A DNA stretch of 64,000 nucleotides, taken from Chlamydiota bacterium. Lineage in GTDB: Bacteria > Chlamydiota > Chlamydiia > Chlamydiales > RGXB01. A program made the translations under genes and the position numbers. Below, piece by piece: positions 1-64,000 of this stretch; position 1 is the first letter of the stretch, and each line of letters begins with the position of its first letter. The stretch covers positions 1 through 64,000 of the forward strand of contig CANLTW010000008.1 in NCBI GenBank assembly GCA_947494155.1. The letters run 5' to 3'. The notes under the pieces are model-generated. The model worked only from the letters and a program-made list of their open reading frames with translations, did no database searches and was not told the origin of the DNA.

Positions 1-2477
1 ACACAGATATTTAAAATCTTATCGGGAACAAAAATAATCCGTTCAATTGCTTTATCTACATACTTCTGGATTTGAGGGATCTCCATCGCCTTTTGAAGTA
101 CATCATCTTTGATCGTCCCCTTCTCAATCACCATAGAGGCTCTGACTTTTCCGTTCACCTGCACCGCTATTTCACATGTAGCGTCTACAAGGAGCATCGG
201 GTCATAAGTCGGATACATTTCAAAGGAAATCCCTTTTGTATACCCAAGCCTCTCGAAAAGCTCCTCTGCGATATGCGGAGCAAAAGGACTTAATATAATG
301 AGGAAGTGGGCCATAGCTTCTTTTGGGAGATTTTTATGCTTTTGCATCGCATTCACAAATTCCATCATTTTAGAAATCGCGGTGTTGAGCGCTAACTCCT
401 CAATATCTTTTTCCACACCATATATAAGTTTGTGGGTCAAACGGCGAATCTCCAGCGGATACTCATCGACAATTTTCCCTTTTTCAAAAAGATCCATAAC
501 CTTGATCAGGAAACGGTGGCAGCCCACAATCGCCTCATCGCTCCAGATTTTCTCCCGGTCGAAAGGGCCCATAAATGTTACATACAAACGCAAGGTGTCT
601 GCACCATATTGCGATACCACATCAAGGGGATTCACACCGTTCAACTTGGATTTGGACATCTTCTCCAGCTGTTTTTTTAGCAGTTGCCCGTTGCGCTTAT
701 CGAAGAACTCTCCATTTCTCTCCTCCACGTCGGATGGTGCTACAAACCCTCCACCGGGTATTTTATAGGCGAAAGCTGTAATCAGACCCTGATTTTTGAG
801 CTTTTTAAAAGGCTCTTTTGTCGATACTAACCCCAAATCGAAAAGAACCTTGTGCCAAAAGCGCGCATATAAAAGGTGTAAAACCGCATGCTCAACCCCT
901 CCTACATAAAGATCGACCGGCATCCAGTGGTTTTCAATCATCGGATCCCAAGGAGCTTTTTTATTATGAGGGTCTAAAAAGCGCAAATAATACCAGCAAG
1001 AACCCGCCCACTGCGGCATCGTATTGGTCTCGCGCATCGCCTTTTTTTGTGTTTTGGGATCGATTACATGCACCCAGGATTCTACGCGGGTTAAGGGGCT
1101 TTGCCCATCTTCTGAGGGTAAATAGTTATCAATATGGGGAGGAAGAAGTGGAAGCTCGTCATCATCTAAGGACCTTTTCGTCCCATCCTCGAAGTGGAGG
1201 ATAGGGATGGGCTCGCCCCAGTAACGTTGACGGGAGAAGAGCCAGTCACGCAATTTATATTGCGTAGTGACCTTGCCCAGTTGTTTTTCAGTAAAATAGG
1301 ACTGTAGAAACTCTTTTGCCTCATCGGGAGTTTTCCCATTCACATCCACATCGTTGAAATGGCTATGAACTAAGACCTCTTTACCATCCTTATCATTTAT
1401 GACTTTAAGCGATGCAAGACCAAACTTTTCCTGAAACTCTTTATCGCGGTCATCATGTGCAGGTACACCCATAACGCAACCGGTGCCATAGCCCATTATC
1501 ACATAGTCGGCTACGTAAATCGGAATGAGGGCTTTAGTTATAGGGTGAACAGCCATGCTGCCGGTGAAAACACCCGTTTTGTCCTTGTTAAGGTCGGTCC
1601 TTTCCAGGTCGCTTTTGCGACTGACCTCTTCTTTGTACTTGTTTACCGCCTCGTGCTGCCCTATCGATACGATACGATCCAGCATAGCGTGCTCAGGAGA
1701 AATGACAAGAAAGGTTACACCAAAAATTGTATCGATTCGAGTTGTGAACACGCTCAAAGGGACATGGTCTTGAGCTGTGGTGAAAAGCAATTCTACACCA
1801 TGGCTTTTGCCGATCCAATTTCTTTGCAAAGCTTTTAAGCTGTCGGGCCAATCCAACTCATCCAGATCTTCTAAAAGACGCTCGGCGTAGGCGGTAATTT
1901 TTAAGACCCATTGGCGTAAAGGGCGCCTTTCGACAGGGTACCCTCCCTCTTTGGAAAAACCGTTCTCCACCTCTTCATTTGCCAAAACGGTGCGTAATCC
2001 GGGGCAGTAATTGACCAAAATATTCGCTTCATAGGCAAGCCCCCTGTCATACAGGCGCTTGAATATCCATTGCGTCCAGCGGTAGTAATCGGGCTCGCTT
2101 GTTTTGATCTCTCTGTCCCAGTCATAGCTGAGGCCTAGCCCTTTGATTTGGGTTCTGTAGGTGTTAATGTTTTCTTCAGTGGTTTGAGCCGGATGGATAC
2201 CGGTGCGGATGGCGTACTGCTCAGCAGGAAGTCCGAAGCTATCCCATCCCATGGGGTGCAGCACTTCATGCCCTTTGAGTCTTTTGAATCTTGAAACGAT
2301 ATCGGTCGCTGTATATCCGCTTGCGTGTCCAACGTGCAACCCAGAACCAGAGGGATAAGGGAACATATCAAGTAGGTAGTATTTGGGTTTTACAGAGAAA
2401 ATATCGGTCTTAAATGTTTTGTTTTTTTCCCAGAAGGCTTGCCATTTTTTTTCAATACTGTGGTGATCGTATGCCAT
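1..2477 (-). CDS. leuS: Leucine--tRNA ligase (last codons lie outside the window)
   Basis: Not in the ORF track because no stop lies in the window. Manual translation from ATG 2477: MAYDHHSIEKKWQAFW...DMFPYPSGSGLHVGH (HIGH motif)...MGWDSFGLPAE...RDWLFSRQRYWGEPIP...EKMSKSKLN (KMSKS)...VQVNGKVR...IIFVPDKILNIC. Confidence 0.97.
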   Translation of the reverse strand, partial: MAYDHHSIEKKWQAFWEKNKTFKTDIFSVKPKYYLLDMFPYPSGSGLHVGHASGYTATDIVSRFKRLKGHEVLHPMGWDSFGLPAEQYAIRTGIHPAQTTEENINTYRTQIKGLGLSYDWDREIKTSEPDYYRWTQWIFKRLYDRGLAYEANILVNYCPGLRTVLANEEVENGFSKEGGYPVERRPLRQWVLKITAYAERLLEDLDELDWPDSLKALQRNWIGKSHGVELLFTTAQDHVPLSVFTTRIDTIFGVTFLVISPEHAMLDRIVSIGQHEAVNKYKEEVSRKSDLERTDLNKDKTGVFTGSMAVHPITKALIPIYVADYVIMGYGTGCVMGVPAHDDRDKEFQEKFGLASLKVINDKDGKEVLVHSHFNDVDVNGKTPDEAKEFLQSYFTEKQLGKVTTQYKLRDWLFSRQRYWGEPIPILHFEDGTKRSLDDDELPLLPPHIDNYLPSEDGQSPLTRVESWVHVIDPKTQKKAMRETNTMPQWAGSCWYYLRFLDPHNKKAPWDPMIENHWMPVDLYVGGVEHAVLHLLYARFWHKVLFDLGLVSTKEPFKKLKNQGLITAFAYKIPGGGFVAPSDVEERNGEFFDKRNGQLLKKQLEKMSKSKLNGVNPLDVVSQYGADTLRLYVTFMGPFDREKIWSDEAIVGCHRFLIKVMDLFEKGKIVDEYPLEIRRLTHKLIYGVEKDIEELALNTAISKMMEFVNAMQKHKNLPKEAMAHFLIILSPFAPHIAEELFERLGYTKGISFEMYPTYDPMLLVDATCEIAVQVNGKVRASMVIEKGTIKDDVLQKAMEIPQIQKYVDKAIERIIFVPDKILNIC

Positions 2478-2596
2478 ATTCCCCTTCAAGATTGGAGCTA
2501 AATTTCTAGATAGTTGGAACCAGCTCAAAGATTTTTTGAAATTTTTAGGATGTCAAAACCAAGGTAATTTAAGACCCTAAGTACGTTGTGAAGAAT

Positions 2597-2627
2597 ACTA
2601 TACACCTTTAGCCACCCTTATTGTCAA
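2597..2627 (-). promoter_or_regulatory. Candidate sigma70/sigma66-type promoter for leuS
   Basis: Minus strand TTGACA (2627-2622) and TATAGT (2602-2597); the 19-nt spacer is longer than optimal. Confidence 0.35.
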
Positions 2628-2775
2628 CCAAGATGCATAGCGTGCAAAAAGGGGGAAAGAAAGTCGCAATCTCTATATTTAGGAGTATTCCCCTTTAGCG
2701 AATAAAGTGCGCATTTTTTGGATTCATCACCGAAGGATTGTATTTTTATCGACTATAGCTTAAACTCGCGGTTGC

Positions 2776-4125
2776 ATGCAATTTGACCTTCAATTTCAAA
2801 AGAAACATAAAGTCGATTTGTCCGAGTACACAGTCGATCAGGACCTCTTTTTTCGCGCCAGGCTGGCCGAGCTTGAGCCTGCAATCACTAAGCTCCTTAT
2901 AGAGCTATTTTATCTCTCCTCGAAAACAACCCTGCAAAAGCTCAAAAATGCTCTTGATCTTACCGAGATCGAATTAAAGTATTTTATTGATAAAATAGCC
3001 CCGTTTCAAATCCTCTTTTGTGAACAAGATTGTGTATTGATCGACAAAGAGGTCAAAAAGAAAATTGAGTGTTTTTTGGCAAAATTTGACGAGGATTTCA
3101 TCCCTGGTATTGAATATTTTCAATCGCTTCTCAAACAGGTTCCTATCAACATCCTCCCCACCTGGTATTCGCTCCCTAGAAGTTGCGATTCCATTTTCCT
3201 CAGCCTGAAAGAAAAAATTTTTCAAACGCCAGCGCAGTATTTACGACATATAAAAGAGGTGGAGACCGAAACCTATCCCATTCAACCGGTTGTGCAAGCT
3301 TTATTGGAATCTTTTGCAGAGGGATTGACTCTTTATGATCTCAAACGCCTTACCGGCCTTGATGGGGCTAAATTAGACGAGTGCATCCTCTTTTTGGAAT
3401 TCAACTTTATAGCTGTTTTAACTTACGAAAACAAAGAGGAGAGATGGGACGCTAAGCTCTCGCTACCTCATGAGCTAAAAAATTATCTAAAAAAACAATC
3501 GGTAACTCCCCCATTTACAACGATCGCCCAAACAAGCGTTGTACCAGATCGAGGAATCCCCCTCACGTTTGCTTTTGACCTGAGTCAAGTGATTCGGTTT
3601 GCAAAACTTTATCCGCTCAAAGTCCTCTCTAATGAGGGATCTCTTAAGTTTGACTCAAAAAATCTGGAAAAGCTGGAGGCTACCCTCCCCTGTTCCACCT
3701 CCTATCTGGAGAATATTTTGCAAAGAGGGATTGAGCTCGAATTGCTAAAAATTGTGGACGGTTACGTCACCTTACATGCCCAAGCCGAACCGTGGCTTCT
3801 CTACTCCATCGAAAAACAGGCCCTTTCCTTATATAAAGTGCTCTGGATGCAAAAAAACCAAAATGCAAAACAGTCTGAAAAGGGTCTTTCAGCGATTATT
3901 GACAAGGGTTGGGTCTTGGTAGACGAGGTGATCGCCTTTATCTCGTCCGGTAAACCTGTTTTAAGCAGGGGAAAAGAGGGGTTCACTTACGAAATTCAAG
4001 ATGAAGTGAAGCTCACTCATGAGCACCTTTCTACCCTTTTTGAATCGGGTCTGATCGAGTGGGGGCAGTTAGATAAGAGGCGTTGTTTGCGTCTTACAGA
4101 ATTAGGCAAACAGATTGCAATCTGA
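2776..4125 (+). CDS. Hypothetical protein, 449 aa, possibly with winged-helix-like segments
   Basis: Long ATG ORF divergent from leuS; ends in a wHTH-like pattern (LSTLFESGLIEW...LRLTELGKQI); function not recognised. Confidence 0.8.
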   Translation: MQFDLQFQKKHKVDLSEYTVDQDLFFRARLAELEPAITKLLIELFYLSSKTTLQKLKNALDLTEIELKYFIDKIAPFQILFCEQDCVLIDKEVKKKIECFLAKFDEDFIPGIEYFQSLLKQVPINILPTWYSLPRSCDSIFLSLKEKIFQTPAQYLRHIKEVETETYPIQPVVQALLESFAEGLTLYDLKRLTGLDGAKLDECILFLEFNFIAVLTYENKEERWDAKLSLPHELKNYLKKQSVTPPFTTIAQTSVVPDRGIPLTFAFDLSQVIRFAKLYPLKVLSNEGSLKFDSKNLEKLEATLPCSTSYLENILQRGIELELLKIVDGYVTLHAQAEPWLLYSIEKQALSLYKVLWMQKNQNAKQSEKGLSAIIDKGWVLVDEVIAFISSGKPVLSRGKEGFTYEIQDEVKLTHEHLSTLFESGLIEWGQLDKRRCLRLTELGKQIAI

Positions 4126-4131
4126 CTTGCT

Positions 4132-4728
4132 TTACTGCTTTTGCTCCTTCCAGGAATTCCAATACTCCTGGCCGTAGTCGACACAAATCTCCTCGCCTAT
4201 TTTGATGTCTCTTCTTGCGACATAAACCACTCTTGGGATCCCGTCGACAAAAATGGTGATCGCTTCGCCGTTCGGGTCATCCGCATGATTGATTGTGCGC
4301 GCTACATTTCCGCTAAACCGAGCATCCAGGACAAAACCCGTTTCATCATCCCCGACTGTAAGGTTAAATACATACCTGTTTTCAGGATCGAGCTGCTTTT
4401 CATCGGTGATTAAACCCACATACTCGCACAAAAAGGCCCCTTTTTTGATCGCCTCTTTGGCGAAAACACCATTACCAATTTTTGCGTTTACCCACTTGAT
4501 TTCCAAAGCATGAGGGAGTTTTTTTCCTAGGTATTTTTTATATCGCTTGGCGAGATGGTTTTCTAAATTCCATTTCCCCTTGTACTTTCGAACCTGTTTT
4601 TTGAGCTTCTCCATCATGTCGAGAGAACGTGCAAAAGGGCGAGCCAAAGGAAGAAAAGGCTCGTTTTTAAGTTCTTCTTTTGAATAAACATGCAAACGCT
4701 GTGACATCATTGACCCCCAAAAGGACAT
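4132..4728 (-). CDS. SET-domain protein-lysine methyltransferase
   Basis: GNGVFA, EYVG, DARFSGNVARTINHADDPN and GEEICVDYGQEYW SET motifs. Confidence 0.93.
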   Translation of the reverse strand: MSFWGSMMSQRLHVYSKEELKNEPFLPLARPFARSLDMMEKLKKQVRKYKGKWNLENHLAKRYKKYLGKKLPHALEIKWVNAKIGNGVFAKEAIKKGAFLCEYVGLITDEKQLDPENRYVFNLTVGDDETGFVLDARFSGNVARTINHADDPNGEAITIFVDGIPRVVYVARRDIKIGEEICVDYGQEYWNSWKEQKQ

Positions 4729-4785
4729 CTATAAAAAATCTAATTAGGAATTAACAGATTTAGTGTCTAATAGCAAGGTTGTTTT

Positions 4786-5427
4786 TTATTCCCAATAGTA
4801 AGGTCCATAATCTACCGTAAGCTCCTCGTCTTTTTCCACACGCCGATTTGTGAAAAAAATGATTCTAGGGAGGTTGTCGATCAGAAGCCACCTGGATAAA
4901 AGATTTGGATTGTCGCTGTGATTGATAAATCTTGTGTGATTTCCCTGTTTTTCAGCATCAATCACATACCCTGTATCCAATGTATCTATGGCATATTCAA
5001 AAATGTAGCTATTGTCCCGATCCTTTTTTTTGTCCCTTTTTTTGACAACACCCACATATTCCCCTATGCAAGTCATTTCAAAAAGAGTGTTATTCGCAAA
5101 AAGACCGGCCCCTTTTAACTCATCAATCGGGCGAACAGACATTTTTTGTCGTATCCCCGCGAGCTCACGTTTAAAAAGCGCCAAGTTCCAGCGGTTGAAG
5201 GAGCGAAAAGCGGGATCCTTTAGACGATTTTCCCCTTTTTTTTGTATGGATACGCGATCTACATTCTCATGGTAGATAAGACTTTCAAGATAGCTAAAAC
5301 CATAGTACTGACTTAAAGACTCAGCCTCGTCGGGAATCAGAAAATCCCGAGCAATTTCCACCATAAGCTCCCTACAATACCCCAAATCAAAATATTGACT
5401 AAACTCAATAGAAATCCTATCTTCCAC
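4786..5427 (-). CDS. SET-domain protein-lysine methyltransferase (NUE/CT737-like); true start probably near 5364
   Basis: GAGLFA, GEYVG, DAEKQGNHTRFINHSDNPN and EELTVDYGPYYW; as called it overlaps the upstream DASS gene by 91 nt. Confidence 0.93.
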   Translation of the reverse strand: MEDRISIEFSQYFDLGYCRELMVEIARDFLIPDEAESLSQYYGFSYLESLIYHENVDRVSIQKKGENRLKDPAFRSFNRWNLALFKRELAGIRQKMSVRPIDELKGAGLFANNTLFEMTCIGEYVGVVKKRDKKKDRDNSYIFEYAIDTLDTGYVIDAEKQGNHTRFINHSDNPNLLSRWLLIDNLPRIIFFTNRRVEKDEELTVDYGPYYWE

Positions 5428-6773
5428 CAGTCCCCTATACGGACAAAATTAGACCCGTAAAGGATAGGAGCCGGCCCCGATCCGAAGTGGGTTAGAGACC
5501 CAAAAAGGGAGCTGATGAATCCAAAAGTAAAAGCCGTTAAATTGACAGGTGCCCCCAAATTAACCGCTACAACGAAAAAAGGGAGCAGCAATGCGCCAAT
5601 GTGAGCCAAATTGCTTGCAAAAAAGTAATGGGCATAAAAATAGATGATCGATAAAACAATTAATCCCCATCCCCATGAAACACCAATAAAATGCCCTTTA
5701 ACCACCCCACCAAACCAATCTGCCAGACCGAATTTGGTGATATATCCGGCTAAAGTCAACAGCGTAGCAAACCAAATAAGCGTGTCCCAGGCCCCTTTTT
5801 CTTTGAGTACATCCTCCCAACTCAACACCCTCGACAATAAAAGAAGAGCAAGTCCTATAAGAGCTGTCAATGTAGCTGATAGCCACGAGCTTCCTACCGA
5901 CCATAAAAACACTAGCACCAAAAAAACACCTAGCATCCAAAGCTCATCAGCTTTTAGTTTCCCCATAACCAAAAGCTCTTCTCTGGATTTTTGAGGAGCC
6001 TCAGGGGTTTCTTTTAATTCAGGGGGGTAAATTTTATACAATACGTAAGGGATGCACAGAAGACTTAGAAGGCCGGGAACAACCGCAGCAAACGCCCAAT
6101 CGGTCCAGCTAATGGAAACACCATAAGACTTCACCATATTCAGCACCATCGGATTTCCCGCCATTGCTGTAAGAAACATCGCGCTGGTAACCGTCCCAGA
6201 CTGAAAAATCGTTTGGATCAGGTATCCCCCTATCCTCCTTGGGCTATGATCTGGGTCGCTTCCAAAAGCTTTTGCAATCGATAAAACGACTGGGTACACA
6301 ATCCCCCCAATCCTCGCTGTGACGCTTGGAATTGCGGGTGCAAGCAATAGATCAGTAAGCGTCATACCATAGGCTATTCCCAGACTGTTTTTTCCCATCG
6401 CCCGAATCAATAGATGGGCTAGTCGTAGACCCAAACCGGTTTTGATAAACCCCCTTGCGATAAAAAAAGCCGAGGTGATGAGCCAAACCACAGGATTTGC
6501 AAAGCCTGTGAAGGTCTCTTCAAAGGAGAGTACATTCAGCAAAGGGAGTACAGTTAAAGAAAAAATACAGATAGCTCCTGATGGCAGAGGCTTTAACACC
6601 ACTGCAAGAACAGTAAACAAAAATACGCCGAAGACTTTCATCCCTCTGGGATCTACCCCGATCGGTTCGGGGATATGCCAAAAAAGGCCCCCCACAGCTA
6701 CACAAATCAAGAGTTTCATCAAGTCAATCAAATGATGGCGATGGCAGTATGGGGGTATAGTCAAGGGGGACAT
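5337..6773 (-). CDS. DASS-family divalent anion (dicarboxylate) transporter
   Basis: Polytopic membrane protein with PAIPSVTARIGG, TSAMFLTAMAGNP, YAHYFFAS and THFGSGPAPILYG motifs (YbhI/plastid DiT type); start uncertain. Confidence 0.92.
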   Translation of the reverse strand: MSPLTIPPYCHRHHLIDLMKLLICVAVGGLFWHIPEPIGVDPRGMKVFGVFLFTVLAVVLKPLPSGAICIFSLTVLPLLNVLSFEETFTGFANPVVWLITSAFFIARGFIKTGLGLRLAHLLIRAMGKNSLGIAYGMTLTDLLLAPAIPSVTARIGGIVYPVVLSIAKAFGSDPDHSPRRIGGYLIQTIFQSGTVTSAMFLTAMAGNPMVLNMVKSYGVSISWTDWAFAAVVPGLLSLLCIPYVLYKIYPPELKETPEAPQKSREELLVMGKLKADELWMLGVFLVLVFLWSVGSSWLSATLTALIGLALLLLSRVLSWEDVLKEKGAWDTLIWFATLLTLAGYITKFGLADWFGGVVKGHFIGVSWGWGLIVLSIIYFYAHYFFASNLAHIGALLLPFFVVAVNLGAPVNLTAFTFGFISSLFGSLTHFGSGPAPILYGSNFVRIGDWWKIGFLLSLVNILIWGIVGSLWWKLLGIF

Positions 6774-6851
6774 GGTTAGTCTTATAGTTTATTCTTTCAT
6801 AGTTTAACAAATTTAGGGGAAAATGCAAATAGATTAGGGCCCAACTTTTTT

Positions 6852-8864
6852 TCAGTGGGGATTTCCCCCTTTCTCGGGCATTTGCACTACAACGAACCCG
6901 GAGCTTTGTCCTGTTGGTGTAGAGGAGATTGAGGGAATCAAAGGCAAATTCAATCGGATAGGTTCCACCGAAGTCGATGTTTCCCCTCTAGACATCTCCT
7001 CCCCGTTAGGTCGATAGACAAATGAGCTCTCAATCCTAAAATCCCCCTGCTGAATGACCTCTTTTTGTGTGCCCAAAACAGTCACCTCCCGCTCAACTGA
7101 AGAGAAACTCGATCTTCTAGAGCTGGAATGGATCGAAAGATTCCCCTCTCTTTGTAAGGATTCGTCCGCTAAATAGGGAGGTACTGGACCCATAGCTATC
7201 GGGAAAGGTGGGTGAACAGCTCTGACCTCAGCCATTTGCGGCATCTGCCGATGCATGCCACCAAGAGTTGGCTCTTGTCTTACCATTTGTAGCGGCTCTT
7301 GCTCGTAAGCTTGTGGATGCTTCAACCCCTCTTTACCTGCCCAAAATGTGGACGAGGGTTGCAGACCAGCGTAACCAGGGTGATAGGATTGGGAGTTCGC
7401 AAAGCGGGAATCAATAGAATACCCCATCATAGCAGCTTGAGATTGCCAGTCTGCTCTTTTTGAAAAACTCGCCTCCTGGAAGGACAAATGACTCCGTGCC
7501 GATTCGCTGGATCCCGATCGATACCCAATATTAGGCAATACACTACGCTGTGATCTAGCTCGACGCATGTACACCTCCCCCCTTCTTTGGGATTTTGGTG
7601 GAGAAAAACGGGAAAAAGACCCCCTCTCATCGCCCGAGGACAGACATCCCATCTCCCCCTCGCTTCCTAAACTTTGAGAATCTTCCGAGTGTCTTTGTTT
7701 TACCGAACCCTCTTGAGAAAATACACCAGCCCCTTCTACAGCCGATCGAGATTCCATAAAAGAGTGTCTCCTCACCGGGTTTTCAAAGGTAAACTTTTCC
7801 ATTGAAGGGCTTGCCACATATCCTTGTGATAGCTCCTCTTTTGCTTGGGGGCTACCACACATAAGCTCTCGAGATCTTTCCAACACCCTTTTTCTTTTTA
7901 AAATGATGGCTGCCCATTGTTTGTAGGTAAACTTGAGCTTTTCTTTACTTTCCAAAAGCATAAATCGATTGGATTTGTAGATTTTTGACATCCTATTGGA
8001 AATAACATAGGCATTGTACCAGCGATCGAATAATCTGCGTTTCACATTGATCGGTTTATTACGATCAAAAATCGCGCGAAACCTCTCTTGAACCAAATCC
8101 CGAGCCCCCTCCTGAATCGCTTCCGAAAGTTGTTTTTTGAGATTCTTGGCAAAGTCTCCACTCAATTTTGCATCGGGCATCGATTTAAGGACCTTCACCG
8201 CTTCTTTGCAGTTGGATTTTTGGTCGAAAGCTAAGTTGCCTTCATTTTTGAGCGCGCTGATGGAGCGGAAAACATTGTAGATAGCGGCAAATTCTTCGAT
8301 TTTTCTACATTTGATCTCAACATCTTTGAGCATGGTTAAAAACTTTTGGCGCTCCAACTCCTGCTTTCTGCGATGATCCATTAGAGCAGATAAAACTTTG
8401 GAAACCATTACGAGGGCTGCAGTAAATCCTTTGGGAACATCTGTTTCCCCAAGATATTTTGCTGCCGTATCTGAAGTTTCCATAATGATTAGTGCCACAG
8501 CTACAAAAGCGGCCAAGTAATCTACACAGCGAAAAGTAGCATCGGTTACTTGTCTTTTTGTAAATTTCGTACCGCAGATCGGTTCATCTTTGATTTTGAG
8601 TATTTCTTCGACAACATTTTGAACGTCACGCAGTTTTTCAATATTGCGTTCTAAAATAGCCAAAGGCGATTGCACCACCGCTTTAATTGCTACTGAATCG
8701 GAGCTCTCAAACGTTTTACCGACACTGATCACAGTTTCTTCAACTGTTTCCACAGCCTTGTTACATTGCTCTATGAGCTCTTCTAGCGGAAATTTTTCAC
8801 CACTTTTGCGGAAATTGACAGGCATAGAGTTTTTCCCAGTTAAATTTAAATTAAAATTTAACAC
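6852..8864 (-). CDS. Hypothetical protein, 670 aa; Inc/effector-like architecture
   Basis: Coiled-coil-like N-terminus, two adjacent hydrophobic stretches (YLAAFVAVALIIM, FTAALVMVSKVLSAL), long Ser/Gln/Pro-rich C-terminal half. Confidence 0.75.
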   Translation of the reverse strand: MLNFNLNLTGKNSMPVNFRKSGEKFPLEELIEQCNKAVETVEETVISVGKTFESSDSVAIKAVVQSPLAILERNIEKLRDVQNVVEEILKIKDEPICGTKFTKRQVTDATFRCVDYLAAFVAVALIIMETSDTAAKYLGETDVPKGFTAALVMVSKVLSALMDHRRKQELERQKFLTMLKDVEIKCRKIEEFAAIYNVFRSISALKNEGNLAFDQKSNCKEAVKVLKSMPDAKLSGDFAKNLKKQLSEAIQEGARDLVQERFRAIFDRNKPINVKRRLFDRWYNAYVISNRMSKIYKSNRFMLLESKEKLKFTYKQWAAIILKRKRVLERSRELMCGSPQAKEELSQGYVASPSMEKFTFENPVRRHSFMESRSAVEGAGVFSQEGSVKQRHSEDSQSLGSEGEMGCLSSGDERGSFSRFSPPKSQRRGEVYMRRARSQRSVLPNIGYRSGSSESARSHLSFQEASFSKRADWQSQAAMMGYSIDSRFANSQSYHPGYAGLQPSSTFWAGKEGLKHPQAYEQEPLQMVRQEPTLGGMHRQMPQMAEVRAVHPPFPIAMGPVPPYLADESLQREGNLSIHSSSRRSSFSSVEREVTVLGTQKEVIQQGDFRIESSFVYRPNGEEMSRGETSTSVEPIRLNLPLIPSISSTPTGQSSGFVVVQMPEKGGNPH

Positions 8865-8878
8865 TGTGTAAATTTTTT

Positions 8879-10090
8879 TTAAAGAACAAATTCTTTTTTG
8901 AAAAAAATTTTCAGCTGCTGTTTCCCTTGGGCTAAAAACATCTCTTTTCCGCTTATAAAAAGGGGAAATTTTTCATACTCGGGATTGTGTGAGAGCTTGG
9001 TGTCTAAGATCTGAATCCCCTTTTGAATCGTTAAACCGAGGTCATATACAGGTAAAGTGTCGATTAACATATCAAAATCGGATTGCCAATCGTCAAGCAA
9101 AGAGACCTTGAGTTGCAGTTCCCTCTCAATAGCGTCTCTTTTTTTCTTGCACCGTACGAAGAGGTGCACTTCACAGCTGTTTTTTAGAAAACGGGCAAAA
9201 GCTTTCGCTACCCCACCCCCCCCAAGAATTGCAACTCGCTTCCCGCCTAGAGATAGGGTTTTAAGGATTTCTATATCAGTATTGTATCCCACACCCAATA
9301 CATACGTGTTCACCGCTCGGCAGTTGGTGGCGCAAGGGGCTAGAGTTTTGCAAAGACGGTAAGCGATCTCTTTAAAGGGCATCGTGATACTGAAACCTTG
9401 AAAAAGATCTGATTTTAACACTTTTTCCACCTCATTTTCTTCAACAGGGAGATTGAGGTACAAAGCATCGATTTTTTCCCTCGCAAAAAGGGGATTATAA
9501 AGCTTGTAACCGATTGAGGGGGGGCTTTTTTTCCCTTTGATCAGACCGTATAGAGATGTTTGCCTAGTAAGCCGTTTGATTTGATAGATCTCTAAAAGCT
9601 CTTTCAGGGGAATCTGGCCGTATAACCCGTTTTTTGAAGTGTAGATCCATCGAGCACCCCAGAGAAAACTTAAAATTCTTGTAGCTTGACACTCCTCACC
9701 CTGCGCAAACAGAATCAATCGATCCTTATAGAGAGAAAATAGGGGCTTGAGTTCCAAATAGTCACTAAAGCTGATGCGATCAAAACAGACTTTTAAGAGG
9801 TCGGGGGTATTTTGATCCATTTTTTGCAAAAGCCTTAAGGTGTTTTCGTAAGAGATAAAGGGGCCATGAAATGAATAGATCCACTTTACAAAAGGAAACG
9901 CTACCCTAAATTGGTGGAACGATTCGGGGAAAGAGATATCACAAAAGCTCGCTATACTATTGGGTGGTTGTTTTGTCAGAACTACCTTTTGAGAAACAGT
10001 TGTTAGGTGGGTAAGATCAGGGCGAAGCTCAATAAAATCGACTTCGAGGGGGGATTCCTCCTCGTCAGGCCCCAGGGTATAAACTATCAT
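8879..10090 (-). CDS. aroDE: Bifunctional 3-dehydroquinate dehydratase (type I)/shikimate dehydrogenase
   Basis: IELRPD and SFH in the N-domain; GFSITMPFKE, AVNT, GYNTD, ILGGGGVAKA and GKEMFLAQG in the C-domain; last gene of the aro operon. Confidence 0.88.
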   Translation of the reverse strand: MIVYTLGPDEEESPLEVDFIELRPDLTHLTTVSQKVVLTKQPPNSIASFCDISFPESFHQFRVAFPFVKWIYSFHGPFISYENTLRLLQKMDQNTPDLLKVCFDRISFSDYLELKPLFSLYKDRLILFAQGEECQATRILSFLWGARWIYTSKNGLYGQIPLKELLEIYQIKRLTRQTSLYGLIKGKKSPPSIGYKLYNPLFAREKIDALYLNLPVEENEVEKVLKSDLFQGFSITMPFKEIAYRLCKTLAPCATNCRAVNTYVLGVGYNTDIEILKTLSLGGKRVAILGGGGVAKAFARFLKNSCEVHLFVRCKKKRDAIERELQLKVSLLDDWQSDFDMLIDTLPVYDLGLTIQKGIQILDTKLSHNPEYEKFPLFISGKEMFLAQGKQQLKIFFKKEFVL

Positions 10091-11048
10091 GAGCCCTTTT
10101 TAAGCAAGCGTTGACGACCTTCTCGGCATCGAAATAGGCGAGATATTCTTTATGTTTATGCATGAGGACATTAGATAGTGCGATTTTGTTTTCTGCATTT
10201 TTTTTATCGCGCAAAAGTATTTTCAAAAAATTCTCTCGATGAATCGCCGGAAAGGGTGTTTTATAGGGGAAATAGGAGGCGATTTTTTGTCTCAAAACCA
10301 ATGGAAACTCGAGCAACTCCATCTCAACACTCATTCCATGCTGTACAGCTTCCCCATGAGACATGGTAAAGTCAAGATAGGCTTCAAGTGCATGACCTAC
10401 AGTATGTCCGAAATTTAGCAGCTTACGCAGCCCTTTTTCCTGAATATCCTCTCCGACAATCCCCTGTTTTAAAGCCCGTGCCCGCTCAATGGATTTTTCT
10501 GAAGGGGGAAATTCCCAATCCTCAAGGAAAGAACCAGAATATTGCCTCTTCAAACGCTCTTCAGTTTGCTCTATAGAGCAAAAAGCATCGATCACTGCTA
10601 CCTTGATCATCTCCACATAACCCGGATAAAGCTCCTCGGGCGACATTAGGGATAAAAAGTACATGTCCAGAAATGTTTGTTTAGGAAGGTAAGTAGTTCC
10701 TAGTATATTTTTTACCCATGGGCGATTGATCCCATTTTTTCCCCCAATCGAGGCATCCACCATCGCAAGGAGAGTTGTAGGGACAAAAGCGACTTCTACC
10801 CCCCTCATAAATGTTGCAGCAACAAAACCCACAAGATCCAAAACAGATCCTCCCCCCACGGCCACCAAAAGATCCGATTTTTTAAAGTCTTTTTCAATTA
10901 AAAAATCGATAATCTTGAGATAGGAATCGATGGATTTATTTGTTTCGTTCCCCTCAATTTCAAAAAAAGTACCCTCCAGCCCGAAACGGGAGAGTCTGGA
11001 CAAATGATTTTTCAAACACTTTGCGTAGACAATTACCTGACGAGACAA
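10065..11048 (-). CDS. aroB: 3-dehydroquinate synthase
   Basis: GGGSVLDLVGFVAATFMRG, PTTLLAMVDASIGGKNGIN, LNFGHTVGHALE, HGEAV. Confidence 0.96.
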   Translation of the reverse strand: MSRQVIVYAKCLKNHLSRLSRFGLEGTFFEIEGNETNKSIDSYLKIIDFLIEKDFKKSDLLVAVGGGSVLDLVGFVAATFMRGVEVAFVPTTLLAMVDASIGGKNGINRPWVKNILGTTYLPKQTFLDMYFLSLMSPEELYPGYVEMIKVAVIDAFCSIEQTEERLKRQYSGSFLEDWEFPPSEKSIERARALKQGIVGEDIQEKGLRKLLNFGHTVGHALEAYLDFTMSHGEAVQHGMSVEMELLEFPLVLRQKIASYFPYKTPFPAIHRENFLKILLRDKKNAENKIALSNVLMHKHKEYLAYFDAEKVVNACLKRAHDSLYPGA

Positions 11049-12136
11049 GATAACTCCTTATCTTTCATGTATTGCCCGTTGTTGGCTAAAAAAAGGTCCA
11101 TCAAAGTGAGCCAAAGCATCGATTCCACTACAATTCTGGCACGAGGAGCAACAAGGGGGTCGTGTCTCCCTTTCACCTCAAGGAGTTTATTCATCGAAAA
11201 CTGCTCTTTTGCAATAGAAGATGGGGCTTTAAAAAACACCTCTCCATACAGAGGTTCCCCTGTAGAAATTCCCCCTAAAGTACCCGCAGAGTCGTTTTTT
11301 TGGAGCCTGATTTCTTTGTTTTCATCCACCCTAAAAGGATCATTGAACTCAGATCCTTTTTTGAATCTAAAGCTGTCTATATCCCCAAAAACAACCCCTT
11401 TGGCTGCTGGTAATGTCATCAAAGCGTTAGCGATAGCATTTGTGATTTTCCAGTACACCGGCTCACCAAGAGAGCAGAGCATAGGATCGACTCGAAAATA
11501 GACCGAACTGGGAAGGGAATCTTTGTTTTCCAAACACTCTTCAACTAGTGCTTTCCATAATGTGCTCGTGGCCGGATCATGACACCCAAACGGATCAGTT
11601 GTAACCCTTAGGCGGGCTTGATCAAACCCATCCATAATTTCGGGGGCACGCACGCTTGCTATCTGCCGCACATCGGCTAGAAGATCCAAACCGGTAGTTT
11701 TTAAAAGCTGTTTGGCGATCGAACCGGCAACCACCCTCAAGACAGTCTCTCTTGCCGAGGCTCTTCCGCCCCCCCTTAAATCTACATGTGCATACTTTTG
11801 CAAATAGGTGAAATCAGCATGTCCAGGACGGATGTTTTGTTCTAGGAACTGGTAATCTTCGGGTCTTTGATCCGTATTTCGAATGATAAATGCCAGCGGG
11901 GTGCCTAACGTTTTTCCATTGTAAACGCCCGACAGAATTTCGACTTTGTCCGGCTCTTTGCGTTTGGAGGTGTAGGGGGATCTGCCTGGTGCCCTAAGAT
12001 CCAAATCCTGCTGAATCTCCTCAAGAAAAAGGGGAAATCCGCTCGGAACGCCATCTAAAATGCCCACATAACCTGCTCCGTGGGATTCGCCAGCTGTTGT
12101 CAAGGTGAAGTAACGACCGAATGTATTGCTTGCCAT
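11033..12136 (-). CDS. aroC: Chorismate synthase
   Basis: NTFG...TTAGESHG, RPGHAD, GGGRASARET, GGISTG, GRHDP. Confidence 0.97.
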   Translation of the reverse strand: MASNTFGRYFTLTTAGESHGAGYVGILDGVPSGFPLFLEEIQQDLDLRAPGRSPYTSKRKEPDKVEILSGVYNGKTLGTPLAFIIRNTDQRPEDYQFLEQNIRPGHADFTYLQKYAHVDLRGGGRASARETVLRVVAGSIAKQLLKTTGLDLLADVRQIASVRAPEIMDGFDQARLRVTTDPFGCHDPATSTLWKALVEECLENKDSLPSSVYFRVDPMLCSLGEPVYWKITNAIANALMTLPAAKGVVFGDIDSFRFKKGSEFNDPFRVDENKEIRLQKNDSAGTLGGISTGEPLYGEVFFKAPSSIAKEQFSMNKLLEVKGRHDPLVAPRARIVVESMLWLTLMDLFLANNGQYMKDKELSCLVR

Positions 12137-12615
12137 AAACGTAGTGTATCGACCTCAATATCTTCTCCTGATAATTCTACCTCGATTTGGGCTTTATCGG
12201 CATAGGTTTTTTCTCTTTGGTAAATCCATTCTTCTAAATCCACCCCTTGTAAATAGGGGGCTTGCAGATCGAGACGTTTTTTCAACACAGACAACGGGGG
12301 TTTGATCCAAACCATAGTGTAACGAAGAGGATCTTTTTTAAGTGGGGCACCCCCTCCTACTGCAACTAAATCTACCCCTTTTTCTAGAAGCTTCTCAAAC
12401 TCAAGCAGCTCTTCCTTGCGAAAAAAAGGCTCCTGGAACTTCTGAAAGAGCCCTCTTACGGGCATGGAGTGTTTCTTTTCCAAAACAGCATCAAGATCGG
12501 TAAAATTCCATTGATAAAGGCTCGATAAAAACCTGCCCAAGGTCGTCTTTCCCGATTTTGGCAGCCCAATCAGGACAAAAGGTTTCGAAAAAGTTTGGAA
12601 AAGATTTTGACACAC
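12100..12615 (-). CDS. aroK: Shikimate kinase
   Basis: LIGLPKSGKTT P-loop, DLD, FRKEE, VGGG; start placed at in-frame GTG 12615, the nearest start upstream of the P-loop (ORF track extends to 12669). Confidence 0.88.
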   Translation of the reverse strand: MCQNLFQTFSKPFVLIGLPKSGKTTLGRFLSSLYQWNFTDLDAVLEKKHSMPVRGLFQKFQEPFFRKEELLEFEKLLEKGVDLVAVGGGAPLKKDPLRYTMVWIKPPLSVLKKRLDLQAPYLQGVDLEEWIYQREKTYADKAQIEVELSGEDIEVDTLRLWQAIHSVVTSP

Positions 12616-13657
12616 ATTGTACCCCTTCAATTGTAGTGGTGCCGTTTGCACGAATAGCAGCGACAGCAAGACTCATGGCGATTCTATGGTCTTGATGCGA
12701 TTGCACTTTTGCCCCTTTTAAATTAGAGGGTGTTACAACCAGATAGTCCTCTTGTGCAAAAATAGCGATTTTCGCCCCCATTTTCTCAAGCTCCATTTTC
12801 ATCGCATAAGGTCTATCTGACTCTTTTTGCCTAGCGACATGTATCCCGCGTATCACCGTAGGACCCTTTTTGTACAATGCAAGCACCATCAGAATGGGGA
12901 GCAAATCGGGCGTGTCGATGATAGAACAGCTCTCTTTTTCCAAAAAAGAAAAAAGCTCTTTATCGCCCTGTGTATCCTGGACATCAAGGTGGGTTAGGTC
13001 TAACTGGAGATCCAGAATCTTATGTACCGCAACAACAAATGCAAGCGAGCTGTAATCAGGCGGGATCGACACATGAAAAAAAGGGACCTCTAAAGGGCCA
13101 ACCAAAGAGAAAGTTCTCCAATCGTTGTTTTCGATCGCAAGACCGCTTTTTTTCAGCCAATCCAAAGTGATCTGCACATAGGGCTTCTCACAGGGATTCT
13201 CGACAGCTACCCGACTTTCCCCCTCGACTTGAGATAGAGCAATCAAAAGACTCGAAACGTGCTGAGAATTTGTTCCGTCGACAGTGACCGATCCGCAGAC
13301 GATAGGCCCTTCAATCGAAAAGGGCGCATACCCCTCTTTTTCGAGATAGACTATTTTTGCGCCAAGAGAAGAAAGGGCATTTACAAGGGGTTTAACAGGG
13401 CGTAGATGCCGAATCGAAAAATCGCCGGTTAAAAAAGTTTTTTTACTTCTTAAAGAGGCAAGAGCCATATAAAAATGGAGAGCCAAGCCGGAATTTTTCA
13501 CATCTATAGTTTCCAGCCGATCCCAGTTTTCTAAATTCTTTTTAAATTCATGCACCTCAGGAGCGTCTAAAATATTTTCTATAGTGCAATCTTTTTTTGC
13601 CAAGTGTCTGAAAAGCAGTGCTCTCATAGTGTGAGACTTAGAGGGGGGAATTTTCAT
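12491..13657 (-). CDS. aroA: 3-phosphoshikimate 1-carboxyvinyltransferase (EPSP synthase), compact
   Basis: PPSKSHTMRAL, RPVKPL, SQHVSSLL, RQKESDR, DHRIAM, SKSFPNFF; about 30 extra residues run into aroK. Confidence 0.95.
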   Translation of the reverse strand: MKIPPSKSHTMRALLFRHLAKKDCTIENILDAPEVHEFKKNLENWDRLETIDVKNSGLALHFYMALASLRSKKTFLTGDFSIRHLRPVKPLVNALSSLGAKIVYLEKEGYAPFSIEGPIVCGSVTVDGTNSQHVSSLLIALSQVEGESRVAVENPCEKPYVQITLDWLKKSGLAIENNDWRTFSLVGPLEVPFFHVSIPPDYSSLAFVVAVHKILDLQLDLTHLDVQDTQGDKELFSFLEKESCSIIDTPDLLPILMVLALYKKGPTVIRGIHVARQKESDRPYAMKMELEKMGAKIAIFAQEDYLVVTPSNLKGAKVQSHQDHRIAMSLAVAAIRANGTTTIEGVQCVSKSFPNFFETFCPDWAAKIGKDDLGQVFIEPLSMEFYRS

Positions 13658-13695
13658 TCTTTGAGGATGCCATAATCTCCCTTTTCTTTCAAAAA

Positions 13696-14553
13696 ATGCA
13701 AAGGTTAGGTAAAATCCTTTCTATGAAACGTTTTTTCAAAGCCTTTTTAATCGGTATTGTAGTTTTATTTACTGGAAACACCATATATCTCTACAATGCC
13801 CAAGACTCTCTTATATTCAATTACAAACCACTGCCCCAAAACTACTCATTCGAAATGTCGCAGAAATTTGAAGAGCGGAGCTATCGCGTGGATCGGGGTA
13901 TTGATCTGAATGCCCTCTATTTTCCCCAAACCGCTTTAACTGAAGCCAAAGGGGTGGTGATCTGCTTCCACGGAAGAGGATCCAACCTTTCATCAGATTG
14001 GGGCAAACTTTCTAAATTTTATGCCAAAAAGGGTTACGATTTTATCGTTTACGACTACCGCGGTTTTGGAAAAAGCCCCGGCCGTATTGATTTAAACAAC
14101 CTCTATAGCGACCCCTTGAAGATGTACGAGATCATCACGTCGGAATACAAGGGGAAAAAAGTAATTGTGTTAGGCAGATCAATGGGGACAAATTTTGCCA
14201 CCTACGTAGCCGCAATGAAAAAACCGGATGGCCTTGTTCTTGACGCCCCCTTTTACAGCATGCTGGATATGGCTTGCTTAATGAAACCTTACATACCCCG
14301 TTTCCTGCTGCAAAAAATTCTCAAATATCCGATGCGCACCAACCAATCTATCAATAAGGTTGATTGCCCTATTATCGTATTTCACGGAACGGCCGACAAA
14401 ACAGTCCCCTATTGTGAATCTGTCCGCCTTTTTGATATCATCAAACACAAAGACAAAACCCGTTTTGTCAAACTTGAGGGGATGGACCATTTTAGCCTAT
14501 CCCAACATCCCGATTACGAACCCTCAATAGATAGTTTCTTGAAAGAATTATGA
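13696..14553 (+). CDS. Alpha/beta hydrolase with N-terminal membrane anchor (ABHD13/Bem46-like)
   Basis: FHG, DYRGFGKS, GRSMG nucleophile elbow, HGTAD, DH. Confidence 0.9.
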   Translation: MQRLGKILSMKRFFKAFLIGIVVLFTGNTIYLYNAQDSLIFNYKPLPQNYSFEMSQKFEERSYRVDRGIDLNALYFPQTALTEAKGVVICFHGRGSNLSSDWGKLSKFYAKKGYDFIVYDYRGFGKSPGRIDLNNLYSDPLKMYEIITSEYKGKKVIVLGRSMGTNFATYVAAMKKPDGLVLDAPFYSMLDMACLMKPYIPRFLLQKILKYPMRTNQSINKVDCPIIVFHGTADKTVPYCESVRLFDIIKHKDKTRFVKLEGMDHFSLSQHPDYEPSIDSFLKEL

Positions 14554-15362
14554 AAAAAATCCTTCTTGCCTTAGCCCTTTGTTCCGGCCCTTTTTGCTAT
14601 ATTGGTTATCTGCACCAAAATCAGGAAAATCTAATCTTTGACATCCGAAAACTTCACAAAGACTACAAATTCGAATTTTCGATCCCCTTCGAGGAGCTAA
14701 CTATCAAAGGGGCAGATATAGTGACGCCCCTCTCTGCAATTCACTTCAAAACGCCACATAAAAGAAAAGGGGTTGTTTTTTTCTTACACGGAAGCGGGAC
14801 AAACATCAGCGAAATCCCCTCGTCTTTGCCAGAAAAAGTGATCGAAAAAGGGTATGATTTCTTCACTTATGATTACAGAGGTTTTGGAAAAAGCGGTGGT
14901 AAAATTACAGAGCAAGATCTTTTAGAGGATTCTAGAGTCATCTACAACCGTCTTGTAAACCAATACGGTGAAAAAAACGTCATTCTTTACGGCCGCTCGC
15001 TTGGAACCTCGCTTGCTACATTTATAGCCTCACAAAACACCCCGAAACATCTTGTTTTAGAGGCACCCTTTTACAGCATGCTGGATATGGCTCAAAATGA
15101 ATACCCTTTTCTACCCAAAACAGCTGTAGAATCGATCCTTTCATTCCATTTACGTAGTGATCTTTGGATTAGCGATGTGCAAATTCCTATCACGTTTGCT
15201 CATGGTGATCAAGATGACTGGGTTCCCCTGACAGAGGCTAACCGGTTATTTGAAAAAGCTCAGGCTCAAAAGAAAGAGTTCAACCTCTTTAAAGAGTGGG
15301 GACACGATCATTTTTGTGATCACCCCGAGTATGACAATTTACTCGATAGAATTTTGACCTAG
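14550..15362 (+). CDS. Alpha/beta hydrolase, tandem paralog
   Basis: LHG, DYRGFGKS, GRSLG, HGDQD, GHDH; ATGA overlap with upstream paralog. Confidence 0.9.
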   Translation: MKKILLALALCSGPFCYIGYLHQNQENLIFDIRKLHKDYKFEFSIPFEELTIKGADIVTPLSAIHFKTPHKRKGVVFFLHGSGTNISEIPSSLPEKVIEKGYDFFTYDYRGFGKSGGKITEQDLLEDSRVIYNRLVNQYGEKNVILYGRSLGTSLATFIASQNTPKHLVLEAPFYSMLDMAQNEYPFLPKTAVESILSFHLRSDLWISDVQIPITFAHGDQDDWVPLTEANRLFEKAQAQKKEFNLFKEWGHDHFCDHPEYDNLLDRILT

Positions 15363-15374
15363 AGAAAGAAGTAC

Positions 15375-15413
15375 TGCACAAAAATCATTTTAATGACCTT
15401 TGTGCAACTTTTT
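15375..15413. terminator. Hairpin between convergent hydrolase and hss genes
   Basis: TGCACAAA..TCATT-tt-AATGA..TTTGTGCA followed by a T run on +. Confidence 0.6.
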
Positions 15414-16860
15414 AGACTAATTGAGGCTCTTTGAGAGCAACCTTTTCCCAACTTAATAAATTTTTATTAGGCACTATCATCAGATCAAAAAGGGTATCTC
15501 CTTGAGGCATATGATAAGCGGTTGTTTCCACAAATTCTACACGACCCAAATAGGGAGTTGCTAATCTAAGAGCATAGTGGGGATCGATCTCCTCTGGTGA
15601 GATCAGGCCAAGATGGGGATTCTCGATGAGATAGCTGATCGCAGCATAAACTCCCGATCCCACCTGCGTAAGTGTTGCATTCACATCCAACGATACAGAA
15701 TCGGTGCTCTCAACTATCGAGCCGATCCAAAAAGTTCTAAGACCTGTCTTAGTGCGAAAGTACATCAAGCAGCCAATACTGTCGTACCCTCCGGCTATCT
15801 CTTTGGCCGATAGAAACCTCGTCGGTATTTCCCTATCTTTACGCGCAGCCTCTAGTAGCTCTTTACCCGAGTCGCTAGGCTCATAGCAATAGTAAACAGA
15901 GGGCCAGTAATCCCCGTTTTTCAAATGCCGAGCAAGACTATGAGCCTCTTGATGCGGAATAATTCGTCCGTGGACGAGGCCCTGGCGTGGCTCATAAGAT
16001 TGAGCTATCACATCGATACTGGGACAGGGAAAGAAGATCTGCAAACTCTCCTCCCGATGCTCTTTATCCACATTTTGCGGAATAAAATCTTCATGGGATC
16101 CCATAGTATAAGCACAAGAGTCAAACGCCTCATCAATAAAACCTGTAGGGGACCAGGTATTGTAAAACCGATCCCGAGTCAATGTCTTTTCAGGGTACTG
16201 TGTATCACGCTCGACAATTTGGATTGTGGTTAATCCAAGTCTTTCTGCCACTAGATGGTACTGCTTGAGAGCAATTAGTGGTTCAAGTGAGGGGTCTAAA
16301 ATTTTTGCAACTTTTTCCAAACCAACTAGCGCCATGCTACTCACAATACCGGGATTCATGCCGTAGGTATACACCATACTATTTTTGAAGTGACGAGTCT
16401 TTTTAAGGATTGTCTGTTCTAGCAAGGTCAAGCTATCCTGGTAACCCCTATTAAGATCGGTGACAGGATCATCCCACAAGTCTAAAGCAGTATCGATATA
16501 AAGGGCCCCTTTTGCTTCCGCAAAAAGGAGGATATCCAAGGTGCCGACACGCGTACTGAGGTTCACAATCAGAGCATTCTGTTGAATCTCTTTTCCAAGA
16601 ATTTCCAGGTAATTGTTTTTCTCGATGGCGATCTTTAACCAGATGCAGTTTTTGTCTTTTGACTCGAATCGGTTTTCAGTTATTTGCTCGATGGGGGGGA
16701 AAAGACGTAGAGCGCCTATTTCTTGAATATCCATGGGTTCTATAAAAAGAACCTTTTTATCTCTTAACCACTCAGGTCTTTCTTTATGTAAAATCTCAAT
16801 AAAGGCTCTTGCAACACCACCTACGCCCAAGAATACCCATTGCTCAATCGTTTTACTCAA
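15412..16860 (-). CDS. hss: Homospermidine synthase
   Basis: Rossmann GVGGVA, YIDT, GMNPGIVS, ERDTQ, NTWSPTGFIDE, HQEA, PSVYYCY, GYDSIG, NATLTQV. Confidence 0.9.
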   Translation of the reverse strand: MSKTIEQWVFLGVGGVARAFIEILHKERPEWLRDKKVLFIEPMDIQEIGALRLFPPIEQITENRFESKDKNCIWLKIAIEKNNYLEILGKEIQQNALIVNLSTRVGTLDILLFAEAKGALYIDTALDLWDDPVTDLNRGYQDSLTLLEQTILKKTRHFKNSMVYTYGMNPGIVSSMALVGLEKVAKILDPSLEPLIALKQYHLVAERLGLTTIQIVERDTQYPEKTLTRDRFYNTWSPTGFIDEAFDSCAYTMGSHEDFIPQNVDKEHREESLQIFFPCPSIDVIAQSYEPRQGLVHGRIIPHQEAHSLARHLKNGDYWPSVYYCYEPSDSGKELLEAARKDREIPTRFLSAKEIAGGYDSIGCLMYFRTKTGLRTFWIGSIVESTDSVSLDVNATLTQVGSGVYAAISYLIENPHLGLISPEEIDPHYALRLATPYLGRVEFVETTAYHMPQGDTLFDLMIVPNKNLLSWEKVALKEPQLV

Positions 16861-16970
16861 TTTAGAATCCTTTTTCTAACCCCCCCCCTTTCCTACCGCT
16901 TAATTCCATAATAACTTTTAAAAAAAGAGGGGAAAAAGCTGGGTAAGAAAAGGGGGGTTCTTCCTTTTTG

Positions 16971-19559
16971 CTACGAAGTTGCTCTTGAAGCCCTGATGAT
17001 TATATTAGCAATCAATGCGGTCCAGCCAGTCTGGTGGCTTGCACCTAGCCCTTGCCCCGTATCGGGATTAAAGTATTCAAAAAATTGCAGATATTGACCC
17101 ATGTCGGGCTTGAGAAAGAGCGGATCTCCTCCGTAAATTGGCCTCCCTTTATCAGTTTCAGCGAACATCGAGGTTAATCGATTTTTTAAATCGTTTGCAA
17201 GCGCTATTGCAGTGTGCTCTTCCCCCGTGGGGTATTTCAGTTTCCACTCTTCGCCGAAGACCTCATCAATCTTCAAAAGAAGGTCAAAAACCATATAGTT
17301 AATAGGGAGCCAAACAGGCCCTCTCCAGTTTGAGTTCCCCCCCATGATTCTTTGTGTAGATTCGTTTGGTTCATAGCTCAGAATTTGCCCATTAAAATGT
17401 ACAGGATGATCTTTATGGTAGTACGAAAGGCTTCTTATGCCATACGGAGCCAAAAACTCGTCTCTATCAAAAATTTTTTGCAAGACCCGCTCGAGCCTTT
17501 CCATAGGGGCCAAAACCAAAAGATATCCCGATTTATTTCCCCTCTCAATCCGAACAACAACATCTTTTGTCATTTGATCCATACGTCGAATAAGTCGTTT
17601 GAAAAGATAAGAGAACTCCGGAAATTTCTCTAATTCTTTGTCATCGATCCACTCAAATGCAAATGTGGGTACCACACCTACAAGGCTTTTTATCTTTATT
17701 TGCTCTTCTTTCCCGTCAGGGTATCGCATCACATCATAAAAAAACCCATCCTCTTCAGACCAGTTATTGACTTTGCGATTGAACCCTTTACTAAATCCAT
17801 TCGCAATCAGCGCAAAATGGCGCAGATACTTAGAAGCCATCACCTCATACACAGGGTCGACTTTTGCAATTTCTAATGCGGTACGCATCATCACCAATGC
17901 AAAAAGGGCCATCCATGCGGTGGAATCGGACTGTTCAATCATCTGCTGACTTTGCTGAAGACTCTCTCGATCTACCACGCTGATGTTATCAAAACCACAA
18001 AATCCCCCCTCAAAGACATTCAGCCCCGAGCGATCTTTTCGATTCACCCACCAGGTAAAATGGATGGTTAGGCGCTCAAAGCATTTTTTTAGAAAATCGA
18101 TATCCTGAATTTGATTGAACTCTTTTTCATAGCGAAAAAGCCTTAAAACGCTAAAAGCGTGTACCGGTGGGTTAACGCTAGCGAATTCCCACTCGTAACC
18201 TGGCAACATCCCGTTAGGGTGCATGATCCTATCCGAAAGAAGATACCATGCGATCTTTTTTCCATAATCGATGTCAAGATAGCCAAAAGACATCGCCTGG
18301 AAGCCCATATCCCAAGCAGCAAACCAGGGATATTCCCACTTATCGGGAATCGACAAAACATCGTAACTGTTAAAATGGATAAATGAGCGGTTCCTTATCC
18401 CCTCTGTTGGGGTTGACAACCATTTTCTGACGTTAAATTCATAATAGGTTTTGGAGTATAAAAGCGCCGAAGCTGCCCGTTTTATAATCTCTTTTTCCAA
18501 AGGGGATTTTCCAGGTAATGCAAGGAGTTCGAAAAAATCTTTCGCTTTATCCTTGACCATTTTTATTTTTTCCTCAGCCATGGAAAAGGGGTCGGTTAGG
18601 TCTTCGTCACAAAGTCTAAAAAGAAACTCTTTGACGCCATTAGGTTCAAATTCAACTAAACCGTAGAAGGCCGCCTTAGATCCCTCCTGCAGGGTGTTTT
18701 CTTTTTTATTGAGTACAATATCATGAAAAGCTCCCCTTAACCCCTCCTCATTTTCGGTAAAAAAGGCCTGGTCAAATGGGCCGTATAAAAACATATCAGG
18801 CAGTCTCCAATCTCCCTGCCTTGTATCTACCGAGGGCAAATTGGAGGTGTCCAGACGTAAACACCCCTTTTTCTCTACGAAAATCTTAGGTGGCGCTAAA
18901 CCGGATTCTCTCCAACGATTGCGAAATTGGAGCTGAGGGAGAATGTGTAATTGCTGTTTTTTTTGCGATTGATTTGTGGCCTCAAGGCGAATAAATATGT
19001 CATAAGGGGTATGTTTGAAGTACTCAATCTTGAGATCGAAATAGCCCTCATCGAAAACCTTAGTATGGTAAATTTCATATTCTCTTTCGGCGGTTGTCAG
19101 CCCTTTAGAAACATCTACCAACTCCTGGTAGGGAAACGCCTTAACTGGGTACTTGTAGAGGTACTCGACATATGAGTGATCTTTGTTTGCTGTAAGATGA
19201 TAATAGAGCTCTTTTACATCCTCACCATGATTCCCCTGATGGTTGGAGAGTCCAAAAAGCCTCTCTTTCAAAATAGGATCTTTGCCGTTCCAAAAGACAA
19301 ATGAGAAGATAAAATTTTGCCTAAAATCACAAAAACCGGCTATGGCATCTTCCCCGTAGCGATACGGGGTGTGTATCGCTTTATAGAAATCAAACCCGGT
19401 CCAGGGGTCGGTTGCAGGGCATGTATCCTCGCGCACCGTGCCCCAAGAGCGCTCGCTTACAAAACAGCCTAAATCATAATTTCTTACCGGATCTTTACGG
19501 TTAAAGAGCGGACCATTCTCAGAGGGTCTCTTGGGTAGGGGAGGATCGTGCTCTGTCAT
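16971..19559 (-). CDS. GH63/MGH1-like glycoside hydrolase (glucosidase)
   Basis: SERSWGTVRED, KERLFGL..GNHGEDVKE, PDKWEYPWFAAWD, NPPVHA, GGNSNWRGPVW, GLGASHQTGWT. Confidence 0.9.
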   Translation of the reverse strand: MTEHDPPLPKRPSENGPLFNRKDPVRNYDLGCFVSERSWGTVREDTCPATDPWTGFDFYKAIHTPYRYGEDAIAGFCDFRQNFIFSFVFWNGKDPILKERLFGLSNHQGNHGEDVKELYYHLTANKDHSYVEYLYKYPVKAFPYQELVDVSKGLTTAEREYEIYHTKVFDEGYFDLKIEYFKHTPYDIFIRLEATNQSQKKQQLHILPQLQFRNRWRESGLAPPKIFVEKKGCLRLDTSNLPSVDTRQGDWRLPDMFLYGPFDQAFFTENEEGLRGAFHDIVLNKKENTLQEGSKAAFYGLVEFEPNGVKEFLFRLCDEDLTDPFSMAEEKIKMVKDKAKDFFELLALPGKSPLEKEIIKRAASALLYSKTYYEFNVRKWLSTPTEGIRNRSFIHFNSYDVLSIPDKWEYPWFAAWDMGFQAMSFGYLDIDYGKKIAWYLLSDRIMHPNGMLPGYEWEFASVNPPVHAFSVLRLFRYEKEFNQIQDIDFLKKCFERLTIHFTWWVNRKDRSGLNVFEGGFCGFDNISVVDRESLQQSQQMIEQSDSTAWMALFALVMMRTALEIAKVDPVYEVMASKYLRHFALIANGFSKGFNRKVNNWSEEDGFFYDVMRYPDGKEEQIKIKSLVGVVPTFAFEWIDDKELEKFPEFSYLFKRLIRRMDQMTKDVVVRIERGNKSGYLLVLAPMERLERVLQKIFDRDEFLAPYGIRSLSYYHKDHPVHFNGQILSYEPNESTQRIMGGNSNWRGPVWLPINYMVFDLLLKIDEVFGEEWKLKYPTGEEHTAIALANDLKNRLTSMFAETDKGRPIYGGDPLFLKPDMGQYLQFFEYFNPDTGQGLGASHQTGWTALIANIIIRASRATS

Positions 19560-19920
19560 ACCAAACCCTTAATTTCCCCATTGCGTCCTCGCAAGAAATC
19601 AAAGACATAGTGACATGTCCGAGCAGCTCGTAACTGTCTAAAAGATTCACTTTTTCTTGCTCGTTCCAATCCTTAAACCCATGATTGCTTTTATTTGTAA
19701 ATCTTGCGGTATAAGAAATGATTGTCAAGGCAATTGAAGAAATGACTCCTAGAGTCGCAATTACGATCAATTTGGTATGGGAAATGGATAGACGAAGGGG
19801 TTCTTTGGTTATGTTTTTATCCCCCACTCCCCTTTCAGTTTGACTGTACTGCCTATTTTGCATGTCCCATTTATCTAAAATAGATTCCACCTCGGAAAAG
19901 TAGAGTTCTCTTAAAAGCAT
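19519..19920 (-). CDS. Hypothetical membrane protein
   Basis: ATG ORF with one hydrophobic helix (LIVIATLGVISSIALTIISY); overlaps downstream gene by 41 nt. Confidence 0.55.
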   Translation of the reverse strand: MLLRELYFSEVESILDKWDMQNRQYSQTERGVGDKNITKEPLRLSISHTKLIVIATLGVISSIALTIISYTARFTNKSNHGFKDWNEQEKVNLLDSYELLGHVTMSLISCEDAMGKLRVWYDRARSSPTQETL

Positions 19921-20078
19921 ATTGAATCACCATTAAATTTTTGACTTAATGAAAAAGCTTTAAACACCTTTTCTTAATCTGTTTAGGGTAAATTATTTAG
20001 GGAAATTTAGGTTAATTTACGGTTCTTTTTCAATCAAAATTTGCAAAACAAGGATTAGATCGGTAAAATAGATCCCTT

Positions 20079-21119
20079 ATGGCTAAAAAATGTGTTGTAG
20101 TCGGACTTTCGGGAGGAGTCGATTCGTCGCTAAGCGCTAAACTTCTTAAAGATGAGGGGCACGAGGTGATTGGGCTTTTCATGAAGAATTGGGAAGAGGA
20201 GAATGAGGCGGGCTTTTGTCCGGTAGAAGAGGACCAAAAAGATGTGATCCGCGTCGCCTCCACGCTTGAAATCCCCTACTACACCGTCAACTATGCCAAG
20301 GAGTATAAAGAAAAAGTTTTTGACACCTTTCTTGAGGGTTTGAAAAAAGGGCTTACACCGAATCCTGACCTGTTGTGCAACAGGGAAATCAAATTCAACG
20401 CACTCCTTAAAACCGCACAAAATCTGGGTGCAGACTTTTTGGCTACCGGTCACTACTGCAGGCGGGATTTGGACGGACGACTTTTAAAAGGGATCGACCC
20501 CTATAAGGACCAAAGCTATTTTTTGGCTCAAGTCCCCTCTTCTGCCCTCCAAAAGGCCCTCTTCCCAATAGGATCGCTACACAAACCGGCCGTGCGGGAA
20601 ATGGCAAAAATGGGTGGGCTTGCCACGCATGCGAAAAAAGATAGCACAGGAATTTGCTTCATAGGGAATAAAAATTTTAAAAAATTTATTCAAAACTATA
20701 TCCCCTCTACCCAAGGGCATTTCTACGACCTCGAGAGTAAGCAAAAGATTGCAAGCCACGAGGGTGCCTGCTTTTATACGATCGGGGAAAGGGCGCGCAT
20801 TTCGGGGCATGACGCCCCCTACTTTGTGGCAAAAAAAGAGGAGAATGCCGTTTTTGTCGTCAAAGGGGGGAATCACCCTCTTTTATACACTTCTAATGTA
20901 CAGGTTTCCAATCCTTTCTGGATACACAATACCCCCGATTGGACTAGGACCTACACCGCAAAAATCCGTTACAGGCAACAGGACCAGGAGTGCAAGCTTA
21001 TAAAGGGGGAAAACGGTTTACTTGTTGAGTTTAAAGAACCTCAGCGAGCTGTGACTCCGGGCCAATTTGCCGTCTTTTATGATGGTGATGTCTGCCTGGG
21101 TAGCGCAATCATTGATTGA
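20079..21119 (+). CDS. mnmA: tRNA 2-thiouridylase
   Basis: SGGVDS, TPNPDLLCN, ATGHY, KDQSYFL, KKDSTGICFIG, AVTPGQ. Confidence 0.97.
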   Translation: MAKKCVVVGLSGGVDSSLSAKLLKDEGHEVIGLFMKNWEEENEAGFCPVEEDQKDVIRVASTLEIPYYTVNYAKEYKEKVFDTFLEGLKKGLTPNPDLLCNREIKFNALLKTAQNLGADFLATGHYCRRDLDGRLLKGIDPYKDQSYFLAQVPSSALQKALFPIGSLHKPAVREMAKMGGLATHAKKDSTGICFIGNKNFKKFIQNYIPSTQGHFYDLESKQKIASHEGACFYTIGERARISGHDAPYFVAKKEENAVFVVKGGNHPLLYTSNVQVSNPFWIHNTPDWTRTYTAKIRYRQQDQECKLIKGENGLLVEFKEPQRAVTPGQFAVFYDGDVCLGSAIID

Positions 21120-21152
21120 GCTATTTTGTAATATCTGCTATTATATACCCTA

Positions 21153-21980
21153 ATGAAAAAGACCTACCTTACCTTTAAAAAAATCAGCATCTTATTGATA
21201 GACATCCTGTTACATGCAGGCCTCTTTTCACCGCTTTTCATGCTCCCCGGCTACCTGCCTCTTTTATCCCTGATTCTTTTCCCACTTTGTATCTATTTGG
21301 AAAGAAAATTTGTGGGGTGCACCTTTGGAGAGCTCCTATCAAATAAAAAATTTGTTTTATACCCAAGTTTTAAAACACTATTTAAGACCCCCGTCTTTAT
21401 CAAGCCTGCCATAGGGATTAAAAGGGGGCGTCTTCTAAAGATTTTTCTCCCTATCGCCTCCATCCTAAGCTTTGTGCTTGCTGAGCCACTCGATTCTTTT
21501 AATACCTCCCGTCCCCAAACTGCAAAAATGGCCTATGTTGAAGAGCTTAATTGCCATATTGCCCAACCGGCTAATGGAAAGTTCTCAAAAGGGGTATTGA
21601 AGCTTCCCCGAAATGGGGGAAATCTTCCCTACCAAATCTACAAAATTGAGGACAAAACCGACCAGATGTGGTATTCGATTCAAAGATCCGATATGCACTC
21701 TGATTGGACCCGTTACCCCCTATCTATTATTATGAAAGGGGCCGTTTACGTGATCTTAAACGATCTTAAACTCGATAAAATTCACTCAAAAGAGTCGGGC
21801 TCTCATCAAGGAAATAAATCAACAGTCATCCGCGGGATGAAAAATAATCAAGCTGAACTCGTTCGGATTGTTTTATTTAACAAGCAGATCTATAAAATTC
21901 AGGTTACCTACCCCCATTTGGATGTGGAAAAAGAGCAAAAAGCTATAGATTTTATCGATTCTTTTACACCTAAATCCTAA
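21153..21980 (+). CDS. Hypothetical membrane protein (RDD-like N-terminus, soluble C-domain)
   Basis: LLID...GCTFGELL resembles RDD; three hydrophobic helices then a soluble domain ending FIDSF. Confidence 0.65.
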   Translation: MKKTYLTFKKISILLIDILLHAGLFSPLFMLPGYLPLLSLILFPLCIYLERKFVGCTFGELLSNKKFVLYPSFKTLFKTPVFIKPAIGIKRGRLLKIFLPIASILSFVLAEPLDSFNTSRPQTAKMAYVEELNCHIAQPANGKFSKGVLKLPRNGGNLPYQIYKIEDKTDQMWYSIQRSDMHSDWTRYPLSIIMKGAVYVILNDLKLDKIHSKESGSHQGNKSTVIRGMKNNQAELVRIVLFNKQIYKIQVTYPHLDVEKEQKAIDFIDSFTPKS

Positions 21981-22029
21981 TAATTTAGAGAATTGCCCTG
22001 TTATTTGCTTTTGAGGTAGCGTAAGAATT

Positions 22030-22440
22030 ATGTACTCGCGCCTTTTAGCGTCCCTCATTTTTCTACTACCTTTTCTGTTCCCGCTCCATCCAAAAGAGAT
22101 TCTGTTTGTGAGCGCCGATTGCCCAGCTTGCTACTACAGATTGGAAAAACTCAAAGAGGAGGGGCGTTTTCCCAGACTTTTTGCGATAGACCAGTCTTTA
22201 GAGGTGAACTGCCTGCTGAAAAAGCTGTACCAAATAGATCCTAAATCCCAAGAACCTTTTCTTCTCCTACTCCACTCAAAGCCTAAAAAAATTGCACTTA
22301 CCCCATTTTGTCTAGAGATGCAAATTGATAAGAATGAGCTATTAGAATGCAAAAATTGCTCGTTATATCAGTTAAGCGTGAATGAAATTCTCTATTATGT
22401 TATCAGTAAATTCATATCGATAATTCCTTACGGAAGTTAA
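22030..22440 (+). CDS. Small exported thioredoxin-fold (DsbA-like) protein
   Basis: Signal-like N-terminus, FVSADCPAC (CxxC), later LTP (possible cis-Pro loop); adjacent to dsbB-like gene. Confidence 0.55.
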   Translation: MYSRLLASLIFLLPFLFPLHPKEILFVSADCPACYYRLEKLKEEGRFPRLFAIDQSLEVNCLLKKLYQIDPKSQEPFLLLLHSKPKKIALTPFCLEMQIDKNELLECKNCSLYQLSVNEILYYVISKFISIIPYGS

Positions 22441-22496
22441 TACCTAAGCAATATCTCCGTATGATTAAATCTCTTTTGTTGAAGGCGACCGTTTAA

Positions 22497-22877
22497 ATGT
22501 ACGCTCTAAAAAAACTCCTGCTGATCATGGCTTTGCTCTTTAGCTCTTCCATTTCTTTGTTCTTTGAATCCTGTGTTCTTTGCGTTTTTTTAAGACTGAC
22601 GCTTTTAATCCTTATTTTGATTCCCCAAAGCTTTGAGAAAGTCTCTTTAGGGCTGGAAATTTCGGGGCTTTTGGTCTCTTTACTCTTAAGTTTTATTCAA
22701 AACCCCCTCTTTTGTGAAAGCGGCTGTAATACGCTACTTTCCATTTTGCCGTTGACAAGCCTTTGTGTTTTCTTTTTTCTATTAATTCTAAGGCTTACCA
22801 AGGCGCCTTCCAAGAGTACTGCAGTTTTAAAAGACACACCTTTGCCCCCGTCAAAAGAAAATAGAGAAGAGGATTAA
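22497..22877 (+). CDS. dsbB: DsbB/BdbC-like disulfide bond formation membrane protein
   Basis: Four TM segments; SCVLCVFLR matches the PCxLCxxQR motif; second Cys pair CESGC. Confidence 0.65.
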   Translation: MYALKKLLLIMALLFSSSISLFFESCVLCVFLRLTLLILILIPQSFEKVSLGLEISGLLVSLLLSFIQNPLFCESGCNTLLSILPLTSLCVFFFLLILRLTKAPSKSTAVLKDTPLPPSKENREED

Positions 22878-22937
22878 ACCCCCTTTTTTAAGAGAAATTC
22901 TTGGGTCTAATAACCCACTTAGGGTTATAATTTTTTT

Positions 22938-23333
22938 ATGAAACGTTTTTATAGAAATCAATTTGATAAGAAATTTTTAGGTGTCCTGGGTGGAATAGCT
23001 TTAGTTTTCAAAATGGATTCTAATTTTTTAAGGCTTCTATTTGTCCTTATTTCTGCAACTCCACTGTTCCCAATTATGGCAGCAATCTATCTCGTACTTG
23101 CCGTAGTCATGCCCGAGGGGGGAAGAATCATGATCGAAAACCCTGGCAATAGGCTGAGAAGATCGTTGAGTGACCGGAAACTTTCTGGTCTTTGTGGGGG
23201 TCTGGGTAAATTTTTTCGTATCGATTCTACTCTGGTGCGACTCATTTTTATTGTTGTGGCCTTTACTACTTTTTTCCTTCCGATTATTGTAACCTATATT
23301 GCGGGCGCAATTCTTGTACCGGAAGGAGATTGA
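22938..23333 (+). CDS. pspC: Tandem PspC-domain protein
   Basis: Two copies of R...D+K..G..GG.....D...RL.F. Confidence 0.88.
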   Translation: MKRFYRNQFDKKFLGVLGGIALVFKMDSNFLRLLFVLISATPLFPIMAAIYLVLAVVMPEGGRIMIENPGNRLRRSLSDRKLSGLCGGLGKFFRIDSTLVRLIFIVVAFTTFFLPIIVTYIAGAILVPEGD

Positions 23334-24529
23334 TGGAGTATTATCTTGGAGTAGACCTTGGCACAACCTGTATCAAAGCGATGATTGTGGATGAGAATGG
23401 AAAAATTCTCTCTTTATCCTCTCAATCCAACCCCATCAAAAGACTGGATCAAAAAGTTCGACAAGATCTTTTCACTCTTATACAGCTCATACGAGAGACA
23501 ATAGACCGCTGCATTTTAGAGTCAAAATTACAAACCTCCCAGATCACTTTGATGGCTCTAAGTAGCCAAAGAGAAAGTTTTGCCTTTTTCGACTCCTCAG
23601 GCGTCTCTCCCCTATTTGGCTGGCAAGATACCACTAAACCCAGCAGTCTTAACCTTTCTAAAAAAGTCAAAATAGCAACTCTCGACACACTATTTTTTTT
23701 ACATCTCACCGACAAAAAATTGTTTGTTACAGATACAACACAAGCTAGCTATGCTAAATTTCAGGATGTCTTGGCACAAAAAGCCGAAACGGTTCCGTCC
23801 GAATACCCTTTTGGATGCTATAGAGGCATTCCGATCCGTGTTTCGGTTGCCGACCATGCTGCTACCCTTTACGCCTCAAGTCAACCAACGGCATTAGTCC
23901 TAGGCACTGGAGCTTTTTTGCTGAACCAAGTCGATGAAGAGAATGGTAAAAACGGAAAGTGCGCAGATAAAAAATACCTCGGGATCGAAACCGGGGGAGG
24001 AAAAGTCCGTTTTAGAGAAATGGGGATACCCGAGCTTGCCCCGATTTTGCAAAACCTTGTTCACCACTTTAGCCCCGTGAGAACATTTGAAGATTTAGAA
24101 TCTCTTGCAGCTGCTTCTTTCCATTCAAAAGGGCTTTTTTACCACCCTCAACTTAAAGAATTAAAAGGGTACTCTACATCAATAGGTCTTTGTGAATGGA
24201 CACGCTCATTCGTTGAGGGGTTCACATTCTCGATCAAAGAGCTCATAGATGCCATGCAAAAAAATCAACACTCCCTTTTTGCGGTTCTTCCGATCTCCGG
24301 TGGGGTAAGTAGATCAAATTATATGATGCAACTCTTAAGCGACATCACCGGAATCGGATTAAAACGTGCACGGTGCGTAGATACAGACCTGCTAGGGGCT
24401 ATTAAATTGGCCTCTAAAAACCCCCTTAAAAAACTTCTTGAAGACGAAAGAGTTTTTCAACCACAAATCAACACCGTTTTGCATGATTCCTATCGTTTAT
24501 GGAGAGAGACCTTTTACGGAAATTTATAA
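23330..24529 (+). CDS. FGGY-family carbohydrate kinase (glycerol kinase-like, shortened)
   Basis: GVDLGTT, SQRES, WQD, VTDTTQAS, ADH, LGTGAF, SGGVSRS; about 100 aa shorter than typical GlpK. Confidence 0.8.
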   Translation: MMEYYLGVDLGTTCIKAMIVDENGKILSLSSQSNPIKRLDQKVRQDLFTLIQLIRETIDRCILESKLQTSQITLMALSSQRESFAFFDSSGVSPLFGWQDTTKPSSLNLSKKVKIATLDTLFFLHLTDKKLFVTDTTQASYAKFQDVLAQKAETVPSEYPFGCYRGIPIRVSVADHAATLYASSQPTALVLGTGAFLLNQVDEENGKNGKCADKKYLGIETGGGKVRFREMGIPELAPILQNLVHHFSPVRTFEDLESLAAASFHSKGLFYHPQLKELKGYSTSIGLCEWTRSFVEGFTFSIKELIDAMQKNQHSLFAVLPISGGVSRSNYMMQLLSDITGIGLKRARCVDTDLLGAIKLASKNPLKKLLEDERVFQPQINTVLHDSYRLWRETFYGNL

Positions 24530-24698
24530 ATATTTTTCTTTTAGACGCAAAAGCTTCCTAAGAAAAACTTTTGCCCCCCAACAGCTTTTCTTGAACTTTG
24601 CCCCTTTTTTGGGTATACTATTTTTTTGCTGGTTGCCTACGCTTGTTAAAAATCCCCCCCAACCAGGTAAATACGTGCTTTCTATTGGACAAGAGACT

Positions 24699-25331
24699 AT
24701 GAAAAAAGACCCTCACCCTAACGCTGTTGTTTTTATTGGACCACCCGGATCGGGAAAAGGAACCCAAGCGGAAAAACTTAAAGGATTCCAGCATATCTCT
24801 ACAGGGGATCTTCTTAGAGCTGAAATACAGAAACAGACACCACTAGGGCTAAGTTGTAAAGAAAAAATCGAAAAAGGGGAGATGGTCCCCGACAGCCTTA
24901 TCTCCAGCCTTATCGAGTCCCACTTTTCTCCTAAAATTCTTTTGGACGGTTACCCACGTACCGTAGTGCAAGCAGAGTGGCTTCAAGATAAAGTACATAT
25001 TTCACAAGTTTTCTTTTTTGATGTCGATGTAGAAAAGCTTGTACATCGTCTCACCAATAGGCGTGTTTGCCCCTCTTGCAAAAGCGTTTATAACCTTGTC
25101 TCTAAGCCACCCTTGAAGGCTCTTACCTGTGATAAATGCACTACCCCTTTGATTCAAAGAGCTGATGATGTGGAAGAGGTCATACGCAATCGTATGCGTG
25201 TGTATCAATTGGAGACCGCCCCTTTAATAGAATTTTATGATAAAAAAGGGGTTTTAACAAAATTAGATGCATCAAAAGACCCTGACGAAATCATGCAACT
25301 AATACAGGATATAATTTTCAAAAGGGTCTAA
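24699..25331 (+). CDS. adk: Adenylate kinase
   Basis: GPPGSGKGTQA, HISTGDLLR, LDGYPR, Zn-lid CPSC...CDKC, RADD; start moved to ATG 24699. Confidence 0.96.
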   Translation: MKKDPHPNAVVFIGPPGSGKGTQAEKLKGFQHISTGDLLRAEIQKQTPLGLSCKEKIEKGEMVPDSLISSLIESHFSPKILLDGYPRTVVQAEWLQDKVHISQVFFFDVDVEKLVHRLTNRRVCPSCKSVYNLVSKPPLKALTCDKCTTPLIQRADDVEEVIRNRMRVYQLETAPLIEFYDKKGVLTKLDASKDPDEIMQLIQDIIFKRV

Positions 25332-25346
25332 TCCTTTCTAAAAACT

Positions 25347-25781
25347 CTATTCTCGGGATTTATATTCAGTAGCTGCTTTCATAATATTCTTTATAGCCTC
25401 AAGCTCACTTGTTCGACGCGCATTATCCGGATCGCGCGGCGAACCTATGACTGGGATTTCTCTAAAGAGTTGAGCCCTTTCGAGAAGAAATTTATTCAGG
25501 TTTTGAACCAAAACATCCACTCTGGCGTCAAGGATCTCTTTTGCAATTAAACCCTTGGTCTCCTTGATAGCATTCCACTCAATCTTCATCTGCTCGATTT
25601 TTTGGGTATCGGAGGTCCATCTTTTCTTTTCCAAGTCTGAACGGGGAGTGGTGCATCCCACCTTCATAAGACAAAATCTGAAATGGTTATCAACTGCTCT
25701 TTCGAGCTTAGGGGTCTCAGCGTTTTCCCTATCGGAATCTTCCTGGGGGAGCAAATTCAAAGTCAGTCGAGGTATTGTCAT
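25347..25781 (-). CDS. Hypothetical protein (effector-like)
   Basis: ORF from ATG 25781 (MTIPRLTLNL...); no family recognised. Confidence 0.6.
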   Translation of the reverse strand: MTIPRLTLNLLPQEDSDRENAETPKLERAVDNHFRFCLMKVGCTTPRSDLEKKRWTSDTQKIEQMKIEWNAIKETKGLIAKEILDARVDVLVQNLNKFLLERAQLFREIPVIGSPRDPDNARRTSELEAIKNIMKAATEYKSRE

Positions 25782-25950
25782 AATAATTCTAGCTATTTTT
25801 TTTTGTTTAATTGGCTTTAAGCCGATCAATTATAATTCAAGGCCTGATTAAATGAAAGTTTGCGCATCCCCCCTCCGGCCAAAAAAAGCAAGGGGGTTTT
25901 TAAATCGATTCCCCTTCTCACTCAACCCCTAGACTTAAGGGTAAATTTTT

Positions 25951-27279
25951 TTAAGCACTCCTTGTTGCCAAACGTTTTACCATACCAGGAAAAAGAAAAA
26001 GGTGGATGGGATAGGTTACCCACCAATAAAAGCGCCCGAGTACTCCTGAGGGTCTGAATACCGCTTTTTGTCTAAGAAATCCATCCTGAATCCAAAATTC
26101 TAACCAGGCCTCACCGGGCATTCGCATCGTTGCATATAACAGGATATGCTTATTTTCTTTGTCCTCAATCAGTATGTCCCAAACATCAAAAAAATCTTTC
26201 TTTCCCCCAAAAAGATAATCGATAGCGATGCGAATCTTCCAAGCCCAATTCATGAAATAAAAGCGATCCTGACTCTGACCAAAATACTGCAAACGGTACC
26301 ACAGATTAGGCTCTGCAATATTCAAGGGAGCTTTCGCCTCATAGGAGAGGGTACCAAAGGTGGGTGCATGCCCCTCCTCTGTTTTTATAAACGCCTCTTT
26401 GCATGCCTCCTCAAAAGTTTTAGGCACTAAAGAGATAATTTTCTTGATGGAGTCATCGTGAACATACGTGTCATTTTTAAGACTTAAAACCAGACTTTGG
26501 GCCAATTTAAATGTCGTACTGGTGACAAAATAAATCCAGTAAGAGGAGAGTTTTGGCGTCAAAAAGGGGACAGGAATGATTAGACGGCGAAAACCTCTAA
26601 ATTTAGCAAAACGCAACAGCATATCCCGATAGGAGATCACCTCAGGACCGCCGATTTCAAAAATCTTCCGAATACACTCTGGATGATTTGCCACTTCGGT
26701 TAAGTAACGCAAGACATCCGATATTGCTAATGGTTGAGAGCGGTTATTTACCCACTTGGGGGTGATCATAACCGGAAGATGCTCGACCAGATCCCTTATA
26801 ATTTCAAAAGAGGCCGATCCTGAAGCCAAAATAATTGCAGCGCGCAAAATGGTGTAGGGTAGATCGGCTTGAACAAAAATCTCTTCTACTTTGCGGCGAC
26901 TTAAAAGATGCTTGGATAACACATCCTCCTCTCGACCAAGCCCGCTCAAATAGATCACTTGCCTTAATTCACTTTTTTTTACCCAATCCACAAAATTGTG
27001 GGCTATTTGCTGCTCTTTTAAATCGAAATCGCTCCCTTCCGACATGGAATGGACAAAAAAGTAGGCCGCATCAAGGTTTTGAGGCAACGGGGGCAGTGTT
27101 TGGGGTAGAAGCAAATCGCCGACAAGAATATGGATTGCTGGCCCCCTAAAAGGGAGTTTCTGGGGATCTCTGACTAGGCAATAGAGCTCAACCTCGCTTT
27201 GATCCTTTAAAAAATCCACAAGCGCTTTACCGATAGAACCCGAGGAACCCGTAATAAGAAATTTCTTACCCATAGCCAT
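25951..27279 (-). CDS. YbjT-like NAD(P)-binding atypical SDR with C-terminal DUF2867-like domain
   Basis: ITGSSGSIG, VHSM, YLSGL, SKHLLSR, SASFE, MRMPGEAWLEF, GVLGRFYW. Confidence 0.88.
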   Translation of the reverse strand: MAMGKKFLITGSSGSIGKALVDFLKDQSEVELYCLVRDPQKLPFRGPAIHILVGDLLLPQTLPPLPQNLDAAYFFVHSMSEGSDFDLKEQQIAHNFVDWVKKSELRQVIYLSGLGREEDVLSKHLLSRRKVEEIFVQADLPYTILRAAIILASGSASFEIIRDLVEHLPVMITPKWVNNRSQPLAISDVLRYLTEVANHPECIRKIFEIGGPEVISYRDMLLRFAKFRGFRRLIIPVPFLTPKLSSYWIYFVTSTTFKLAQSLVLSLKNDTYVHDDSIKKIISLVPKTFEEACKEAFIKTEEGHAPTFGTLSYEAKAPLNIAEPNLWYRLQYFGQSQDRFYFMNWAWKIRIAIDYLFGGKKDFFDVWDILIEDKENKHILLYATMRMPGEAWLEFWIQDGFLRQKAVFRPSGVLGRFYWWVTYPIHLFLFPGMVKRLATRSA

Positions 27280-27330
27280 TTAACCAGTTAGAGTTTTTTC
27301 CATCTAGTCATACCATTTTTATCAAAAAAA

Positions 27331-28446
27331 ATGTATAATTTTATCCTTATGAAGGTTAGAGAAACCCCTTATACGCCAATCGATGAGCCCCCAGTACTCG
27401 TTTACTATGGAGGTGGGCTGGAGGAAAAACTTCAAACTCCTCAATGCATTTACACCACAAACGCGGTGTCGTCTCTCTATTTTATAAATTTTATTAGCGA
27501 CATCTACCAAAGCGCTAAAGAGTTAGCTGCCGATTTTAAAAACAAAAGGCTTTTACCTATCACAAGTGGTTTTATTAAGATGCTCAGTAGCCCTCTGAAC
27601 TTTTTCTACTCATTAGGGACCATTATAAAACTGGCTTTTGAGACCCACAGCCTAGCTCTCCCTTTTTTAAAGGTTTTCAGTCCAATTATTGCTTTAGCCT
27701 ACACCACACTCGAAACTGCTCGAGATATCCTTCATCTTTCCCATCTAAATAAAATTGAAAAGGAGATAAAAGGGATTTTTTCTTTAGAGGACGGATTCAA
27801 GAAAGCGGACCTTCTCACCGAAAAGATCCATAAAGACCCCCATTTTACAAAGATATTCGGGACTAAAATACCCCAAATACTACAAGTCCACATCAATGAT
27901 TTTCTTTTACATGAGAATAAAGAGTCTCTTAACGAGGCCGATCTATTGATCCAAAAACAGTTCAGTAAGGCCAGATTCATTTACTCTATATCTCTAGTCT
28001 GTTTGGCATTAAGCGGCTTAACGATTGTTCTAGGGATCTTTTTAGCCCCACCTATCGCGATTGTATCCTTAGGTCTGATTGCAACAGCTATTTCTGTTGT
28101 GAGAAACATCTCCATCCCCGCTTATCTTTACCAACCAGGAGACAAACTTGTCATGAGGGACGCTTTTCCCGACTGGATCAAAAACCCCATTTCTACTATT
28201 GTAGACTCGTGTGGCAAACTTTCCTCAAAATCGCGCAATATTTGGACAAAAAGGGACAAATTCTTGAGGCAGTCGGCTCCCCAGACATCAATAAAATATG
28301 CACCTTCCTCATCGAACCAAAAACTCACTCCATTCTCCTCATCCTCTTTTTGGCCGCAACAAGACTCAAAGCCAAAAAAATCCGACAAGCAGCCTTTGCT
28401 TCCCTTAGCCTCTATCCCCTTATCTTCGGAATTAAGCTTTTTGTAG
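27331..28446 (+). CDS. Hypothetical membrane protein, Inc-like bilobed hydrophobic domain
   Basis: ~42-aa hydrophobic hairpin FIYSISLVCLALSGLTIVLGIFLAPPIAIVSLGLIATAISVV. Confidence 0.7.
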   Translation: MYNFILMKVRETPYTPIDEPPVLVYYGGGLEEKLQTPQCIYTTNAVSSLYFINFISDIYQSAKELAADFKNKRLLPITSGFIKMLSSPLNFFYSLGTIIKLAFETHSLALPFLKVFSPIIALAYTTLETARDILHLSHLNKIEKEIKGIFSLEDGFKKADLLTEKIHKDPHFTKIFGTKIPQILQVHINDFLLHENKESLNEADLLIQKQFSKARFIYSISLVCLALSGLTIVLGIFLAPPIAIVSLGLIATAISVVRNISIPAYLYQPGDKLVMRDAFPDWIKNPISTIVDSCGKLSSKSRNIWTKRDKFLRQSAPQTSIKYAPSSSNQKLTPFSSSSFWPQQDSKPKKSDKQPLLPLASIPLSSELSFL

Positions 28447-28781
28447 GAAGATCAAGACCTTATCTCAACGAGGATATTTTTAGTTTTCATCCTCTAAGCT
28501 TTCAGGAGATTCACTCCTCATTCCCCTCTTCACACGCAGCAGCTTTAGGCCTATTTCTTTCCATTTTTCGCCCCAAATTTTGGCCCCTTTTAGTCCCCTT
28601 AGCTCTTGTGCGCGTCGTGGAGAAAATGCATTATCCATCCGATATTTTTGCGGGGCTTTTGTTGGGATTTTTTCTCCCTAAACTCACAAACGCCGCTTTG
28701 AGTTATTTTGAGAAAAAAGCTCCCCTTAAATGGTTCCTGAAGGATTCTAAAGAACCTATGAGTGAAAAAAAAACCGTTTAG
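28209..28781 (+). CDS. PAP2-family lipid phosphatase
   Basis: K-x6-RP (KLFVGRSRP), SFPSSH, R-x5-H-x3-D (RVVEKMHYPSD). Confidence 0.88.
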   Translation: MWQTFLKIAQYLDKKGQILEAVGSPDINKICTFLIEPKTHSILLILFLAATRLKAKKIRQAAFASLSLYPLIFGIKLFVGRSRPYLNEDIFSFHPLSFQEIHSSFPSSHAAALGLFLSIFRPKFWPLLVPLALVRVVEKMHYPSDIFAGLLLGFFLPKLTNAALSYFEKKAPLKWFLKDSKEPMSEKKTV

Positions 28782-28782
28782 T

Positions 28783-29936
28783 CTAGCGCTTTTGGAAAAA
28801 AACCATTTTTGCCACCCTGGATACACAGATCCTATCGATGGGCAGGTTCACCATCAGAGCATAATGGTTACCCAAGCTAATACTATTTCCTCTCCCTGTT
28901 GAGGACTGCAAATGATCTCCTCCACATAAGTAGAGCGACTCTTTCGCCTCGTTGGTGATTTCAATGATGTAGTAACGCACCATCCTTTGGGTGCCATCCA
29001 AAATAAACCCGGCATACAAAGGGGTATTGGATTCATCAAGACAAATCACAAGATCATGATCTTTCGGATTAGCCACGATCTGATAGGACATCTGGGTGCT
29101 TAAGAATTTAAACACATCGCTCGGATTGCTAAGTAGAGCGAGTAAAGAGGCTGTGATAGGTTCTTTTAAAGTAAATAAAGTGAGCCCCAAAGAGTGTTGG
29201 AAGCGACTCCAGTCCCCTTTTTCTCCAATCTTCTCCCCATATTCAACAGCAATCATTTGAGCAACCTGTGGTTGCATCAGACGGGTTGTTTCGTAAAAAG
29301 AGCTGATCATCAGACTTTTTAAAGAGCGAAATATTATGCTTCGCTTCATGACCTTTGTTTTATAAAATTCGTCGTAAATATTCTCTATTGATCTGAAGAA
29401 AATCTCTTGAGTCTGTTGCGCTAACTCTTGATTCCAGATCCTGTTCAGATTTTCAAAAAAGGGCATCATTCCCAATTTTATCGTCTTAATTTCGCGGCGA
29501 AGGTCCTCATCAGTATGGATAAAAGCCGAACTTTTACCAATAACATCCGCTAAAAGCTCCTTCGCCTTTTTTTTGAAACAAGCCCTGTTTCCAGGGAAAC
29601 CTCTTCAACAATAGCCTCCTTATCTAAAATCATCTGAGCCTCCATTTTGACCCAGTTATCTCTGTATACTTTTTGTATATGAAACAGGATTCCATCCAAA
29701 ACAACCAGTCCGTTAACTAAAAAAATGAGCCTCTCCTCGGGGTGTTTATGGGACGGATCTATCCGATAAAAAGTCCTTTTAAGCCCCCTTTTAAGGGCTG
29801 GATGCGTCTTTATTTCATGAACTTCCGGGTGAAAACCGGCACTTAGATCAAAGGCAACTGAGTTGATTGTCATAGGTCTCTTTTCGATTTTTTTCATACC
29901 TTTTTTTAACCAAAAAGGTTTGGTTAACCCCCTCAA
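28783..29936 (-). pseudogene. Hypothetical gene split by a frameshift at an A8 run (ORFs 29550-29936 and 28783-29475)
   Basis: The downstream ORF's frame stays open upstream through the minus-strand A8 at 29567-29574, and the upstream ORF stops about 5 codons after it; one extra A fuses them. Confidence 0.6.
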
Positions 29937-30162
29937 TGCAGGGGGGCAAATTTAGCTTGAAACACCCCATAAATGCAACCCTTTATTAGATAGTGGATTA
30001 AGAAGCCCCACAGTTAAGCCCTACCTAAGGTACTTACTATTAATGCTCTTTCTTGAGCTCAAAGAAATGCTTTTACTCAACCTCTCTAAAATTAGATTTA
30101 TATGTTTTTTTATTAAAAACATCTGTATACTAGTGCTAATAGAATTGTTATAGGTCTTTATT

Positions 30163-33100
30163 ATGTCCTCTATATCCCCTAGCCCTAGCAGCGCTGATCC
30201 TAAAGGTTCCCCACTCCTGAAAGGATTACATCCCTATCTTAGAGGATCCGCGATCGCCCCCAAAAGCGGGGTCAATCCAGCTAGTATGCTAGCTAAAAAT
30301 TTTCCTCAATTCACTGCACTTCAGCCTTCTAAAAACAAACAGAGATGGACTTTAGACGAAAAAAGCGCCTCTTGCTCCTCTCCACTTATCTATCTAAGAT
30401 CGATCCCCTCTAACAAACTTCCGTTAATTCTCCCGAATCCTAAGACAAATTCACAACCTGCACCCGCTAAGAAAAACTCTATTTCTCTGTGGGGCAGAGT
30501 TGTTGGGCCTAGCGCGCAAGAGAGAGAGCAGTATTTAAAAGAGTTTAATTCGAAAGCTCCAGAGGGTTTGTTAAAGAGATTTCTAGGAAAATCTTTAAGT
30601 TACACCACGGACTTAATGCGTAAACCTTTTGGACTTGCGTTTCGATACTGTAAAAATACGGTTGATCGCGCTGCATTCTTTTACCAGGGACAGGGGTTTT
30701 TACAGGATAAAAACCAAAAAGAGGCTCTTTTAGAATGGTATAAAACCTTCCGCAGCACCTATGCCAGACCAGACCAATTAAGAAACCTCCCCGATATAAG
30801 CGACTCAACAGGGCTAACCGATACCCTTTTCAAAGAGCTACAAACTGCTGTCATGGTCGAGCTAAACATCGATCCCGATACTTTTGATAGAAAACCGGCT
30901 GGAAACAGCCTTTTGACAAGCATCAGTAAAGTATTGCCTCAAGCGTCTCTTTTGCGAGGTATTCTCCCCGAAGCCAATCTCTCTTCACAACCCATGGAAC
31001 AGGCTCTCCCGCTGGATATTTTAGATAAAATTGAAGCTCTTGTTAAAAATCCTTATATGCGTGAGGCCTCCCTGCTGATAGCTCTTCCTGCCCTCCACTC
31101 TCTTTTGGAAAAACTGCAAAATTTGAGCGTAGCCGCTCCGCAACTCAAACCCCATCTTGAAAAGGTTCACCAAAATTTTGATAAGATAAAGAGGGCTCTT
31201 GAAAGCTCCCCCGATCAAGTAGCAGAGGCATTTGCTGCGCTTAGAACCACACTCAGAAATTTCCCTGCTGTCTCGATTGAAGGGGTTAGAATTTTTTCAG
31301 GACTTCCACAGCAACCTAGCGAAATCGCCCCCCCTCCAGTTTGTGGTATCTCTGACGATGACCTAATCAGCCATTCTTTCCGTCCAAAGACTGTAGCTAT
31401 TGCAAAAGAGATTACAGACGGCTCCGTTCTTAAATTCATTAGGGCGTTTTCCGGTTTTTCTACCGTCTCGCTAGTGAACCTGTTTTTAGACAAAACAGAG
31501 TCCAAATATGACTATGCCTCTATTTTGGAGAGTGCAGAAACTGCACTAGCTGGTAGTCGCGAGGTTAAATCTAAAGACATCATCCATCATCTGCAAAAAA
31601 AGATTAAAGAAGACCCTACAGTTGGCTGGTTTAAGCGCTTTGTTTTCGGCTCTAAATGGATTTTACAATTTTTCTTCTGGTTTTCCGAAAAACTCGTCAG
31701 CACCTCGGCGCACAAAACAGTGGCCGAACTACGTACAGATTTAGAGCAGCTGAAAGAGCACCGCGAAGCAAAAAACATGCTTTTATTTGAGTTGGTCAAT
31801 AAATCTTTGTCCAACATGGTTGGAATGTACCAGTACGTCGGAGAAGCCAAGCCGGGAGTGAATCGCTTATCAGGCTCTTTGGAAAAGGTTATGGAACAGG
31901 TTTCGGACAATCCTATCTTTTACAGAGGATTATCCGAGAAAGAAATGAAGTCCAAAGTAGCTAATAAAATTGTCTCCAACTACTTGCCTAAAGTCGAACT
32001 TGAAGGGGGCTTTTTAAAGATGATCAAGGGGTTTCCCGGAGAATCTCTTCTCAAGCGACTCTCCCCTGTTGTAAGACTGCTCGACTACTTTCCAAACAAA
32101 CTTATCACCTGGTTCTCCGGAAAACTCTTAAAACAGACCGATGCTGTGGGTCTTATTATCGAGAGTGTTACCACTAAAAGGGAGCGTTCCACTCAGTTAG
32201 AACTTACCATTTACCGCTCTTTACATGAGGAGCTTGCTCGCGCTTATCACGGCATGAAAAATCCGGTTCAAGACGAACAGTCCCCTACTCTCTTGCGCAA
32301 CCATGAGATGAAGGAGATTCAATCCCTGTGCAACCATCTTTTAAAAGTCAGCCGCCTCAAACGATTTACCACCGCCGATCAAGTGCGTGACTATTTTGAA
32401 AACCCGCCGTTGGGAGAGAAAGCGGAATCCTTTCTTATCGACAAGAACAAAGAGATTCTTAACGAACTCTTTATAGGGATCTACAAATCCATCACTAACG
32501 ACATCTCGATAGAAACTCAGCTCAACTCTATTTTCGATTCAGCTATAGCATCTGTAGAAATGAACGAGACTCTGTCACAGGAATCTCTGCAAAAACAGAT
32601 CGCCTCAGAGAGAAGCTCTATCGATCGCCTTATGCATAGCATTCTGCAAATTTCGATAGATCGGGGATTGGACGCAGCTTTATCCCCAAAACCTCTGCAA
32701 ACAGAATCGATGAGAAATATTCAAACAATTCTGTCACTATCTTCTGTACAAGAGCAGCTTCGCAGATTAGAGGATTCACAAAATCCTCAAGCACGAAAAA
32801 GTACTGCTATGCAGATAGATACGCTGATTAGGTCTATGACAAGGCATATTTCGCTTCTTTTAGAACAAGAATCTAAAGTAGACAGACTTGCCCCGAGAGA
32901 TAAAGTACTTTTAATCACTAGATTGAAAGATATACAAGAACTGCTACAAAGCGCCTTTACGCTCTCTTCCGAGATGAAAGATCACTTCATCGCTAAAACT
33001 TTAACGTTCAATCCCGTGGACATTCTTTATGATATCGCTCAAATTCAAACCGATTTGAGCCCGATTCCTTCACAAAGCACCCCTACTCCTGCTACCCTGC

Positions 33101-33603
33101 ATAGAGTAGAGGTCAGGCTAAAACGTTTGAAGGATGTAACGGTGAAACACAGCTCCCTTTTAAGCCAGTTCTCGAAGGGTCCCAATCTGTTGGAAGATTT
33201 ACACAACATCTATGAGCAAATAGACAACCATATCAGACATCTTAAAGTTCCGACCGAACAACAAATTCCAAACTTAGAAGCGCTAGGGCCAATAATTGAA
33301 AAGGTAAAAATCTGGTGTGAAAACTATGCTGTATTCAGAAGCGATGAGACCAGAGATGAGCACCTGCTAAGCCTTCAGGAGTTATTCAAGGAAAATAGCC
33401 CCATCTGCATGCTTGCGAATGAGCCCTTGGAAAAACAAGAGGTGGAGGTTTCGTTCTTAAAAGACTCTGCTCTTGTAGATACTGCTAAACAGCGCCTAAC
33501 AACCGTTTTAAAGGGATACCTTGATGAAGTGATCAACCACCTGACCGATCCAATGGTCCATAAGGTCGCTGTCAAAACAGTGCTTGGAGATTTCGCCAAG
33601 TAG
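30163..33603 (+). CDS. Large helical hypothetical protein (1146 aa), candidate type III effector
   Basis: Ser/Pro-rich N-terminus (MSSISPSPSSADP), no recognised domain. Confidence 0.8.
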   Translation: MSSISPSPSSADPKGSPLLKGLHPYLRGSAIAPKSGVNPASMLAKNFPQFTALQPSKNKQRWTLDEKSASCSSPLIYLRSIPSNKLPLILPNPKTNSQPAPAKKNSISLWGRVVGPSAQEREQYLKEFNSKAPEGLLKRFLGKSLSYTTDLMRKPFGLAFRYCKNTVDRAAFFYQGQGFLQDKNQKEALLEWYKTFRSTYARPDQLRNLPDISDSTGLTDTLFKELQTAVMVELNIDPDTFDRKPAGNSLLTSISKVLPQASLLRGILPEANLSSQPMEQALPLDILDKIEALVKNPYMREASLLIALPALHSLLEKLQNLSVAAPQLKPHLEKVHQNFDKIKRALESSPDQVAEAFAALRTTLRNFPAVSIEGVRIFSGLPQQPSEIAPPPVCGISDDDLISHSFRPKTVAIAKEITDGSVLKFIRAFSGFSTVSLVNLFLDKTESKYDYASILESAETALAGSREVKSKDIIHHLQKKIKEDPTVGWFKRFVFGSKWILQFFFWFSEKLVSTSAHKTVAELRTDLEQLKEHREAKNMLLFELVNKSLSNMVGMYQYVGEAKPGVNRLSGSLEKVMEQVSDNPIFYRGLSEKEMKSKVANKIVSNYLPKVELEGGFLKMIKGFPGESLLKRLSPVVRLLDYFPNKLITWFSGKLLKQTDAVGLIIESVTTKRERSTQLELTIYRSLHEELARAYHGMKNPVQDEQSPTLLRNHEMKEIQSLCNHLLKVSRLKRFTTADQVRDYFENPPLGEKAESFLIDKNKEILNELFIGIYKSITNDISIETQLNSIFDSAIASVEMNETLSQESLQKQIASERSSIDRLMHSILQISIDRGLDAALSPKPLQTESMRNIQTILSLSSVQEQLRRLEDSQNPQARKSTAMQIDTLIRSMTRHISLLLEQESKVDRLAPRDKVLLITRLKDIQELLQSAFTLSSEMKDHFIAKTLTFNPVDILYDIAQIQTDLSPIPSQSTPTPATLHRVEVRLKRLKDVTVKHSSLLSQFSKGPNLLEDLHNIYEQIDNHIRHLKVPTEQQIPNLEALGPIIEKVKIWCENYAVFRSDETRDEHLLSLQELFKENSPICMLANEPLEKQEVEVSFLKDSALVDTAKQRLTTVLKGYLDEVINHLTDPMVHKVAVKTVLGDFAK

Positions 33604-33619
33604 GCAAAACTACCCCCTG

Positions 33620-33660
33620 TCTCAAGGGTGCCCTCACTAGGGGGTGCTCTTGAGATTTTT
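33620..33660 (+). terminator. Intrinsic terminator
   Basis: TCTCAAGGGTGCCC / GGGTGCTCTTGAGA stem (with G-U pairs) followed by TTTTT. Confidence 0.6.
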
Positions 33661-34305
33661 CTCTGAGTTTTTATCTTTTTTTGATTCAAAGTAGATTTGA
33701 GACAACACTTTAGTGATCTGGCTCTCCTGTTTCACCGAGCGTCTAAAAAGGCGTTTATGATCCATAAAGCCCTGCTTCTCCACATATTCGATAAACTGAA
33801 AGAACCGGCTGTAGTATTGATTCACATCAAAGACAATCAAAGGCCTCAGAGTCCTATCTTTGGAGGCATTCTGATCCACAACAAACCCCATCTCCCCGAT
33901 AGTCTCCATACCTCCGGGCAAAACAAGAAAAAGATCACTATCGTTATAGACCTGTTGCATCCTTTGAGAATCGTTGGGAAAGACTTGGTTTGGTATCGTG
34001 GCGGGTGTTTTAAATTTTTCGTTAGGGACAGTGTAGGCTTTGACCTCTCCCCCTCTTGCGGTAAATTCCTGTACAAAAAAGTATCTCAACCCGACGTTGC
34101 CGCCGTTGTAGATCAGTCTTACTTTTTTGGGATCTATCTCTTTTGCAAGCTTTTTCACCTCAAGGGTGATGTTTTTGTCGGTGCCATTCCGATCGCTCCC
34201 TAAAAGGGCCACGGTGATTTTTTCCTCTTTGCCTGGCGCTACGCTCTCTTCTGGAGGAACCGATACCGCAGTAGATGCCAAAATAATGCAAAACTTCAAA
34301 AACAT
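33637..34305 (-). CDS. LOG-family (cytokinin riboside 5'-monophosphate phosphoribohydrolase-like) protein with N-terminal extension
   Basis: LIYNGGNVGL, R..SDLFLVLPGGMETIGE (variant of PGGxGTxxE); start placed at ATG 34305. Confidence 0.8.
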   Translation of the reverse strand: MFLKFCIILASTAVSVPPEESVAPGKEEKITVALLGSDRNGTDKNITLEVKKLAKEIDPKKVRLIYNGGNVGLRYFFVQEFTARGGEVKAYTVPNEKFKTPATIPNQVFPNDSQRMQQVYNDSDLFLVLPGGMETIGEMGFVVDQNASKDRTLRPLIVFDVNQYYSRFFQFIEYVEKQGFMDHKRLFRRSVKQESQITKVLSQIYFESKKDKNSEKNLKSTP

Positions 34306-34402
34306 AATTTGATGCCGTCGATTTTCAAATGTAAAGTAGAGTATATTTAAACGGGGATTTGATTCCCTCAAAAAAAAAGAGCCGATCGACTATAGTAGTC
34401 TC

Positions 34403-36091
34403 ATGCAAATTCTATTAAGCGTACAAAATCTCGCCAAATCCTATGGATCCAAAAGTCTTTTTGACAATCTAAGCTTCAGCGTCTACGACCATCAAAAAAT
34501 CGGTATTGTAGGGCCCAACGGATCGGGCAAAAGCACGCTATTGAGAATTTTACAAGGTCTTGACACCCCGGATGAGGGGAAAGTCGTCTATCGCAAAGGG
34601 GTTAAGTCAGCTTATGCCGCCCAACAGGCCGATATTCTTGAACTCGAATTGAGTGCTTACAGGAAAAATTTATTTCAGTTTCCCCTTGATGTGGACCCCT
34701 CCAAACTCTCAGGTGGGCAAAAAAGGAGGTACCTTATCGCCCATGCCCTTGATCAAGAGCCCTCGTTACTGCTTCTCGACGAGCCCACAAACCATCTGGA
34801 TCTTGAGGGGATCCTTTGGCTGGAGGAGATGCTCAATTCGATCTCTATCCCTATGTTGATCGTCAGTCACGATCGGGTTTTTCTAGACCGCGTCACCAAT
34901 GCTACTTTAGAGATCAATCACCGCTACCCAAAAGGGCATTTTTTTGTGGATGGCCCCTACTCTACCTACCTCAAAGAGAAGGAGGTCTACGAGGCAAGCC
35001 AATCCAAAAGGGCTCATTCTCTTGAGCAAGAGCTCAAAAAGCAAATGGAGTGGCTCGGGCGGACAGCACCCGCAAGAACAGCTAAATCTCTTACTAGGAT
35101 TAAAGACGTAGGATCGTTGAAAGAAGAGGTGCAAGATTTCAAAGATAGAAATCGGGACATGGGCTCTTTAGCCTCATTTAGCCAATCCGAATCCACCTCC
35201 AAAAAGCTGATGGTTTTGAAGCATGTCTATAAGGGGTTTAAAGAGCGCCCCTTGTTCGAGGATTTCAATATCGAAATTTTTAGGAGGGATAGGCTTGGTG
35301 TATTGGGGATGAACGGCTCTGGCAAAAGCACACTTTTAAAAATCCTCCTTAAAGAGATTGCTCCGGATAAAGGGACGGTTAAATGGAAAGACGACCTGAG
35401 AGTGGTCTATTTCGACCAAATGAAGGAGGGGCTTCCCAAAAAAGGGATGACCCTTCAAGAGGCTCTGACAGGGCATCTTGCCGACACGGTCTTCTACCAG
35501 GGGAAATCGATGCACATTATCTCCTGGGCGAAAAAATTCCGCTTTCCTGCAGACCGTCTTCAAATGGATATCGAGGTTCTTTCAGGGGGCGAAAGGGCTC
35601 GTGCCCTTCTGGCAAGGCTTATGTTGAAACCGGCAGACGTGTTGCTTTTGGATGAACCCACAAACGATCTCGATATGGAGATGATCGATCTATTGACCCG
35701 ATCTTTAGAGGATTTTGAAGGGGCAGTTGTGGTGATATCCCACGACCGCTACTTTCTCAACTCTTTGTCAAGCCAGTATATCGGGCTTGGGGTGAATAAA
35801 GATACCGGTTACCTTTTTTCCGATTTTGGGCAGTGGCAGCAAAAAATGGCAGAGGCAAAAAGAGAGTTGAAGGCCCAAGAAGGGCAAAATTTAAATGCAC
35901 CAAGAGAAAAAAAGCGCTCTACACGGGAAATTGAGCAAAAAATAGAAAAGCTTGAGGAGGAGATCCACCTAACAGAGGAAAACCTTGCCAAAGCTCTCCC
36001 TCAAGAGCTGGAAAAACTCTGTAAACAGCACCTCAGTCTCAAAAAAGAGCTTGATGAGCTCTATATCAAGTGGGAGCAGCATCTCCTTTAA
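34403..36091 (+). CDS. ABC-F family ATPase (Uup-like)
   Basis: Two NBDs (GPNGSGKST, LSGGQ, LLDEPTN; GMNGSGKST, LSGGE, LLDEPTND), no TM segments, C-terminal coiled coil. Confidence 0.92.
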   Translation: MQILLSVQNLAKSYGSKSLFDNLSFSVYDHQKIGIVGPNGSGKSTLLRILQGLDTPDEGKVVYRKGVKSAYAAQQADILELELSAYRKNLFQFPLDVDPSKLSGGQKRRYLIAHALDQEPSLLLLDEPTNHLDLEGILWLEEMLNSISIPMLIVSHDRVFLDRVTNATLEINHRYPKGHFFVDGPYSTYLKEKEVYEASQSKRAHSLEQELKKQMEWLGRTAPARTAKSLTRIKDVGSLKEEVQDFKDRNRDMGSLASFSQSESTSKKLMVLKHVYKGFKERPLFEDFNIEIFRRDRLGVLGMNGSGKSTLLKILLKEIAPDKGTVKWKDDLRVVYFDQMKEGLPKKGMTLQEALTGHLADTVFYQGKSMHIISWAKKFRFPADRLQMDIEVLSGGERARALLARLMLKPADVLLLDEPTNDLDMEMIDLLTRSLEDFEGAVVVISHDRYFLNSLSSQYIGLGVNKDTGYLFSDFGQWQQKMAEAKRELKAQEGQNLNAPREKKRSTREIEQKIEKLEEEIHLTEENLAKALPQELEKLCKQHLSLKKELDELYIKWEQHLL

Positions 36092-36212
36092 TGCGGCCCC
36101 TATAATGAGCCTATATTCTATTTCTTTAAGGGAGAGAAAGATTTTTCAAAAATCGCATAAGGGGTATTTAAACTTGCCAAGCTGAAGGGCTTTAGGGTAA
36201 AATATCTCCCTT

Positions 36213-37295
36213 ATGGAGCGTTTGTTTTACCTAGATTTATCATTTGAGGCTTGGAGCCAATGGGTTAGTGAGCAAAATTACCCCTCCTACATTGCCAAGC
36301 AAATATTTGAATGGGTTCTCAAGGGTGTAAATGATCCCCAAAAATTCTCAAACATCCCCAAAGCTTTAAAAGAAAAACTTGCCGAATCCTTTCGGTTTGA
36401 GCTCCCAAAAATCGATACCCGCTTGAAAAGTCGGGACGAAAGCACCAAATATGTTTTGAAACTTTGGGATGACAAGCTGATTGAAATGGTCCTTATGCCC
36501 TCTCTTGATCGGGTGACGTTGTGTATCAGCTCGCAAGTGGGCTGTAAAATGAATTGCTCGTTTTGTCAGACAGGGAAAATGGGGCTGATGAGAAATTTAA
36601 GCTCCGGAGAGATCCTCTCGCAGATCCTGATTGCAAATAATGAATTGGAAAACAGAAAGGTCACAAACGTGGTCTTTATGGGAATGGGCGAGCCGCTTGA
36701 TAACTTCGATGAGCTGATTTTAGCGCTACAAATCATGACTTCCAAAGATGGACTTGGACTATCCAAACATAAAGTCACCGTCTCCACGTCTGGTCTTGTC
36801 CCTGAAATAGAGGCTTTAGGAAAAAAAGTAGCGGTAAGCCTAGCCATCTCTTTTCACACCCCCTTTGATGAAGAGCGCTCCTTAATGATGCCAGTTAATC
36901 GTAAGTATCCTTTGGATGTACTTAAAAAAGCTCTTTTAGAATACCCTATCCAGACCCGTCATGGAATCACTCTGGAATATGTGATGATCAAAAATAAAAA
37001 TGATTCACTGAAACATGCTAAAGCTCTTGTTAAATTTGCTCATGGGCTAAAGGTAAAAGTGAACCTGATCCCCTTGAACCCCCACCCGGGAACAGCGATG
37101 GAACCGGCGCTTGAAGAGAGTCTTAAATCATTCCAAAAATATCTTGAGGATCGCTCGATTTCAGCCCCTGTGCGCTATAGCCGGGGACAAGATGTATCGG
37201 CAGCTTGTGGTCAGCTTGCCGTCAAAAGAAAAGAGGAGCTTGATGAAGATCCGCGCCTGTTGTGGAGACAAAGAAGAGCTTTGGAACGGATATAG
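36213..37295 (+). CDS. rlmN: 23S rRNA/tRNA m2A radical SAM methyltransferase
   Basis: CISSQVGCKMNCSFC, FMGMGEP, AACGQL. Confidence 0.96.
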   Translation: MERLFYLDLSFEAWSQWVSEQNYPSYIAKQIFEWVLKGVNDPQKFSNIPKALKEKLAESFRFELPKIDTRLKSRDESTKYVLKLWDDKLIEMVLMPSLDRVTLCISSQVGCKMNCSFCQTGKMGLMRNLSSGEILSQILIANNELENRKVTNVVFMGMGEPLDNFDELILALQIMTSKDGLGLSKHKVTVSTSGLVPEIEALGKKVAVSLAISFHTPFDEERSLMMPVNRKYPLDVLKKALLEYPIQTRHGITLEYVMIKNKNDSLKHAKALVKFAHGLKVKVNLIPLNPHPGTAMEPALEESLKSFQKYLEDRSISAPVRYSRGQDVSAACGQLAVKRKEELDEDPRLLWRQRRALERI

Positions 37296-37358
37296 CCCCC
37301 CTTTTTTTTCTTTTTATTATCATTTATCTAGTGCAAAAAAATCGTTTTTTTTGGTAGC

Positions 37359-38165
37359 TTGGCTAAGGTAATGCCTTGTAAGTCTACAACAAAACTTGGA
37401 AATCTCCCCGACCATCTGCAGTCTTTTCGTCTTTGTCAAACCCCTTTCATGAACCGAAGATGGAAAGTTCTCGCTAAAGAGGTGGACGAGCTTAAAAGCA
37501 TCCTTAAACGGTTTCGCTCTATTATTGGATTTGACCCATTCGAACACCAAATCGTAAAAATCCACCACGTCTTTCAGCGCTTCTCCCCTTTATTAGAGAC
37601 AAAGAAGAGTGAAAAAAAATTTCTTGCCCAATTAAAAGACCAAGGTCTATCCCATCGACTAGACTCCATAATCAAAAGTACCGAAGCAAAACCTAAAGCT
37701 ATTGTCGCAAAACACTCGATAAAATACAAAATGCTGAAACTTGAGGACGAAAACCTTTTGAAAGTTTTTGCGCATCTTGTAGAGCAAAATATCCTTAAAG
37801 CGCTTTTTGGGGCGACTCCCCAAGAAATTCGCCAGTACATGAATGAACATGCAAAAGAGCTCTTGGAAATCAAGAAACTCTCCTTATCCAAACTTAAGCT
37901 TACCCATATTCCCAAAGAGATCCTCTTGTTTAAAAACCTGAAAATTCTCAATATTTCCCAAAATCTTCTGGAATTTTTGCCTGATTGGGTGGGAGAACTA
38001 GAAGAACTCGAGACGATCAATATCTCTAAGAATCGGCTCTACAATCTCCCCCCCAGCTTTTATAAACTCAAAAAACTCAAAACAATTCTGATCCACAGCA
38101 ACAAGCTGACGCATGTACCTCTCCGCTTGAGTCACCTCCCCTCTTTGAAGAGACTCGTAAGCTAA
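37359..38165 (+). CDS. Leucine-rich-repeat protein, possible degenerate N-terminal F-box
   Basis: Four ~23-aa LRRs (LxxLxLxxNxLxxLP); N-terminal LGNLPDHL...RRWKVLA. Confidence 0.85.
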   Translation: MAKVMPCKSTTKLGNLPDHLQSFRLCQTPFMNRRWKVLAKEVDELKSILKRFRSIIGFDPFEHQIVKIHHVFQRFSPLLETKKSEKKFLAQLKDQGLSHRLDSIIKSTEAKPKAIVAKHSIKYKMLKLEDENLLKVFAHLVEQNILKALFGATPQEIRQYMNEHAKELLEIKKLSLSKLKLTHIPKEILLFKNLKILNISQNLLEFLPDWVGELEELETINISKNRLYNLPPSFYKLKKLKTILIHSNKLTHVPLRLSHLPSLKRLVS

Positions 38166-38401
38166 ATACATCTTCAATTCACAAAAATTGGGGTTTAGCT
38201 GTGGATATCTACAGTGTATCACAGCCTGACAGACTTAACTGGCTGATCAAAAATGTCAAAAAGTTTGGTTTTAGCTGGGAGCTTATTCCTCAAGAGCCCT
38301 GGCATATTCGTTATTGGGCTGGTGATAATAAACCTGAGGCAGTACAAGATTGGATAAACAGAAATCCGACACTTGCCTTTGAAGTTGATGAGAATGTTTA
38401 A
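38165..38401 (+). pseudogene. 3' remnant of an M15B (VanY-like) D,D-peptidase
   Basis: In-frame TSSIHKNWGLAVD upstream of the called GTG, then WLIKNVKKFGF and EPWHIRY; N-terminal part absent. Confidence 0.7.
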
Positions 38402-38521
38402 TCTCATAATTTAAATCTTCAAAACCATTGAATGCATATGCAATGGTAATAGGAGTATATAAGAGGGGTTTTTTAGAAAAAATATCTGTTTCTAGATATA
38501 AGGTCTAAAAAGTTCTGGTAT

Positions 38522-39247
38522 TCAGCCCTCTTTTTTTGCTTTAAAGAAATCAGTCCCCAAAAACTTTCTCTTAAAAAAACTTTTCAGCCAATCCAGAAAA
38601 AAATCTCCTCTGTGTTCGTAGTGTTTTAAAAGCATCTGATTGAGTAGAAAAAAACCGTACGACATTCCCATGGTGGCAAGGTTGTGGGAGATAAAGTGGT
38701 AGCCTCTGGCAATTTGGTAAAATCCCATAAAATGCCCAAGAAGGGTAATAGCAATAAAAGCTCTCCCCCTTTTCGCAATACCGAGTAGTCCCAAAGCACT
38801 GTAAAGTCCAAAACCTGCGCTTACGTGGCCTCCCGGAAAACAGCGTCCTGTCCCTCTAAACATCGATTCCAAAAGTGAAAGGTCAGGTTGATGACCCCCA
38901 TAGTGCAAAAGGTCCTTGGGGCATTCCACACCGGTAAATATTTTCACTATCGCCACCGATATAGGAGATAAAAGGAGAAAAATCGCTGTAAAAATCTCTT
39001 TAGTACCCCTATTGGAAAAAATAGCCTTACATAAAAGAAAAACAATCAAACTTGCGTAGAAACCTTTCGGCAGGTGGTAACATAGAAGGCGAATCGGCCA
39101 CTCTGCTCCAGAAATAGACCATTTTTGAGAAAATGGTTCAAAAAACTGCAACTGTAGAGGAGCATCCATCCATATAAAAGAGAGGCCACATCCTATAAAA
39201 GAGGCAACACAAAAACCGATTCCCGGCAAATTCAAAGGCTTTTTCAT
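38522..39247 (-). CDS. PAP2-family membrane phosphatase
   Basis: K..TGVECPKDL..YGG, GRCFPGGH, RGYHFISH. Confidence 0.85.
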   Translation of the reverse strand: MKKPLNLPGIGFCVASFIGCGLSFIWMDAPLQLQFFEPFSQKWSISGAEWPIRLLCYHLPKGFYASLIVFLLCKAIFSNRGTKEIFTAIFLLLSPISVAIVKIFTGVECPKDLLHYGGHQPDLSLLESMFRGTGRCFPGGHVSAGFGLYSALGLLGIAKRGRAFIAITLLGHFMGFYQIARGYHFISHNLATMGMSYGFFLLNQMLLKHYEHRGDFFLDWLKSFFKRKFLGTDFFKAKKEG

Positions 39248-39355
39248 TTCTTAAACAGTACGGTATTTACAATTTTTTCCTCAACACCTACCCTATCTAT
39301 CAAACCCTTTCTAAAAAGCGGTATTGACCTGTACTTTTGCATTTAACGGAGAATT

Positions 39356-41200
39356 ATGCAGCAAATCTATTTTAGGGCGCCGATGCTCTTTTTAGTTTTT
39401 TCGACCTTCACACGACTCGCTCTCACCTTGATGAATGCCTGGAATCACTCTGTAGACTGGCTGCAGATCCCCTCGATTCTTTTAGTAGGTTTTTTGTTTG
39501 ATCTAAGACCTATACTTCTCCTCACTTTGTTATGGGCTATTTGTATCCGTTTTACCCCAGAATTTCTTCAAAAAAAGGTGGCTAAAACCCCACTATTGGA
39601 GTGGCTAGGGTTTGTTATCACCCTTTTTGCCCTCTCCTTTCAGATGTTCGCAGAATGGATATTTTGGGGAGACATGGAGTGCCGCTTCAATTTCATCGCT
39701 ATCGATTATCTAATCTACACCCATGAAGTGGTCCACAATATCCTTCAATCCTATCCCATGAAGACGTATCTATCCATAATGGCAGCGATCGCCGGGATTG
39801 GGGCTTACTTTGCACAAAGACTTCCCAAATTTAGAAAACCGTTATCCATCAAATTCTTAGCTCAGATCGCCGCTTTCAGTTTTTTATCGTTTTTATTCCC
39901 TTTAACAAATTGGAGCAAAAATAACTTTGCACAAGAATTGAGCGAAAACGGAACCAGCAACCTTCTTTATGCTTTTTTCCACAATCAGCTTAATTATAAT
40001 CAATTTTATCAGACGATCCACCCTAACCTTGTTGCACAAAATATCGCCCCCTATTTTCCCCAAAATTTCTCTAAACCTGATCAAGATCCGATTGCAAGGA
40101 TGATCCCCTCCTTTTGCCCTAAAAAGGAGATGAACGTCGTCTTGATTACAGTAGAGAGTTTAAGTCAGGAATTTTTGGACAAAAAACCCACAACTTGGAC
40201 CCCATTTATTGCAAAACTCAAGAGGGATTCGATCTGTTTTGAGGATCACTACGCCACGGGGACAAGGACTGTAAGAGGGCTTGAAGCTCTTGCTTTGAGC
40301 GTACCCCCAACTCCCGGTAGTTCCATTTTAAGAAGACCCCACTATGGAAATCTCTATAATGTCTCCTCGGTACTTAAACCCGCCGGCTATGAGATGTTTT
40401 TTTGGTATGGAGGATATGGCTATTTTGACAACATGAATGCCTTTTTTGAGGCTAACGGGTTTACGGTGCGGGACCGTCTTCACATCCCTTCCGAAAAAAT
40501 TGAGCATGAGACTATTTGGGGTGTAAGTGACGAGCATCTTTTCGATGCTTTTTTAGAGGACATCCAATCACGAAAAAACCCCTCAAAGCCCTTCTTCAGT
40601 CTGATCATGACTACCTCAAATCACAGGCCTTATACTTTTCCCGATCACAGAATTGAGATGGCTCAAGGGACACGGGAGGCGGCTGTTCGTTACACTGACT
40701 GGGCTATTGAGCAGTTTTTCAAGAAAGCAAAAGAGACCCCCTGGTACCAAAACACTCTGTTTATCATAACTGCAGACCACTGCGCCTCAAGCGCTGGAAA
40801 AATGCAGCTAGACCCTACAAAATACCTTACACCCTGTATTTTTTATGCCCCGGGAAAATTCGAGCCAAAATCGATAACGACTCGCACGAGTCAAATGGAC
40901 GTGGTTCCCTCTATTTTGGGTCTTTTAGGGCTCAGCTATGAAAGCAGGTTTTACGGAATCGACCAAATCCACTCTCCCATCGATAGACCGGTCCCTATAG
41001 GAACCTACCAAAGACTCGGTTTTTATGGAAAAAATGAGATGATCATCCTCTCCCCCAAAAAAGGGGTAAAAGCCTATCAAAAAGTGTCTAACGACTTTGA
41101 AGAAATACCCTCTACAAAATCCTCTATTTTAGGTAATGCGATTGGTCTCTACCAAAGCGCATATGATCGCTACAGTAAAGGGGTGATGGACGAAAAATAA
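39356..41200 (+). CDS. LTA synthase/sulfatase-family membrane phosphoglycerol transferase-like protein
   Basis: Five TM N-domain, NVVLITVES, GTRTVRG, WGVSD, TTSNHRPY, ADH. Confidence 0.9.
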   Translation: MQQIYFRAPMLFLVFSTFTRLALTLMNAWNHSVDWLQIPSILLVGFLFDLRPILLLTLLWAICIRFTPEFLQKKVAKTPLLEWLGFVITLFALSFQMFAEWIFWGDMECRFNFIAIDYLIYTHEVVHNILQSYPMKTYLSIMAAIAGIGAYFAQRLPKFRKPLSIKFLAQIAAFSFLSFLFPLTNWSKNNFAQELSENGTSNLLYAFFHNQLNYNQFYQTIHPNLVAQNIAPYFPQNFSKPDQDPIARMIPSFCPKKEMNVVLITVESLSQEFLDKKPTTWTPFIAKLKRDSICFEDHYATGTRTVRGLEALALSVPPTPGSSILRRPHYGNLYNVSSVLKPAGYEMFFWYGGYGYFDNMNAFFEANGFTVRDRLHIPSEKIEHETIWGVSDEHLFDAFLEDIQSRKNPSKPFFSLIMTTSNHRPYTFPDHRIEMAQGTREAAVRYTDWAIEQFFKKAKETPWYQNTLFIITADHCASSAGKMQLDPTKYLTPCIFYAPGKFEPKSITTRTSQMDVVPSILGLLGLSYESRFYGIDQIHSPIDRPVPIGTYQRLGFYGKNEMIILSPKKGVKAYQKVSNDFEEIPSTKSSILGNAIGLYQSAYDRYSKGVMDEK

Positions 41201-41249
41201 GAAAAAGTCCTAGGGAAGGGCCATTTTTAAAGCTTTTTCATCATACCTT

Positions 41250-41272
41250 ATCTCCCCCGAAAAGGGGGAGAT
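41250..41272. terminator. GC-rich hairpin between convergent genes
   Basis: ATCTCCCCC-gaaaa-GGGGGAGAT perfect 9-bp stem. Confidence 0.6.
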
Positions 41273-41278
41273 GGTTAC

Positions 41279-42334
41279 TTAAAAAGGTCTTGAGAACTTC
41301 TTAAATAATCGTTTTTGTATCCAGTCAATATTCACAATATATTTTAGAACAATTCGTCTTAAAACTTGAGCAAATGCCCCTTTTTTTGTCATAAACCGAT
41401 AGATCGTATCGGTCCAAAATAAAAGGTTTTTTTCGTAGCGACGCCTTTTTTTTGCCCATTCTTTTATACCGTTTTTCTCAAGGGCTTTAACGAATAGATA
41501 GGCATCTTCCATGCCGCTGTTCATACCAGTACCCCCTACCGGAGAAGAGGTATGTGCTGCATCCCCCATGATCACACATTTCCCTTTAGAGTAGGTATTG
41601 GCGATCCGGCAATGCACGTGATAGCTTGCACTCCAATAGGTGCTCGTGATCCGGATATCTTTTGGTAAGTATTTTTCACAATCGGGTGAATTGGAAAAGA
41701 CTCTAAAGGTTTTAGGACCTATAGCCATCACGAATAAAAGAACCCCCTCCTCATGGAGTTGGATCAAACCCGTTTGCAGTTCGGTCAAAGGGTGATCAAA
41801 CTCTACGTCTTTTAGAGACCAGGTTTGCGGATAACTTTTTCCAGAAAATTCGAGTCCTAACATTTGACGCACTATACTATGCGTCCCATCCGCACCTACA
41901 ATCAAATCATATTTATCCTCTTCAATCAGACCATCCTGCCTTTTTAATCGGGCATTTCCGTACTCATCAACATAAACACACTCTATTCCCCGTTGGATCG
42001 AAAGGTTTCGTCCAAGAATCTCCTCGGTGATATTTTGACCGATAGCGCAAAGGAAACGGGGAAGTACAACCGAATGGAGTATTTTCCCCTGTTCCTCAAA
42101 TTCCAGTTTCTGGATGGCGATTCCCCTTTTCTTAAACTCCTCCATGAAACCCAATTCTTTAAGAATCACTTGTAAAGTGAAGGCATGAATCCCCACGGCT
42201 CTTGACTCTTGAGCAGCACACATGCTTTTATCGATATGGCGTACCCGGGTATAGCCCTCTTTTTTTAAAAGCTGGTGAAGCGTGAGCCCTACAGGGCCCG
42301 CCCCTACGATCAAGATCTTACTATTTTTATCCAT
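41279..42334 (-). CDS. FAD-dependent monooxygenase (aromatic hydroxylase family)
   Basis: GAGPVG, VGADGTHSIVR, GDAAHTSSPVGGTGMNSGMEDA. Confidence 0.9.
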   Translation of the reverse strand: MDKNSKILIVGAGPVGLTLHQLLKKEGYTRVRHIDKSMCAAQESRAVGIHAFTLQVILKELGFMEEFKKRGIAIQKLEFEEQGKILHSVVLPRFLCAIGQNITEEILGRNLSIQRGIECVYVDEYGNARLKRQDGLIEEDKYDLIVGADGTHSIVRQMLGLEFSGKSYPQTWSLKDVEFDHPLTELQTGLIQLHEEGVLLFVMAIGPKTFRVFSNSPDCEKYLPKDIRITSTYWSASYHVHCRIANTYSKGKCVIMGDAAHTSSPVGGTGMNSGMEDAYLFVKALEKNGIKEWAKKRRRYEKNLLFWTDTIYRFMTKKGAFAQVLRRIVLKYIVNIDWIQKRLFKKFSRPF

Positions 42335-42540
42335 ACATTCTACACTAATAAAAAAAAGAGATTTGTCAATTGCAACTTTTTAAGCCTCCTTAAACGAAAA
42401 AAAAACGGTATTGAAAATTCTATTTCTCATGCTTTTCAATCAAGGTTAGCTAATCAAAAAGTTTACCCAAATTCGACCTCAATTTTTTAATTCATTTTTT
42501 TATTGCCTAAAAAAATTTGTTTGTTTTATGTCTCGGTTTG

Positions 42541-43950
42541 ATGATTAAGCGTAACTGGTTCATTCTTATTTTGTTAGCAGGGTGCAAACCAGCTCCTGAG
42601 ATATCCCCCAGCAAGTATGCACCCGCGGGAAATGCTAGCTTTTGGATCAATTCGCAAGCGGATAACAAACACATCGATTCTGTCCCTTTTTTAGACCTGG
42701 CCTCCCTCGAAAAACAACCGGGCGTTTTAAATATTTTGGATCTTTTTTCCTTGGGTTTGAATAACAGCCCTCTTACTAAAAAGACATTTTATGAGGCTCA
42801 AGCTGCTGCAACAAATTACGGTCTTTCCAGGGCATCGCTGTACCCGAATATAAAATTCAACGTATCCTACCTCAGGCAGCTTCAAGGTTTCCAATTAAAC
42901 GCTGCGCTTTATCAGTACTACACCACAACATGGGGTCCGGAGATGATGATGGACTTCACCTTAATTGACCTTACAAGACAGCCCAACATCGAGTCTAGCT
43001 ACTTCGGTCTATTGACCAGCAATTTAAAGCATAACTCTGAAGTCCAAAATGTACTTAGACAGGTTGCCGACACCTATTACTCTTACCTCTACCAAAAAAA
43101 TCTATTGATCGCTTACAAAAGCGACCTTGCAGACGCACAAGCTACCTATACAGCAGCTATTGACCGTCTCTCTTTAGGGATTTCGGATATCACAAATGTC
43201 ATGCAAGCTAAAAGCTCTTACTTGCAAAAAAAAATTAATGTAGCCGCTCAAGAGGCTACAGTTAAAAACGCGTTAATCACGCTGAATACAAATTTAGGCA
43301 TACCTGCACAAACGTCTCTCGTAGTGGAGGATTTCCCCGATCCTAAAACAATTCAAACCAGCTTTATTCAACCCGATGTCCTTCTTTCGATCGCCCAGCA
43401 AATGAGACCCGATCTAAAGGCGATCAAGGCCACCATTTTACAAAAAAAAGCTGACCTAAAAAAAGCGTATGCAAAAAATTACCCTTTGCTAAGATTTAAT
43501 GGTCGTGCAGGTCAATTCTACTTTAACCAAAATACGACTGATGGCGGCAACTGGTTAGTTCAATTCAATCTTGATACGCCTATTTTTACAGGCTGGCAAA
43601 TCAAGAACGAATTTAGGCAACAAATGGCTTTGATAGAACAATCCGAAAGCACTCTAAATCTTTTACAGCTACAAGTGATGTCTGGAGTGATGACACAGTA
43701 TAACAACCTTGTTTTGGCTTACGATCAGCTTCAATTAAATCAGCAATACCTTGATGCAACAGAGATTGAATACAAAGGGACGTTTGAGGGTTACGTGGCT
43801 GGAACAAATGACATTTTGAATGTATTGAACTCCCAGGCAAAGTTAGCCGATGCAAGAGCCCAGCTTGTTCAGGTGGTAAGCAACTATTTTCAATCTAAAG
43901 CTAAATTGACCTTTGAAATAGGTCTTATAAATAAAAACGAGGCACCATGA
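42541..43950 (+). CDS. TolC-family outer membrane efflux lipoprotein
   Basis: Lipobox LLAGC, two OEP-type repeats (YP...; RPDL...YP...PIFTG); start placed at ATG 42541. Confidence 0.9.
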   Translation: MIKRNWFILILLAGCKPAPEISPSKYAPAGNASFWINSQADNKHIDSVPFLDLASLEKQPGVLNILDLFSLGLNNSPLTKKTFYEAQAAATNYGLSRASLYPNIKFNVSYLRQLQGFQLNAALYQYYTTTWGPEMMMDFTLIDLTRQPNIESSYFGLLTSNLKHNSEVQNVLRQVADTYYSYLYQKNLLIAYKSDLADAQATYTAAIDRLSLGISDITNVMQAKSSYLQKKINVAAQEATVKNALITLNTNLGIPAQTSLVVEDFPDPKTIQTSFIQPDVLLSIAQQMRPDLKAIKATILQKKADLKKAYAKNYPLLRFNGRAGQFYFNQNTTDGGNWLVQFNLDTPIFTGWQIKNEFRQQMALIEQSESTLNLLQLQVMSGVMTQYNNLVLAYDQLQLNQQYLDATEIEYKGTFEGYVAGTNDILNVLNSQAKLADARAQLVQVVSNYFQSKAKLTFEIGLINKNEAP

Positions 43951-45026
43951 AAACAAGGTATCTGATCCCTTTAATCTCTTTTTTTATTTTTAATGGATGT
44001 GCTAAAAAAGGGGGAGCTTACCGTCCGCCCGTACCAAAGGTAAGATTGGCTACCCTAGAAACGATGACTGTTCCAGAGATTATTCCGGGCATAGGTCATG
44101 TAAGAGCTTTTAATTCAGCCCAAATTTGTGCCCAGGTAACTGGCTATCTTGTTAAGATTTCCTACACTCAGGGCCAGCTGGTACAAAAAGGGGATCTTTT
44201 AATTACGATCGATCCCAGAATCTACCAGGCTGGTCTAAAGACTGCTCAAGGGAATCTTTTAGAATCCAAAGCCAATAAAGCCTTTGCCCAAAATAAAAAG
44301 GAGCGCTATGCGAGCCTTATTAAGGATCAATTCGTCTCAGAATTAGATTTTTTTCAGTACGTATGCAACGACAAAGAACAAGATGGATTTGTTTTGATGA
44401 AAGAGGGTGAGGTAGATAAAAGTCAGACAAATCTTGATTTTTGTTATATCAAAGCCCCGTTTTCAGGAAGATGCTCCAAACAGATTAAAGATACTGGAAA
44501 TCTGATTGCAAATCCTGGAGAAAATTTAATGACCTTAAATCAGGTCACTCCCATCTATATCGATTTTTCCGTACCCGAGTATGAATATTCACGAATTATG
44601 CGTAGACAGAAAGAGCATGACCTTGAGGTGAGGGTAAACGTCCCTGGTTCCACCGGTACCGCTATCTCCAAATTGATTGTTGTAGACAACCAAATAGACC
44701 AAACAACCGGACAACTCCCTTTAAGAGCCCAGTATGAAAATACTGAAGAGATGCTTTGGCCGGGACAATTCGCAAGATGTGAACTCGTCTTGCAAGAGAT
44801 ACCCGATGCTTTAATGTGTCCGATTGCAGCTCTTGGTGTCGGCACTAAGGGGAAATTTGTCATAAAAGTCGATCCATCAAATCATGCTACTTACGTATGG
44901 GTAGAGACGGGTATGAGCAAAGAGGGTTTTATACAGCTCATTAGCCCCGACCTTGCTCCTGGTGACAGAATTGTCATCGATGGGCAAATCAACGTCGAGG
45001 ATGGCGCTACCGTACAACCAATCTAA
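43947..45026 (+). CDS. RND efflux periplasmic adaptor (MdtA-like)
   Basis: Lipobox FNGC, QVTGYL, IDPRIY, IKAPFSG, DNQIDQTTG, LWPGQF. Confidence 0.92.
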   Translation: MKTRYLIPLISFFIFNGCAKKGGAYRPPVPKVRLATLETMTVPEIIPGIGHVRAFNSAQICAQVTGYLVKISYTQGQLVQKGDLLITIDPRIYQAGLKTAQGNLLESKANKAFAQNKKERYASLIKDQFVSELDFFQYVCNDKEQDGFVLMKEGEVDKSQTNLDFCYIKAPFSGRCSKQIKDTGNLIANPGENLMTLNQVTPIYIDFSVPEYEYSRIMRRQKEHDLEVRVNVPGSTGTAISKLIVVDNQIDQTTGQLPLRAQYENTEEMLWPGQFARCELVLQEIPDALMCPIAALGVGTKGKFVIKVDPSNHATYVWVETGMSKEGFIQLISPDLAPGDRIVIDGQINVEDGATVQPI

Positions 45027-45481
45027 AAATCCCTTTTACCCCCTTTATCGTTCAAGAAGGCTTCATACTTTACTTCTGCTCTCCCTTTATTTAGTAGTAA
45101 AACCAAGATAAAGGGGGCTATGAAGCCCGAATAATTCTCTAGAAAATTTTAAAAAAAAGCTATTGCTGTGTTTTACTTTTGTACTCCAAGACTTCAACCC
45201 TCACCCTCCCCACCTTAAAGCGTTTTAAAAACTAAAACGTGAACGGGTGCTTTAGCACATTTTCCTTAAACTAGAGATGCATTTGAGCTACCCCATTTCA
45301 TTTTTGTTTTTTAGTTATATTTGAAAGCGTCCTATCAAATATAACTTAAAGGTTGCGATATAGAGATTGGTTTAATTTTTCTTTGTTTCGAGAGAATATA
45401 AAATGACCCCCCTCTCTCATTTTTTTTACAAAACAAGAAAGGTGTAGCGGTAAGTTTTTTGGTAACCAAGAAAAGAAAAGC

Positions 45482-48472
45482 TCAGCTTACACTAGGAGCT
45501 GATTTTTTGATTTCAGCTAAAAGGCTGTCTCTAAATATCCCTGGCTCGGACGCAAGCTCTTGATAGCTCCCTACCTGAGCGACTTTTCCTTTATCCATTA
45601 CATAAATGCGATCCGCATTTTTGATGGTGCTGAGCCTGTGGGCTATCACGATTCTCGTGATATTCAGCTCATCGATATTTTTCGATATGAGGTCTTGCGA
45701 CTCAGAATCCAAACAATTGGTCGCTTCATCCAAAATGAGCATACTCGGATTCGATATAAGAGCTCTGGCGATTAAAAGACGCTGAGCCTCCCCATTACTT
45801 AATGAGGAGCTTTCCGGTTGAACTACAGTGTGTAGACCCATACCCATTTTTTCTAGGTCTTTGTCGAAGTTAGACATTTTCACTGCACGGTCTATCTCTT
45901 CTTTTGTATAGATCCCGCCACAAACAATGTTACTGTACACAGTTCCTGAAAAAATAGAGCCATTTTGTAGCACAACACCCATTTTTTTTCTTAGTTCGCG
46001 CAGATTGAGGTTGCGAATATCTTTATTATCAAAATAAATAGTTCCCATCTCCGGAGTTTCAAAACCGAGTAAAATCCTCAAAAGTGTAGATTTGCCACAG
46101 CCTGTAGATCCAACAATTGCAATAAATTCCCCGGGTTGCACATCAATCGATACGTTTTCCAAAACCAAAGGGAGCTCTTTTGAGTATCTAAAAGAGATAT
46201 TATCTACATGGACTTCCCCTTGTAAATTATCGGGTTTGATTTTATCCTCCTCCGGCTCTATCTCCCCTTCTAGAATAACTTTTGCCCGCTCCCAAAGGGG
46301 AAAAATCGTTGCTATGTTAACCAAAGTTCCTACAAGCGAGGTGATGCCCGAAGAGAATGGGATATAAGCCGAAAAGAATCCCACAAGTTCCCCAATCGAA
46401 AAAATATAGTCGTTGCCGAAGGATTTACTAAAGAATAACCTGTCTGAGATGATGGAGAAAAAAATCAAGTAAGAGATGATATTTGTGATATAATTGATCA
46501 CCTGGACGATATTCGTTAAAAAAAACGACTGGTTGAAATAAAGGCGTTCTTCTGCAAAAAAGTTACACCAATAGTTAAATGCTTTGGTCTCAGCTCCCTG
46601 GCTCTTGATTTTTGCTATACCCGATAGCAACTGTATAATCACACCGTTGATAAAACCTTTGATCTTAAGAAGTTTTCTTAGAATCAGGATTTTATTATAA
46701 AGCACAATAGTATTTATTGTGGAGACGAGGAATACTATTAGAAAACCTATGCGTGCTAATTCCAAAGAAAAATGGCGCATAGCTACAAAATAAAAAACAG
46801 AAAAAATACCCGTTAAAAGAACATTTGAAACAGACTGTGTGCAAATATTTTGGATTTGATTCATCGATTGGGCTCTTTGGACCAAGTCTCCGGCACTAAA
46901 TTGTCTGAAAAAATTTACCGGTAGTTTTAAAAGCCGATCCCAAATAGCCGATTCGATTTTGAAAGAGAAAAGAATGGACAATCTCATGAAAGCTACTAAG
47001 TTTACGACCGAAAAGAACAGCTGGCTGAAAATCACCAGAAACATCCCGATGACCACTTCAAAAAACTCCCCCCGATGACCTAGCTGAATCACATTTAAAA
47101 ATAGGGTCTGATTCAAAAAAGGGAAGGCTATTCCTAAAAGCCCCCCAAGACAACCATAGATAAAAATCGATAAGAATGTCTTAAGATCGTATTTTGTGAA
47201 AAAAGTCAAAAATAGGGTCTTGAGATTGAGTTTCCCTTTCGGAAAAGGGAAATAGAGGGAATAGGCTTTTTTATCGAGTTGGTCATAAATTTTTTTGTCC
47301 AGCTTGGTCAGCTGCTGTGATATTGGGTCATGAACGTAGTAACTTATACCTCTAAAATTCAAAAGAGCGACAGGTTTATTATCTAATGTGAAAGCAAGTA
47401 TGGGTAGGCTATCGTATTTCCAAAAGCGATCCACTAAGTTTATTTCCCTTAATCTTACCCCATTTTTTTCACAAATTTCAAAAAGTCTCGGTAGCGGTTC
47501 TTTACGGACTAGAAGGTTTTTAGTAAAAGTAAAACCCATTTGCCGACCGATCCAAAAACAGGCTGTAAATATGGGATCGCTGTAATCGGTTAGGTCTTGG
47601 GACTGTTTGAGTGAAAGGATCGAAAACTTTTTCAAGGTCTCAGAAAGGACCCCCTTTTCCTCAAATATTTTTTGTTGGGATAAAATCTTTTCCTCTTTTT
47701 GTTTTTGAGGAAAATAAAAAAGAGTCGTTCTTTTAAAAGTGCGTTGTTGAATTAACCTCAGTGATTTCCAGATATCGGGATGAAACAACACTCTTTCTTT
47801 GGGAATTGTAGCCATTCTGGTTTTTTTGAGAGCGATAAGATTCCAGGAATCAAAGAAAGGGAATATCCCCAAAGACTCCTCCCACCCAGTAGAATTTTTT
47901 GAATCAATATCGACATTCCCCTCCAAAATCTCCATCCAGTGTTCGTGATCAATACACTCGCCAGTATTTTTTTTCTTGATAGTGAAATGTTCACCCTCTG
48001 CGATTTCCACAGGTTTTTCAAAATCGATGATTCTTGAAGAATTTTTATTGGATTCTTTTTGAGTAAAATTTTTTCGGGTTCCGGTAATGGTAGTATTGAT
48101 CCTGAGAAGAATTTCTAAATTTAGCTCAGGGTGTTTTTCTAGAACACCAATCAATTTTTCGCTTGTCAACTTGACCAGCTTCATAGAGGTAAAATTATAA
48201 AGAAAAAAACCTTTATGGGTTTTAGATTCTTGGTTGAATAAAAAATAGACGTCCCCTTGATTAAGAGAATGAATCATCTTCATGGGGGCTTCTGTGATTC
48301 CTATAACCTGTTGCTGGCAGAGCTGTTCTTGGACATAAACACCGCCAGACCCTTCGATCACAAACCAGATGCATTCCTCGCACGGAAAAAATGATTTGGT
48401 ATTTCTTGGGATGAATTTTTCCTCAAGTCCAAGCCCCTTTATTGTCTCAATAAATGCAAACGAATCTTCCAT
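45482..48472 (-). CDS. NHLP-type bacteriocin export ABC transporter, permease/ATPase subunit
   Basis: cNMP-binding-like N-terminal region, TM domain with AIWDRLLKLPVNFFRQFSAGDL, NBD GSTGCGKST / LSNGE / ILDEAT / IAHRLST. Confidence 0.9.
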   Translation of the reverse strand: MEDSFAFIETIKGLGLEEKFIPRNTKSFFPCEECIWFVIEGSGGVYVQEQLCQQQVIGITEAPMKMIHSLNQGDVYFLFNQESKTHKGFFLYNFTSMKLVKLTSEKLIGVLEKHPELNLEILLRINTTITGTRKNFTQKESNKNSSRIIDFEKPVEIAEGEHFTIKKKNTGECIDHEHWMEILEGNVDIDSKNSTGWEESLGIFPFFDSWNLIALKKTRMATIPKERVLFHPDIWKSLRLIQQRTFKRTTLFYFPQKQKEEKILSQQKIFEEKGVLSETLKKFSILSLKQSQDLTDYSDPIFTACFWIGRQMGFTFTKNLLVRKEPLPRLFEICEKNGVRLREINLVDRFWKYDSLPILAFTLDNKPVALLNFRGISYYVHDPISQQLTKLDKKIYDQLDKKAYSLYFPFPKGKLNLKTLFLTFFTKYDLKTFLSIFIYGCLGGLLGIAFPFLNQTLFLNVIQLGHRGEFFEVVIGMFLVIFSQLFFSVVNLVAFMRLSILFSFKIESAIWDRLLKLPVNFFRQFSAGDLVQRAQSMNQIQNICTQSVSNVLLTGIFSVFYFVAMRHFSLELARIGFLIVFLVSTINTIVLYNKILILRKLLKIKGFINGVIIQLLSGIAKIKSQGAETKAFNYWCNFFAEERLYFNQSFFLTNIVQVINYITNIISYLIFFSIISDRLFFSKSFGNDYIFSIGELVGFFSAYIPFSSGITSLVGTLVNIATIFPLWERAKVILEGEIEPEEDKIKPDNLQGEVHVDNISFRYSKELPLVLENVSIDVQPGEFIAIVGSTGCGKSTLLRILLGFETPEMGTIYFDNKDIRNLNLRELRKKMGVVLQNGSIFSGTVYSNIVCGGIYTKEEIDRAVKMSNFDKDLEKMGMGLHTVVQPESSSLSNGEAQRLLIARALISNPSMLILDEATNCLDSESQDLISKNIDELNITRIVIAHRLSTIKNADRIYVMDKGKVAQVGSYQELASEPGIFRDSLLAEIKKSAPSVS

Positions 48473-48475
48473 ATC

Positions 48476-50689
48476 CTACTCAATAGACTCAGATAAAATT
48501 GCAGCTTTATAAAAACCCTCTTGAAGCATCAGTTCCTCATGCGTACCCCTTTGGACCACAGAACCATGATCTAAAACAAGAATTTCATCGCAATCACGGA
48601 TTGTGGAGAGCCTCTGCGCTATAATAAGGGCACTGCAACCCCTTTTTCTGAGGTTTAGGCTGACAAGTGCTTCCGTTTTATAATCCAAAGCACTGGTTAT
48701 CTCATCGGTTATGATCAGAGTAGGGTCTTTAATTAGAGCTCTTGCTATTTCCATCCTTTGCCTTTGCCCACCACTAAAAACACCACCCCCCTCGATCAGG
48801 TGAAAATCGTAACCTGAAGCTCTCTTCATAATATCATCATGAATACATGCATCCTCAGAGGCCCTTATTAAAGGTTCATCATCTGCATGCTCATCCCAAA
48901 AAGTGAGATTGTCTTTTACGGACCCCTCGAAGAAAAAAAGGGTAGAATCCACATAGGATACAGAGGCTTTAAATAGAGCTTCAGGAATTTCCTCTATGGG
49001 TTTCCCATCAAACAAAATTTTTCCTGACCAGGGTTTGAAGAGAGTTGATGCCAGGCGTGCTATAGTTGTTTTTCCACTCCCCACGGGACCCACAATGCCG
49101 ATTCTTTTTCCCGGCTCCAATTTAAAAGAGATGTTTTTTATAAATGGGGGTTGTAGTGCACTAAAGCCAAAAGAGACATCCACGAACTCTAAGTAGCCAT
49201 TAAGTTTACCCTCCGAGATGTGACACACATTTCCTGAATTACCTAGCGATCCTTTTTCGGGTTGGGTTTGTAAAACATCATCCAATCTTTGCACGTTGAT
49301 TTTCATCGTTTGTAAATTATTCGACATATTCATTAACCCCTGAACAGGCGTCATGAAATAGGCTAGAAATGATTGCAAAGAGAGAACCATTCCAATGGAA
49401 AGATTCCCTTGATAAATCTCTATAGTCCCAACCGTTAATAGAATCACATTGCCTAATTGCATCGTTAATGAGGGAAACATCGTAAGAATAGTACTACGAA
49501 TTTCCGTCTTTAGTTCGGCATTACGCATCTTCGCATAATAACCCGAAAAAACCCCAAAAGATGCGGACTCATTTCCAGCAGATTTTATTGATTCTATAGA
49601 GCGTAAAATACCGATTCCATAACCCACGGATTTACCATACTCCTGCTGCATGATTGTGAAGGCATCATTTCTGGAACGATTGATCAGAAAAAACAGTAAA
49701 ATATTGAGAGCCGCTAAAGAAAGCCCCAAAATAGCAATAGGGACACTGTAGATGAAAATGACCGCTAGGTAAAAAAAGATTAAAATAACATTGAGGGCGA
49801 GTGTGATCAAACTACCTGAAATCAGAGAGGATACCTCTTCGTTCAAGGTAAATCTCCAACCAAGTTCACCGACCGCTCTTTGACTGAAGAAGCCAAAAGA
49901 GAGTTTCATAAGATGGGAAAAAAACACTGTAGAGAAATCTATACTCATCTTTGTATAAAATTTTCTCAACATTTTCGCTTGTGTAATTCTTAACCAAACG
50001 GTCACTACCGTAACAATAAAGAGCAGTCCTACCAGAAGTAAACCGAAACTCGAATTGTTGGTGGTGAGAACTTTATCGTAAAAAAATTGTATAGAAATAG
50101 GCAAAAAGAACCAGGGCAAAAGGAGAAACACAGAAAGAAAAGAGAGATACGAAAGGGGGCCGTAATATCCTTTAAGACGACGAAAAAGGGGGCGTATAAG
50201 CTCAGGTTTACGACCTGAAGGTTGAAATTCTTTAGTAGGCTTAAAGGTCATTATAAAACCTGTAAACCCCTCTTCAAAACTTGCCCAGCTCATCCTTTTA
50301 GGGCCAGAGGCAGGGTCATTCAAGTAGACAAATTTCTTGCTAACACCCTCAATCACGAGAAAATGGTTAAAATTCCAGTAGACAATACTCGGTAGAGGGA
50401 CTTCGATAATCTCATCTATTTCATAGGTCCAACCATCCGCCTCAAGTCCAAGATCCTCTCCTACTTTAATAATATCATCTGCATCGGATCCATCTCTAGT
50501 CACTCCGCAAAGGACACGTAGGGTCTCTAGAGGAACAAATTTACCGTAGTAGGCCAAAATTATAGCCAGAGCCGCTGCTCCACATTCTACCATCTCCATC
50601 TGAATAATGGTGGGCGTGCGAACCCGTCTAATCCCCCTCAAAGAGCACCAGAAGGTCGATGTGAAGATATTTTTTAACCAGGAAAACAA
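48476..50689 (-). CDS. NHLP-type bacteriocin export ABC transporter with C39 peptidase (PCAT)
   Basis: RVRTPTIIQMEMVECGAAAL (Cys), WNFNHF (His), LNDPA (Asp); NBD GPVGSGKTT / FSGGQ / TDEITS / IAQRLST. Confidence 0.94.
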   Translation of the reverse strand: MFSWLKNIFTSTFWCSLRGIRRVRTPTIIQMEMVECGAAALAIILAYYGKFVPLETLRVLCGVTRDGSDADDIIKVGEDLGLEADGWTYEIDEIIEVPLPSIVYWNFNHFLVIEGVSKKFVYLNDPASGPKRMSWASFEEGFTGFIMTFKPTKEFQPSGRKPELIRPLFRRLKGYYGPLSYLSFLSVFLLLPWFFLPISIQFFYDKVLTTNNSSFGLLLVGLLFIVTVVTVWLRITQAKMLRKFYTKMSIDFSTVFFSHLMKLSFGFFSQRAVGELGWRFTLNEEVSSLISGSLITLALNVILIFFYLAVIFIYSVPIAILGLSLAALNILLFFLINRSRNDAFTIMQQEYGKSVGYGIGILRSIESIKSAGNESASFGVFSGYYAKMRNAELKTEIRSTILTMFPSLTMQLGNVILLTVGTIEIYQGNLSIGMVLSLQSFLAYFMTPVQGLMNMSNNLQTMKINVQRLDDVLQTQPEKGSLGNSGNVCHISEGKLNGYLEFVDVSFGFSALQPPFIKNISFKLEPGKRIGIVGPVGSGKTTIARLASTLFKPWSGKILFDGKPIEEIPEALFKASVSYVDSTLFFFEGSVKDNLTFWDEHADDEPLIRASEDACIHDDIMKRASGYDFHLIEGGGVFSGGQRQRMEIARALIKDPTLIITDEITSALDYKTEALVSLNLRKRGCSALIIAQRLSTIRDCDEILVLDHGSVVQRGTHEELMLQEGFYKAAILSESIE

Positions 50690-50700
50690 AGCTTTACCCC

Positions 50701-51756
50701 TCAGTTAAAAAGATAATTTATGGGGGCATCTTCAGTTATGCGAACACGAAGGTGGCAAAATTCGGGGGTTATACGTATGTTTTCAGGCCCCTTTCCTGAT
50801 GTCCATGCATACCCTGACGGATCGTTGGGGTCTTTTTGAATTTCCACCCGAATGTTATATTTTGGTACGATACCACCAATAAATTCTATAAAAGTTTGAT
50901 CTTTTCCTATTAATCTCAAAAACCTCATTGAGGTTCCTGGGTAAGGATCCACGTATACAACTTTCCCTTTTAGACTACCGTAAATAGGATTGACATACTT
51001 TTCAAAGGAGATGAAAACCTCCATACCCTCAGCAATTCTGCCGCCGTTAGTTACATCAAAAAAGCCGTAGACATCAATCGGCTCCCCCCTATCAAATGGG
51101 GGATCCACAAGCCCTAAAGCTAGACCCGCTTGAGCAAACTCCCCTGCTCCCACATAACGGGCTATCACTTCACCTTCTACTTCCGAATAAATCGGAACCA
51201 AAACGGGATTATCCTGCATGCCCTGTAAAATTTGCGTTTCGTTTTCCAACTGAGTACGTAATAATAACGACTCAGAGGAATCGCCATTTTCTATAGCCTT
51301 TTTTAGATTGATCTCGAGCTGGTGAACTTTTGTCCCCTGGTCATTAAAAGAATCAAGAAAGTTTTTTTCATACAAATAGGCTATTACGGTGCTTTTATTT
51401 ACTATTTGTCCCTGACTAAGCTCGACAGAATAAATAAGGCCGTCTGATTTAGCGTATAAATAGAGAAGACCCTCCTTTTGTACAACAAGGCCACGACCAA
51501 CGGCATCTGTTGTGATTCTACCGTTGAATAACCAAATGAATAAAAAGCACACAATCAGACCTAAGCAGGCTAAACCTACCCACTCTTTAGGGCGGATTAT
51601 TTGGATTAGACTATTGAGATCTTCGGGGGAAATAAATTTGTCAACTTTTCCCTTTCTAAAAAAAGTTTCCTCCTCATGATCTGGAGGGGTAGCCTCTCCC
51701 GGATTTTCCGACTGGGGATTTGTTTTCAGCTCCTCCCCCTTTTTTTCCTCATCCAT
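50701..51756 (-). CDS. NHLP-type bacteriocin secretion protein (HlyD family)
   Basis: FR...SPEDLNSLIQI, TM helix, YGSLKGKV, SGYAWTSGKGP, C-terminal PINYL. Confidence 0.9.
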   Translation of the reverse strand: MDEEKKGEELKTNPQSENPGEATPPDHEEETFFRKGKVDKFISPEDLNSLIQIIRPKEWVGLACLGLIVCFLFIWLFNGRITTDAVGRGLVVQKEGLLYLYAKSDGLIYSVELSQGQIVNKSTVIAYLYEKNFLDSFNDQGTKVHQLEINLKKAIENGDSSESLLLRTQLENETQILQGMQDNPVLVPIYSEVEGEVIARYVGAGEFAQAGLALGLVDPPFDRGEPIDVYGFFDVTNGGRIAEGMEVFISFEKYVNPIYGSLKGKVVYVDPYPGTSMRFLRLIGKDQTFIEFIGGIVPKYNIRVEIQKDPNDPSGYAWTSGKGPENIRITPEFCHLRVRITEDAPINYLFN

Positions 51757-51817
51757 AAATTACAATAAACCCCATAGTTTGTTTACCTAATCCAATAAGG
51801 TAATAAAGTCAAAGAAA

Positions 51818-53425
51818 TTAAAAAGTTAAACAGTCAAAATATCGTAAAAAATTACGTGATTTACTTTTGGGAAACAGCGATTTTAGCACCGGTCTACCCA
51901 ATTCTCCGCTAACGGCGCTCTTTACTAAAAAGAACTGTTTTTTTAATGAGGCCTGAGAAAGGTTTTTCACATTTTGAATGAAATTATCCATAGGGGATTT
52001 TTTAAAAATTTTTATTTTTTTCTTTTGGAATTTTGGGGTATACAAAACCTCATCTGCTCTGATCAAAAAGTGGGGGATATTTTGGGTTTTCATCTCTTTG
52101 ATTTCCTGAGACCGCATTGACCTTGTCATTTTAGGGACAACCCAATAGGGGTGCGGTAGATTTTTTAAAGCGTTATCCATTTTGCGGCTATTTTCTAAGT
52201 GAAACAAAGAATCAGCGACAATCTGGCCGTACATAGCTGTACCTTTGTATACAATTCTTATCAATGCTTCAGAAAAAGGTCGTAGAGCACCCTCATCAGA
52301 GGTAAGAGCCTCCAAAAGGGGCTTTTTAACACTACATAAAAAAGAGAACATGTCTAAAAAACCGTTCAAAAACGCCTGCTTATTCCCTTTTGAAAGCCTG
52401 GAAAAACTTTTTGCGCTAATTCTATTTTTCTTATCTGTGGAAAATTCTAAACCAATCCCTGCCTCTTCCTTGTAGCTTTTTGAGCACCGCATATGGTAGG
52501 AAAAAAAACCGGTTCTCAAAGCGCAACGTTCGAATATTCCATGGGATCTTTGATCTAAAAAATTGCCGGACAGAAGACACTCTGCATCGATAACAACAGG
52601 GTCCACCCCTGTTTTTAAAAAGTTTTCTGAATGAAAATCGGTGGATCCCATAACGGTGGTTAAAGCGGTCAGAGCTCCAAGGTTGTTATGGTATTTTCTG
52701 ACTGTCTCTAACTTTTTTGAAGACGTTTTTTTTATAAACTTATACCAACCGTAGCTTCCCCGATCGAGACAATCAACTTTCTTTGGAACATAAGGGGAAT
52801 TGTAGCTACGAAGCCAGTCACTTAGGGCGCAAAAAGCGAGATTGATTTTAGCACTGTTGGGTTTGTAGACCACTTTTCCATGAATAAAGGTAAGTACTGC
52901 TGCTGATCTTTGCTGGTTATGCAAATCCCCTTTATCCAATTCCAATCGCTTTATGTACCTTTTTTTGTCGGATGGAACCATTCCAGTAAAAGGGGTTATA
53001 AGATCCAAATCCGATTTGACCCGATCAAATATCTCCGTTATATATTGCACCCAATATCCAACATTCAAATCCAATAGCTCTTTTAAAAGAGGGGTTTTTT
53101 TCAAGGTCTTTTCCCATCCTCCATTTAAAAGGATCCCTAGAAAAGGTTTATATAAAGGATTATGAAGCGGATTAAATTCTTTAAATAGGATCGTATGCAG
53201 TTTATATCCATAAATTTTTTGATCGTAGTTATCGAGCTCATTTAGAAGTGTGGGTGTAATAAGGGTGAGTATGCGATAGGAAAAATTTTTAAAAAGATCG
53301 TATTGAGCCTTAGCATCTAAAATCGGATCATAAAAAAGGGGGTTTAAAAGATTTTGGTAATCCTTAAGAATGAACCCCATGATTTCCCTAAAAGGTACTC
53401 TTTCTTTTAAAGAAAAACCCTTCAT
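51818..53425 (-). CDS. Stand-alone LanM N-terminal dehydratase domain (DUF4135), no cyclase
   Basis: GDLH, VVYKP, GWYKFI, TDFHSEN, VIDAE, RIVYKGTAMY, NIPHF; ends at 535 aa without a LanC domain. Confidence 0.9.
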   Translation of the reverse strand: MKGFSLKERVPFREIMGFILKDYQNLLNPLFYDPILDAKAQYDLFKNFSYRILTLITPTLLNELDNYDQKIYGYKLHTILFKEFNPLHNPLYKPFLGILLNGGWEKTLKKTPLLKELLDLNVGYWVQYITEIFDRVKSDLDLITPFTGMVPSDKKRYIKRLELDKGDLHNQQRSAAVLTFIHGKVVYKPNSAKINLAFCALSDWLRSYNSPYVPKKVDCLDRGSYGWYKFIKKTSSKKLETVRKYHNNLGALTALTTVMGSTDFHSENFLKTGVDPVVIDAECLLSGNFLDQRSHGIFERCALRTGFFSYHMRCSKSYKEEAGIGLEFSTDKKNRISAKSFSRLSKGNKQAFLNGFLDMFSFLCSVKKPLLEALTSDEGALRPFSEALIRIVYKGTAMYGQIVADSLFHLENSRKMDNALKNLPHPYWVVPKMTRSMRSQEIKEMKTQNIPHFLIRADEVLYTPKFQKKKIKIFKKSPMDNFIQNVKNLSQASLKKQFFLVKSAVSGELGRPVLKSLFPKSKSRNFLRYFDCLTF

Positions 53426-53988
53426 TATGCTTTACTTCCTTTTTTGTCTAAATAAACAAAGGGAAGTTCTGGGTCTGTCTCTAAGTCAAAAGATTTAGCG
53501 AGAAAGATTTTTGCCTGAACCGTAAAAGCACATCCAAGGTAGCCTAAGATCTCCCCTTTGGATATGCCCATTTTGGCTAAACTTTGCAGATCTTTTGAGG
53601 AAATTTTCCCCTTTTTATCAAAGTATTTCCTTAAAAACCGTAATACCGCATGGACTAAAGCATCCTCGGATTTCCCTCTATAGTTAAGATCCGTTTCTTT
53701 TTTTACTCCCTTTCTCTCTTTCAATGGAGAGCCATTTACCATTTGATATTGATACAGATCTCTTATGTACGGGGTATTGTAGTAGCCGGCCATCATAATA
53801 TTGATCGCTCCCCCCAGCCCTTTTGGGTAGTTGGTGACTTTTAAGGGGATAAATTTTTGATAGCTTAAGATAAACGCATCTGAAGATTGCATTAGCCTGA
53901 GTCCTCTAAGCCGAAAACCAAAAGTAGAGACCGAGTTATCAAGACGTTGTTGCGCTTTTTTATTAAGGCTTGGATAATCTATGAACAT
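53425..53988 (-). CDS. AhpD/carboxymuconolactone decarboxylase-fold protein lacking CxxC
   Basis: Family pattern RGKSED...AVLRF...KKGKISSKDLQSLAKMGISKGEI; the NxCxYC position reads YNTPYI. Confidence 0.7.
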   Translation of the reverse strand: MFIDYPSLNKKAQQRLDNSVSTFGFRLRGLRLMQSSDAFILSYQKFIPLKVTNYPKGLGGAINIMMAGYYNTPYIRDLYQYQMVNGSPLKERKGVKKETDLNYRGKSEDALVHAVLRFLRKYFDKKGKISSKDLQSLAKMGISKGEILGYLGCAFTVQAKIFLAKSFDLETDPELPFVYLDKKGSKA

Positions 53989-53994
53989 ATAAAA

Positions 53995-54465
53995 TTACAA
54001 CTCCTCAAAAACCACGAATGAATTAGCATGTTTTGTGATAAAATCTGACCAATTTAAATGGCCACACAGATCCACAATCTCCCGATTGTCAAAACCTGCA
54101 TGGATTAAGTCGGTAACATCCTTTTTTTTGATATTTGTTTTTGAACCGAGCATTTTTAGGGTAAATTCCACTGCTGCTTCAGCCATCTTTTCCTCTTTTT
54201 CTGACATTTTTTGAGAAAGATTTCGATTAAGTGCCCCCGCAAGGTAACGGCGCTGAAGAAACTCGGCTAAGGATAATTTGCAACCATTAAATTCTGCAGT
54301 CGCTAAAAAGACTCCAAGTTGCACAACATAAGGGATGGTGCTTTTTTGTAACCCTTTGATGTATCCTATATACCCTTTTTCATATTCTGACTTACCTTTT
54401 CCCATTTTAGACCAGGGCTCGATAAGACCGTTTTCATTTATTTTTTTACGACTTTTTTTTATCAT
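53995..54465 (-). CDS. AhpD/carboxymuconolactone decarboxylase-fold protein, CxxS variant
   Basis: LATAEFNGCKLS, AAVEFTLKM, DVTDLIHAGFDNREIVDL. Confidence 0.75.
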   Translation of the reverse strand: MIKKSRKKINENGLIEPWSKMGKGKSEYEKGYIGYIKGLQKSTIPYVVQLGVFLATAEFNGCKLSLAEFLQRRYLAGALNRNLSQKMSEKEEKMAEAAVEFTLKMLGSKTNIKKKDVTDLIHAGFDNREIVDLCGHLNWSDFITKHANSFVVFEEL

Positions 54466-54747
54466 CTGGGTAAACCTGTAAAAATTTAATCACTTACAAA
54501 AGGAAGGGTCTCTTCAAACTAGCATCTGTTTATGGTTTTTTGACTTTTAAGTGCTCTTTTTTTGTTTTTGCTAGTTCATTTCTCCTTAAATTTTTAATTG
54601 CCACATAAATAAAAAAGAATACAACAAAAAATTAAGAAATCTCCCCCGTCAAAAAAAGATAAAATTTTTTTCATAATATCGGCCAGCTGTGATGCACTTT
54701 GGACTAAACTAGATCTATCGAGCTCTTGTCTGCTTCGTTTTGTTTAG

Positions 54748-54782
54748 AAAAAAGACTACAAATACTTAGTTTTTGTAGTCTT
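54748..54782 (-). terminator. Intrinsic terminator after the precursor gene
   Basis: AAGACTACAAA (54752-54762) / TTTGTAGTCTT (54772-54782) 11-bp stem running into a U tract on the minus strand. Confidence 0.75.
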
Positions 54783-54824
54783 AAGAAAAAGATGTGAATT
54801 GGTTTATTTTTTATTTTGTCGGTT

Positions 54825-54941
54825 TTAAGGTTTAGAACCCGGCGTTGTAAACCCACCTCCGCCTCCGGTAATTTTCTTTTCACGATTCTTATCTGAGGAT
54901 TTCTGCTCTTTTTTGCCCGGGTTTTTAGGTTGCTTTTTCAT
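54825..54941 (-). CDS. Putative RiPP precursor, 38 aa, double-glycine leader: MKKQPKNPGKKEQKSSDKNREKKITGG|GGGFTTPGSKP
   Basis: Too short for the ORF track; AAAGGGA RBS 8 nt before ATG; SDKNREKKITGG resembles the LSxxELxxIxGG consensus; first gene of the cluster; followed by terminator. Confidence 0.85.
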   Translation of the reverse strand: MKKQPKNPGKKEQKSSDKNREKKITGGGGGFTTPGSKP

Positions 54942-55004
54942 GGTCTATATCCCTTTTGTTTTCTTTCAATTATCCTAAATCAAAAAAAACTGCAAATGGT
55001 TGAA

Positions 55005-55010
55005 ATTATA
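55005..55010 (-). promoter_or_regulatory. Candidate -10 box for the precursor gene
   Basis: Perfect TATAAT on minus strand about 64 nt upstream of the ATG; no clear -35 and region is AT-rich. Confidence 0.35.
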
Positions 55011-55212
55011 TTTCTTTACAAACATATTTTTTAAAAAACTCCTCTATTCACTTGATTCATAGGATTAAAAAAATTTTCTCAAATGAGCGTTTTTTTCTTG
55101 ATTCAATAGGGTTTCTTCAGTATGAAAAATATTTTAAACCTTAAATCGACATGGTTTTGAGTATTCAAAGCCTTCGATTAGGGACATACGTTTGATGACT
55201 GTAAGGGGACCT

Positions 55213-58200
55213 ATGCATTTTTCAAAATCTTTCATAGAGAGGCCGGTTGCTACACTTCTTGTGATGCTTACTCTCATAACATTTGGAGCGTATGCACTAT
55301 CCAATCTTCCGGTTTCAGTTTTGCCTAATACTACAGCAAACACGATCTCCGTTTCGGCAAACTATCCCGGTGCCTCTCCCGAGCAGGTAGCAACCCTTGT
55401 GACAGGGCCGCTCGAAACCCAATTTCTTTCCATTCAGGGAGTAGAATCGGTAAATTCTTCCAGTACCTACCAAAACTCTTCGATCCTTTTAAAATTCCAC
55501 CCCTCAATCAACATCAACGATGCTGCAACCAATACCCAGCAAGCCATTTCCCAAGTGCAAGGGCAGCTCCCCCCCTTACCCAATCTCCCCTCCTATACAA
55601 AGGTGAACCCCTCAGATACGCCTATTATGTATATAGTGGTCTATTCCGATACACAAGACCAAAGCTCGATTTATGACTATGCTAACAACATTATTGCAAG
55701 GCAGCTGGGCACAACTGAAGGGGTTGCTAATGTGCAGGTGTATGGAAATCCCTTTGCAGTGCGCATCCATATTGATCCGGAGTCGATCGCAGCTAAAGGA
55801 ATTACCCTTGCAGACGTCTCTAATGCCATCACTCAAAACAATCCTGTCAAACCTACGGGAAAGTTCTATGGACCCAATTTTACGATTATCACGACGGCAG
55901 ACGGGCAGCTCTTCAGCGCCGATGACTATAATAATATGATCATAAAAATTCAAAATGACAATGTGGTACGACTCACTGATATCGGAAGAGCTTTTAATAG
56001 CGTCCAGAATACGAACCAAAATATTCAATGGTTCAACAGAGGCGATTCAAAGGGAAAAGAGGCCGTTTTTATAGCTATACTTAAACAGAATAATTTCAAC
56101 ACGGTCACAGTATGTTCGAATCTTGAGAGTAAAATGTTGGAGCTGACCCCTTCGATGCCAAGGTCCATGAAATATGACATCTGTTTTAATCAAAAAAATT
56201 ATGTTCTCGAATCGGTGAAAGATATCGAAATGACTCTATATCTTGCCTTTATTTTAGTGGTAATTGTCGTTTTTCTTTATTTGGGAAAAATTCGTAACAG
56301 TGTGATTCCCCTGATCACGCTCCCCATTACGATCACTGGAACCTTCATCCTGATGTTTTTTCTAGGTTATAATGTGGATGTAATGTCTTTGTCGGCTATT
56401 ACTTTAGCTACCGGTTTCCTCGTGGACGATGCTATTATTGTTCTGGAAAATATCGTCCGGCACGGGGAGGAGGGGATGCAGCCCTACAAAGCCTCTATCG
56501 TCGGTTCTAAGCAGATTTTTACGGCAATTATTTCCATTTCGGGTTGCCTTTGCGCTGTTTTTATCCCCATGCTGTACATTCCAGGTCTTATGGGACAACT
56601 GTTTAGTGAAATGGCCGGGGTAATGATCGCGGCGATTCTTTTATCCGGTTTTATCTCCGTTACTTTGACTCCGATGCTTTGCAGTCGCTTTATTCCCCCT
56701 TACGACCCAAATAAAAAATCACGGGTAGAAGAGCTTTCTATAGCCTTCAACGAATTTTTTAGAAAATTTTATGTCCCGGTTCTCGCCTGGTCTTTACACC
56801 ACAAAAGGTCTATACTTGGGCTTTCTTTCCTTTTATTGATCACCTCAGTTGCCATAACGATAAAAACACCAAAAGAATTTCTCCCTGATACCCCTATTAA
56901 CGCGGTCATCGGTTATGTAGTGGCAGACGAAAGCGCTTCCCCGCAAAAAACGGAAGTTTTCCTGAAAGAGATTGCAAAGCACACCCTTAGCAACCCCTAT
57001 GTTCTCGGCCAATGTACCGTTTCCGATAGTCCCAGCGATAATATGGGTATTATTTTTATGATACTTGACGATTCAAAAGGGAGTATCCCTTTTGATCGTG
57101 TTTTACAAGATTTTTATGTGAAAAGCCGAAGTGTCCTTGGCTGTAAGGTTTTCTTTAAACCTCTCCCCTTAATTAACGTGCAGTCGGGAAGCTCATCTGC
57201 GGGGCGTGCTACATTCCAATATGTAGTGGCTTCACAAGATGAAAAAATCATGGAAGAAAAGACTAAAGCACTTATGAATGCCATGAGAAAAGAGCCCGAA
57301 TTTTTCCTAGTAAACTCCGATCTTTCCGTCGGAAGCCCTGTTTTTAGCATGCACATCGATCGAGATAAAGCAAGAGCATACGGAAATATTACCCCTCTTA
57401 ATTTTGAAAATAACCTCGCTTTAGCTTACGGGCAGACGTATGTTTCTACTATCTATAGGCCTAACTCGGTTAACTATGTGATCCTTGAGCTGAAAAACAA
57501 ATTCAAACAAACTCCTGGTGAGATGGATCGCCTCTTTTTGGGTCCACAGGTTCCTGGCGCAAATGTCAGCCCATGGGGGAATATGTTCTCCACAACAGAT
57601 ACGACTTCTGCGACAAACACCACATCCCTTTTTAAGGGTACACTCAAAGCCGAGCCGAACATGATAAACCACTACAACTCGCTCCCCTCAAGCACGATCT
57701 CTTTTAATATCAGTACTGGATATACAATTTCTCAAGCACTCGAAAAACTCGCTATTATCGGTCCTCAAGTTTTTGAGGGAAAAGCTGTAGGATTCTCCAG
57801 CGGGGCAAGTGCAGAATTCCAAAAGGCTATGGTACAGCTCTTCATTCTTACCGGTTTGGCTATTTTTGCGATCTATATCATCTTAGGGATCTTATATGAG
57901 AACTTTTTGCACCCTATCACCCCGATTTCTGCTGTTCCTTTAGCCGCATTTGGGGGTCTTTTGACTCTCTACCTACTGGGTTTTAAACTCTCCATTTATG
58001 CCATGATCGGGATCATCATGCTCATGGGAATCGTGATGAAAAATGGTATCTTGATTGTCGATTTCGCCCTTGAAGAGCTTGAGAAAAATCCACAAACCAC
58101 AGCCGAAGAGGCCATCACCAAAGCCTCTATGCTCAGATTTAGACCTATCCTCATGACCACGTTTGCTGCGATGATGGGAGCGGTTCCGGTTGCTCTGGGG

Positions 58201-58401
58201 ATTGGGGGTGAAATCGCCCTAAGCCGTGCTCCTTTAGGGGTTGCAATTGTCGGGGGATTGTTATTTGCGCAGATCTTAAGCCTTGTCGTTGCTCCCGTCG
58301 TTTTTGTCTACGTATACGATTACTCTAAAAAAATAACTACAAGAAAAGGGGGTCTTTTTTACCCCTACCGTGAAGATGATCACGAAACAAATAAAGAATA
58401 A
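55213..58401 (+). CDS. RND efflux permease (MdtB/MdtC-like)
   Basis: FIERPVAT, YPGASPE, GFLVDDAIIVLENI, SVTLTPMLCS, GIVMKNGILIVDFA, RFRPILMTT; AAGGGG RBS before ATG 55213. Confidence 0.95.
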   Translation: MHFSKSFIERPVATLLVMLTLITFGAYALSNLPVSVLPNTTANTISVSANYPGASPEQVATLVTGPLETQFLSIQGVESVNSSSTYQNSSILLKFHPSININDAATNTQQAISQVQGQLPPLPNLPSYTKVNPSDTPIMYIVVYSDTQDQSSIYDYANNIIARQLGTTEGVANVQVYGNPFAVRIHIDPESIAAKGITLADVSNAITQNNPVKPTGKFYGPNFTIITTADGQLFSADDYNNMIIKIQNDNVVRLTDIGRAFNSVQNTNQNIQWFNRGDSKGKEAVFIAILKQNNFNTVTVCSNLESKMLELTPSMPRSMKYDICFNQKNYVLESVKDIEMTLYLAFILVVIVVFLYLGKIRNSVIPLITLPITITGTFILMFFLGYNVDVMSLSAITLATGFLVDDAIIVLENIVRHGEEGMQPYKASIVGSKQIFTAIISISGCLCAVFIPMLYIPGLMGQLFSEMAGVMIAAILLSGFISVTLTPMLCSRFIPPYDPNKKSRVEELSIAFNEFFRKFYVPVLAWSLHHKRSILGLSFLLLITSVAITIKTPKEFLPDTPINAVIGYVVADESASPQKTEVFLKEIAKHTLSNPYVLGQCTVSDSPSDNMGIIFMILDDSKGSIPFDRVLQDFYVKSRSVLGCKVFFKPLPLINVQSGSSSAGRATFQYVVASQDEKIMEEKTKALMNAMRKEPEFFLVNSDLSVGSPVFSMHIDRDKARAYGNITPLNFENNLALAYGQTYVSTIYRPNSVNYVILELKNKFKQTPGEMDRLFLGPQVPGANVSPWGNMFSTTDTTSATNTTSLFKGTLKAEPNMINHYNSLPSSTISFNISTGYTISQALEKLAIIGPQVFEGKAVGFSSGASAEFQKAMVQLFILTGLAIFAIYIILGILYENFLHPITPISAVPLAAFGGLLTLYLLGFKLSIYAMIGIIMLMGIVMKNGILIVDFALEELEKNPQTTAEEAITKASMLRFRPILMTTFAAMMGAVPVALGIGGEIALSRAPLGVAIVGGLLFAQILSLVVAPVVFVYVYDYSKKITTRKGGLFYPYREDDHETNKE

Positions 58402-58418
58402 AAAAAGCTTACGAGAAG

Positions 58419-58448
58419 TCCCTAAATCGCTATGTTGCGGTTTAGGGA
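58419..58448. terminator. Hairpin between convergent RND and patatin genes
   Basis: TCCCTAAATCGC-tatgtt-GCGGTTTAGGGA 12-bp stem with one G-U pair. Confidence 0.6.
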
Positions 58449-58487
58449 TCTAAAGAGTAATAGTGCTAAAAAATTGCTTAAGAAGAT

Positions 58488-59459
58488 CTATAAAATGACG
58501 GGCAAGTGGAGTTTGGTATTATTTTCACATGCTTCGATAAAGCGGTCTATTTCATAGGATCGGCGCTCGATAAGCTCGTCGGCCAAATCTAGAAAAAAGA
58601 TATTTAGTTCATCATCCCCCTTAAAACCATCTACCGATTTCCCGCAGATCATGTTTAGGCGAAGGTGGCTATGAATCGGCAAGATCTCTTCCTGGAAAAT
58701 GAGTTGCATCGACTGGTTAACGAAACTCTCCTGGGCTTGCCTTAATTCGGGTAAAATATTATTTATCCAGCGTAAAGGTCCCCTTCTAAAGGTTTTTTGC
58801 AGAGGTTCAGATGGGGTCAAAGAGGAACCAATCGAAAGTATGTGGGCCCCTTTTTGTAAAATTTTTTCTTTAAAACTGAACAATGATAATAAACGGGGAT
58901 CATTTACATAAAGGGCCATATCTGAACCGGAAAATTTAGGCTGGCTTAACTTGGAATCGACGGCTCCGTAAACAGCATTCGCCCCAGTAGAAAGATACAC
59001 TAAATCACAAATGGACACATCAGGGTCTAAGTCGGAATCGAAGATTCGAATTTTTTTATTTTCAAAATCCCAAATGGGAAAGACACCTCTGATTTTGAGA
59101 TCTTTGAGTTTTGCATTTGCAAAATAGCGGTAAATCTGATCCCATTTTTTCTCATGACACAAAGCCGGTTTTATGGCACCCCAAAGCGAGCGAAGCCTCT
59201 CTGTTTTATTAGAGCGCATACTTTTGATCGAGAACATGATCTCCTCATTCAGGTCTTTGGCGGTAATGTCCCCATAACTCAGAATCGCCCCTAGGAAAGC
59301 ACCAGCAGATATACCAGAAAAACCATCGAAGAAATTATACACCCTTTTTGAGCTACGCTTTTCTATCTCGGCCAATAGACGCAAGGTAAATACACAGGCA
59401 AATGCGCCCCCATCGAGGTTTAAAATTCTAAATGATCGATTGGAAACACTTCCATCCAT
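58488..59459 (-). CDS. Patatin-like phospholipase, divergent motifs
   Basis: RILNLDGGA, FD..SGISAG, DMALYVNDP (for DGG..xNNP), ILSIGS. Confidence 0.82.
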   Translation of the reverse strand: MDGSVSNRSFRILNLDGGAFACVFTLRLLAEIEKRSSKRVYNFFDGFSGISAGAFLGAILSYGDITAKDLNEEIMFSIKSMRSNKTERLRSLWGAIKPALCHEKKWDQIYRYFANAKLKDLKIRGVFPIWDFENKKIRIFDSDLDPDVSICDLVYLSTGANAVYGAVDSKLSQPKFSGSDMALYVNDPRLLSLFSFKEKILQKGAHILSIGSSLTPSEPLQKTFRRGPLRWINNILPELRQAQESFVNQSMQLIFQEEILPIHSHLRLNMICGKSVDGFKGDDELNIFFLDLADELIERRSYEIDRFIEACENNTKLHLPVIL

Positions 59460-60307
59460 CCTTCTACCTCTTTGCGTATTTGTTTTGGTGTAAGGGATAC
59501 GTCTCCCATAAAACTAAAATCTAGCTGGCCTTCAATGAGAGGACACATCGAAATAATTTTTAAATCTTTATACAGTTGACTCTCAATAATCCGATTGCAA
59601 AGGTGCTCCTGATAGGACCTCCCCATAGACTCCAGCTCCTCAAAAATCTGCTTAGATAACACCCAGTGCAACCACCCTTTTTGAAAAAGCCTGCGTACTT
59701 TTTCCCCCTCTTGTTTTTTTTGACCTGCCCCGATATGCAGGATGTCTATTTTGAGATTTTTCCACTCTTGAAAGTTCTGTAACAGAGAAAAAAAAAGGGT
59801 GCTTCTTGTAGCTAAAGAGGCATCGATCAGGGTCGTTTCAAATTTTGGTTGAAAGACGGAAGGGGCAAAAGTGAGTTTTTGAACCAAAGAAAAAAGATCT
59901 AGATCTTTGTCTTTTGGATTAGAAGAATCAAAGGTTATAAGTTGTTTAAACTGGAAATCATACCCATGGCAGATCACCCTTTTTTTCAGGTCACCTAGGG
60001 TCTTATTTTGTAAAAAAGGATAGAAAGGTTGGGTCACTTTATTAGGACACATTCTTGGTAAAAATGGATAAAGCAAACGGTAAGCTCGTGAATTAAGGTA
60101 TGTTTGAGACTCCTCGAAGGCTTGTTCAATCTCTGAAATAGGAACCGAAAGGGCGAGGCAAAAAGAAAGAACTGCCCCCCATGAGCTCCCAATATACACA
60201 TCAAAGTCTTTTTCAAATTGTATGGAGCGCATCTGGGTCAGTTTCTTCATCACCAGGATTTGTCCAAGCCCTCTACACGGAGCACCATCAAGGGACAGAA
60301 ATCTCAT
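59420..60307 (-). CDS. Patatin-like phospholipase, divergent motifs
   Basis: LSLDGAPCRG, FD..IGSSWG, APSVF, LIDAS (for DGG), LHIGAG. Confidence 0.82.
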   Translation of the reverse strand: MRFLSLDGAPCRGLGQILVMKKLTQMRSIQFEKDFDVYIGSSWGAVLSFCLALSVPISEIEQAFEESQTYLNSRAYRLLYPFLPRMCPNKVTQPFYPFLQNKTLGDLKKRVICHGYDFQFKQLITFDSSNPKDKDLDLFSLVQKLTFAPSVFQPKFETTLIDASLATRSTLFFSLLQNFQEWKNLKIDILHIGAGQKKQEGEKVRRLFQKGWLHWVLSKQIFEELESMGRSYQEHLCNRIIESQLYKDLKIISMCPLIEGQLDFSFMGDVSLTPKQIRKEVEGWMEVFPIDHLEF

Positions 60308-60438
60308 AAACCCTTTTTTTAACCTCTTTGTAATGGTCTATTGTAGTGAAATCAATAGTTTTTTTCATTAGTAATCACCCCTTTCAAATAAACAACTAAT
60401 CTTTTGCGGTTAAAAAATAATTTATATATTAAAAGAAC

Positions 60439-61224
60439 ATGAATACTATGGGTTACCCTCTCGAATTTCTTGACGTGGTGTTAAAAGACCAGGTTTTTGA
60501 GCTGATTGACATTCCCATTCTGCTAGTAGTCCTCCTTGTTGAGGTCCTTTTTTCCGCTGACAACATGCTTGTTTTAGGAATTTTGATCAAAAAACTTCCC
60601 AAAATACATAGATCCCTGGCCATTTGGCTGGGTATTATTGGCAGTATTATTTTACGGGTGATTGCGATCCTTTTAGCCTCTTACCTGATCCGTTTCTACT
60701 ATTTTCAAGGGATAGGGGGTCTTTATCTGATTTATATAGCCTTTTACGAGCTTTTTTCAAGAAAAAACCCCTTTGAGGAGCCGGCGCTTCACATGAGCCT
60801 ATGTAAAACAGTCCTCTCTATCCTGTTACTGGATCTCGTCTTTTCCATAGACTCTATCCTAGCTGCCTTTGCTGTTGTGGGGATCTCGCCCCTCGACGGG
60901 GACACCTCCCCGAAATTATGGATAGTTGTGGTGGGGGCCTCTGCGGGAATTTTGCTACTAAGGTCTTTTACGGTCCAGGTGATACGCCTGCTTGAAAAAA
61001 AGCCCATTTTAGAAAACTACACCCTTATTTTTGTGGCTTGGATCGGTTTAAGGTTGTTCATCGAGGCGTGTCTAAGCTCTTTACAAATCGATTTTGGGAT
61101 ATCTGTCCTTGAAATTCGAGAGCTTGTGAAATGGATCTTTTGGTCGATTACCCTTCTGTTTTTTATCTACGCATTTTTTGAGATCTTTAGAAATAAAAAG
61201 AACCGAAAAACCATTCAGGGGTAA
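60439..61224 (+). CDS. TerC-family integral membrane protein
   Basis: EVLFSADNML, DLVFSIDSILAA. Confidence 0.9.
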   Translation: MNTMGYPLEFLDVVLKDQVFELIDIPILLVVLLVEVLFSADNMLVLGILIKKLPKIHRSLAIWLGIIGSIILRVIAILLASYLIRFYYFQGIGGLYLIYIAFYELFSRKNPFEEPALHMSLCKTVLSILLLDLVFSIDSILAAFAVVGISPLDGDTSPKLWIVVVGASAGILLLRSFTVQVIRLLEKKPILENYTLIFVAWIGLRLFIEACLSSLQIDFGISVLEIRELVKWIFWSITLLFFIYAFFEIFRNKKNRKTIQG

Positions 61225-61284
61225 CACATACAAAAGGTTCCTATTTCTCGATTAACCCTTTTTTTGCTATAGTCTTGTCTACTT

Positions 61285-61731
61285 ATGGAAAAAGAGATCG
61301 CAACCAATCGCCAGGCATTTTTCAACTACGAAATTCTCGATACCTTCGAAGCAGGGATCGCTTTAAAAGGGACCGAAGTAAAGTCCTTAAGAAATGGAAA
61401 ATGCAACATAGCAGAAAGTTATGTAGATCTCGAAAATACCCAACCCGTAATCAAATTAATGTCTATCCCCCCTTACGCGTTTGGAAATATCCACAACCAT
61501 GAAGAAAAAAGGGTGCGTAAGCTTCTCCTCCATAAAGAGGAGATTTTTCGGATCCAAAAATTAATCGAGCAAAAAGGGTACACCGCTATCCCCCTATCCA
61601 TTTACTTCAAAAAAGGGCTTGTAAAGCTAAAAATTGGGATAGGAAAGGGGAAAAAACTCCATGACAAGCGAAGCGTGATCAAAGAACGGGAGCTGTCTAG
61701 AGAGGCACAAAGGGCCATGAAAAACAGTTAA
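61285..61731 (+). CDS. smpB: SsrA-binding protein
   Basis: NRQAFFNY, EAGIALKGTEVKSLR, RKLLLHK, GKKLHDKR. Confidence 0.98.
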   Translation: MEKEIATNRQAFFNYEILDTFEAGIALKGTEVKSLRNGKCNIAESYVDLENTQPVIKLMSIPPYAFGNIHNHEEKRVRKLLLHKEEIFRIQKLIEQKGYTAIPLSIYFKKGLVKLKIGIGKGKKLHDKRSVIKERELSREAQRAMKNS

Positions 61732-61804
61732 AATTTGTTATCCATACAAACACACTTCCTTTTAAATAAGTATTTTTATAAAATAACACCTTGAAAAGAG
61801 GTGT

Positions 61805-62536
61805 ATTATCTTAGCCGTTCCCCCTGCGTATGCCCCCGCCCCTAATCTATCTTTCCCCAAAAAGGGGGGATCTTCGATTTTTTCTAAGATTCAATCGGTA
61901 TGTCTAGGTATTTTCCGATGTTTAAATAAATTTTTTACATCTATTTTTTCCAATTCTACCCCTCTCAAAAAAAGTTTTGTTGAAAAAACTGTCGACCTTT
62001 CAGCGAGGGTCCAACAAGAGTTAGATACTTACGTCCATGATTTAGATTTTGAAAAAGAAAAAAACCAGTTTGAAATCGATTTTTTGAGATCCTCCGACAC
62101 TCTGCTTAAGTGGAATACAGCCCCCCTAGAACAGTGCCCCTTTCTTGAGAAAATAATCGCATTCACTAAAGAGGATAAGGGCCTTGCGAATTTTGTGCAC
62201 TTCGGATTGGCTCAGGGATTCCCTAATGAACTCTTTCGTCAGCTTTTTTTAGAATTAAACACCCTGGAGCTTTCCCAATCGAGCGTCTTTTCGTCACGCC
62301 TTTTAAGTCTAGAAACCAAGGGAAATCTTGTATCCATCGAGTCTATCATAACCCCGTTCGTTCTGAGAGAAAACGACGAGATCAAAAATCACATCACTCT
62401 TTCAGGCCGTATCCAGTTGGATATAAAAACCCGAAACGTTACCGCTGAAGCGTATGCCTATTTCTTTTCTCCAAAAAGCTCGTATCTAGCGAGTGATCCG
62501 GCCTTTTCTAAAAGATTTTCTCCCCTTGCATCTTAA
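61805..62536 (+). CDS. Hypothetical protein; start uncertain (ORF track starts at TTG 62084)
   Basis: Frame is open from 61787 with no ATG/GTG/TTG until 62084; GAGG at 61798-61801 precedes in-frame ATT 61805 / ATC 61808. Confidence 0.55.
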   Translation: MILAVPPAYAPAPNLSFPKKGGSSIFSKIQSVCLGIFRCLNKFFTSIFSNSTPLKKSFVEKTVDLSARVQQELDTYVHDLDFEKEKNQFEIDFLRSSDTLLKWNTAPLEQCPFLEKIIAFTKEDKGLANFVHFGLAQGFPNELFRQLFLELNTLELSQSSVFSSRLLSLETKGNLVSIESIITPFVLRENDEIKNHITLSGRIQLDIKTRNVTAEAYAYFFSPKSSYLASDPAFSKRFSPLAS

Positions 62537-62684
62537 GGAATGTTTCCTTGGTTGTTTTGACGTTATTGCTAAAAACAGGGTTACCATCTTTTTTTCCAGG
62601 ACAGGAGGATAATCTATACTTTTTTAATATTTTCGTCCCCATTCCCAGACTTTTTGTATTTTAGCTCGAGGATTGAAAAATCGG

Positions 62685-62714
62685 TTGACATCGACTCTTT
62701 TTATCTACTAATCT
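62685..62714 (+). promoter_or_regulatory. Candidate sigma70/sigma66 promoter of dnaN-recF
   Basis: TTGACA-N18-TAATCT shortly upstream of dnaN. Confidence 0.5.
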
Positions 62715-62769
62715 TTTCCAAAAGATTTAAGCAAAAGGCTCTATGAGTAGTACACTGGAAGCTATCGGA

Positions 62770-63873
62770 ATGAAGTGCATCGTGAACCGGTCGCAATTGG
62801 TTTCCCTCATTTCTGTCGCACAAAGGATTGTCCCTGCAAAAGCGATCCTCCCCATCCTATCCAACGTTCTTATCGAGGCGGGCGATGGGATGATTACCCT
62901 GAGCGCTACCGACTTAAACGTAAGTTTACAAGCCTCCATGCCTGCACAAGTGGAGCTTGCCGGAGCCATCACTTTGCCTGCACGCCGTTTTTTCCAACTG
63001 ATACGTGAGCTCTCCACCCCGATGATTGAAATCACCGTTGAGGGGAATATCGCACAAATCCGGGCAGGGTCTTCCCATTTCAAGGTAAACGGAATTGACA
63101 AAAGCGAGTTTCCTCCAATCCCCTCGCAAATGACCGGTTTGACCGTCGATGTGAAAAGCGATGACCTTAGGGAAATGCTCATTCGCACCTCTTTTGCTGC
63201 TGCAAGGGAAGAGGTTGGCAAGCCCGCTTGCGTATCGGTACTGATGAAGATTGAAAAAAAGGTGGCTACTTTTGTTGCAACCGATGGGAAAAGGCTTGCC
63301 CGTTTCCAGAAATCGATTGAAATTGATCAAGACATCACAGCTGTTGTCCCACTTAAAGCGGTACAGGAGATGATTGATCTACTCAGCTTTGATGAGACGG
63401 CGACCCTTTCGTTTTTAGACGGAAAGATCCTTTTAAAGGTGGGTCCGGTCTGCCTAATCGCAAAACTGATAGGCCTACCTTACCCCGATTATGCTCGTGC
63501 TTTTGTCGATCAAAATGAGCTCACAATAATCAATATCCACAAAGAAGAGTGGGTAGCACTTTTGAGGCAAATCGCTCTTTTTACATCCGAAACAAGCCAT
63601 TCGGCACGCTTCACCTTTAAGGATGGATTGATGCGTCTACGTGCCCAAAGCCCGGAATATGGGGAGGGTGAGGTCGAAATGGCTGTTGATGTTGCCAAGG
63701 AGCTCGATATCGCCTTCAATCCCCACTATGTGATGGAAGCGCTTAAGCACTGCAAAGGAGATGTAGTCCGTTTAGGAATCTGCCACCCCTACATGCCAGG
63801 TCTTATCTTAGATCCCGCTTCAGTGGGAGTGGATTTCGTTGTCATGCCGATGCGATTGAAAGAGGATGATTAA
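62770..63873 (+). CDS. dnaN: DNA polymerase III beta sliding clamp
   Basis: PILSNVLI, SATDL, ATDGKRLA, YPDY, IAFNPHY, VVMPMRL; alternative start 62743. Confidence 0.97.
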   Translation: MKCIVNRSQLVSLISVAQRIVPAKAILPILSNVLIEAGDGMITLSATDLNVSLQASMPAQVELAGAITLPARRFFQLIRELSTPMIEITVEGNIAQIRAGSSHFKVNGIDKSEFPPIPSQMTGLTVDVKSDDLREMLIRTSFAAAREEVGKPACVSVLMKIEKKVATFVATDGKRLARFQKSIEIDQDITAVVPLKAVQEMIDLLSFDETATLSFLDGKILLKVGPVCLIAKLIGLPYPDYARAFVDQNELTIINIHKEEWVALLRQIALFTSETSHSARFTFKDGLMRLRAQSPEYGEGEVEMAVDVAKELDIAFNPHYVMEALKHCKGDVVRLGICHPYMPGLILDPASVGVDFVVMPMRLKEDD

Positions 63874-64000
63874 AACTTTACAAGTCCACAAGTTTCGCTC
63901 ACACGCATTTTGTAGCGTCCCCTTCTCGAAGGGGATGTTTGCTATTGTGGGGCCGAATGGAATTGGCAAAACAAACCTTCTAGAGGCTATCACTGTAGCT
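63866..64000 (+). CDS. recF: DNA replication/repair protein RecF (5' part only)
   Basis: MIKTLQVHKFRSH...IVGPNGIGKTNLLEAI, overlapping the dnaN stop. Confidence 0.9.
   Translation, partial: MIKTLQVHKFRSHAFCSVPFSKGMFAIVGPNGIGKTNLLEAITVA

Follow-up and report, generated by a model that had tools for sequence, protein, structure and literature searches.

The window, as we call the whole 64,000-nt stretch of DNA analysed here, belongs to the genome (97.6% complete) of an uncultured freshwater chlamydia. Its ORF list contains seven ORFs between positions 45482 and 54941, all on the minus strand. The preliminary description had named these as co-oriented genes in the order precursor, two AhpD-like genes, DUF4135, HlyD, C39-ABC and ABC, and all seven were found in place. 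Likewise, the six large genes were said to lie at most about 60 nt apart, and the measured gaps are 6, -1, 61, 11 and 3 nt. The peptide gene stands farther off, 359 nt upstream of the gene for protein A. The features are as follows:

42517..43950, plus strand: TolC-like outer-membrane factor belonging to the interrupted RND operon (ORF; congener match)
45027..55191, no strand assigned: inserted island (about 10.2 kb), flanked by the stop of the gene for the RND membrane-fusion protein and by the RND pump gene
45482..48472, minus strand: second ABC permease/ATPase, 996 aa, without a C39 domain (TIGR03797 690.9 bits, cut-off 709.4, over residues 299-981)
48476..50689, minus strand: C39 peptidase-containing ABC transporter (PCAT), 737 aa (PF03412 at 2.9e-32; TIGR03796 833 bits, cut-off 853.3)
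50701..51756, minus strand: HlyD-type periplasmic adaptor, 351 aa (TIGR03794 E 2.4e-42, 145.3 bits, cut-off 156.2; PF13437)
51818..53425, minus strand: cyclase-less LanM-type dehydratase, DUF4135 only, 535 aa (PF13575 E 1.8e-51)
53425..53988, minus strand: protein B, putative degenerate CMD/AhpD-fold protein, 187 aa (motif without either Cys or the His; gene end overlaps the start of DUF4135)
53995..54465, minus strand: protein A, putative degenerate CMD/AhpD-fold protein, 156 aa (C62xxS65 replaces CxxC, F69 replaces His)
54745..54782, minus strand: hairpin and U-run after the peptide gene stop, terminator- or attenuator-like (dG -12 kcal/mol, z -2.9)
54825..54941, minus strand: 38-aa precursor-like peptide; its leader MKKQPKNPGKKEQKSSDKNREKKIT is rich in Lys and is followed by a G5 run and the core FTTPGSKP
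55005..55034, minus strand: promoter-like site upstream of the peptide gene (TTAAAA, 18-nt spacer, TATAAT; 10/12 matches, a consensus match only)

The ~10.2-kb cluster is a lineage-specific insertion that splits a TolC-MFP-RND operon. MFP and AcrB are contiguous in all three cluster-less congeners having the operon (G001, G003 and G005, of the same genus), where the TolC, MFP and AcrB homologues abut and only 0-6 nt separate the MFP end from the AcrB start. In the window and in a fourth genome, G006, the cluster is positioned between these two genes. GC content inside the island is 0.37-0.41 versus 0.40-0.46 across most of the window. The TolC-like protein is 73-95% identical to the congeners' TolC at the same operon position, and by analogy with known PCAT/HlyD/TolC systems it is a possible outer-membrane exit for the exporter.

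The three exporter proteins each have their NHLP family as best match, nearly full length, yet score just under the NCBIfam cut-off. In the 737-aa protein, PF03412 covers residues 25-153 and is followed by ABC_membrane and ABC_tran; it contains QMEMVEC and NHFLV...LNDP stretches, which we take to be the C39 catalytic motifs. The 996-aa protein carries an N-terminal extension of roughly 300 aa, whose one Atlas lead, a weak one with a score of 0.86, is to cNMP-binding clusters. In the HMM search proposed in the preliminary description, PF13575 and PF03412 match, TIGR03794, TIGR03796 and TIGR03797 are the best but sub-cut-off matches, and PF02627 is not found in A or B. The broader designation as a RiPP-like maturation and export cluster is upheld: beside a peptide of GG type, the cluster encodes a LanM-type dehydratase that lacks a cyclase and an exporter of NHLP type.

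The assignment of the 535-aa protein as a LanM dehydratase without a cyclase is borne out. The PF13575 match is accompanied by no LANC_like/PF05147 match in the protein, whose sequence ends where the LanC-like domain would begin, and PF05147 has no match at E<=1 anywhere in the 97.6%-complete genome. The Atlas model of the protein can be aligned with DUF4135 domains across residues 1-535 (TM 0.84). All nine positions checked (D167, H169, K188, D263, H265, N268, D280, R390 and T396) are conserved, including the four elimination residues D167, H169, R390 and T396; the roles of these residues in LanM phosphorylation and phosphate elimination are described in PMC4550811. The same nine residues occur in 10 full-length chlamydial LanMs with canonical residues (L022-L030, L038), and an eleventh long chlamydial protein (L037, 869 aa) diverges at four of the positions. 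In other stand-alone chlamydial DUF4135 proteins the P-loop Asp/His are replaced and the elimination residues altered. The enzyme is homologous to LicM2 (E 9e-28) and CylM (E 1.7e-11). Relative to these class II lanthipeptide synthetases (PDB 5DZT, 6ST5), the N-terminal kinase-like dehydratase is homologous and the catalytic residues match, but the LanC-like domain is missing, and the match to the LanM model TIGR03897 spans only positions 10-271 of 932, at 208.5 bits (cut-off 304).

Proteins A and B proved harder to place. Neither matches any Pfam family at E<=0.1, PF02627 included; A scores E 1.9e-4 against TIGR01926 (21.3 bits, below the cut-off of 81.8), and only three close relatives of A were found. 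An exhaustive profile search of 1.84 billion representatives gave a single relative of B outside its own cluster, P0011 (E 8.3e-4, near full length). P0011 carries PF02627 at 2.6e-12 and has the same sequence as G006's canonical CMD protein of 170 aa. Searched back against the window's own genome, it retrieved B at 2.9e-7 and A at 1.6e-6, and hhalign gave probabilities of 93.3% for B and 73.7%, over 121 columns, for A. A canonical CMD copy is absent from the window's own genome and present in 4/5 congeners. These profile comparisons indicate a distant kinship of A and B with the genus's own CMD/AhpD protein, from whose gene they probably arose. The earlier label "AhpD-like" is the least secure element of the preliminary description; it is appropriate as to remote kinship, which becomes visible in profile comparisons only, but not as to a Pfam match or to the CxxC..H motif: CAYCTAAH of P0011 reads CKLSLAEF in A and TPYIRDLY in B, with T, I and Y at B's three positions. 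Loss of this motif makes a peroxidase-type redox modification by the pair unlikely.

Both proteins are predicted to be all-helical, and structure prediction suggests that they form a heterodimer. AlphaFold2 modelled each monomer poorly (pLDDT about 44). The predicted complex, an intertwined dimer, reached an ipSAE of 0.90 versus 0.00 for the best of three controls, a mark reached by 116/157 solved complexes and 2/215 mismatched pairs; the runs agreed in >=90% of contacts, with partner pLDDT >=84. CMD-family homodimers have solved structures, so this pass may only reflect CMD-family likeness. End-to-end profile alignment, helical prediction and predicted intertwined dimer all liken A and B to the CMD/AhpD family (PF02627; P0011). 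They differ from it in having no Pfam match and a replaced motif, in pairing as a heteromer of two paralogues, and in lying inside a peptide-export operon.

Three signals accompany the peptide gene: the promoter-like site, an SD-like AAGGGA 10 nt before the ATG, and the hairpin, which only 1/200 shuffles equalled. L020, a 98.4%-identical strain with 1.6% of differences across the cluster, has an identical hairpin. Between the two strains the leader differs at 0/90 bases and the core at 10/24 (Poisson P about 1.5e-11); the core of the island peptide is hypervariable beside a frozen leader. This comparison bears directly on the model in the preliminary description, in which a self-contained cluster converts the 38-aa peptide into a short linear Dhb/Dha peptide, perhaps modified by the AhpD pair, cut after GG and exported. 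That the peptide gene immediately precedes the others on their strand and has a promoter-like site and a hairpin to itself is consistent with that model, as are intact dehydratase residues and a core, FTTPGSKP, with three Ser/Thr and no Cys. However, the L020 core is QAIPGGRP, without Ser, Thr or Cys, so the island peptide of L020 cannot be a dehydratase substrate, and a linear Dhb/Dha product is not a conserved outcome. Given also that A and B have lost the CxxC..H motif and that the genome holds at least 11 more genes of the same leader type, we regard the one-precursor model as distinctly unlikely.

The island peptide is in fact one of at least 12 paralogous genes scattered over the window genome. 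They share an MKK start and a Lys/Arg-rich leader of 20-30 residues, after which a GG(G) run leads into a variable core, 8-48 residues long. The surroundings of all members but C14:6836-7072 were listed, and each of these members lies in an intergenic gap. A profile of the family matched 12/20,064 small ORFs at E<1e-3, and in this search the 38-aa peptide joined the family (A4) at E 9.5e-9. M1, K2, K3 and GG are invariant in the alignment (GG in 10/10 aligned members). Leaders cut by PCATs usually end in GG, GA or GS and keep hydrophobic residues at -4, -7 and -12; here I, V or L occupies position -4 in only 6/12 leaders, the pattern farther upstream is absent, and no NCBIfam leader family matches: in the window's own genome the best match to TIGR03793 (NHLP leader) has E 0.11 and lies inside a 314-aa frame, and TIGR03798 (Nif11 leader) has no match at E<=1. 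Ser or Thr is present in all 12 cores of the window genome. Nine cores contain Cys, the same nine also holding Ser/Thr, and five have exactly two Cys, often close to both ends. Thioether or disulfide products are therefore possible for the paralogs.

Such short, low-complexity ORFs could instead be chance Lys-rich frames in A-rich intergenic DNA, the true substrate of the island being encoded elsewhere or lost, and transcription cannot be read from RNA-library contigs. Several results make this explanation very improbable. An ad hoc filter found 15 ORFs in the genome versus 0-2 in each of 10 shuffled genomes, and among 401 genomes sampled from the phylum the profile matched a single one, that of the window; zero matches in the other 400 indicate that low complexity alone gives no matches. 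SD-like purine runs precede the ATG in most members, alongside the invariant M1, K2, K3 and GG. An orthologue in G002 keeps its frame through a 3-nt indel and retains both Cys, its core differing more than its flanks, and in the island gene a perfectly conserved leader adjoins a hypervariable core. Within the genus, the profile gave 10 matches in G000, one in G002 and two weak ones (E 0.13, 0.25) in G006, whose genome is 79% complete and whose A/peptide region is unassembled. The peptide family is restricted to this lineage, and co-occurrence in one lineage is the one thing that would tie the dispersed peptides to the island.

Exporters also occur by themselves. G001 and G003 encode full-length exporters without DUF4135, A or B, indicating that the exporter does not need the dehydratase. 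The family profile found no peptides in either genome, but it may miss diverged leaders, since one short basic GG peptide that adjoins a G001 exporter escaped it. In one congener, the orthologue of the exporter (59% identity) is accompanied, about 180 nt upstream of its HlyD gene, by a gene for a 27-aa basic MKK...GG peptide with a hairpin, which speaks for a link between exporter and peptides in the reading favoured below. These arrangements are also consistent with a second alternative, in which the Lys-rich GG peptides are cut by the PCAT and secreted unmodified or with disulfide bonds only, as class-II-bacteriocin-like or signalling peptides, and DUF4135, A and B are later additions acting, for example as a phospeptin-style kinase, on a few peptides or on another substrate. 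The five cores with exactly two Cys, often near both ends, would suit it, as would the altered elimination residues of other chlamydial stand-alone DUF4135 proteins and a characterised cyclase-less LanM homologue that, in the accessible part of its description, only phosphorylates (PMC9259500). The window enzyme, in contrast, retains all four elimination residues, its gene shares an operon with that of the exporter and is coupled in translation to B, and Ser or Thr is found in every core of the window genome. We consider this alternative unlikely, if less so than the one-precursor model.

The reading that we favour, with moderate confidence, is that a family of ribosomal peptides shares the island as its machinery for maturation and export, prochlorosin-like in that one enzyme set serves many precursors. 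It is preferred to a one-peptide cluster because of the insertion, the family of at least 12 genes and the L020 core without Ser or Thr. The gene content, the insertion, the conserved catalytic residues, the lineage-restricted peptide family and the hypervariable core are observed directly; for the shared machinery we infer all the chemistry, the cleavage site, the connection of the dispersed peptides with the island and a role for A and B. The small genes, one in the island and the rest in intergenic gaps elsewhere, would all be translated. The cyclase-less LanM-type enzyme would phosphorylate core Ser/Thr and eliminate the phosphate to give Dha/Dhb, and thioethers could form in the Cys-containing cores, spontaneously or with help. 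The predicted A-B heterodimer may act with the dehydratase, whose start the B stop overlaps; a substrate adaptor, or thiol/Dha handling, seems its most likely role, and of all the steps we are least sure of this one. Cleavage after the GG run would then fall to the C39 domain of the PCAT, and the PCAT, second ABC protein and HlyD would export the core, probably via the adjacent TolC. Points against the prochlorosin-like reading are that G006 has the cluster yet, in a 79%-complete genome, only two weak peptide matches, that G001 and G003 have full-length exporters without DUF4135, A, B or peptides matched by the profile, that the leaders do not follow the usual hydrophobic pattern, that the exporter scores are sub-cut-off, that the monomer models of A and B are poor, and the L020 core itself. 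Recognition, moreover, is not accounted for by simple charge complementarity, since the DUF4135 protein, A and B (pI 9.2-9.7) are basic, as are the leaders.

In prochlorosin biosynthesis, ProcM acts on many ProcA precursors with Nif11 leaders, and the exporter is of the TIGR03794/03796/03797 type. Both systems, as proposed here, would have one LanM-type enzyme for many dispersed precursors whose leader is shared and whose cores are hypervariable, GG cleavage by a C39 PCAT and the same three-gene exporter type. The island differs in that neither its enzyme nor its genome contains a LanC cyclase domain, in its short Lys-rich leader, which is not Nif11 or NHLP, in its two degenerate CMD-fold proteins and in its chlamydial host (prochlorosins are listed in the accessible part of PMC10783134). 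PoyF of the polytheonamide pathway, by the excerpted account in PMC9505594, is likewise a stand-alone, cyclase-less LanM N-terminal domain that carries out Thr dehydration in a RiPP pathway; its target is a single Thr in a proteusin with an NHLP leader, in a radical-SAM-rich cluster, and none of those genes or leaders occurs at the island.

A further close precedent is phospeptin from 'Ca. Eudoremicrobium malaspinii', for which the available portions of PMC9259500 and PMC9505594 give a cyclase-less LanM dehydratase-type domain, EmbM, as sole maturase. As with the island peptide of the window, the precursor EmbA has no Cys and has a GG site, where it is cleaved; phospeptin itself is short and linear and carries its modification on adjacent Thr residues, as the window's own product might. 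EmbM, compared here by its description in those portions, has mutated elimination residues and stops at phosphothreonine, whereas the 535-aa protein keeps all four. The EmbA leader is Nif11-like rather than Lys-rich, and phospeptin, as described there, has neither a CMD-like pair nor a dispersed precursor family. Our literature searches found no paper with the island's gene set, nor the layout of the lysine-rich-leader family in print, and to that extent the claim of no described class stands; phospeptin, however, already couples a cyclase-less LanM to a GG-cleaved precursor. Similarly, for a characterised chlamydial RiPP the searches gave genome-mining predictions only, but such predicted, uncharacterised chlamydial RiPP-like clusters are already published, as the accessible text of PMC9666466 and PMC13229535 indicates.

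A bolder version of the shared-machinery reading would make the system a new RiPP class, defined by a chlamydia-specific Lys-rich GG leader, a combinatorial library of at least 12 hypervariable cores, a cyclase-less LanM and a neofunctionalised CMD/AhpD-fold heterodimer (CxxS kept at the old active site of one partner) that replaces LanC as thiol-handling partner or thioether-forming cyclase, or that processes Dha/Dhb. We think this improbable. If true, a CMD/AhpD pair in place of LanC would be a new cyclase/adaptor fold for lanthipeptide-like chemistry, derived by duplication of a housekeeping redox gene. The island is in any event a compact set testable by co-expression, with one dehydratase, two small partners, an exporter and a dozen natural candidate substrates. 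It would add a leader type outside all curated leader families scanned, a function that may be new for the CMD/AhpD fold and a clear case of a frozen leader beside a core that changes from one near-identical strain to another. As regards chlamydial biology, the island suggests that an obligate symbiont lineage living in freshwater hosts secretes peptides that evolve fast; competing with other microbes or dealing with the host are possible uses of these candidate secreted peptides.

An ORF listing places seven minus-strand ORFs within the island (45027..55191) at the positions given in the preliminary description:

54825-54941, minus strand: 38-aa peptide with a Lys-rich leader and a GG run
53995-54465, minus strand: protein A, 156 aa
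53425-53988, minus strand: protein B, 187 aa
51818-53425, minus strand: DUF4135 protein, 535 aa
next in order, minus strand: HlyD-type protein, 351 aa
next in order, minus strand: C39 peptidase-containing ABC transporter (PCAT), 737 aa
45482-48472, minus strand: second ABC protein, 996 aa

The six large genes are separated by 6, -1, 61, 11 and 3 nt, and a gap of 359 nt separates the peptide gene from A. The exporter had been described as an NHLP-type trio. That assignment stands in its best matches, TIGR03794, TIGR03796 and TIGR03797, each nearly full length, and falls short at the curated NCBIfam cut-offs, which all three proteins narrowly miss (145.3 against 156.2 for the 351-aa protein, 833 against 853.3 for the 737-aa protein and 690.9 against 709.4 for the 996-aa protein). 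Pfam scans detected a C39 peptidase domain on the 737-aa protein (2.9e-32) and none on the 996-aa protein. The latter has an N-terminal extension of some 300 residues beyond the TIGR03797 model, which is kept in congeners and aligns there from residue 1; its match in the Atlas, to cyanobacterial cNMP-binding-domain clusters, is weak (0.86) and serves as a lead only. A search of Rfam with 44900-55300 gave no match at E<=1.

The DUF4135 protein is, as proposed earlier, a LanM-type dehydratase without a cyclase: it matches PF13575 at E 1.8e-51, covers just positions 10-271 of the 932-position LanM model, and lacks a LanC-like part. Nor did the rest of the genome, which is 97.6% complete, yield a LanC-like gene. 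Residues 1-535 of its Atlas model align with DUF4135 domains (TM 0.84), and stand-alone DUF4135 proteins of 460-570 aa are present in several phyla in the Atlas. In a quick tree, which names no donor, the window's DUF4135 clade occupies a long branch (2.01) among LanM-like sequences. According to PMC4550811, phosphorylation by CylM involves Lys274, Asp347, His349, Asn352 and Asp364, and phosphate elimination involves Asp252, His254, Arg506 and Thr512. We mapped these sites with HMMER alignments to CylM and LicM2 and with a MAFFT alignment including 28 chlamydial DUF4135 proteins and the relatives P0002 (79%) and P0003 (63%). They correspond to K188, D263, H265, N268, D280, D167, H169, R390 and T396, and all nine are kept in the window enzyme and in both relatives. 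Since the nine residues are retained, the enzyme looks competent for full dehydration, a likeness to PoyF as presented in PMC9505594. The alternative of a mostly unmodified or kinase-only system is unlikely, though it carries some weight. Phospeptin's EmbM, as described in PMC9259500, has mutated elimination residues and ends at phosphothreonine; the window enzyme looks unlike it.

The peptide gene is preceded by a promoter-like site and an SD-like AAGGGA and followed by a hairpin with a U-run (dG -12 kcal/mol, z -2.9). A metagenome scan returned a single contig, L020, from a near-identical strain, which is 98.4% identical across the cluster (168 mismatches in 10,400). Its SD-like site, 90 of 90 leader bases and hairpin are identical to those of the window, and 10 of the 24 core bases differ, changing FTTPGSKP to QAIPGGRP; the cluster-wide rate predicts 0.39 differences (Poisson P ~1.5e-11). 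Such a pairing of frozen leader and rewritten core fits the expectation for a precursor peptide under diversifying selection. Because the L020 core has no Ser, Thr or Cys, the island's own peptide is not dehydratable in that strain. This counts against the short linear dehydrated peptide named as the specific product in the preliminary description, whose model of a cluster serving this one precursor we consider rather improbable.

The DNA recurs in freshwater and lake metagenomes: among 24 listed runs from 19 coded studies, 20 hold at least part of it, and 14 DNA runs contain at least half of the sampled words. Contigs from two RNA libraries (two studies) cover 26 of 30 cluster bins, bearing in mind that contigs cannot show transcription, that such libraries may hold DNA and that bins without cover are uninformative.

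Two small features lie between the peptide hairpin and gene A. A 26-aa ORF, MKKILSFFDGGDFLIFCCILFYLCGN (54594-54674, minus strand), opens with MKK, carries GG as residues 10-11 and ends in a hydrophobic stretch containing three Cys; an SD-like site is absent and the ORF is not rich in Lys. One possibility is another small peptide of a different kind, perhaps for immunity; the other is noise. At 54560-54580 (minus strand), about 100 nt upstream of A, a perfect AAGGAG is followed after 4 nt by ATG AAC TAG, a two-codon mini-ORF.

The window peptide belongs to a larger family. We screened the genome for ATG-initiated ORFs of 20-70 aa with an MKK start and at least 33% Lys/Arg ahead of a G-run, which yielded 15 ORFs, compared with 0-2 in each of ten shuffled genomes. 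M1, K2, K3 and GG are invariant in the 10 of these that were aligned. When 20,064 small ORFs were searched with a profile built from that alignment, 12 scored E<1e-3:

window, 54825-54941, minus strand: one member, the island's own peptide
contig C17: five members, three of them in tandem
contig C18: two members
contig C10: two members
contig C7: one member
contig C14: one member

Those members with listed surroundings, which do not include C14:6836-7072, lie in intergenic gaps, and by our own count most have an SD-like purine run ahead of the ATG. Every one of the 12 cores contains Ser or Thr; nine contain Cys, five of these exactly two, and the two-Cys members include those at C7:17955-18071 and C17:24401-24547. 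The family profile proved specific, matching one of 401 sampled chlamydial genomes, namely its own. Within the genus it gave 10 matches in the window's genome (G000), one in congener G002 (E 3.7e-6), two weak ones in G006 and none in G001, G003, G004 or G005. The gene matched in G002 is orthologous to that of the C7 peptide and syntenic with it, with leader and terminator hairpin almost unaltered; a 3-nt indel keeps the frame, both Cys are retained and 6 of 14 core residues differ. Given the shuffled genomes and the frame-keeping orthologue, we consider it very improbable that these small ORFs are non-genes. The ten peptides scanned gave no match to NCBIfam leader families, and no NHLP or Nif11 precursor was found in the genome. 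The three tandem C17 genes occupy C17:22759-23252, and the last two share an upstream ACGAAGAGGACAA-ATG and their first nine residues, MKKQPKAKV, while their cores differ; these shared stretches mark them as recent tandem duplicates. Recognition of the leaders by A, B or the DUF4135 protein through charge complementarity was rejected, since all three proteins are basic, like the leaders.

The reading with the best support, which we hold with evenly balanced confidence, is a shared maturation and export island serving a lineage-specific family of peptides with Lys-rich leaders. It would work in the manner of the prochlorosin system but lack a cyclase; the chemistry and cleavage are inferred, as is the part played by A and B. 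The DUF4135 enzyme would dehydrate Ser and Thr of the family cores, the C39 domain would cleave after the G run, and the three exporter proteins (PCAT, second ABC protein, HlyD) would carry the product out, probably through the adjacent TolC. An A-B heterodimer may act as an accessory to the dehydratase.

A and B had been called AhpD-like. Neither has a Pfam match, and what survives of that label is a remote kinship to carboxymuconolactone decarboxylases (CMD) by profile comparison. A matches TIGR01926 (NCBIfam) below threshold, and word-based searches found three close relatives each for the DUF4135 protein, A and B. An exhaustive search of 1.84 billion representatives with the B profile returned three proteins at E<=0.001. 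One is B's own cluster; another, P0011, aligns nearly end to end (E 8.3e-4); a repeat protein, matched over 25 short stretches, we regard as spurious. P0011 is a true member of the CMD family (PF02627 at 2.6e-12, CAYCTAAH motif), and its sequence is that of the canonical CMD protein (170 aa) in congener G006. Profile comparison with it gave probabilities of 93.3% for B and 73.7% for A, and the reverse search of the window's genome matched only B (2.9e-7) and A (1.6e-6). At the CxxC..H positions of these alignments, A has C-x-x-S...F and B has T...I...Y. The canonical gene adjoins an SDR gene in four of five congeners (L051-L054) and is absent from the window's genome, where the degenerate A and B are the only CMD-fold genes. 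For B, the closest relative that could be detected is therefore a housekeeping gene of the genus itself, which points to an origin of A and B through duplication and fast divergence inside the lineage.

Complex prediction supports an A-B heterodimer, with an ipSAE of 0.90 against 0.00 for the best of three controls; 116 of 157 solved complexes attain this mark, compared with 2 of 215 mismatched pairs. The runs share at least 90% of their contacts, with a partner pLDDT of 84 or more. Because CMD proteins are known to form homodimers, this result may mirror that likeness alone. AlphaFold2 monomers built from shallow alignments were poor (pLDDT 44.5 for A and 43.7 for B), and searches of PDB sequences gave no match for A and one at E 0.61 for B, nothing usable.

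The island is flanked by plus-strand genes, with TolC-like and MFP genes upstream and an AcrB-like pump gene downstream. These three are contiguous in G005, G001 and G003 (MFP-pump spacing 0-6 nt), which makes the cluster an insertion of about 10.2 kb. It sits between MFP and pump in both the window and G006, whose assembly is without the A/peptide region; identity between the two genomes is 92-95% for TolC/MFP and 81-82% for DUF4135/B. At 55192-55213 (plus strand), the TTG listed as start of the AcrB-like gene probably lies too far upstream: the congener genes begin with ATG CAT TTC (MHFSKS), just after the MFP stop and a GAGG. The window retains TAAGGGGACCTATGCAT where the island ends on the right; an insert on the opposite strand has thus severed the pump gene from the promoter of its operon. 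In G006 (L012, G006:C1 3606-6601) the second ABC gene is split into three overlapping frames (residues 1-470, 447-695 and 663-994), either because the gene is decaying or because this MAG, 79% complete, contains assembly errors. A loose filter detected no family peptides in the FabI flanks of congeners, which are syntenic, and the intergenic DNA there was not alignable.

The chlamydia-like label is supported by the nearest exporter loci, which come from Chlamydiia, Chlamydiae and Parachlamydiaceae MAGs. G001 (in two copies) and G003 encode full-length TIGR03796-type PCATs together with HlyD and the 990-residue partner; fragments are present in G002, and G004 and G005 have generic ABC matches only. 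Three further loci (L066-L068), which may overlap with the sampled genomes and are not counted as independent, encode proteins 51-60% identical to the window exporter among housekeeping neighbours, with no DUF4135, A or B in these neighbourhoods. At L068 8647-8760, about 180 nt upstream of HlyD, lies a gene that encodes a basic MKK...GG peptide of 27 aa, which ends in GGY, and a hairpin comes after the gene; its reading frame is uncertain owing to a G8 run at the GG codons, where a one-base length change would join the leader to another tail. From this distribution and the L068 peptide, an exporter accompanied by a basic GG peptide appears to be the older arrangement in the genus. Among the congeners compared, DUF4135, A and B are confined to the G000/G006 lineage, as is the peptide family's expansion.

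Predicted, uncharacterised RiPP-like clusters of chlamydiae have already been published (PMC9666466 and PMC13229535), and RiPP literature on DUF4135 includes the dehydrazole paper (PMC10676384). RiPP literature on AhpD held nothing relevant by title or abstract, and no paper combining carboxymuconolactone decarboxylase with RiPP and precursor peptide was found. In chlamydia-centred literature we found neither a described class with this gene set, in agreement with the preliminary description, nor Lys-rich double-glycine leaders; these negatives apply to a body of papers that excludes most subscription journals. RiPP-like systems that combine a LanM-type dehydratase with a PCAT exporter are of a known kind; this one stands apart by a new leader family, the absence of a cyclase and a new accessory pair.

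Other chlamydiae carry different DUF4135 proteins. A separate clade (L031-L036, in G026, G030, G097, G017, G103 and G324) has stand-alone, full-length proteins of 499-547 aa. In all six, the P-loop Asp/His needed by CylM for elimination is replaced by A/S and R/I/K/P. The kinase residues remain in place, as does the R...T pair, and these proteins are candidates for phospeptin-like peptide kinases. An ABC-transporter gene adjoins the DUF4135 gene in G017, G026 and G030. A large family (L039-L041, L043-L049 and many others; about 400-700 aa, mostly about 500) covers the first half of the DUF4135 model only and has a P-loop ExH in place of DxH, with the remaining catalytic residues kept. Several copies occur in some genomes, with four matches in G237 and, in G279, 10 candidates of which four were scored; housekeeping genes surround the family's genes in G016 and G057. 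Finally, L013 (G013:C3, 5658-13303), in another chlamydia, encodes a full LanM of 957 aa (DUF4135 and LANC_like). Its neighbours are a YcaO-TfuA pair, a ThiF-like gene and two precursor genes of NHLP type, and the locus looks like a lanthipeptide/thioamide hybrid cluster.

Follow-up and report, generated by a model that had tools for sequence, protein, structure and literature searches.

Does a 38-codon open reading frame (ORF) that gene callers passed over encode the peptide substrate of the operon that it precedes, and what would become of such a peptide? The question is raised by a locus of a Chlamydiota bacterium at which the ORF stands ahead of genes for a DUF4135 protein and a C39/NHLP-type exporter. 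The window, that is the whole stretch of DNA analyzed here, has a length of 64,000 nucleotides (GenBank assembly GCA_947494155.1, contig CANLTW010000008.1, positions 1 to 64,000). An earlier note, made from the sequence alone, had proposed a hidden precursor gene with a short basic leader, a run of five glycines and a core that could be dehydrated and closed by a lysine or by the N-terminal amine. The gene has held its place at the head of the operon, being uncalled, variable between strains in a telling pattern and accompanied by seven paralogues, and its product is most likely a short peptide for secretion, with a strain-variable working end; the proposed chemistry has to be given up in its obligate form.

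The small gene and its signals

The ORF, the AAAGGGA word in front of it and the 11-bp hairpin behind it are all present as first described, judged by sequence, translation and folding (Table 1). The length of 38 codons gives no evidence above chance, since the 726-nt gap that holds the ORF is overlapped by 14 ORFs of at least 20 aa. Of 41 positions in the window at which genes presumably start, 16 have a Shine-Dalgarno-like word 5' of them, against 19% of random 15-mers, and AAAGGGA, taken by itself, is weak evidence that is compatible with a translation start. Promoter-like sites of the kind found upstream are likewise not enriched (4 in the window, against a shuffle mean of 3.5). The five glycine codons are mixed (GGA GGC GGA GGT GGG) and thus do not form a homopolymer prone to slippage. 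What raises the ORF above chance is the combination of its allele pattern, the contigs from other samples, the contrast in GC content (0.43 in the ORF, 0.27–0.30 in the flanks) and the seven paralogues, and on these grounds it is confirmed as a real, uncalled small gene.

The hairpin begins 42 nt 3' of the ORF stop and, as the earlier note had it, lies between the precursor and the enzyme genes. It folds with −12 kcal/mol (z = −2.9), a value equalled by 1 of 200 shuffles; a simple terminator scan of the window did not list it, and no RNA family of Rfam was found anywhere in the window at gathering scores. The 38-residue peptide itself had no family match at E ≤ 0.01, and an exact look-up in a collection of 15 billion proteins did not find it.

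Table 1. Features of the locus, in window coordinates.
Feature	Position	Strand	Remarks
Island, 10.2 kb	45027-55191		Inserted into an RND efflux operon, with the membrane-fusion gene on one side and the AcrB gene on the other
Promoter-like TTTGCA-16 nt-GATAAT	54969-54996	minus	9/12 matches; upstream of the small gene
Shine-Dalgarno-like AAAGGGA	54950-54956	minus	8 nt 5' of ATG
38-codon precursor gene	54825-54941	minus	ATG start, stop at 54825-54827; translation MKKQPKNPGKKEQKSSDKNREKKITGGGGGFTTPGSKP
Lys-rich leader	54861-54941	minus	Residues 1-27, conserved
Gly5 run	54852-54866	minus	Residues 26-30
Hypervariable core cassette	54832-54851	minus	10/20 bases differ between two 98.7%-identical strains
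Tail	54828-54851	minus	Residues 31-38
Intrinsic-terminator-like hairpin	54748-54782	minus	11-bp stem 54752-54762 / 54772-54782, 9-nt loop region, U run
156-aa degenerate CMD/AhpD-like protein	53995-54465	minus	TIGR01926 E 1.9e-4, below cut-off
187-aa CMD/AhpD-like protein without Cys/His motif	53425-53988	minus	hhalign 95.4% probability, E 1.7e-8
535-aa LanM-type dehydratase (DUF4135), no cyclase domain	51818-53425	minus	PF13575 E 1.8e-51
HlyD-type adaptor	50701-51756	minus	Nearest TIGR03794: 145.3 bits, cut-off 156.2
C39 peptidase / permease / ATPase exporter	48476-50689	minus	Nearest TIGR03796: 833 bits, cut-off 853.3
Second ABC subunit without peptidase	45482-48472	minus	Nearest TIGR03797: 690.9 bits, cut-off 709.4

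A tail that differs between strains

The most direct evidence comes from a metagenome contig (L028) that matches the window locus without gaps at 98.74% identity over 13,605 nt. The earlier note had proposed to look for conserved ITGG and FTTPG; the leader with its ITGG is kept here, as none of the 90 bases of codons 1–30 differs, and the family to which the peptide belongs recurs in a second genome of the genus (G006, see below). In the next 20 bases 10 differ, and the tail FTTPGSKP becomes QAIPGGRP with five of its eight residues altered, while reading frame, length and stop codon stay the same. Nowhere else in the 13.6 kb is there so sharp a hot spot, any other 20-nt window holding at most 4 differences (binomial P multiplied by the number of windows, about 2e-10). 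Only P34, G35 and P38 are common to both tails, neither of which has Cys, and QAIPGGRP is also free of Ser, Thr and Lys. In the surroundings the hairpin has 0 differences in 43 positions, the gap downstream 3.9%, the promoter stretch 54942–55001 none and the adjoining 55002–55031 five. With an identical leader and a tail of eight residues that is swapped at strain level, the population data speak directly for the tail as the part under selection.

The organism is an uncultured freshwater chlamydia: sequencing runs with DNA of the window come from lake and freshwater metagenomes (14 DNA runs contain at least half of its sampled words), and a homologue identical to the exporter of G003 bears the source name 'Chlamydiae bacterium'. 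The window allele also occurs on DNA contigs from two other studies. A 151-nt contig from an RNA (metatranscriptome) library covers 54852–54953 and continues in frame into a QAIPGGRP-type core; its leader carries three changes (P8Q, G9E, Q13E), and it stops at 54953, where it abuts adapter sequence. On the expression of the ORF, another check named in the earlier note, the contig gives modest support to transcription, since it has a depth of 5.2 and such libraries may contain DNA. RNA contigs leave 54605–54850 without cover, and contigs cannot mark the end of a transcript. Two tail alleles have been seen in all. Among the three alleles of the whole gene, 14 of 14 substitutions are non-synonymous, as would be expected from diversifying selection or from an exchange of cassettes, and the first half of the leader bears no signature of purifying selection in this comparison. 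No silent donor cassette for the second tail was found in the window's own genome.

A family of eight small genes

The peptide is not alone in its genome. A search of this genome with tblastn returned the self-match only, and the paralogues emerged by a pattern scan, in which 1,025 small ORFs outside long ORFs were filtered for the order leader, glycine run and tail. Eleven passed: seven of one family, the 38-codon ORF among them, one overlapping frame of a member and three unrelated ORFs. An eighth member lies in tandem with one of the seven. All share a plan that consists of a Lys-rich head starting with MKK (or MQK/MVKK), a glycine run and a variable tail. Besides the operon-linked peptide these are MKKQSKKNTQSVKKKKNKKGGGGCGAILSLPGDPIGGVISITQGNMNNC, MQKQPKKNTQSVKKKKKQGGVCPDWGSISDVGRDAGKIGSAIFNC, MKKQPKAKVAKGKKSPVKGGGETIKATSGQTSNMDPNCGIQKVREY, its tandem neighbor MKKQPKAKVPKRKKTTKKKIAGGG followed by a 28-residue tail, MKKNAETKKSKAKNKKNIKKFGGGEGSWISIPQKGDIKVCGHD, MVKKHPKSSKSTAKKQLAKSKTISKEVTVKGGGNYTRNCTNGTYGGHP and MKKKGKKNIKDKKKSAKLKGGGCYDGSTGNMYQKK. 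Their heads contain 40–58% K+R, and the columns common to the family are K2, K3 and GGG. Two pairs of family members lie in tandem, and in a tandem pair the identical upstream sequence GAAGAGGACAA precedes both genes. A Shine-Dalgarno-like word stands 5' of the start in six of the seven members examined (five of six without the 38-codon ORF). No match in Pfam or NCBIfam at E ≤ 1 was found for seven of the eight (alignment A6; the eighth, at C10:9777-9914, was left out).

The genes next to the paralogues are unrelated (FabI-like, HemN-like, an F-box protein and an epimerase), and no operon like that of the island is found there. Each of the other seven tails contains two or more Ser/Thr and one or more Cys, so that the operon-linked peptide, with the shortest tail and no Cys, is the odd one out. 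It is probable that the 38-codon ORF is the operon-linked member of an eight-gene precursor-peptide family. Since gene callers missed all eight genes, current annotation would hide a whole layer of small peptides that an environmental chlamydia secretes.

The enzymes of the operon

The DUF4135 protein covers positions 10–271 of the 932 positions of the LanM model. When it is aligned with LicM2 and CylM, its residues D167, H169, K188, D263 and H265 correspond to CylM D252, H254, K274, D347 and H349, and N268, D280, R390 and T396 to CylM N352, D364, R506 and T512; R390 and T396 were placed by the motif R-x5-T-x2-Y-G, in a stretch that is not significant alone. According to the CylM study, these nine residues are needed for phosphorylation and phosphate elimination (PMC4550811). 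All nine equivalents are invariant in the only close relatives of the dehydratase, with 79% (P0003) and 63% (P0004) identity. Toward the metagenome strain the dehydratase gene has 19 synonymous and 6 amino-acid changes, none of them at the nine residues; in each enzyme gene synonymous changes outnumber non-synonymous ones, and the enzymes are intact and 99% identical. A LanC-like cyclase was sought in vain, with no LANC_like match in the 535-aa protein and none to PF05147 in the genome (97.6% complete). The protein is therefore best described as a putative cyclase-less LanM-type dehydratase that, with all nine catalytic residues, looks catalytically complete. When 1.84 billion representatives were searched with HMMER, its family formed a single cluster (1110 bits) and the next match had 167 bits. 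Among the best 150 matches 13 are shorter than 600 aa, and cyclase-less forms thus occur elsewhere too.

Two small proteins encoded between the hairpin and the dehydratase are degenerate and CMD/AhpD-like. The 156-aa protein aligns over its full length with the canonical 170-aa CMD/AhpD proteins of the genus and reads NGCKLSLAEF where they read NGCKYCTAAH (CxxC...H has become CxxS...F), and the 187-aa protein has no Cys at the position of CxxC...H. Language-model look-alikes point to CMD for both (26 of 30 for the 187-aa protein), and neither has a match in Pfam. The 187-aa protein has only 3 close homologues among 5.8 billion proteins. AlphaFold2 gave a pLDDT of 36 for this protein alone and of 42 for the 156-aa protein with a 5-row alignment, both too low for a usable model. 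A search of open-access papers and bioRxiv found no description of a cyclase-less dehydratase together with two degenerate CMD-fold proteins, and within that literature the enzyme set appears to be new.

The exporter and the end of the leader

TIGR03794, TIGR03796 and TIGR03797 are by far the best models for the three exporter proteins, and each score lies slightly under the curated cut-off. The second ABC subunit has an additional N-terminal part of about 298 aa without family match. The C39 domain is recognized by PF03412 (E 2.9e-32), and its residues C36, H109 and D125, which we take to be the C39 catalytic triad, are invariant in 43 homologues. Homologues of the C39-ABC protein occur in 65 of 400 sampled genomes of the phylum. 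Another contig of the window's genome carries a second exporter trio with 59% identity, which is conserved in the genus and has no peptide gene adjoining. In a tree the island exporter groups with that of G006 and a single metagenome protein, and these genus copies form the sister branch of the group; hence the island exporter arose near its own lineage and not from afar.

What such exporters have beside them elsewhere in the phylum was inspected at 22 related loci; for 20 of them the inspection was confined to the 6 kb upstream, and for two it took in 20 kb. One genome (G398) has two NHLP precursors (79–81 bits) beside a YcaO gene, a second (G393) one NHLP precursor (72.6 bits), a third (G179) a shortened one below the cut-off (46.4 bits) and a fourth (G109) a 63-aa candidate without family match; the leaders end in KKIAGG, LQIAAG, GKISGG and KELAGG. 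The NHLP precursors beside homologous exporters have 94–105 aa, and true ones score 72–81 bits. Against these the 27-residue leader is indeed short and Lys-rich, as the earlier note had remarked. No NHLP (TIGR03793) or Nif11 (TIGR03798) precursor reaches the cut-off in the window's genome, and the 38-residue peptide is not matched by these models.

The earlier note had also held that the Gly5 run makes the cut site ambiguous. The run is there, but the ambiguity is smaller than first stated, because the leader end KKITGG mirrors KKIAGG and five of the eight family members have I, V or L at −4 relative to their first Gly-Gly. In the operon-linked peptide this residue is I24, besides M1 the only hydrophobic residue of the leader, and one paralogue reads KKIAGGG. 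The peptide would most likely be cut behind G27, leaving GGGFTTPGSKP. The 13-residue double-glycine logo of PMC2887384 has Leu at positions 2 and 7, acidic residues at 1, 4 and 6 and Ser/Thr at 3; the 13 residues ahead of the cut, SSDKNREKKITGG, do not fit it apart from position 10 and the GG. A complex prediction of C39 residues 15–165 (43-row alignment) with the 38-residue peptide gave a score of 0.02 (mark 0.32) and weighs neither way. A leader of this very short and basic double-glycine kind would be new for an NHLP-type exporter.

Distribution of the family and the island

A profile made from seven family members gives seven matches in the window's own genome (G000) and six in G006, two of which reach E ≤ 0.01 and four are weaker; one of the two is an ortholog with near-identical leader and tail. 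Three further genomes (G001, G003 and G005) have no match, and G002 has one doubtful match that contains a stop. No match was found in 399 other sampled genomes of the phylum (G043 was left unscored), and the profile is thus not firing on Lys-rich noise. A strict DNA pattern, MKKQxK...GGG, had no match in five same-genus genomes. A small ORF of G001 (contig C23) was considered as a homologue of the 38-codon ORF and rejected, the DNA alignment being without homology.

The island is lineage-specific. In the same-genus genomes G001, G003 and G005 the genes for TolC, MFP, AcrB and patatin follow one another without interruption. Among five same-genus relatives (six searched), G006 is the only one to carry the island gene set, with 81–93% identity; its 156-aa gene and the region of the small ORF, where the island-linked copy would be, fall in an assembly gap. 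A scan of the genome collection with the dehydratase matched solely a 1.6-kb contig of G006, and a metagenome scan matched one locus. Direct repeats were sought at the island ends and no convincing ones were found. Island and peptide family occur in the same two genomes, and since these are close kin the co-occurrence counts as one event and not two.

A proposed working of the locus and its alternatives

From these observations we consider it probable that the genome encodes a family of eight short peptides with basic double-glycine leaders, which would be cut at KKITGG and exported by the island machinery. The small gene would be transcribed from its own promoter, and the hairpin would stop part of the transcripts ahead of the enzyme and exporter genes. 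The C39 domain of the TIGR03796-like ABC transporter may recognize KKITGG and cut behind Gly-Gly, after which the HlyD/ABC/ABC2 machine with an outer-membrane channel would export the tail of 8–11 residues. The cyclase-less LanM-type enzyme could phosphorylate and eliminate Ser/Thr in FTTPGSKP and in all seven paralogue tails. Since the genome has no LanC, dehydro residues would remain in the tails in this scheme. The QAIPGGRP peptide would leave unmodified, offering nothing for the enzyme to act on, and the tail would be a cassette swapped between strains. As one allele is without Ser and Thr, what links the operon-linked peptide to the dehydratase is its position; the paradox of this allele is resolved if the dehydratase serves the whole family, because the other seven tails carry Ser/Thr. 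Members of Chlamydiota are thought to live inside eukaryotic cells, and a secreted peptide could therefore have the host or competing bacteria as its target.

The chemistry of the earlier note makes the peptide an obligately modified RiPP, in which the DUF4135 enzyme dehydrates both Thr and the single Ser of the core, and a dehydro residue is then joined by the core Lys or by the new N-terminal amine. The window tail with its T, T, S and K would suit it, as would a dehydratase that looks catalytically complete and the lack of both a cyclase and a Cys. Against it stands the natural allele QAIPGGRP, which has no Ser, Thr or Lys beside intact enzymes with unchanged catalytic residues and which is found in the RNA library too, and of the tail only P34, G35 and P38 are kept; dehydration of the operon-linked core thus cannot be essential, and we hold the obligate scheme for distinctly improbable. 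It is somewhat less improbable, but still hardly to be expected, that these are small basic intracellular peptides (e.g., nucleic-acid- or ribosome-binding) that are neither cut nor exported, one of which came to lie beside the island by accident. Heads so rich in K+R and paralogues scattered among unrelated genes speak for such a role, whereas the confinement of the family to the two island-bearing genomes, the glycine run followed by a variable tail in all members, a hot spot that falls in the tail and not in the basic part, and the likeness of the KKI[AT]GG ends to NHLP leader ends speak against it.

The order of small ORF, hairpin and operon is also the classical layout of an attenuator, in which read-through of the hairpin depends on translation of the Gly/Lys-rich peptide and the peptide as such is without function. 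In the fold of 54740–54960, though, no alternative pairing competes with the hairpin, which starts 42 nt 3' of the stop; the Gly run is written in mixed codons, and seven paralogues sit among unrelated genes without such an operon, so that we rate a regulatory uORF as very improbable. Least credible of all is a mere chance ORF, with the true substrate of the operon encoded elsewhere or not a peptide. The gap holds many ORFs of such a length, gene callers passed over this one and tblastn revealed no second copy, but a chance ORF would have to account for a hot spot with the frame kept, for the RNA-library contig, for a paralogous family with Shine-Dalgarno sites and for a profile with matches in 0 of 399 other genomes. 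The reading as a family of exported double-glycine peptides can also be carried further, to a new maturation route. Here the cyclase-less LanM-type dehydratase would work with the altered CMD/AhpD-fold pair, in one of whose members a single active-site Cys remains; the pair would replace the missing leader-binding or ring-forming partner, and together with the dehydratase it would process eight private peptides secreted by an obligately host-associated chlamydia, and the operon-linked tail would be swapped like a pherotype or target-specificity cassette. This extension we regard as unlikely, if rather less so than any of the alternatives above. The family would offer a simple test case for what a C39 domain and a LanM-type dehydratase need for recognition.

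Comparison with known systems

Prochlorosins and their enzyme ProcM, a class II lanthipeptide system, likewise combine a LanM-type dehydratase active site with many precursors that have similar leaders and unlike cores and are mostly encoded far from the enzyme gene. The island differs in having no LanC-like domain in the protein or in the genome. Because such a domain is lacking, the operon-linked core has no Cys and one allele has neither Ser nor Thr, the island cannot be filed as a lanthipeptide system. CcaM, the enzyme of the dehydrazoles (PMC10676384), is a divergent DUF4135 dehydratase in an NHLP-type pathway that leaves dehydro residues and not lanthionines. CcaM is fused to a required class III cyclase-like domain, and its only targets are Ser residues that adjoin azoles formed by a YcaO, whereas the island enzyme has no such domain and the island no YcaO.

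Double-glycine leaders of class II bacteriocins and pheromones (TIGR01847-type motif, PMC2887384) have the same Gly-Gly cut site, a hydrophobic residue at −4 and a dedicated C39 exporter. There, too, the mature part is strain-variable behind a conserved leader, and unmodified export is possible. ComC and BlpC show pherotype variation. In contrast, the island leader does not have the Leu and the acidic residues that the logo calls for, the host belongs to a Gram-negative chlamydial lineage, and no sensor kinase or immunity gene was recognized beside the island precursor.

A likeness in layout is also offered by NHLP/Nif11 systems (Haft et al. 2010, PMC2887384). They have the three-gene exporter type to which that of the island is nearest (TIGR03794/03796/03797), a Gly-Gly that closes a conserved leader before a hypervariable tail, and paralogous precursors scattered over the genome, sometimes adjoining a LanM-like enzyme; Cys-free cores are expected there to remain dehydrated. 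Their leaders are structured and of about 80 residues, whereas that of the island has 27 Lys-rich residues and no match to the NHLP or Nif11 model; the island further differs in an enzyme without the cyclase half, in its two CMD-like proteins and in exporter scores just under the cut-offs. By their defining features the NHLP, Nif11 and lanthipeptide families do not include the 38-residue peptide, which would nevertheless work like a double-glycine precursor of the NHLP-exporter type.

Position of the island and organization of its exporter operon

The whole cluster (window 45027-55191) lies inside an RND efflux operon, where it separates the membrane-fusion gene from the AcrB gene; these two genes are contiguous in three same-genus genomes that lack the island (G001, G003, and G005). 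Since an exporter trio in G176 lies immediately after TolC-MFP-AcrB, exporters of this NHLP-type trio may associate with outer-membrane efflux parts. An inverted repeat of 19 bp, enclosing a 4-nt loop, is likely to mark the end of the exporter operon of the window. The peptidase-less ABC subunit of this operon carries an N-terminal extension of approximately 298 residues, which gave no family match and is conserved in genus paralogues (full-length identity 50%) and also in G176.

Features of the window and of the compared loci
Feature	Location	Strand	Context
19-bp inverted repeat, 4-nt loop	window 45309-45350		downstream of last exporter gene
N-terminal extension, ~298 residues	window 47575-48472	minus	peptidase-less ABC subunit
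ABC subunits with same extra N-terminal stretch	L076, L078-L080
26-aa ORF MKKILSFFDGGDFLIFCCILFYLCGN	window 54594-54674	minus	between terminator-like hairpin and 156-aa gene
F-box-domain protein, 361 aa	G000:C10:10344-11429		adjoins tandem pair of family members
Small ORFs	L077 (G001:C23) 4948-5154	minus	5' of HlyD, additional exporter trio of G001
Conserved 75-77-aa ORFs	L011 1581-1814; L013 9069-9296		upstream of 508-522-aa DUF4135 protein
Classical NHLP cluster	L081 (G398) 13361-16317		two NHLP precursors, then YcaO cyclodehydratase

Small ORFs beside putative precursor and exporter genes

The 26-aa ORF of the window encodes Gly-Gly followed by a hydrophobic tail bearing three Cys; the Asp preceding GG is replaced by Gly in the closely similar metagenome contig L028, and no SD-like word was found upstream of the ORF. 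It may be a chance ORF, or else a small membrane or immunity peptide.

Among the paralogous putative precursor genes of the same genome, the tandem pair on contig C10 stands beside an F-box-domain protein, a eukaryote-like type of protein.

At the additional exporter trio of G001, one small ORF is Lys/Arg-rich and ends in ...NKRGGY, and it is overlapped by a frame reading ...GGGINNEPYCVRLF. A run of eight G joins the two, a one-base shift giving 38 codons, and a third small ORF, MINRKVLEVGGSGGGQKIIFGVSNNLF, adjoins them. DNA alignment found no homology between these ORFs and the putative precursor ORF of the window, and the family-profile search returned no match to them.

Other NHLP precursor and DUF4135 loci in the phylum

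In G398 a classical NHLP cluster encodes precursors of 99 and 105 aa, and its HlyD/C39-ABC/ABC trio is divergent from the precursor-YcaO cyclodehydratase genes. Three other genomes of the phylum possess a second type of cyclase-less DUF4135 protein (508-522 aa) with an ABC transporter downstream, and in two of the three a conserved ORF of 75-77 aa lies upstream. These ORFs share a CCA.GT motif and the C-terminal end YGYLRM or YGYLRH, and gave no family match. The second-type DUF4135 protein shows ~25% identity to the DUF4135 protein of the window.
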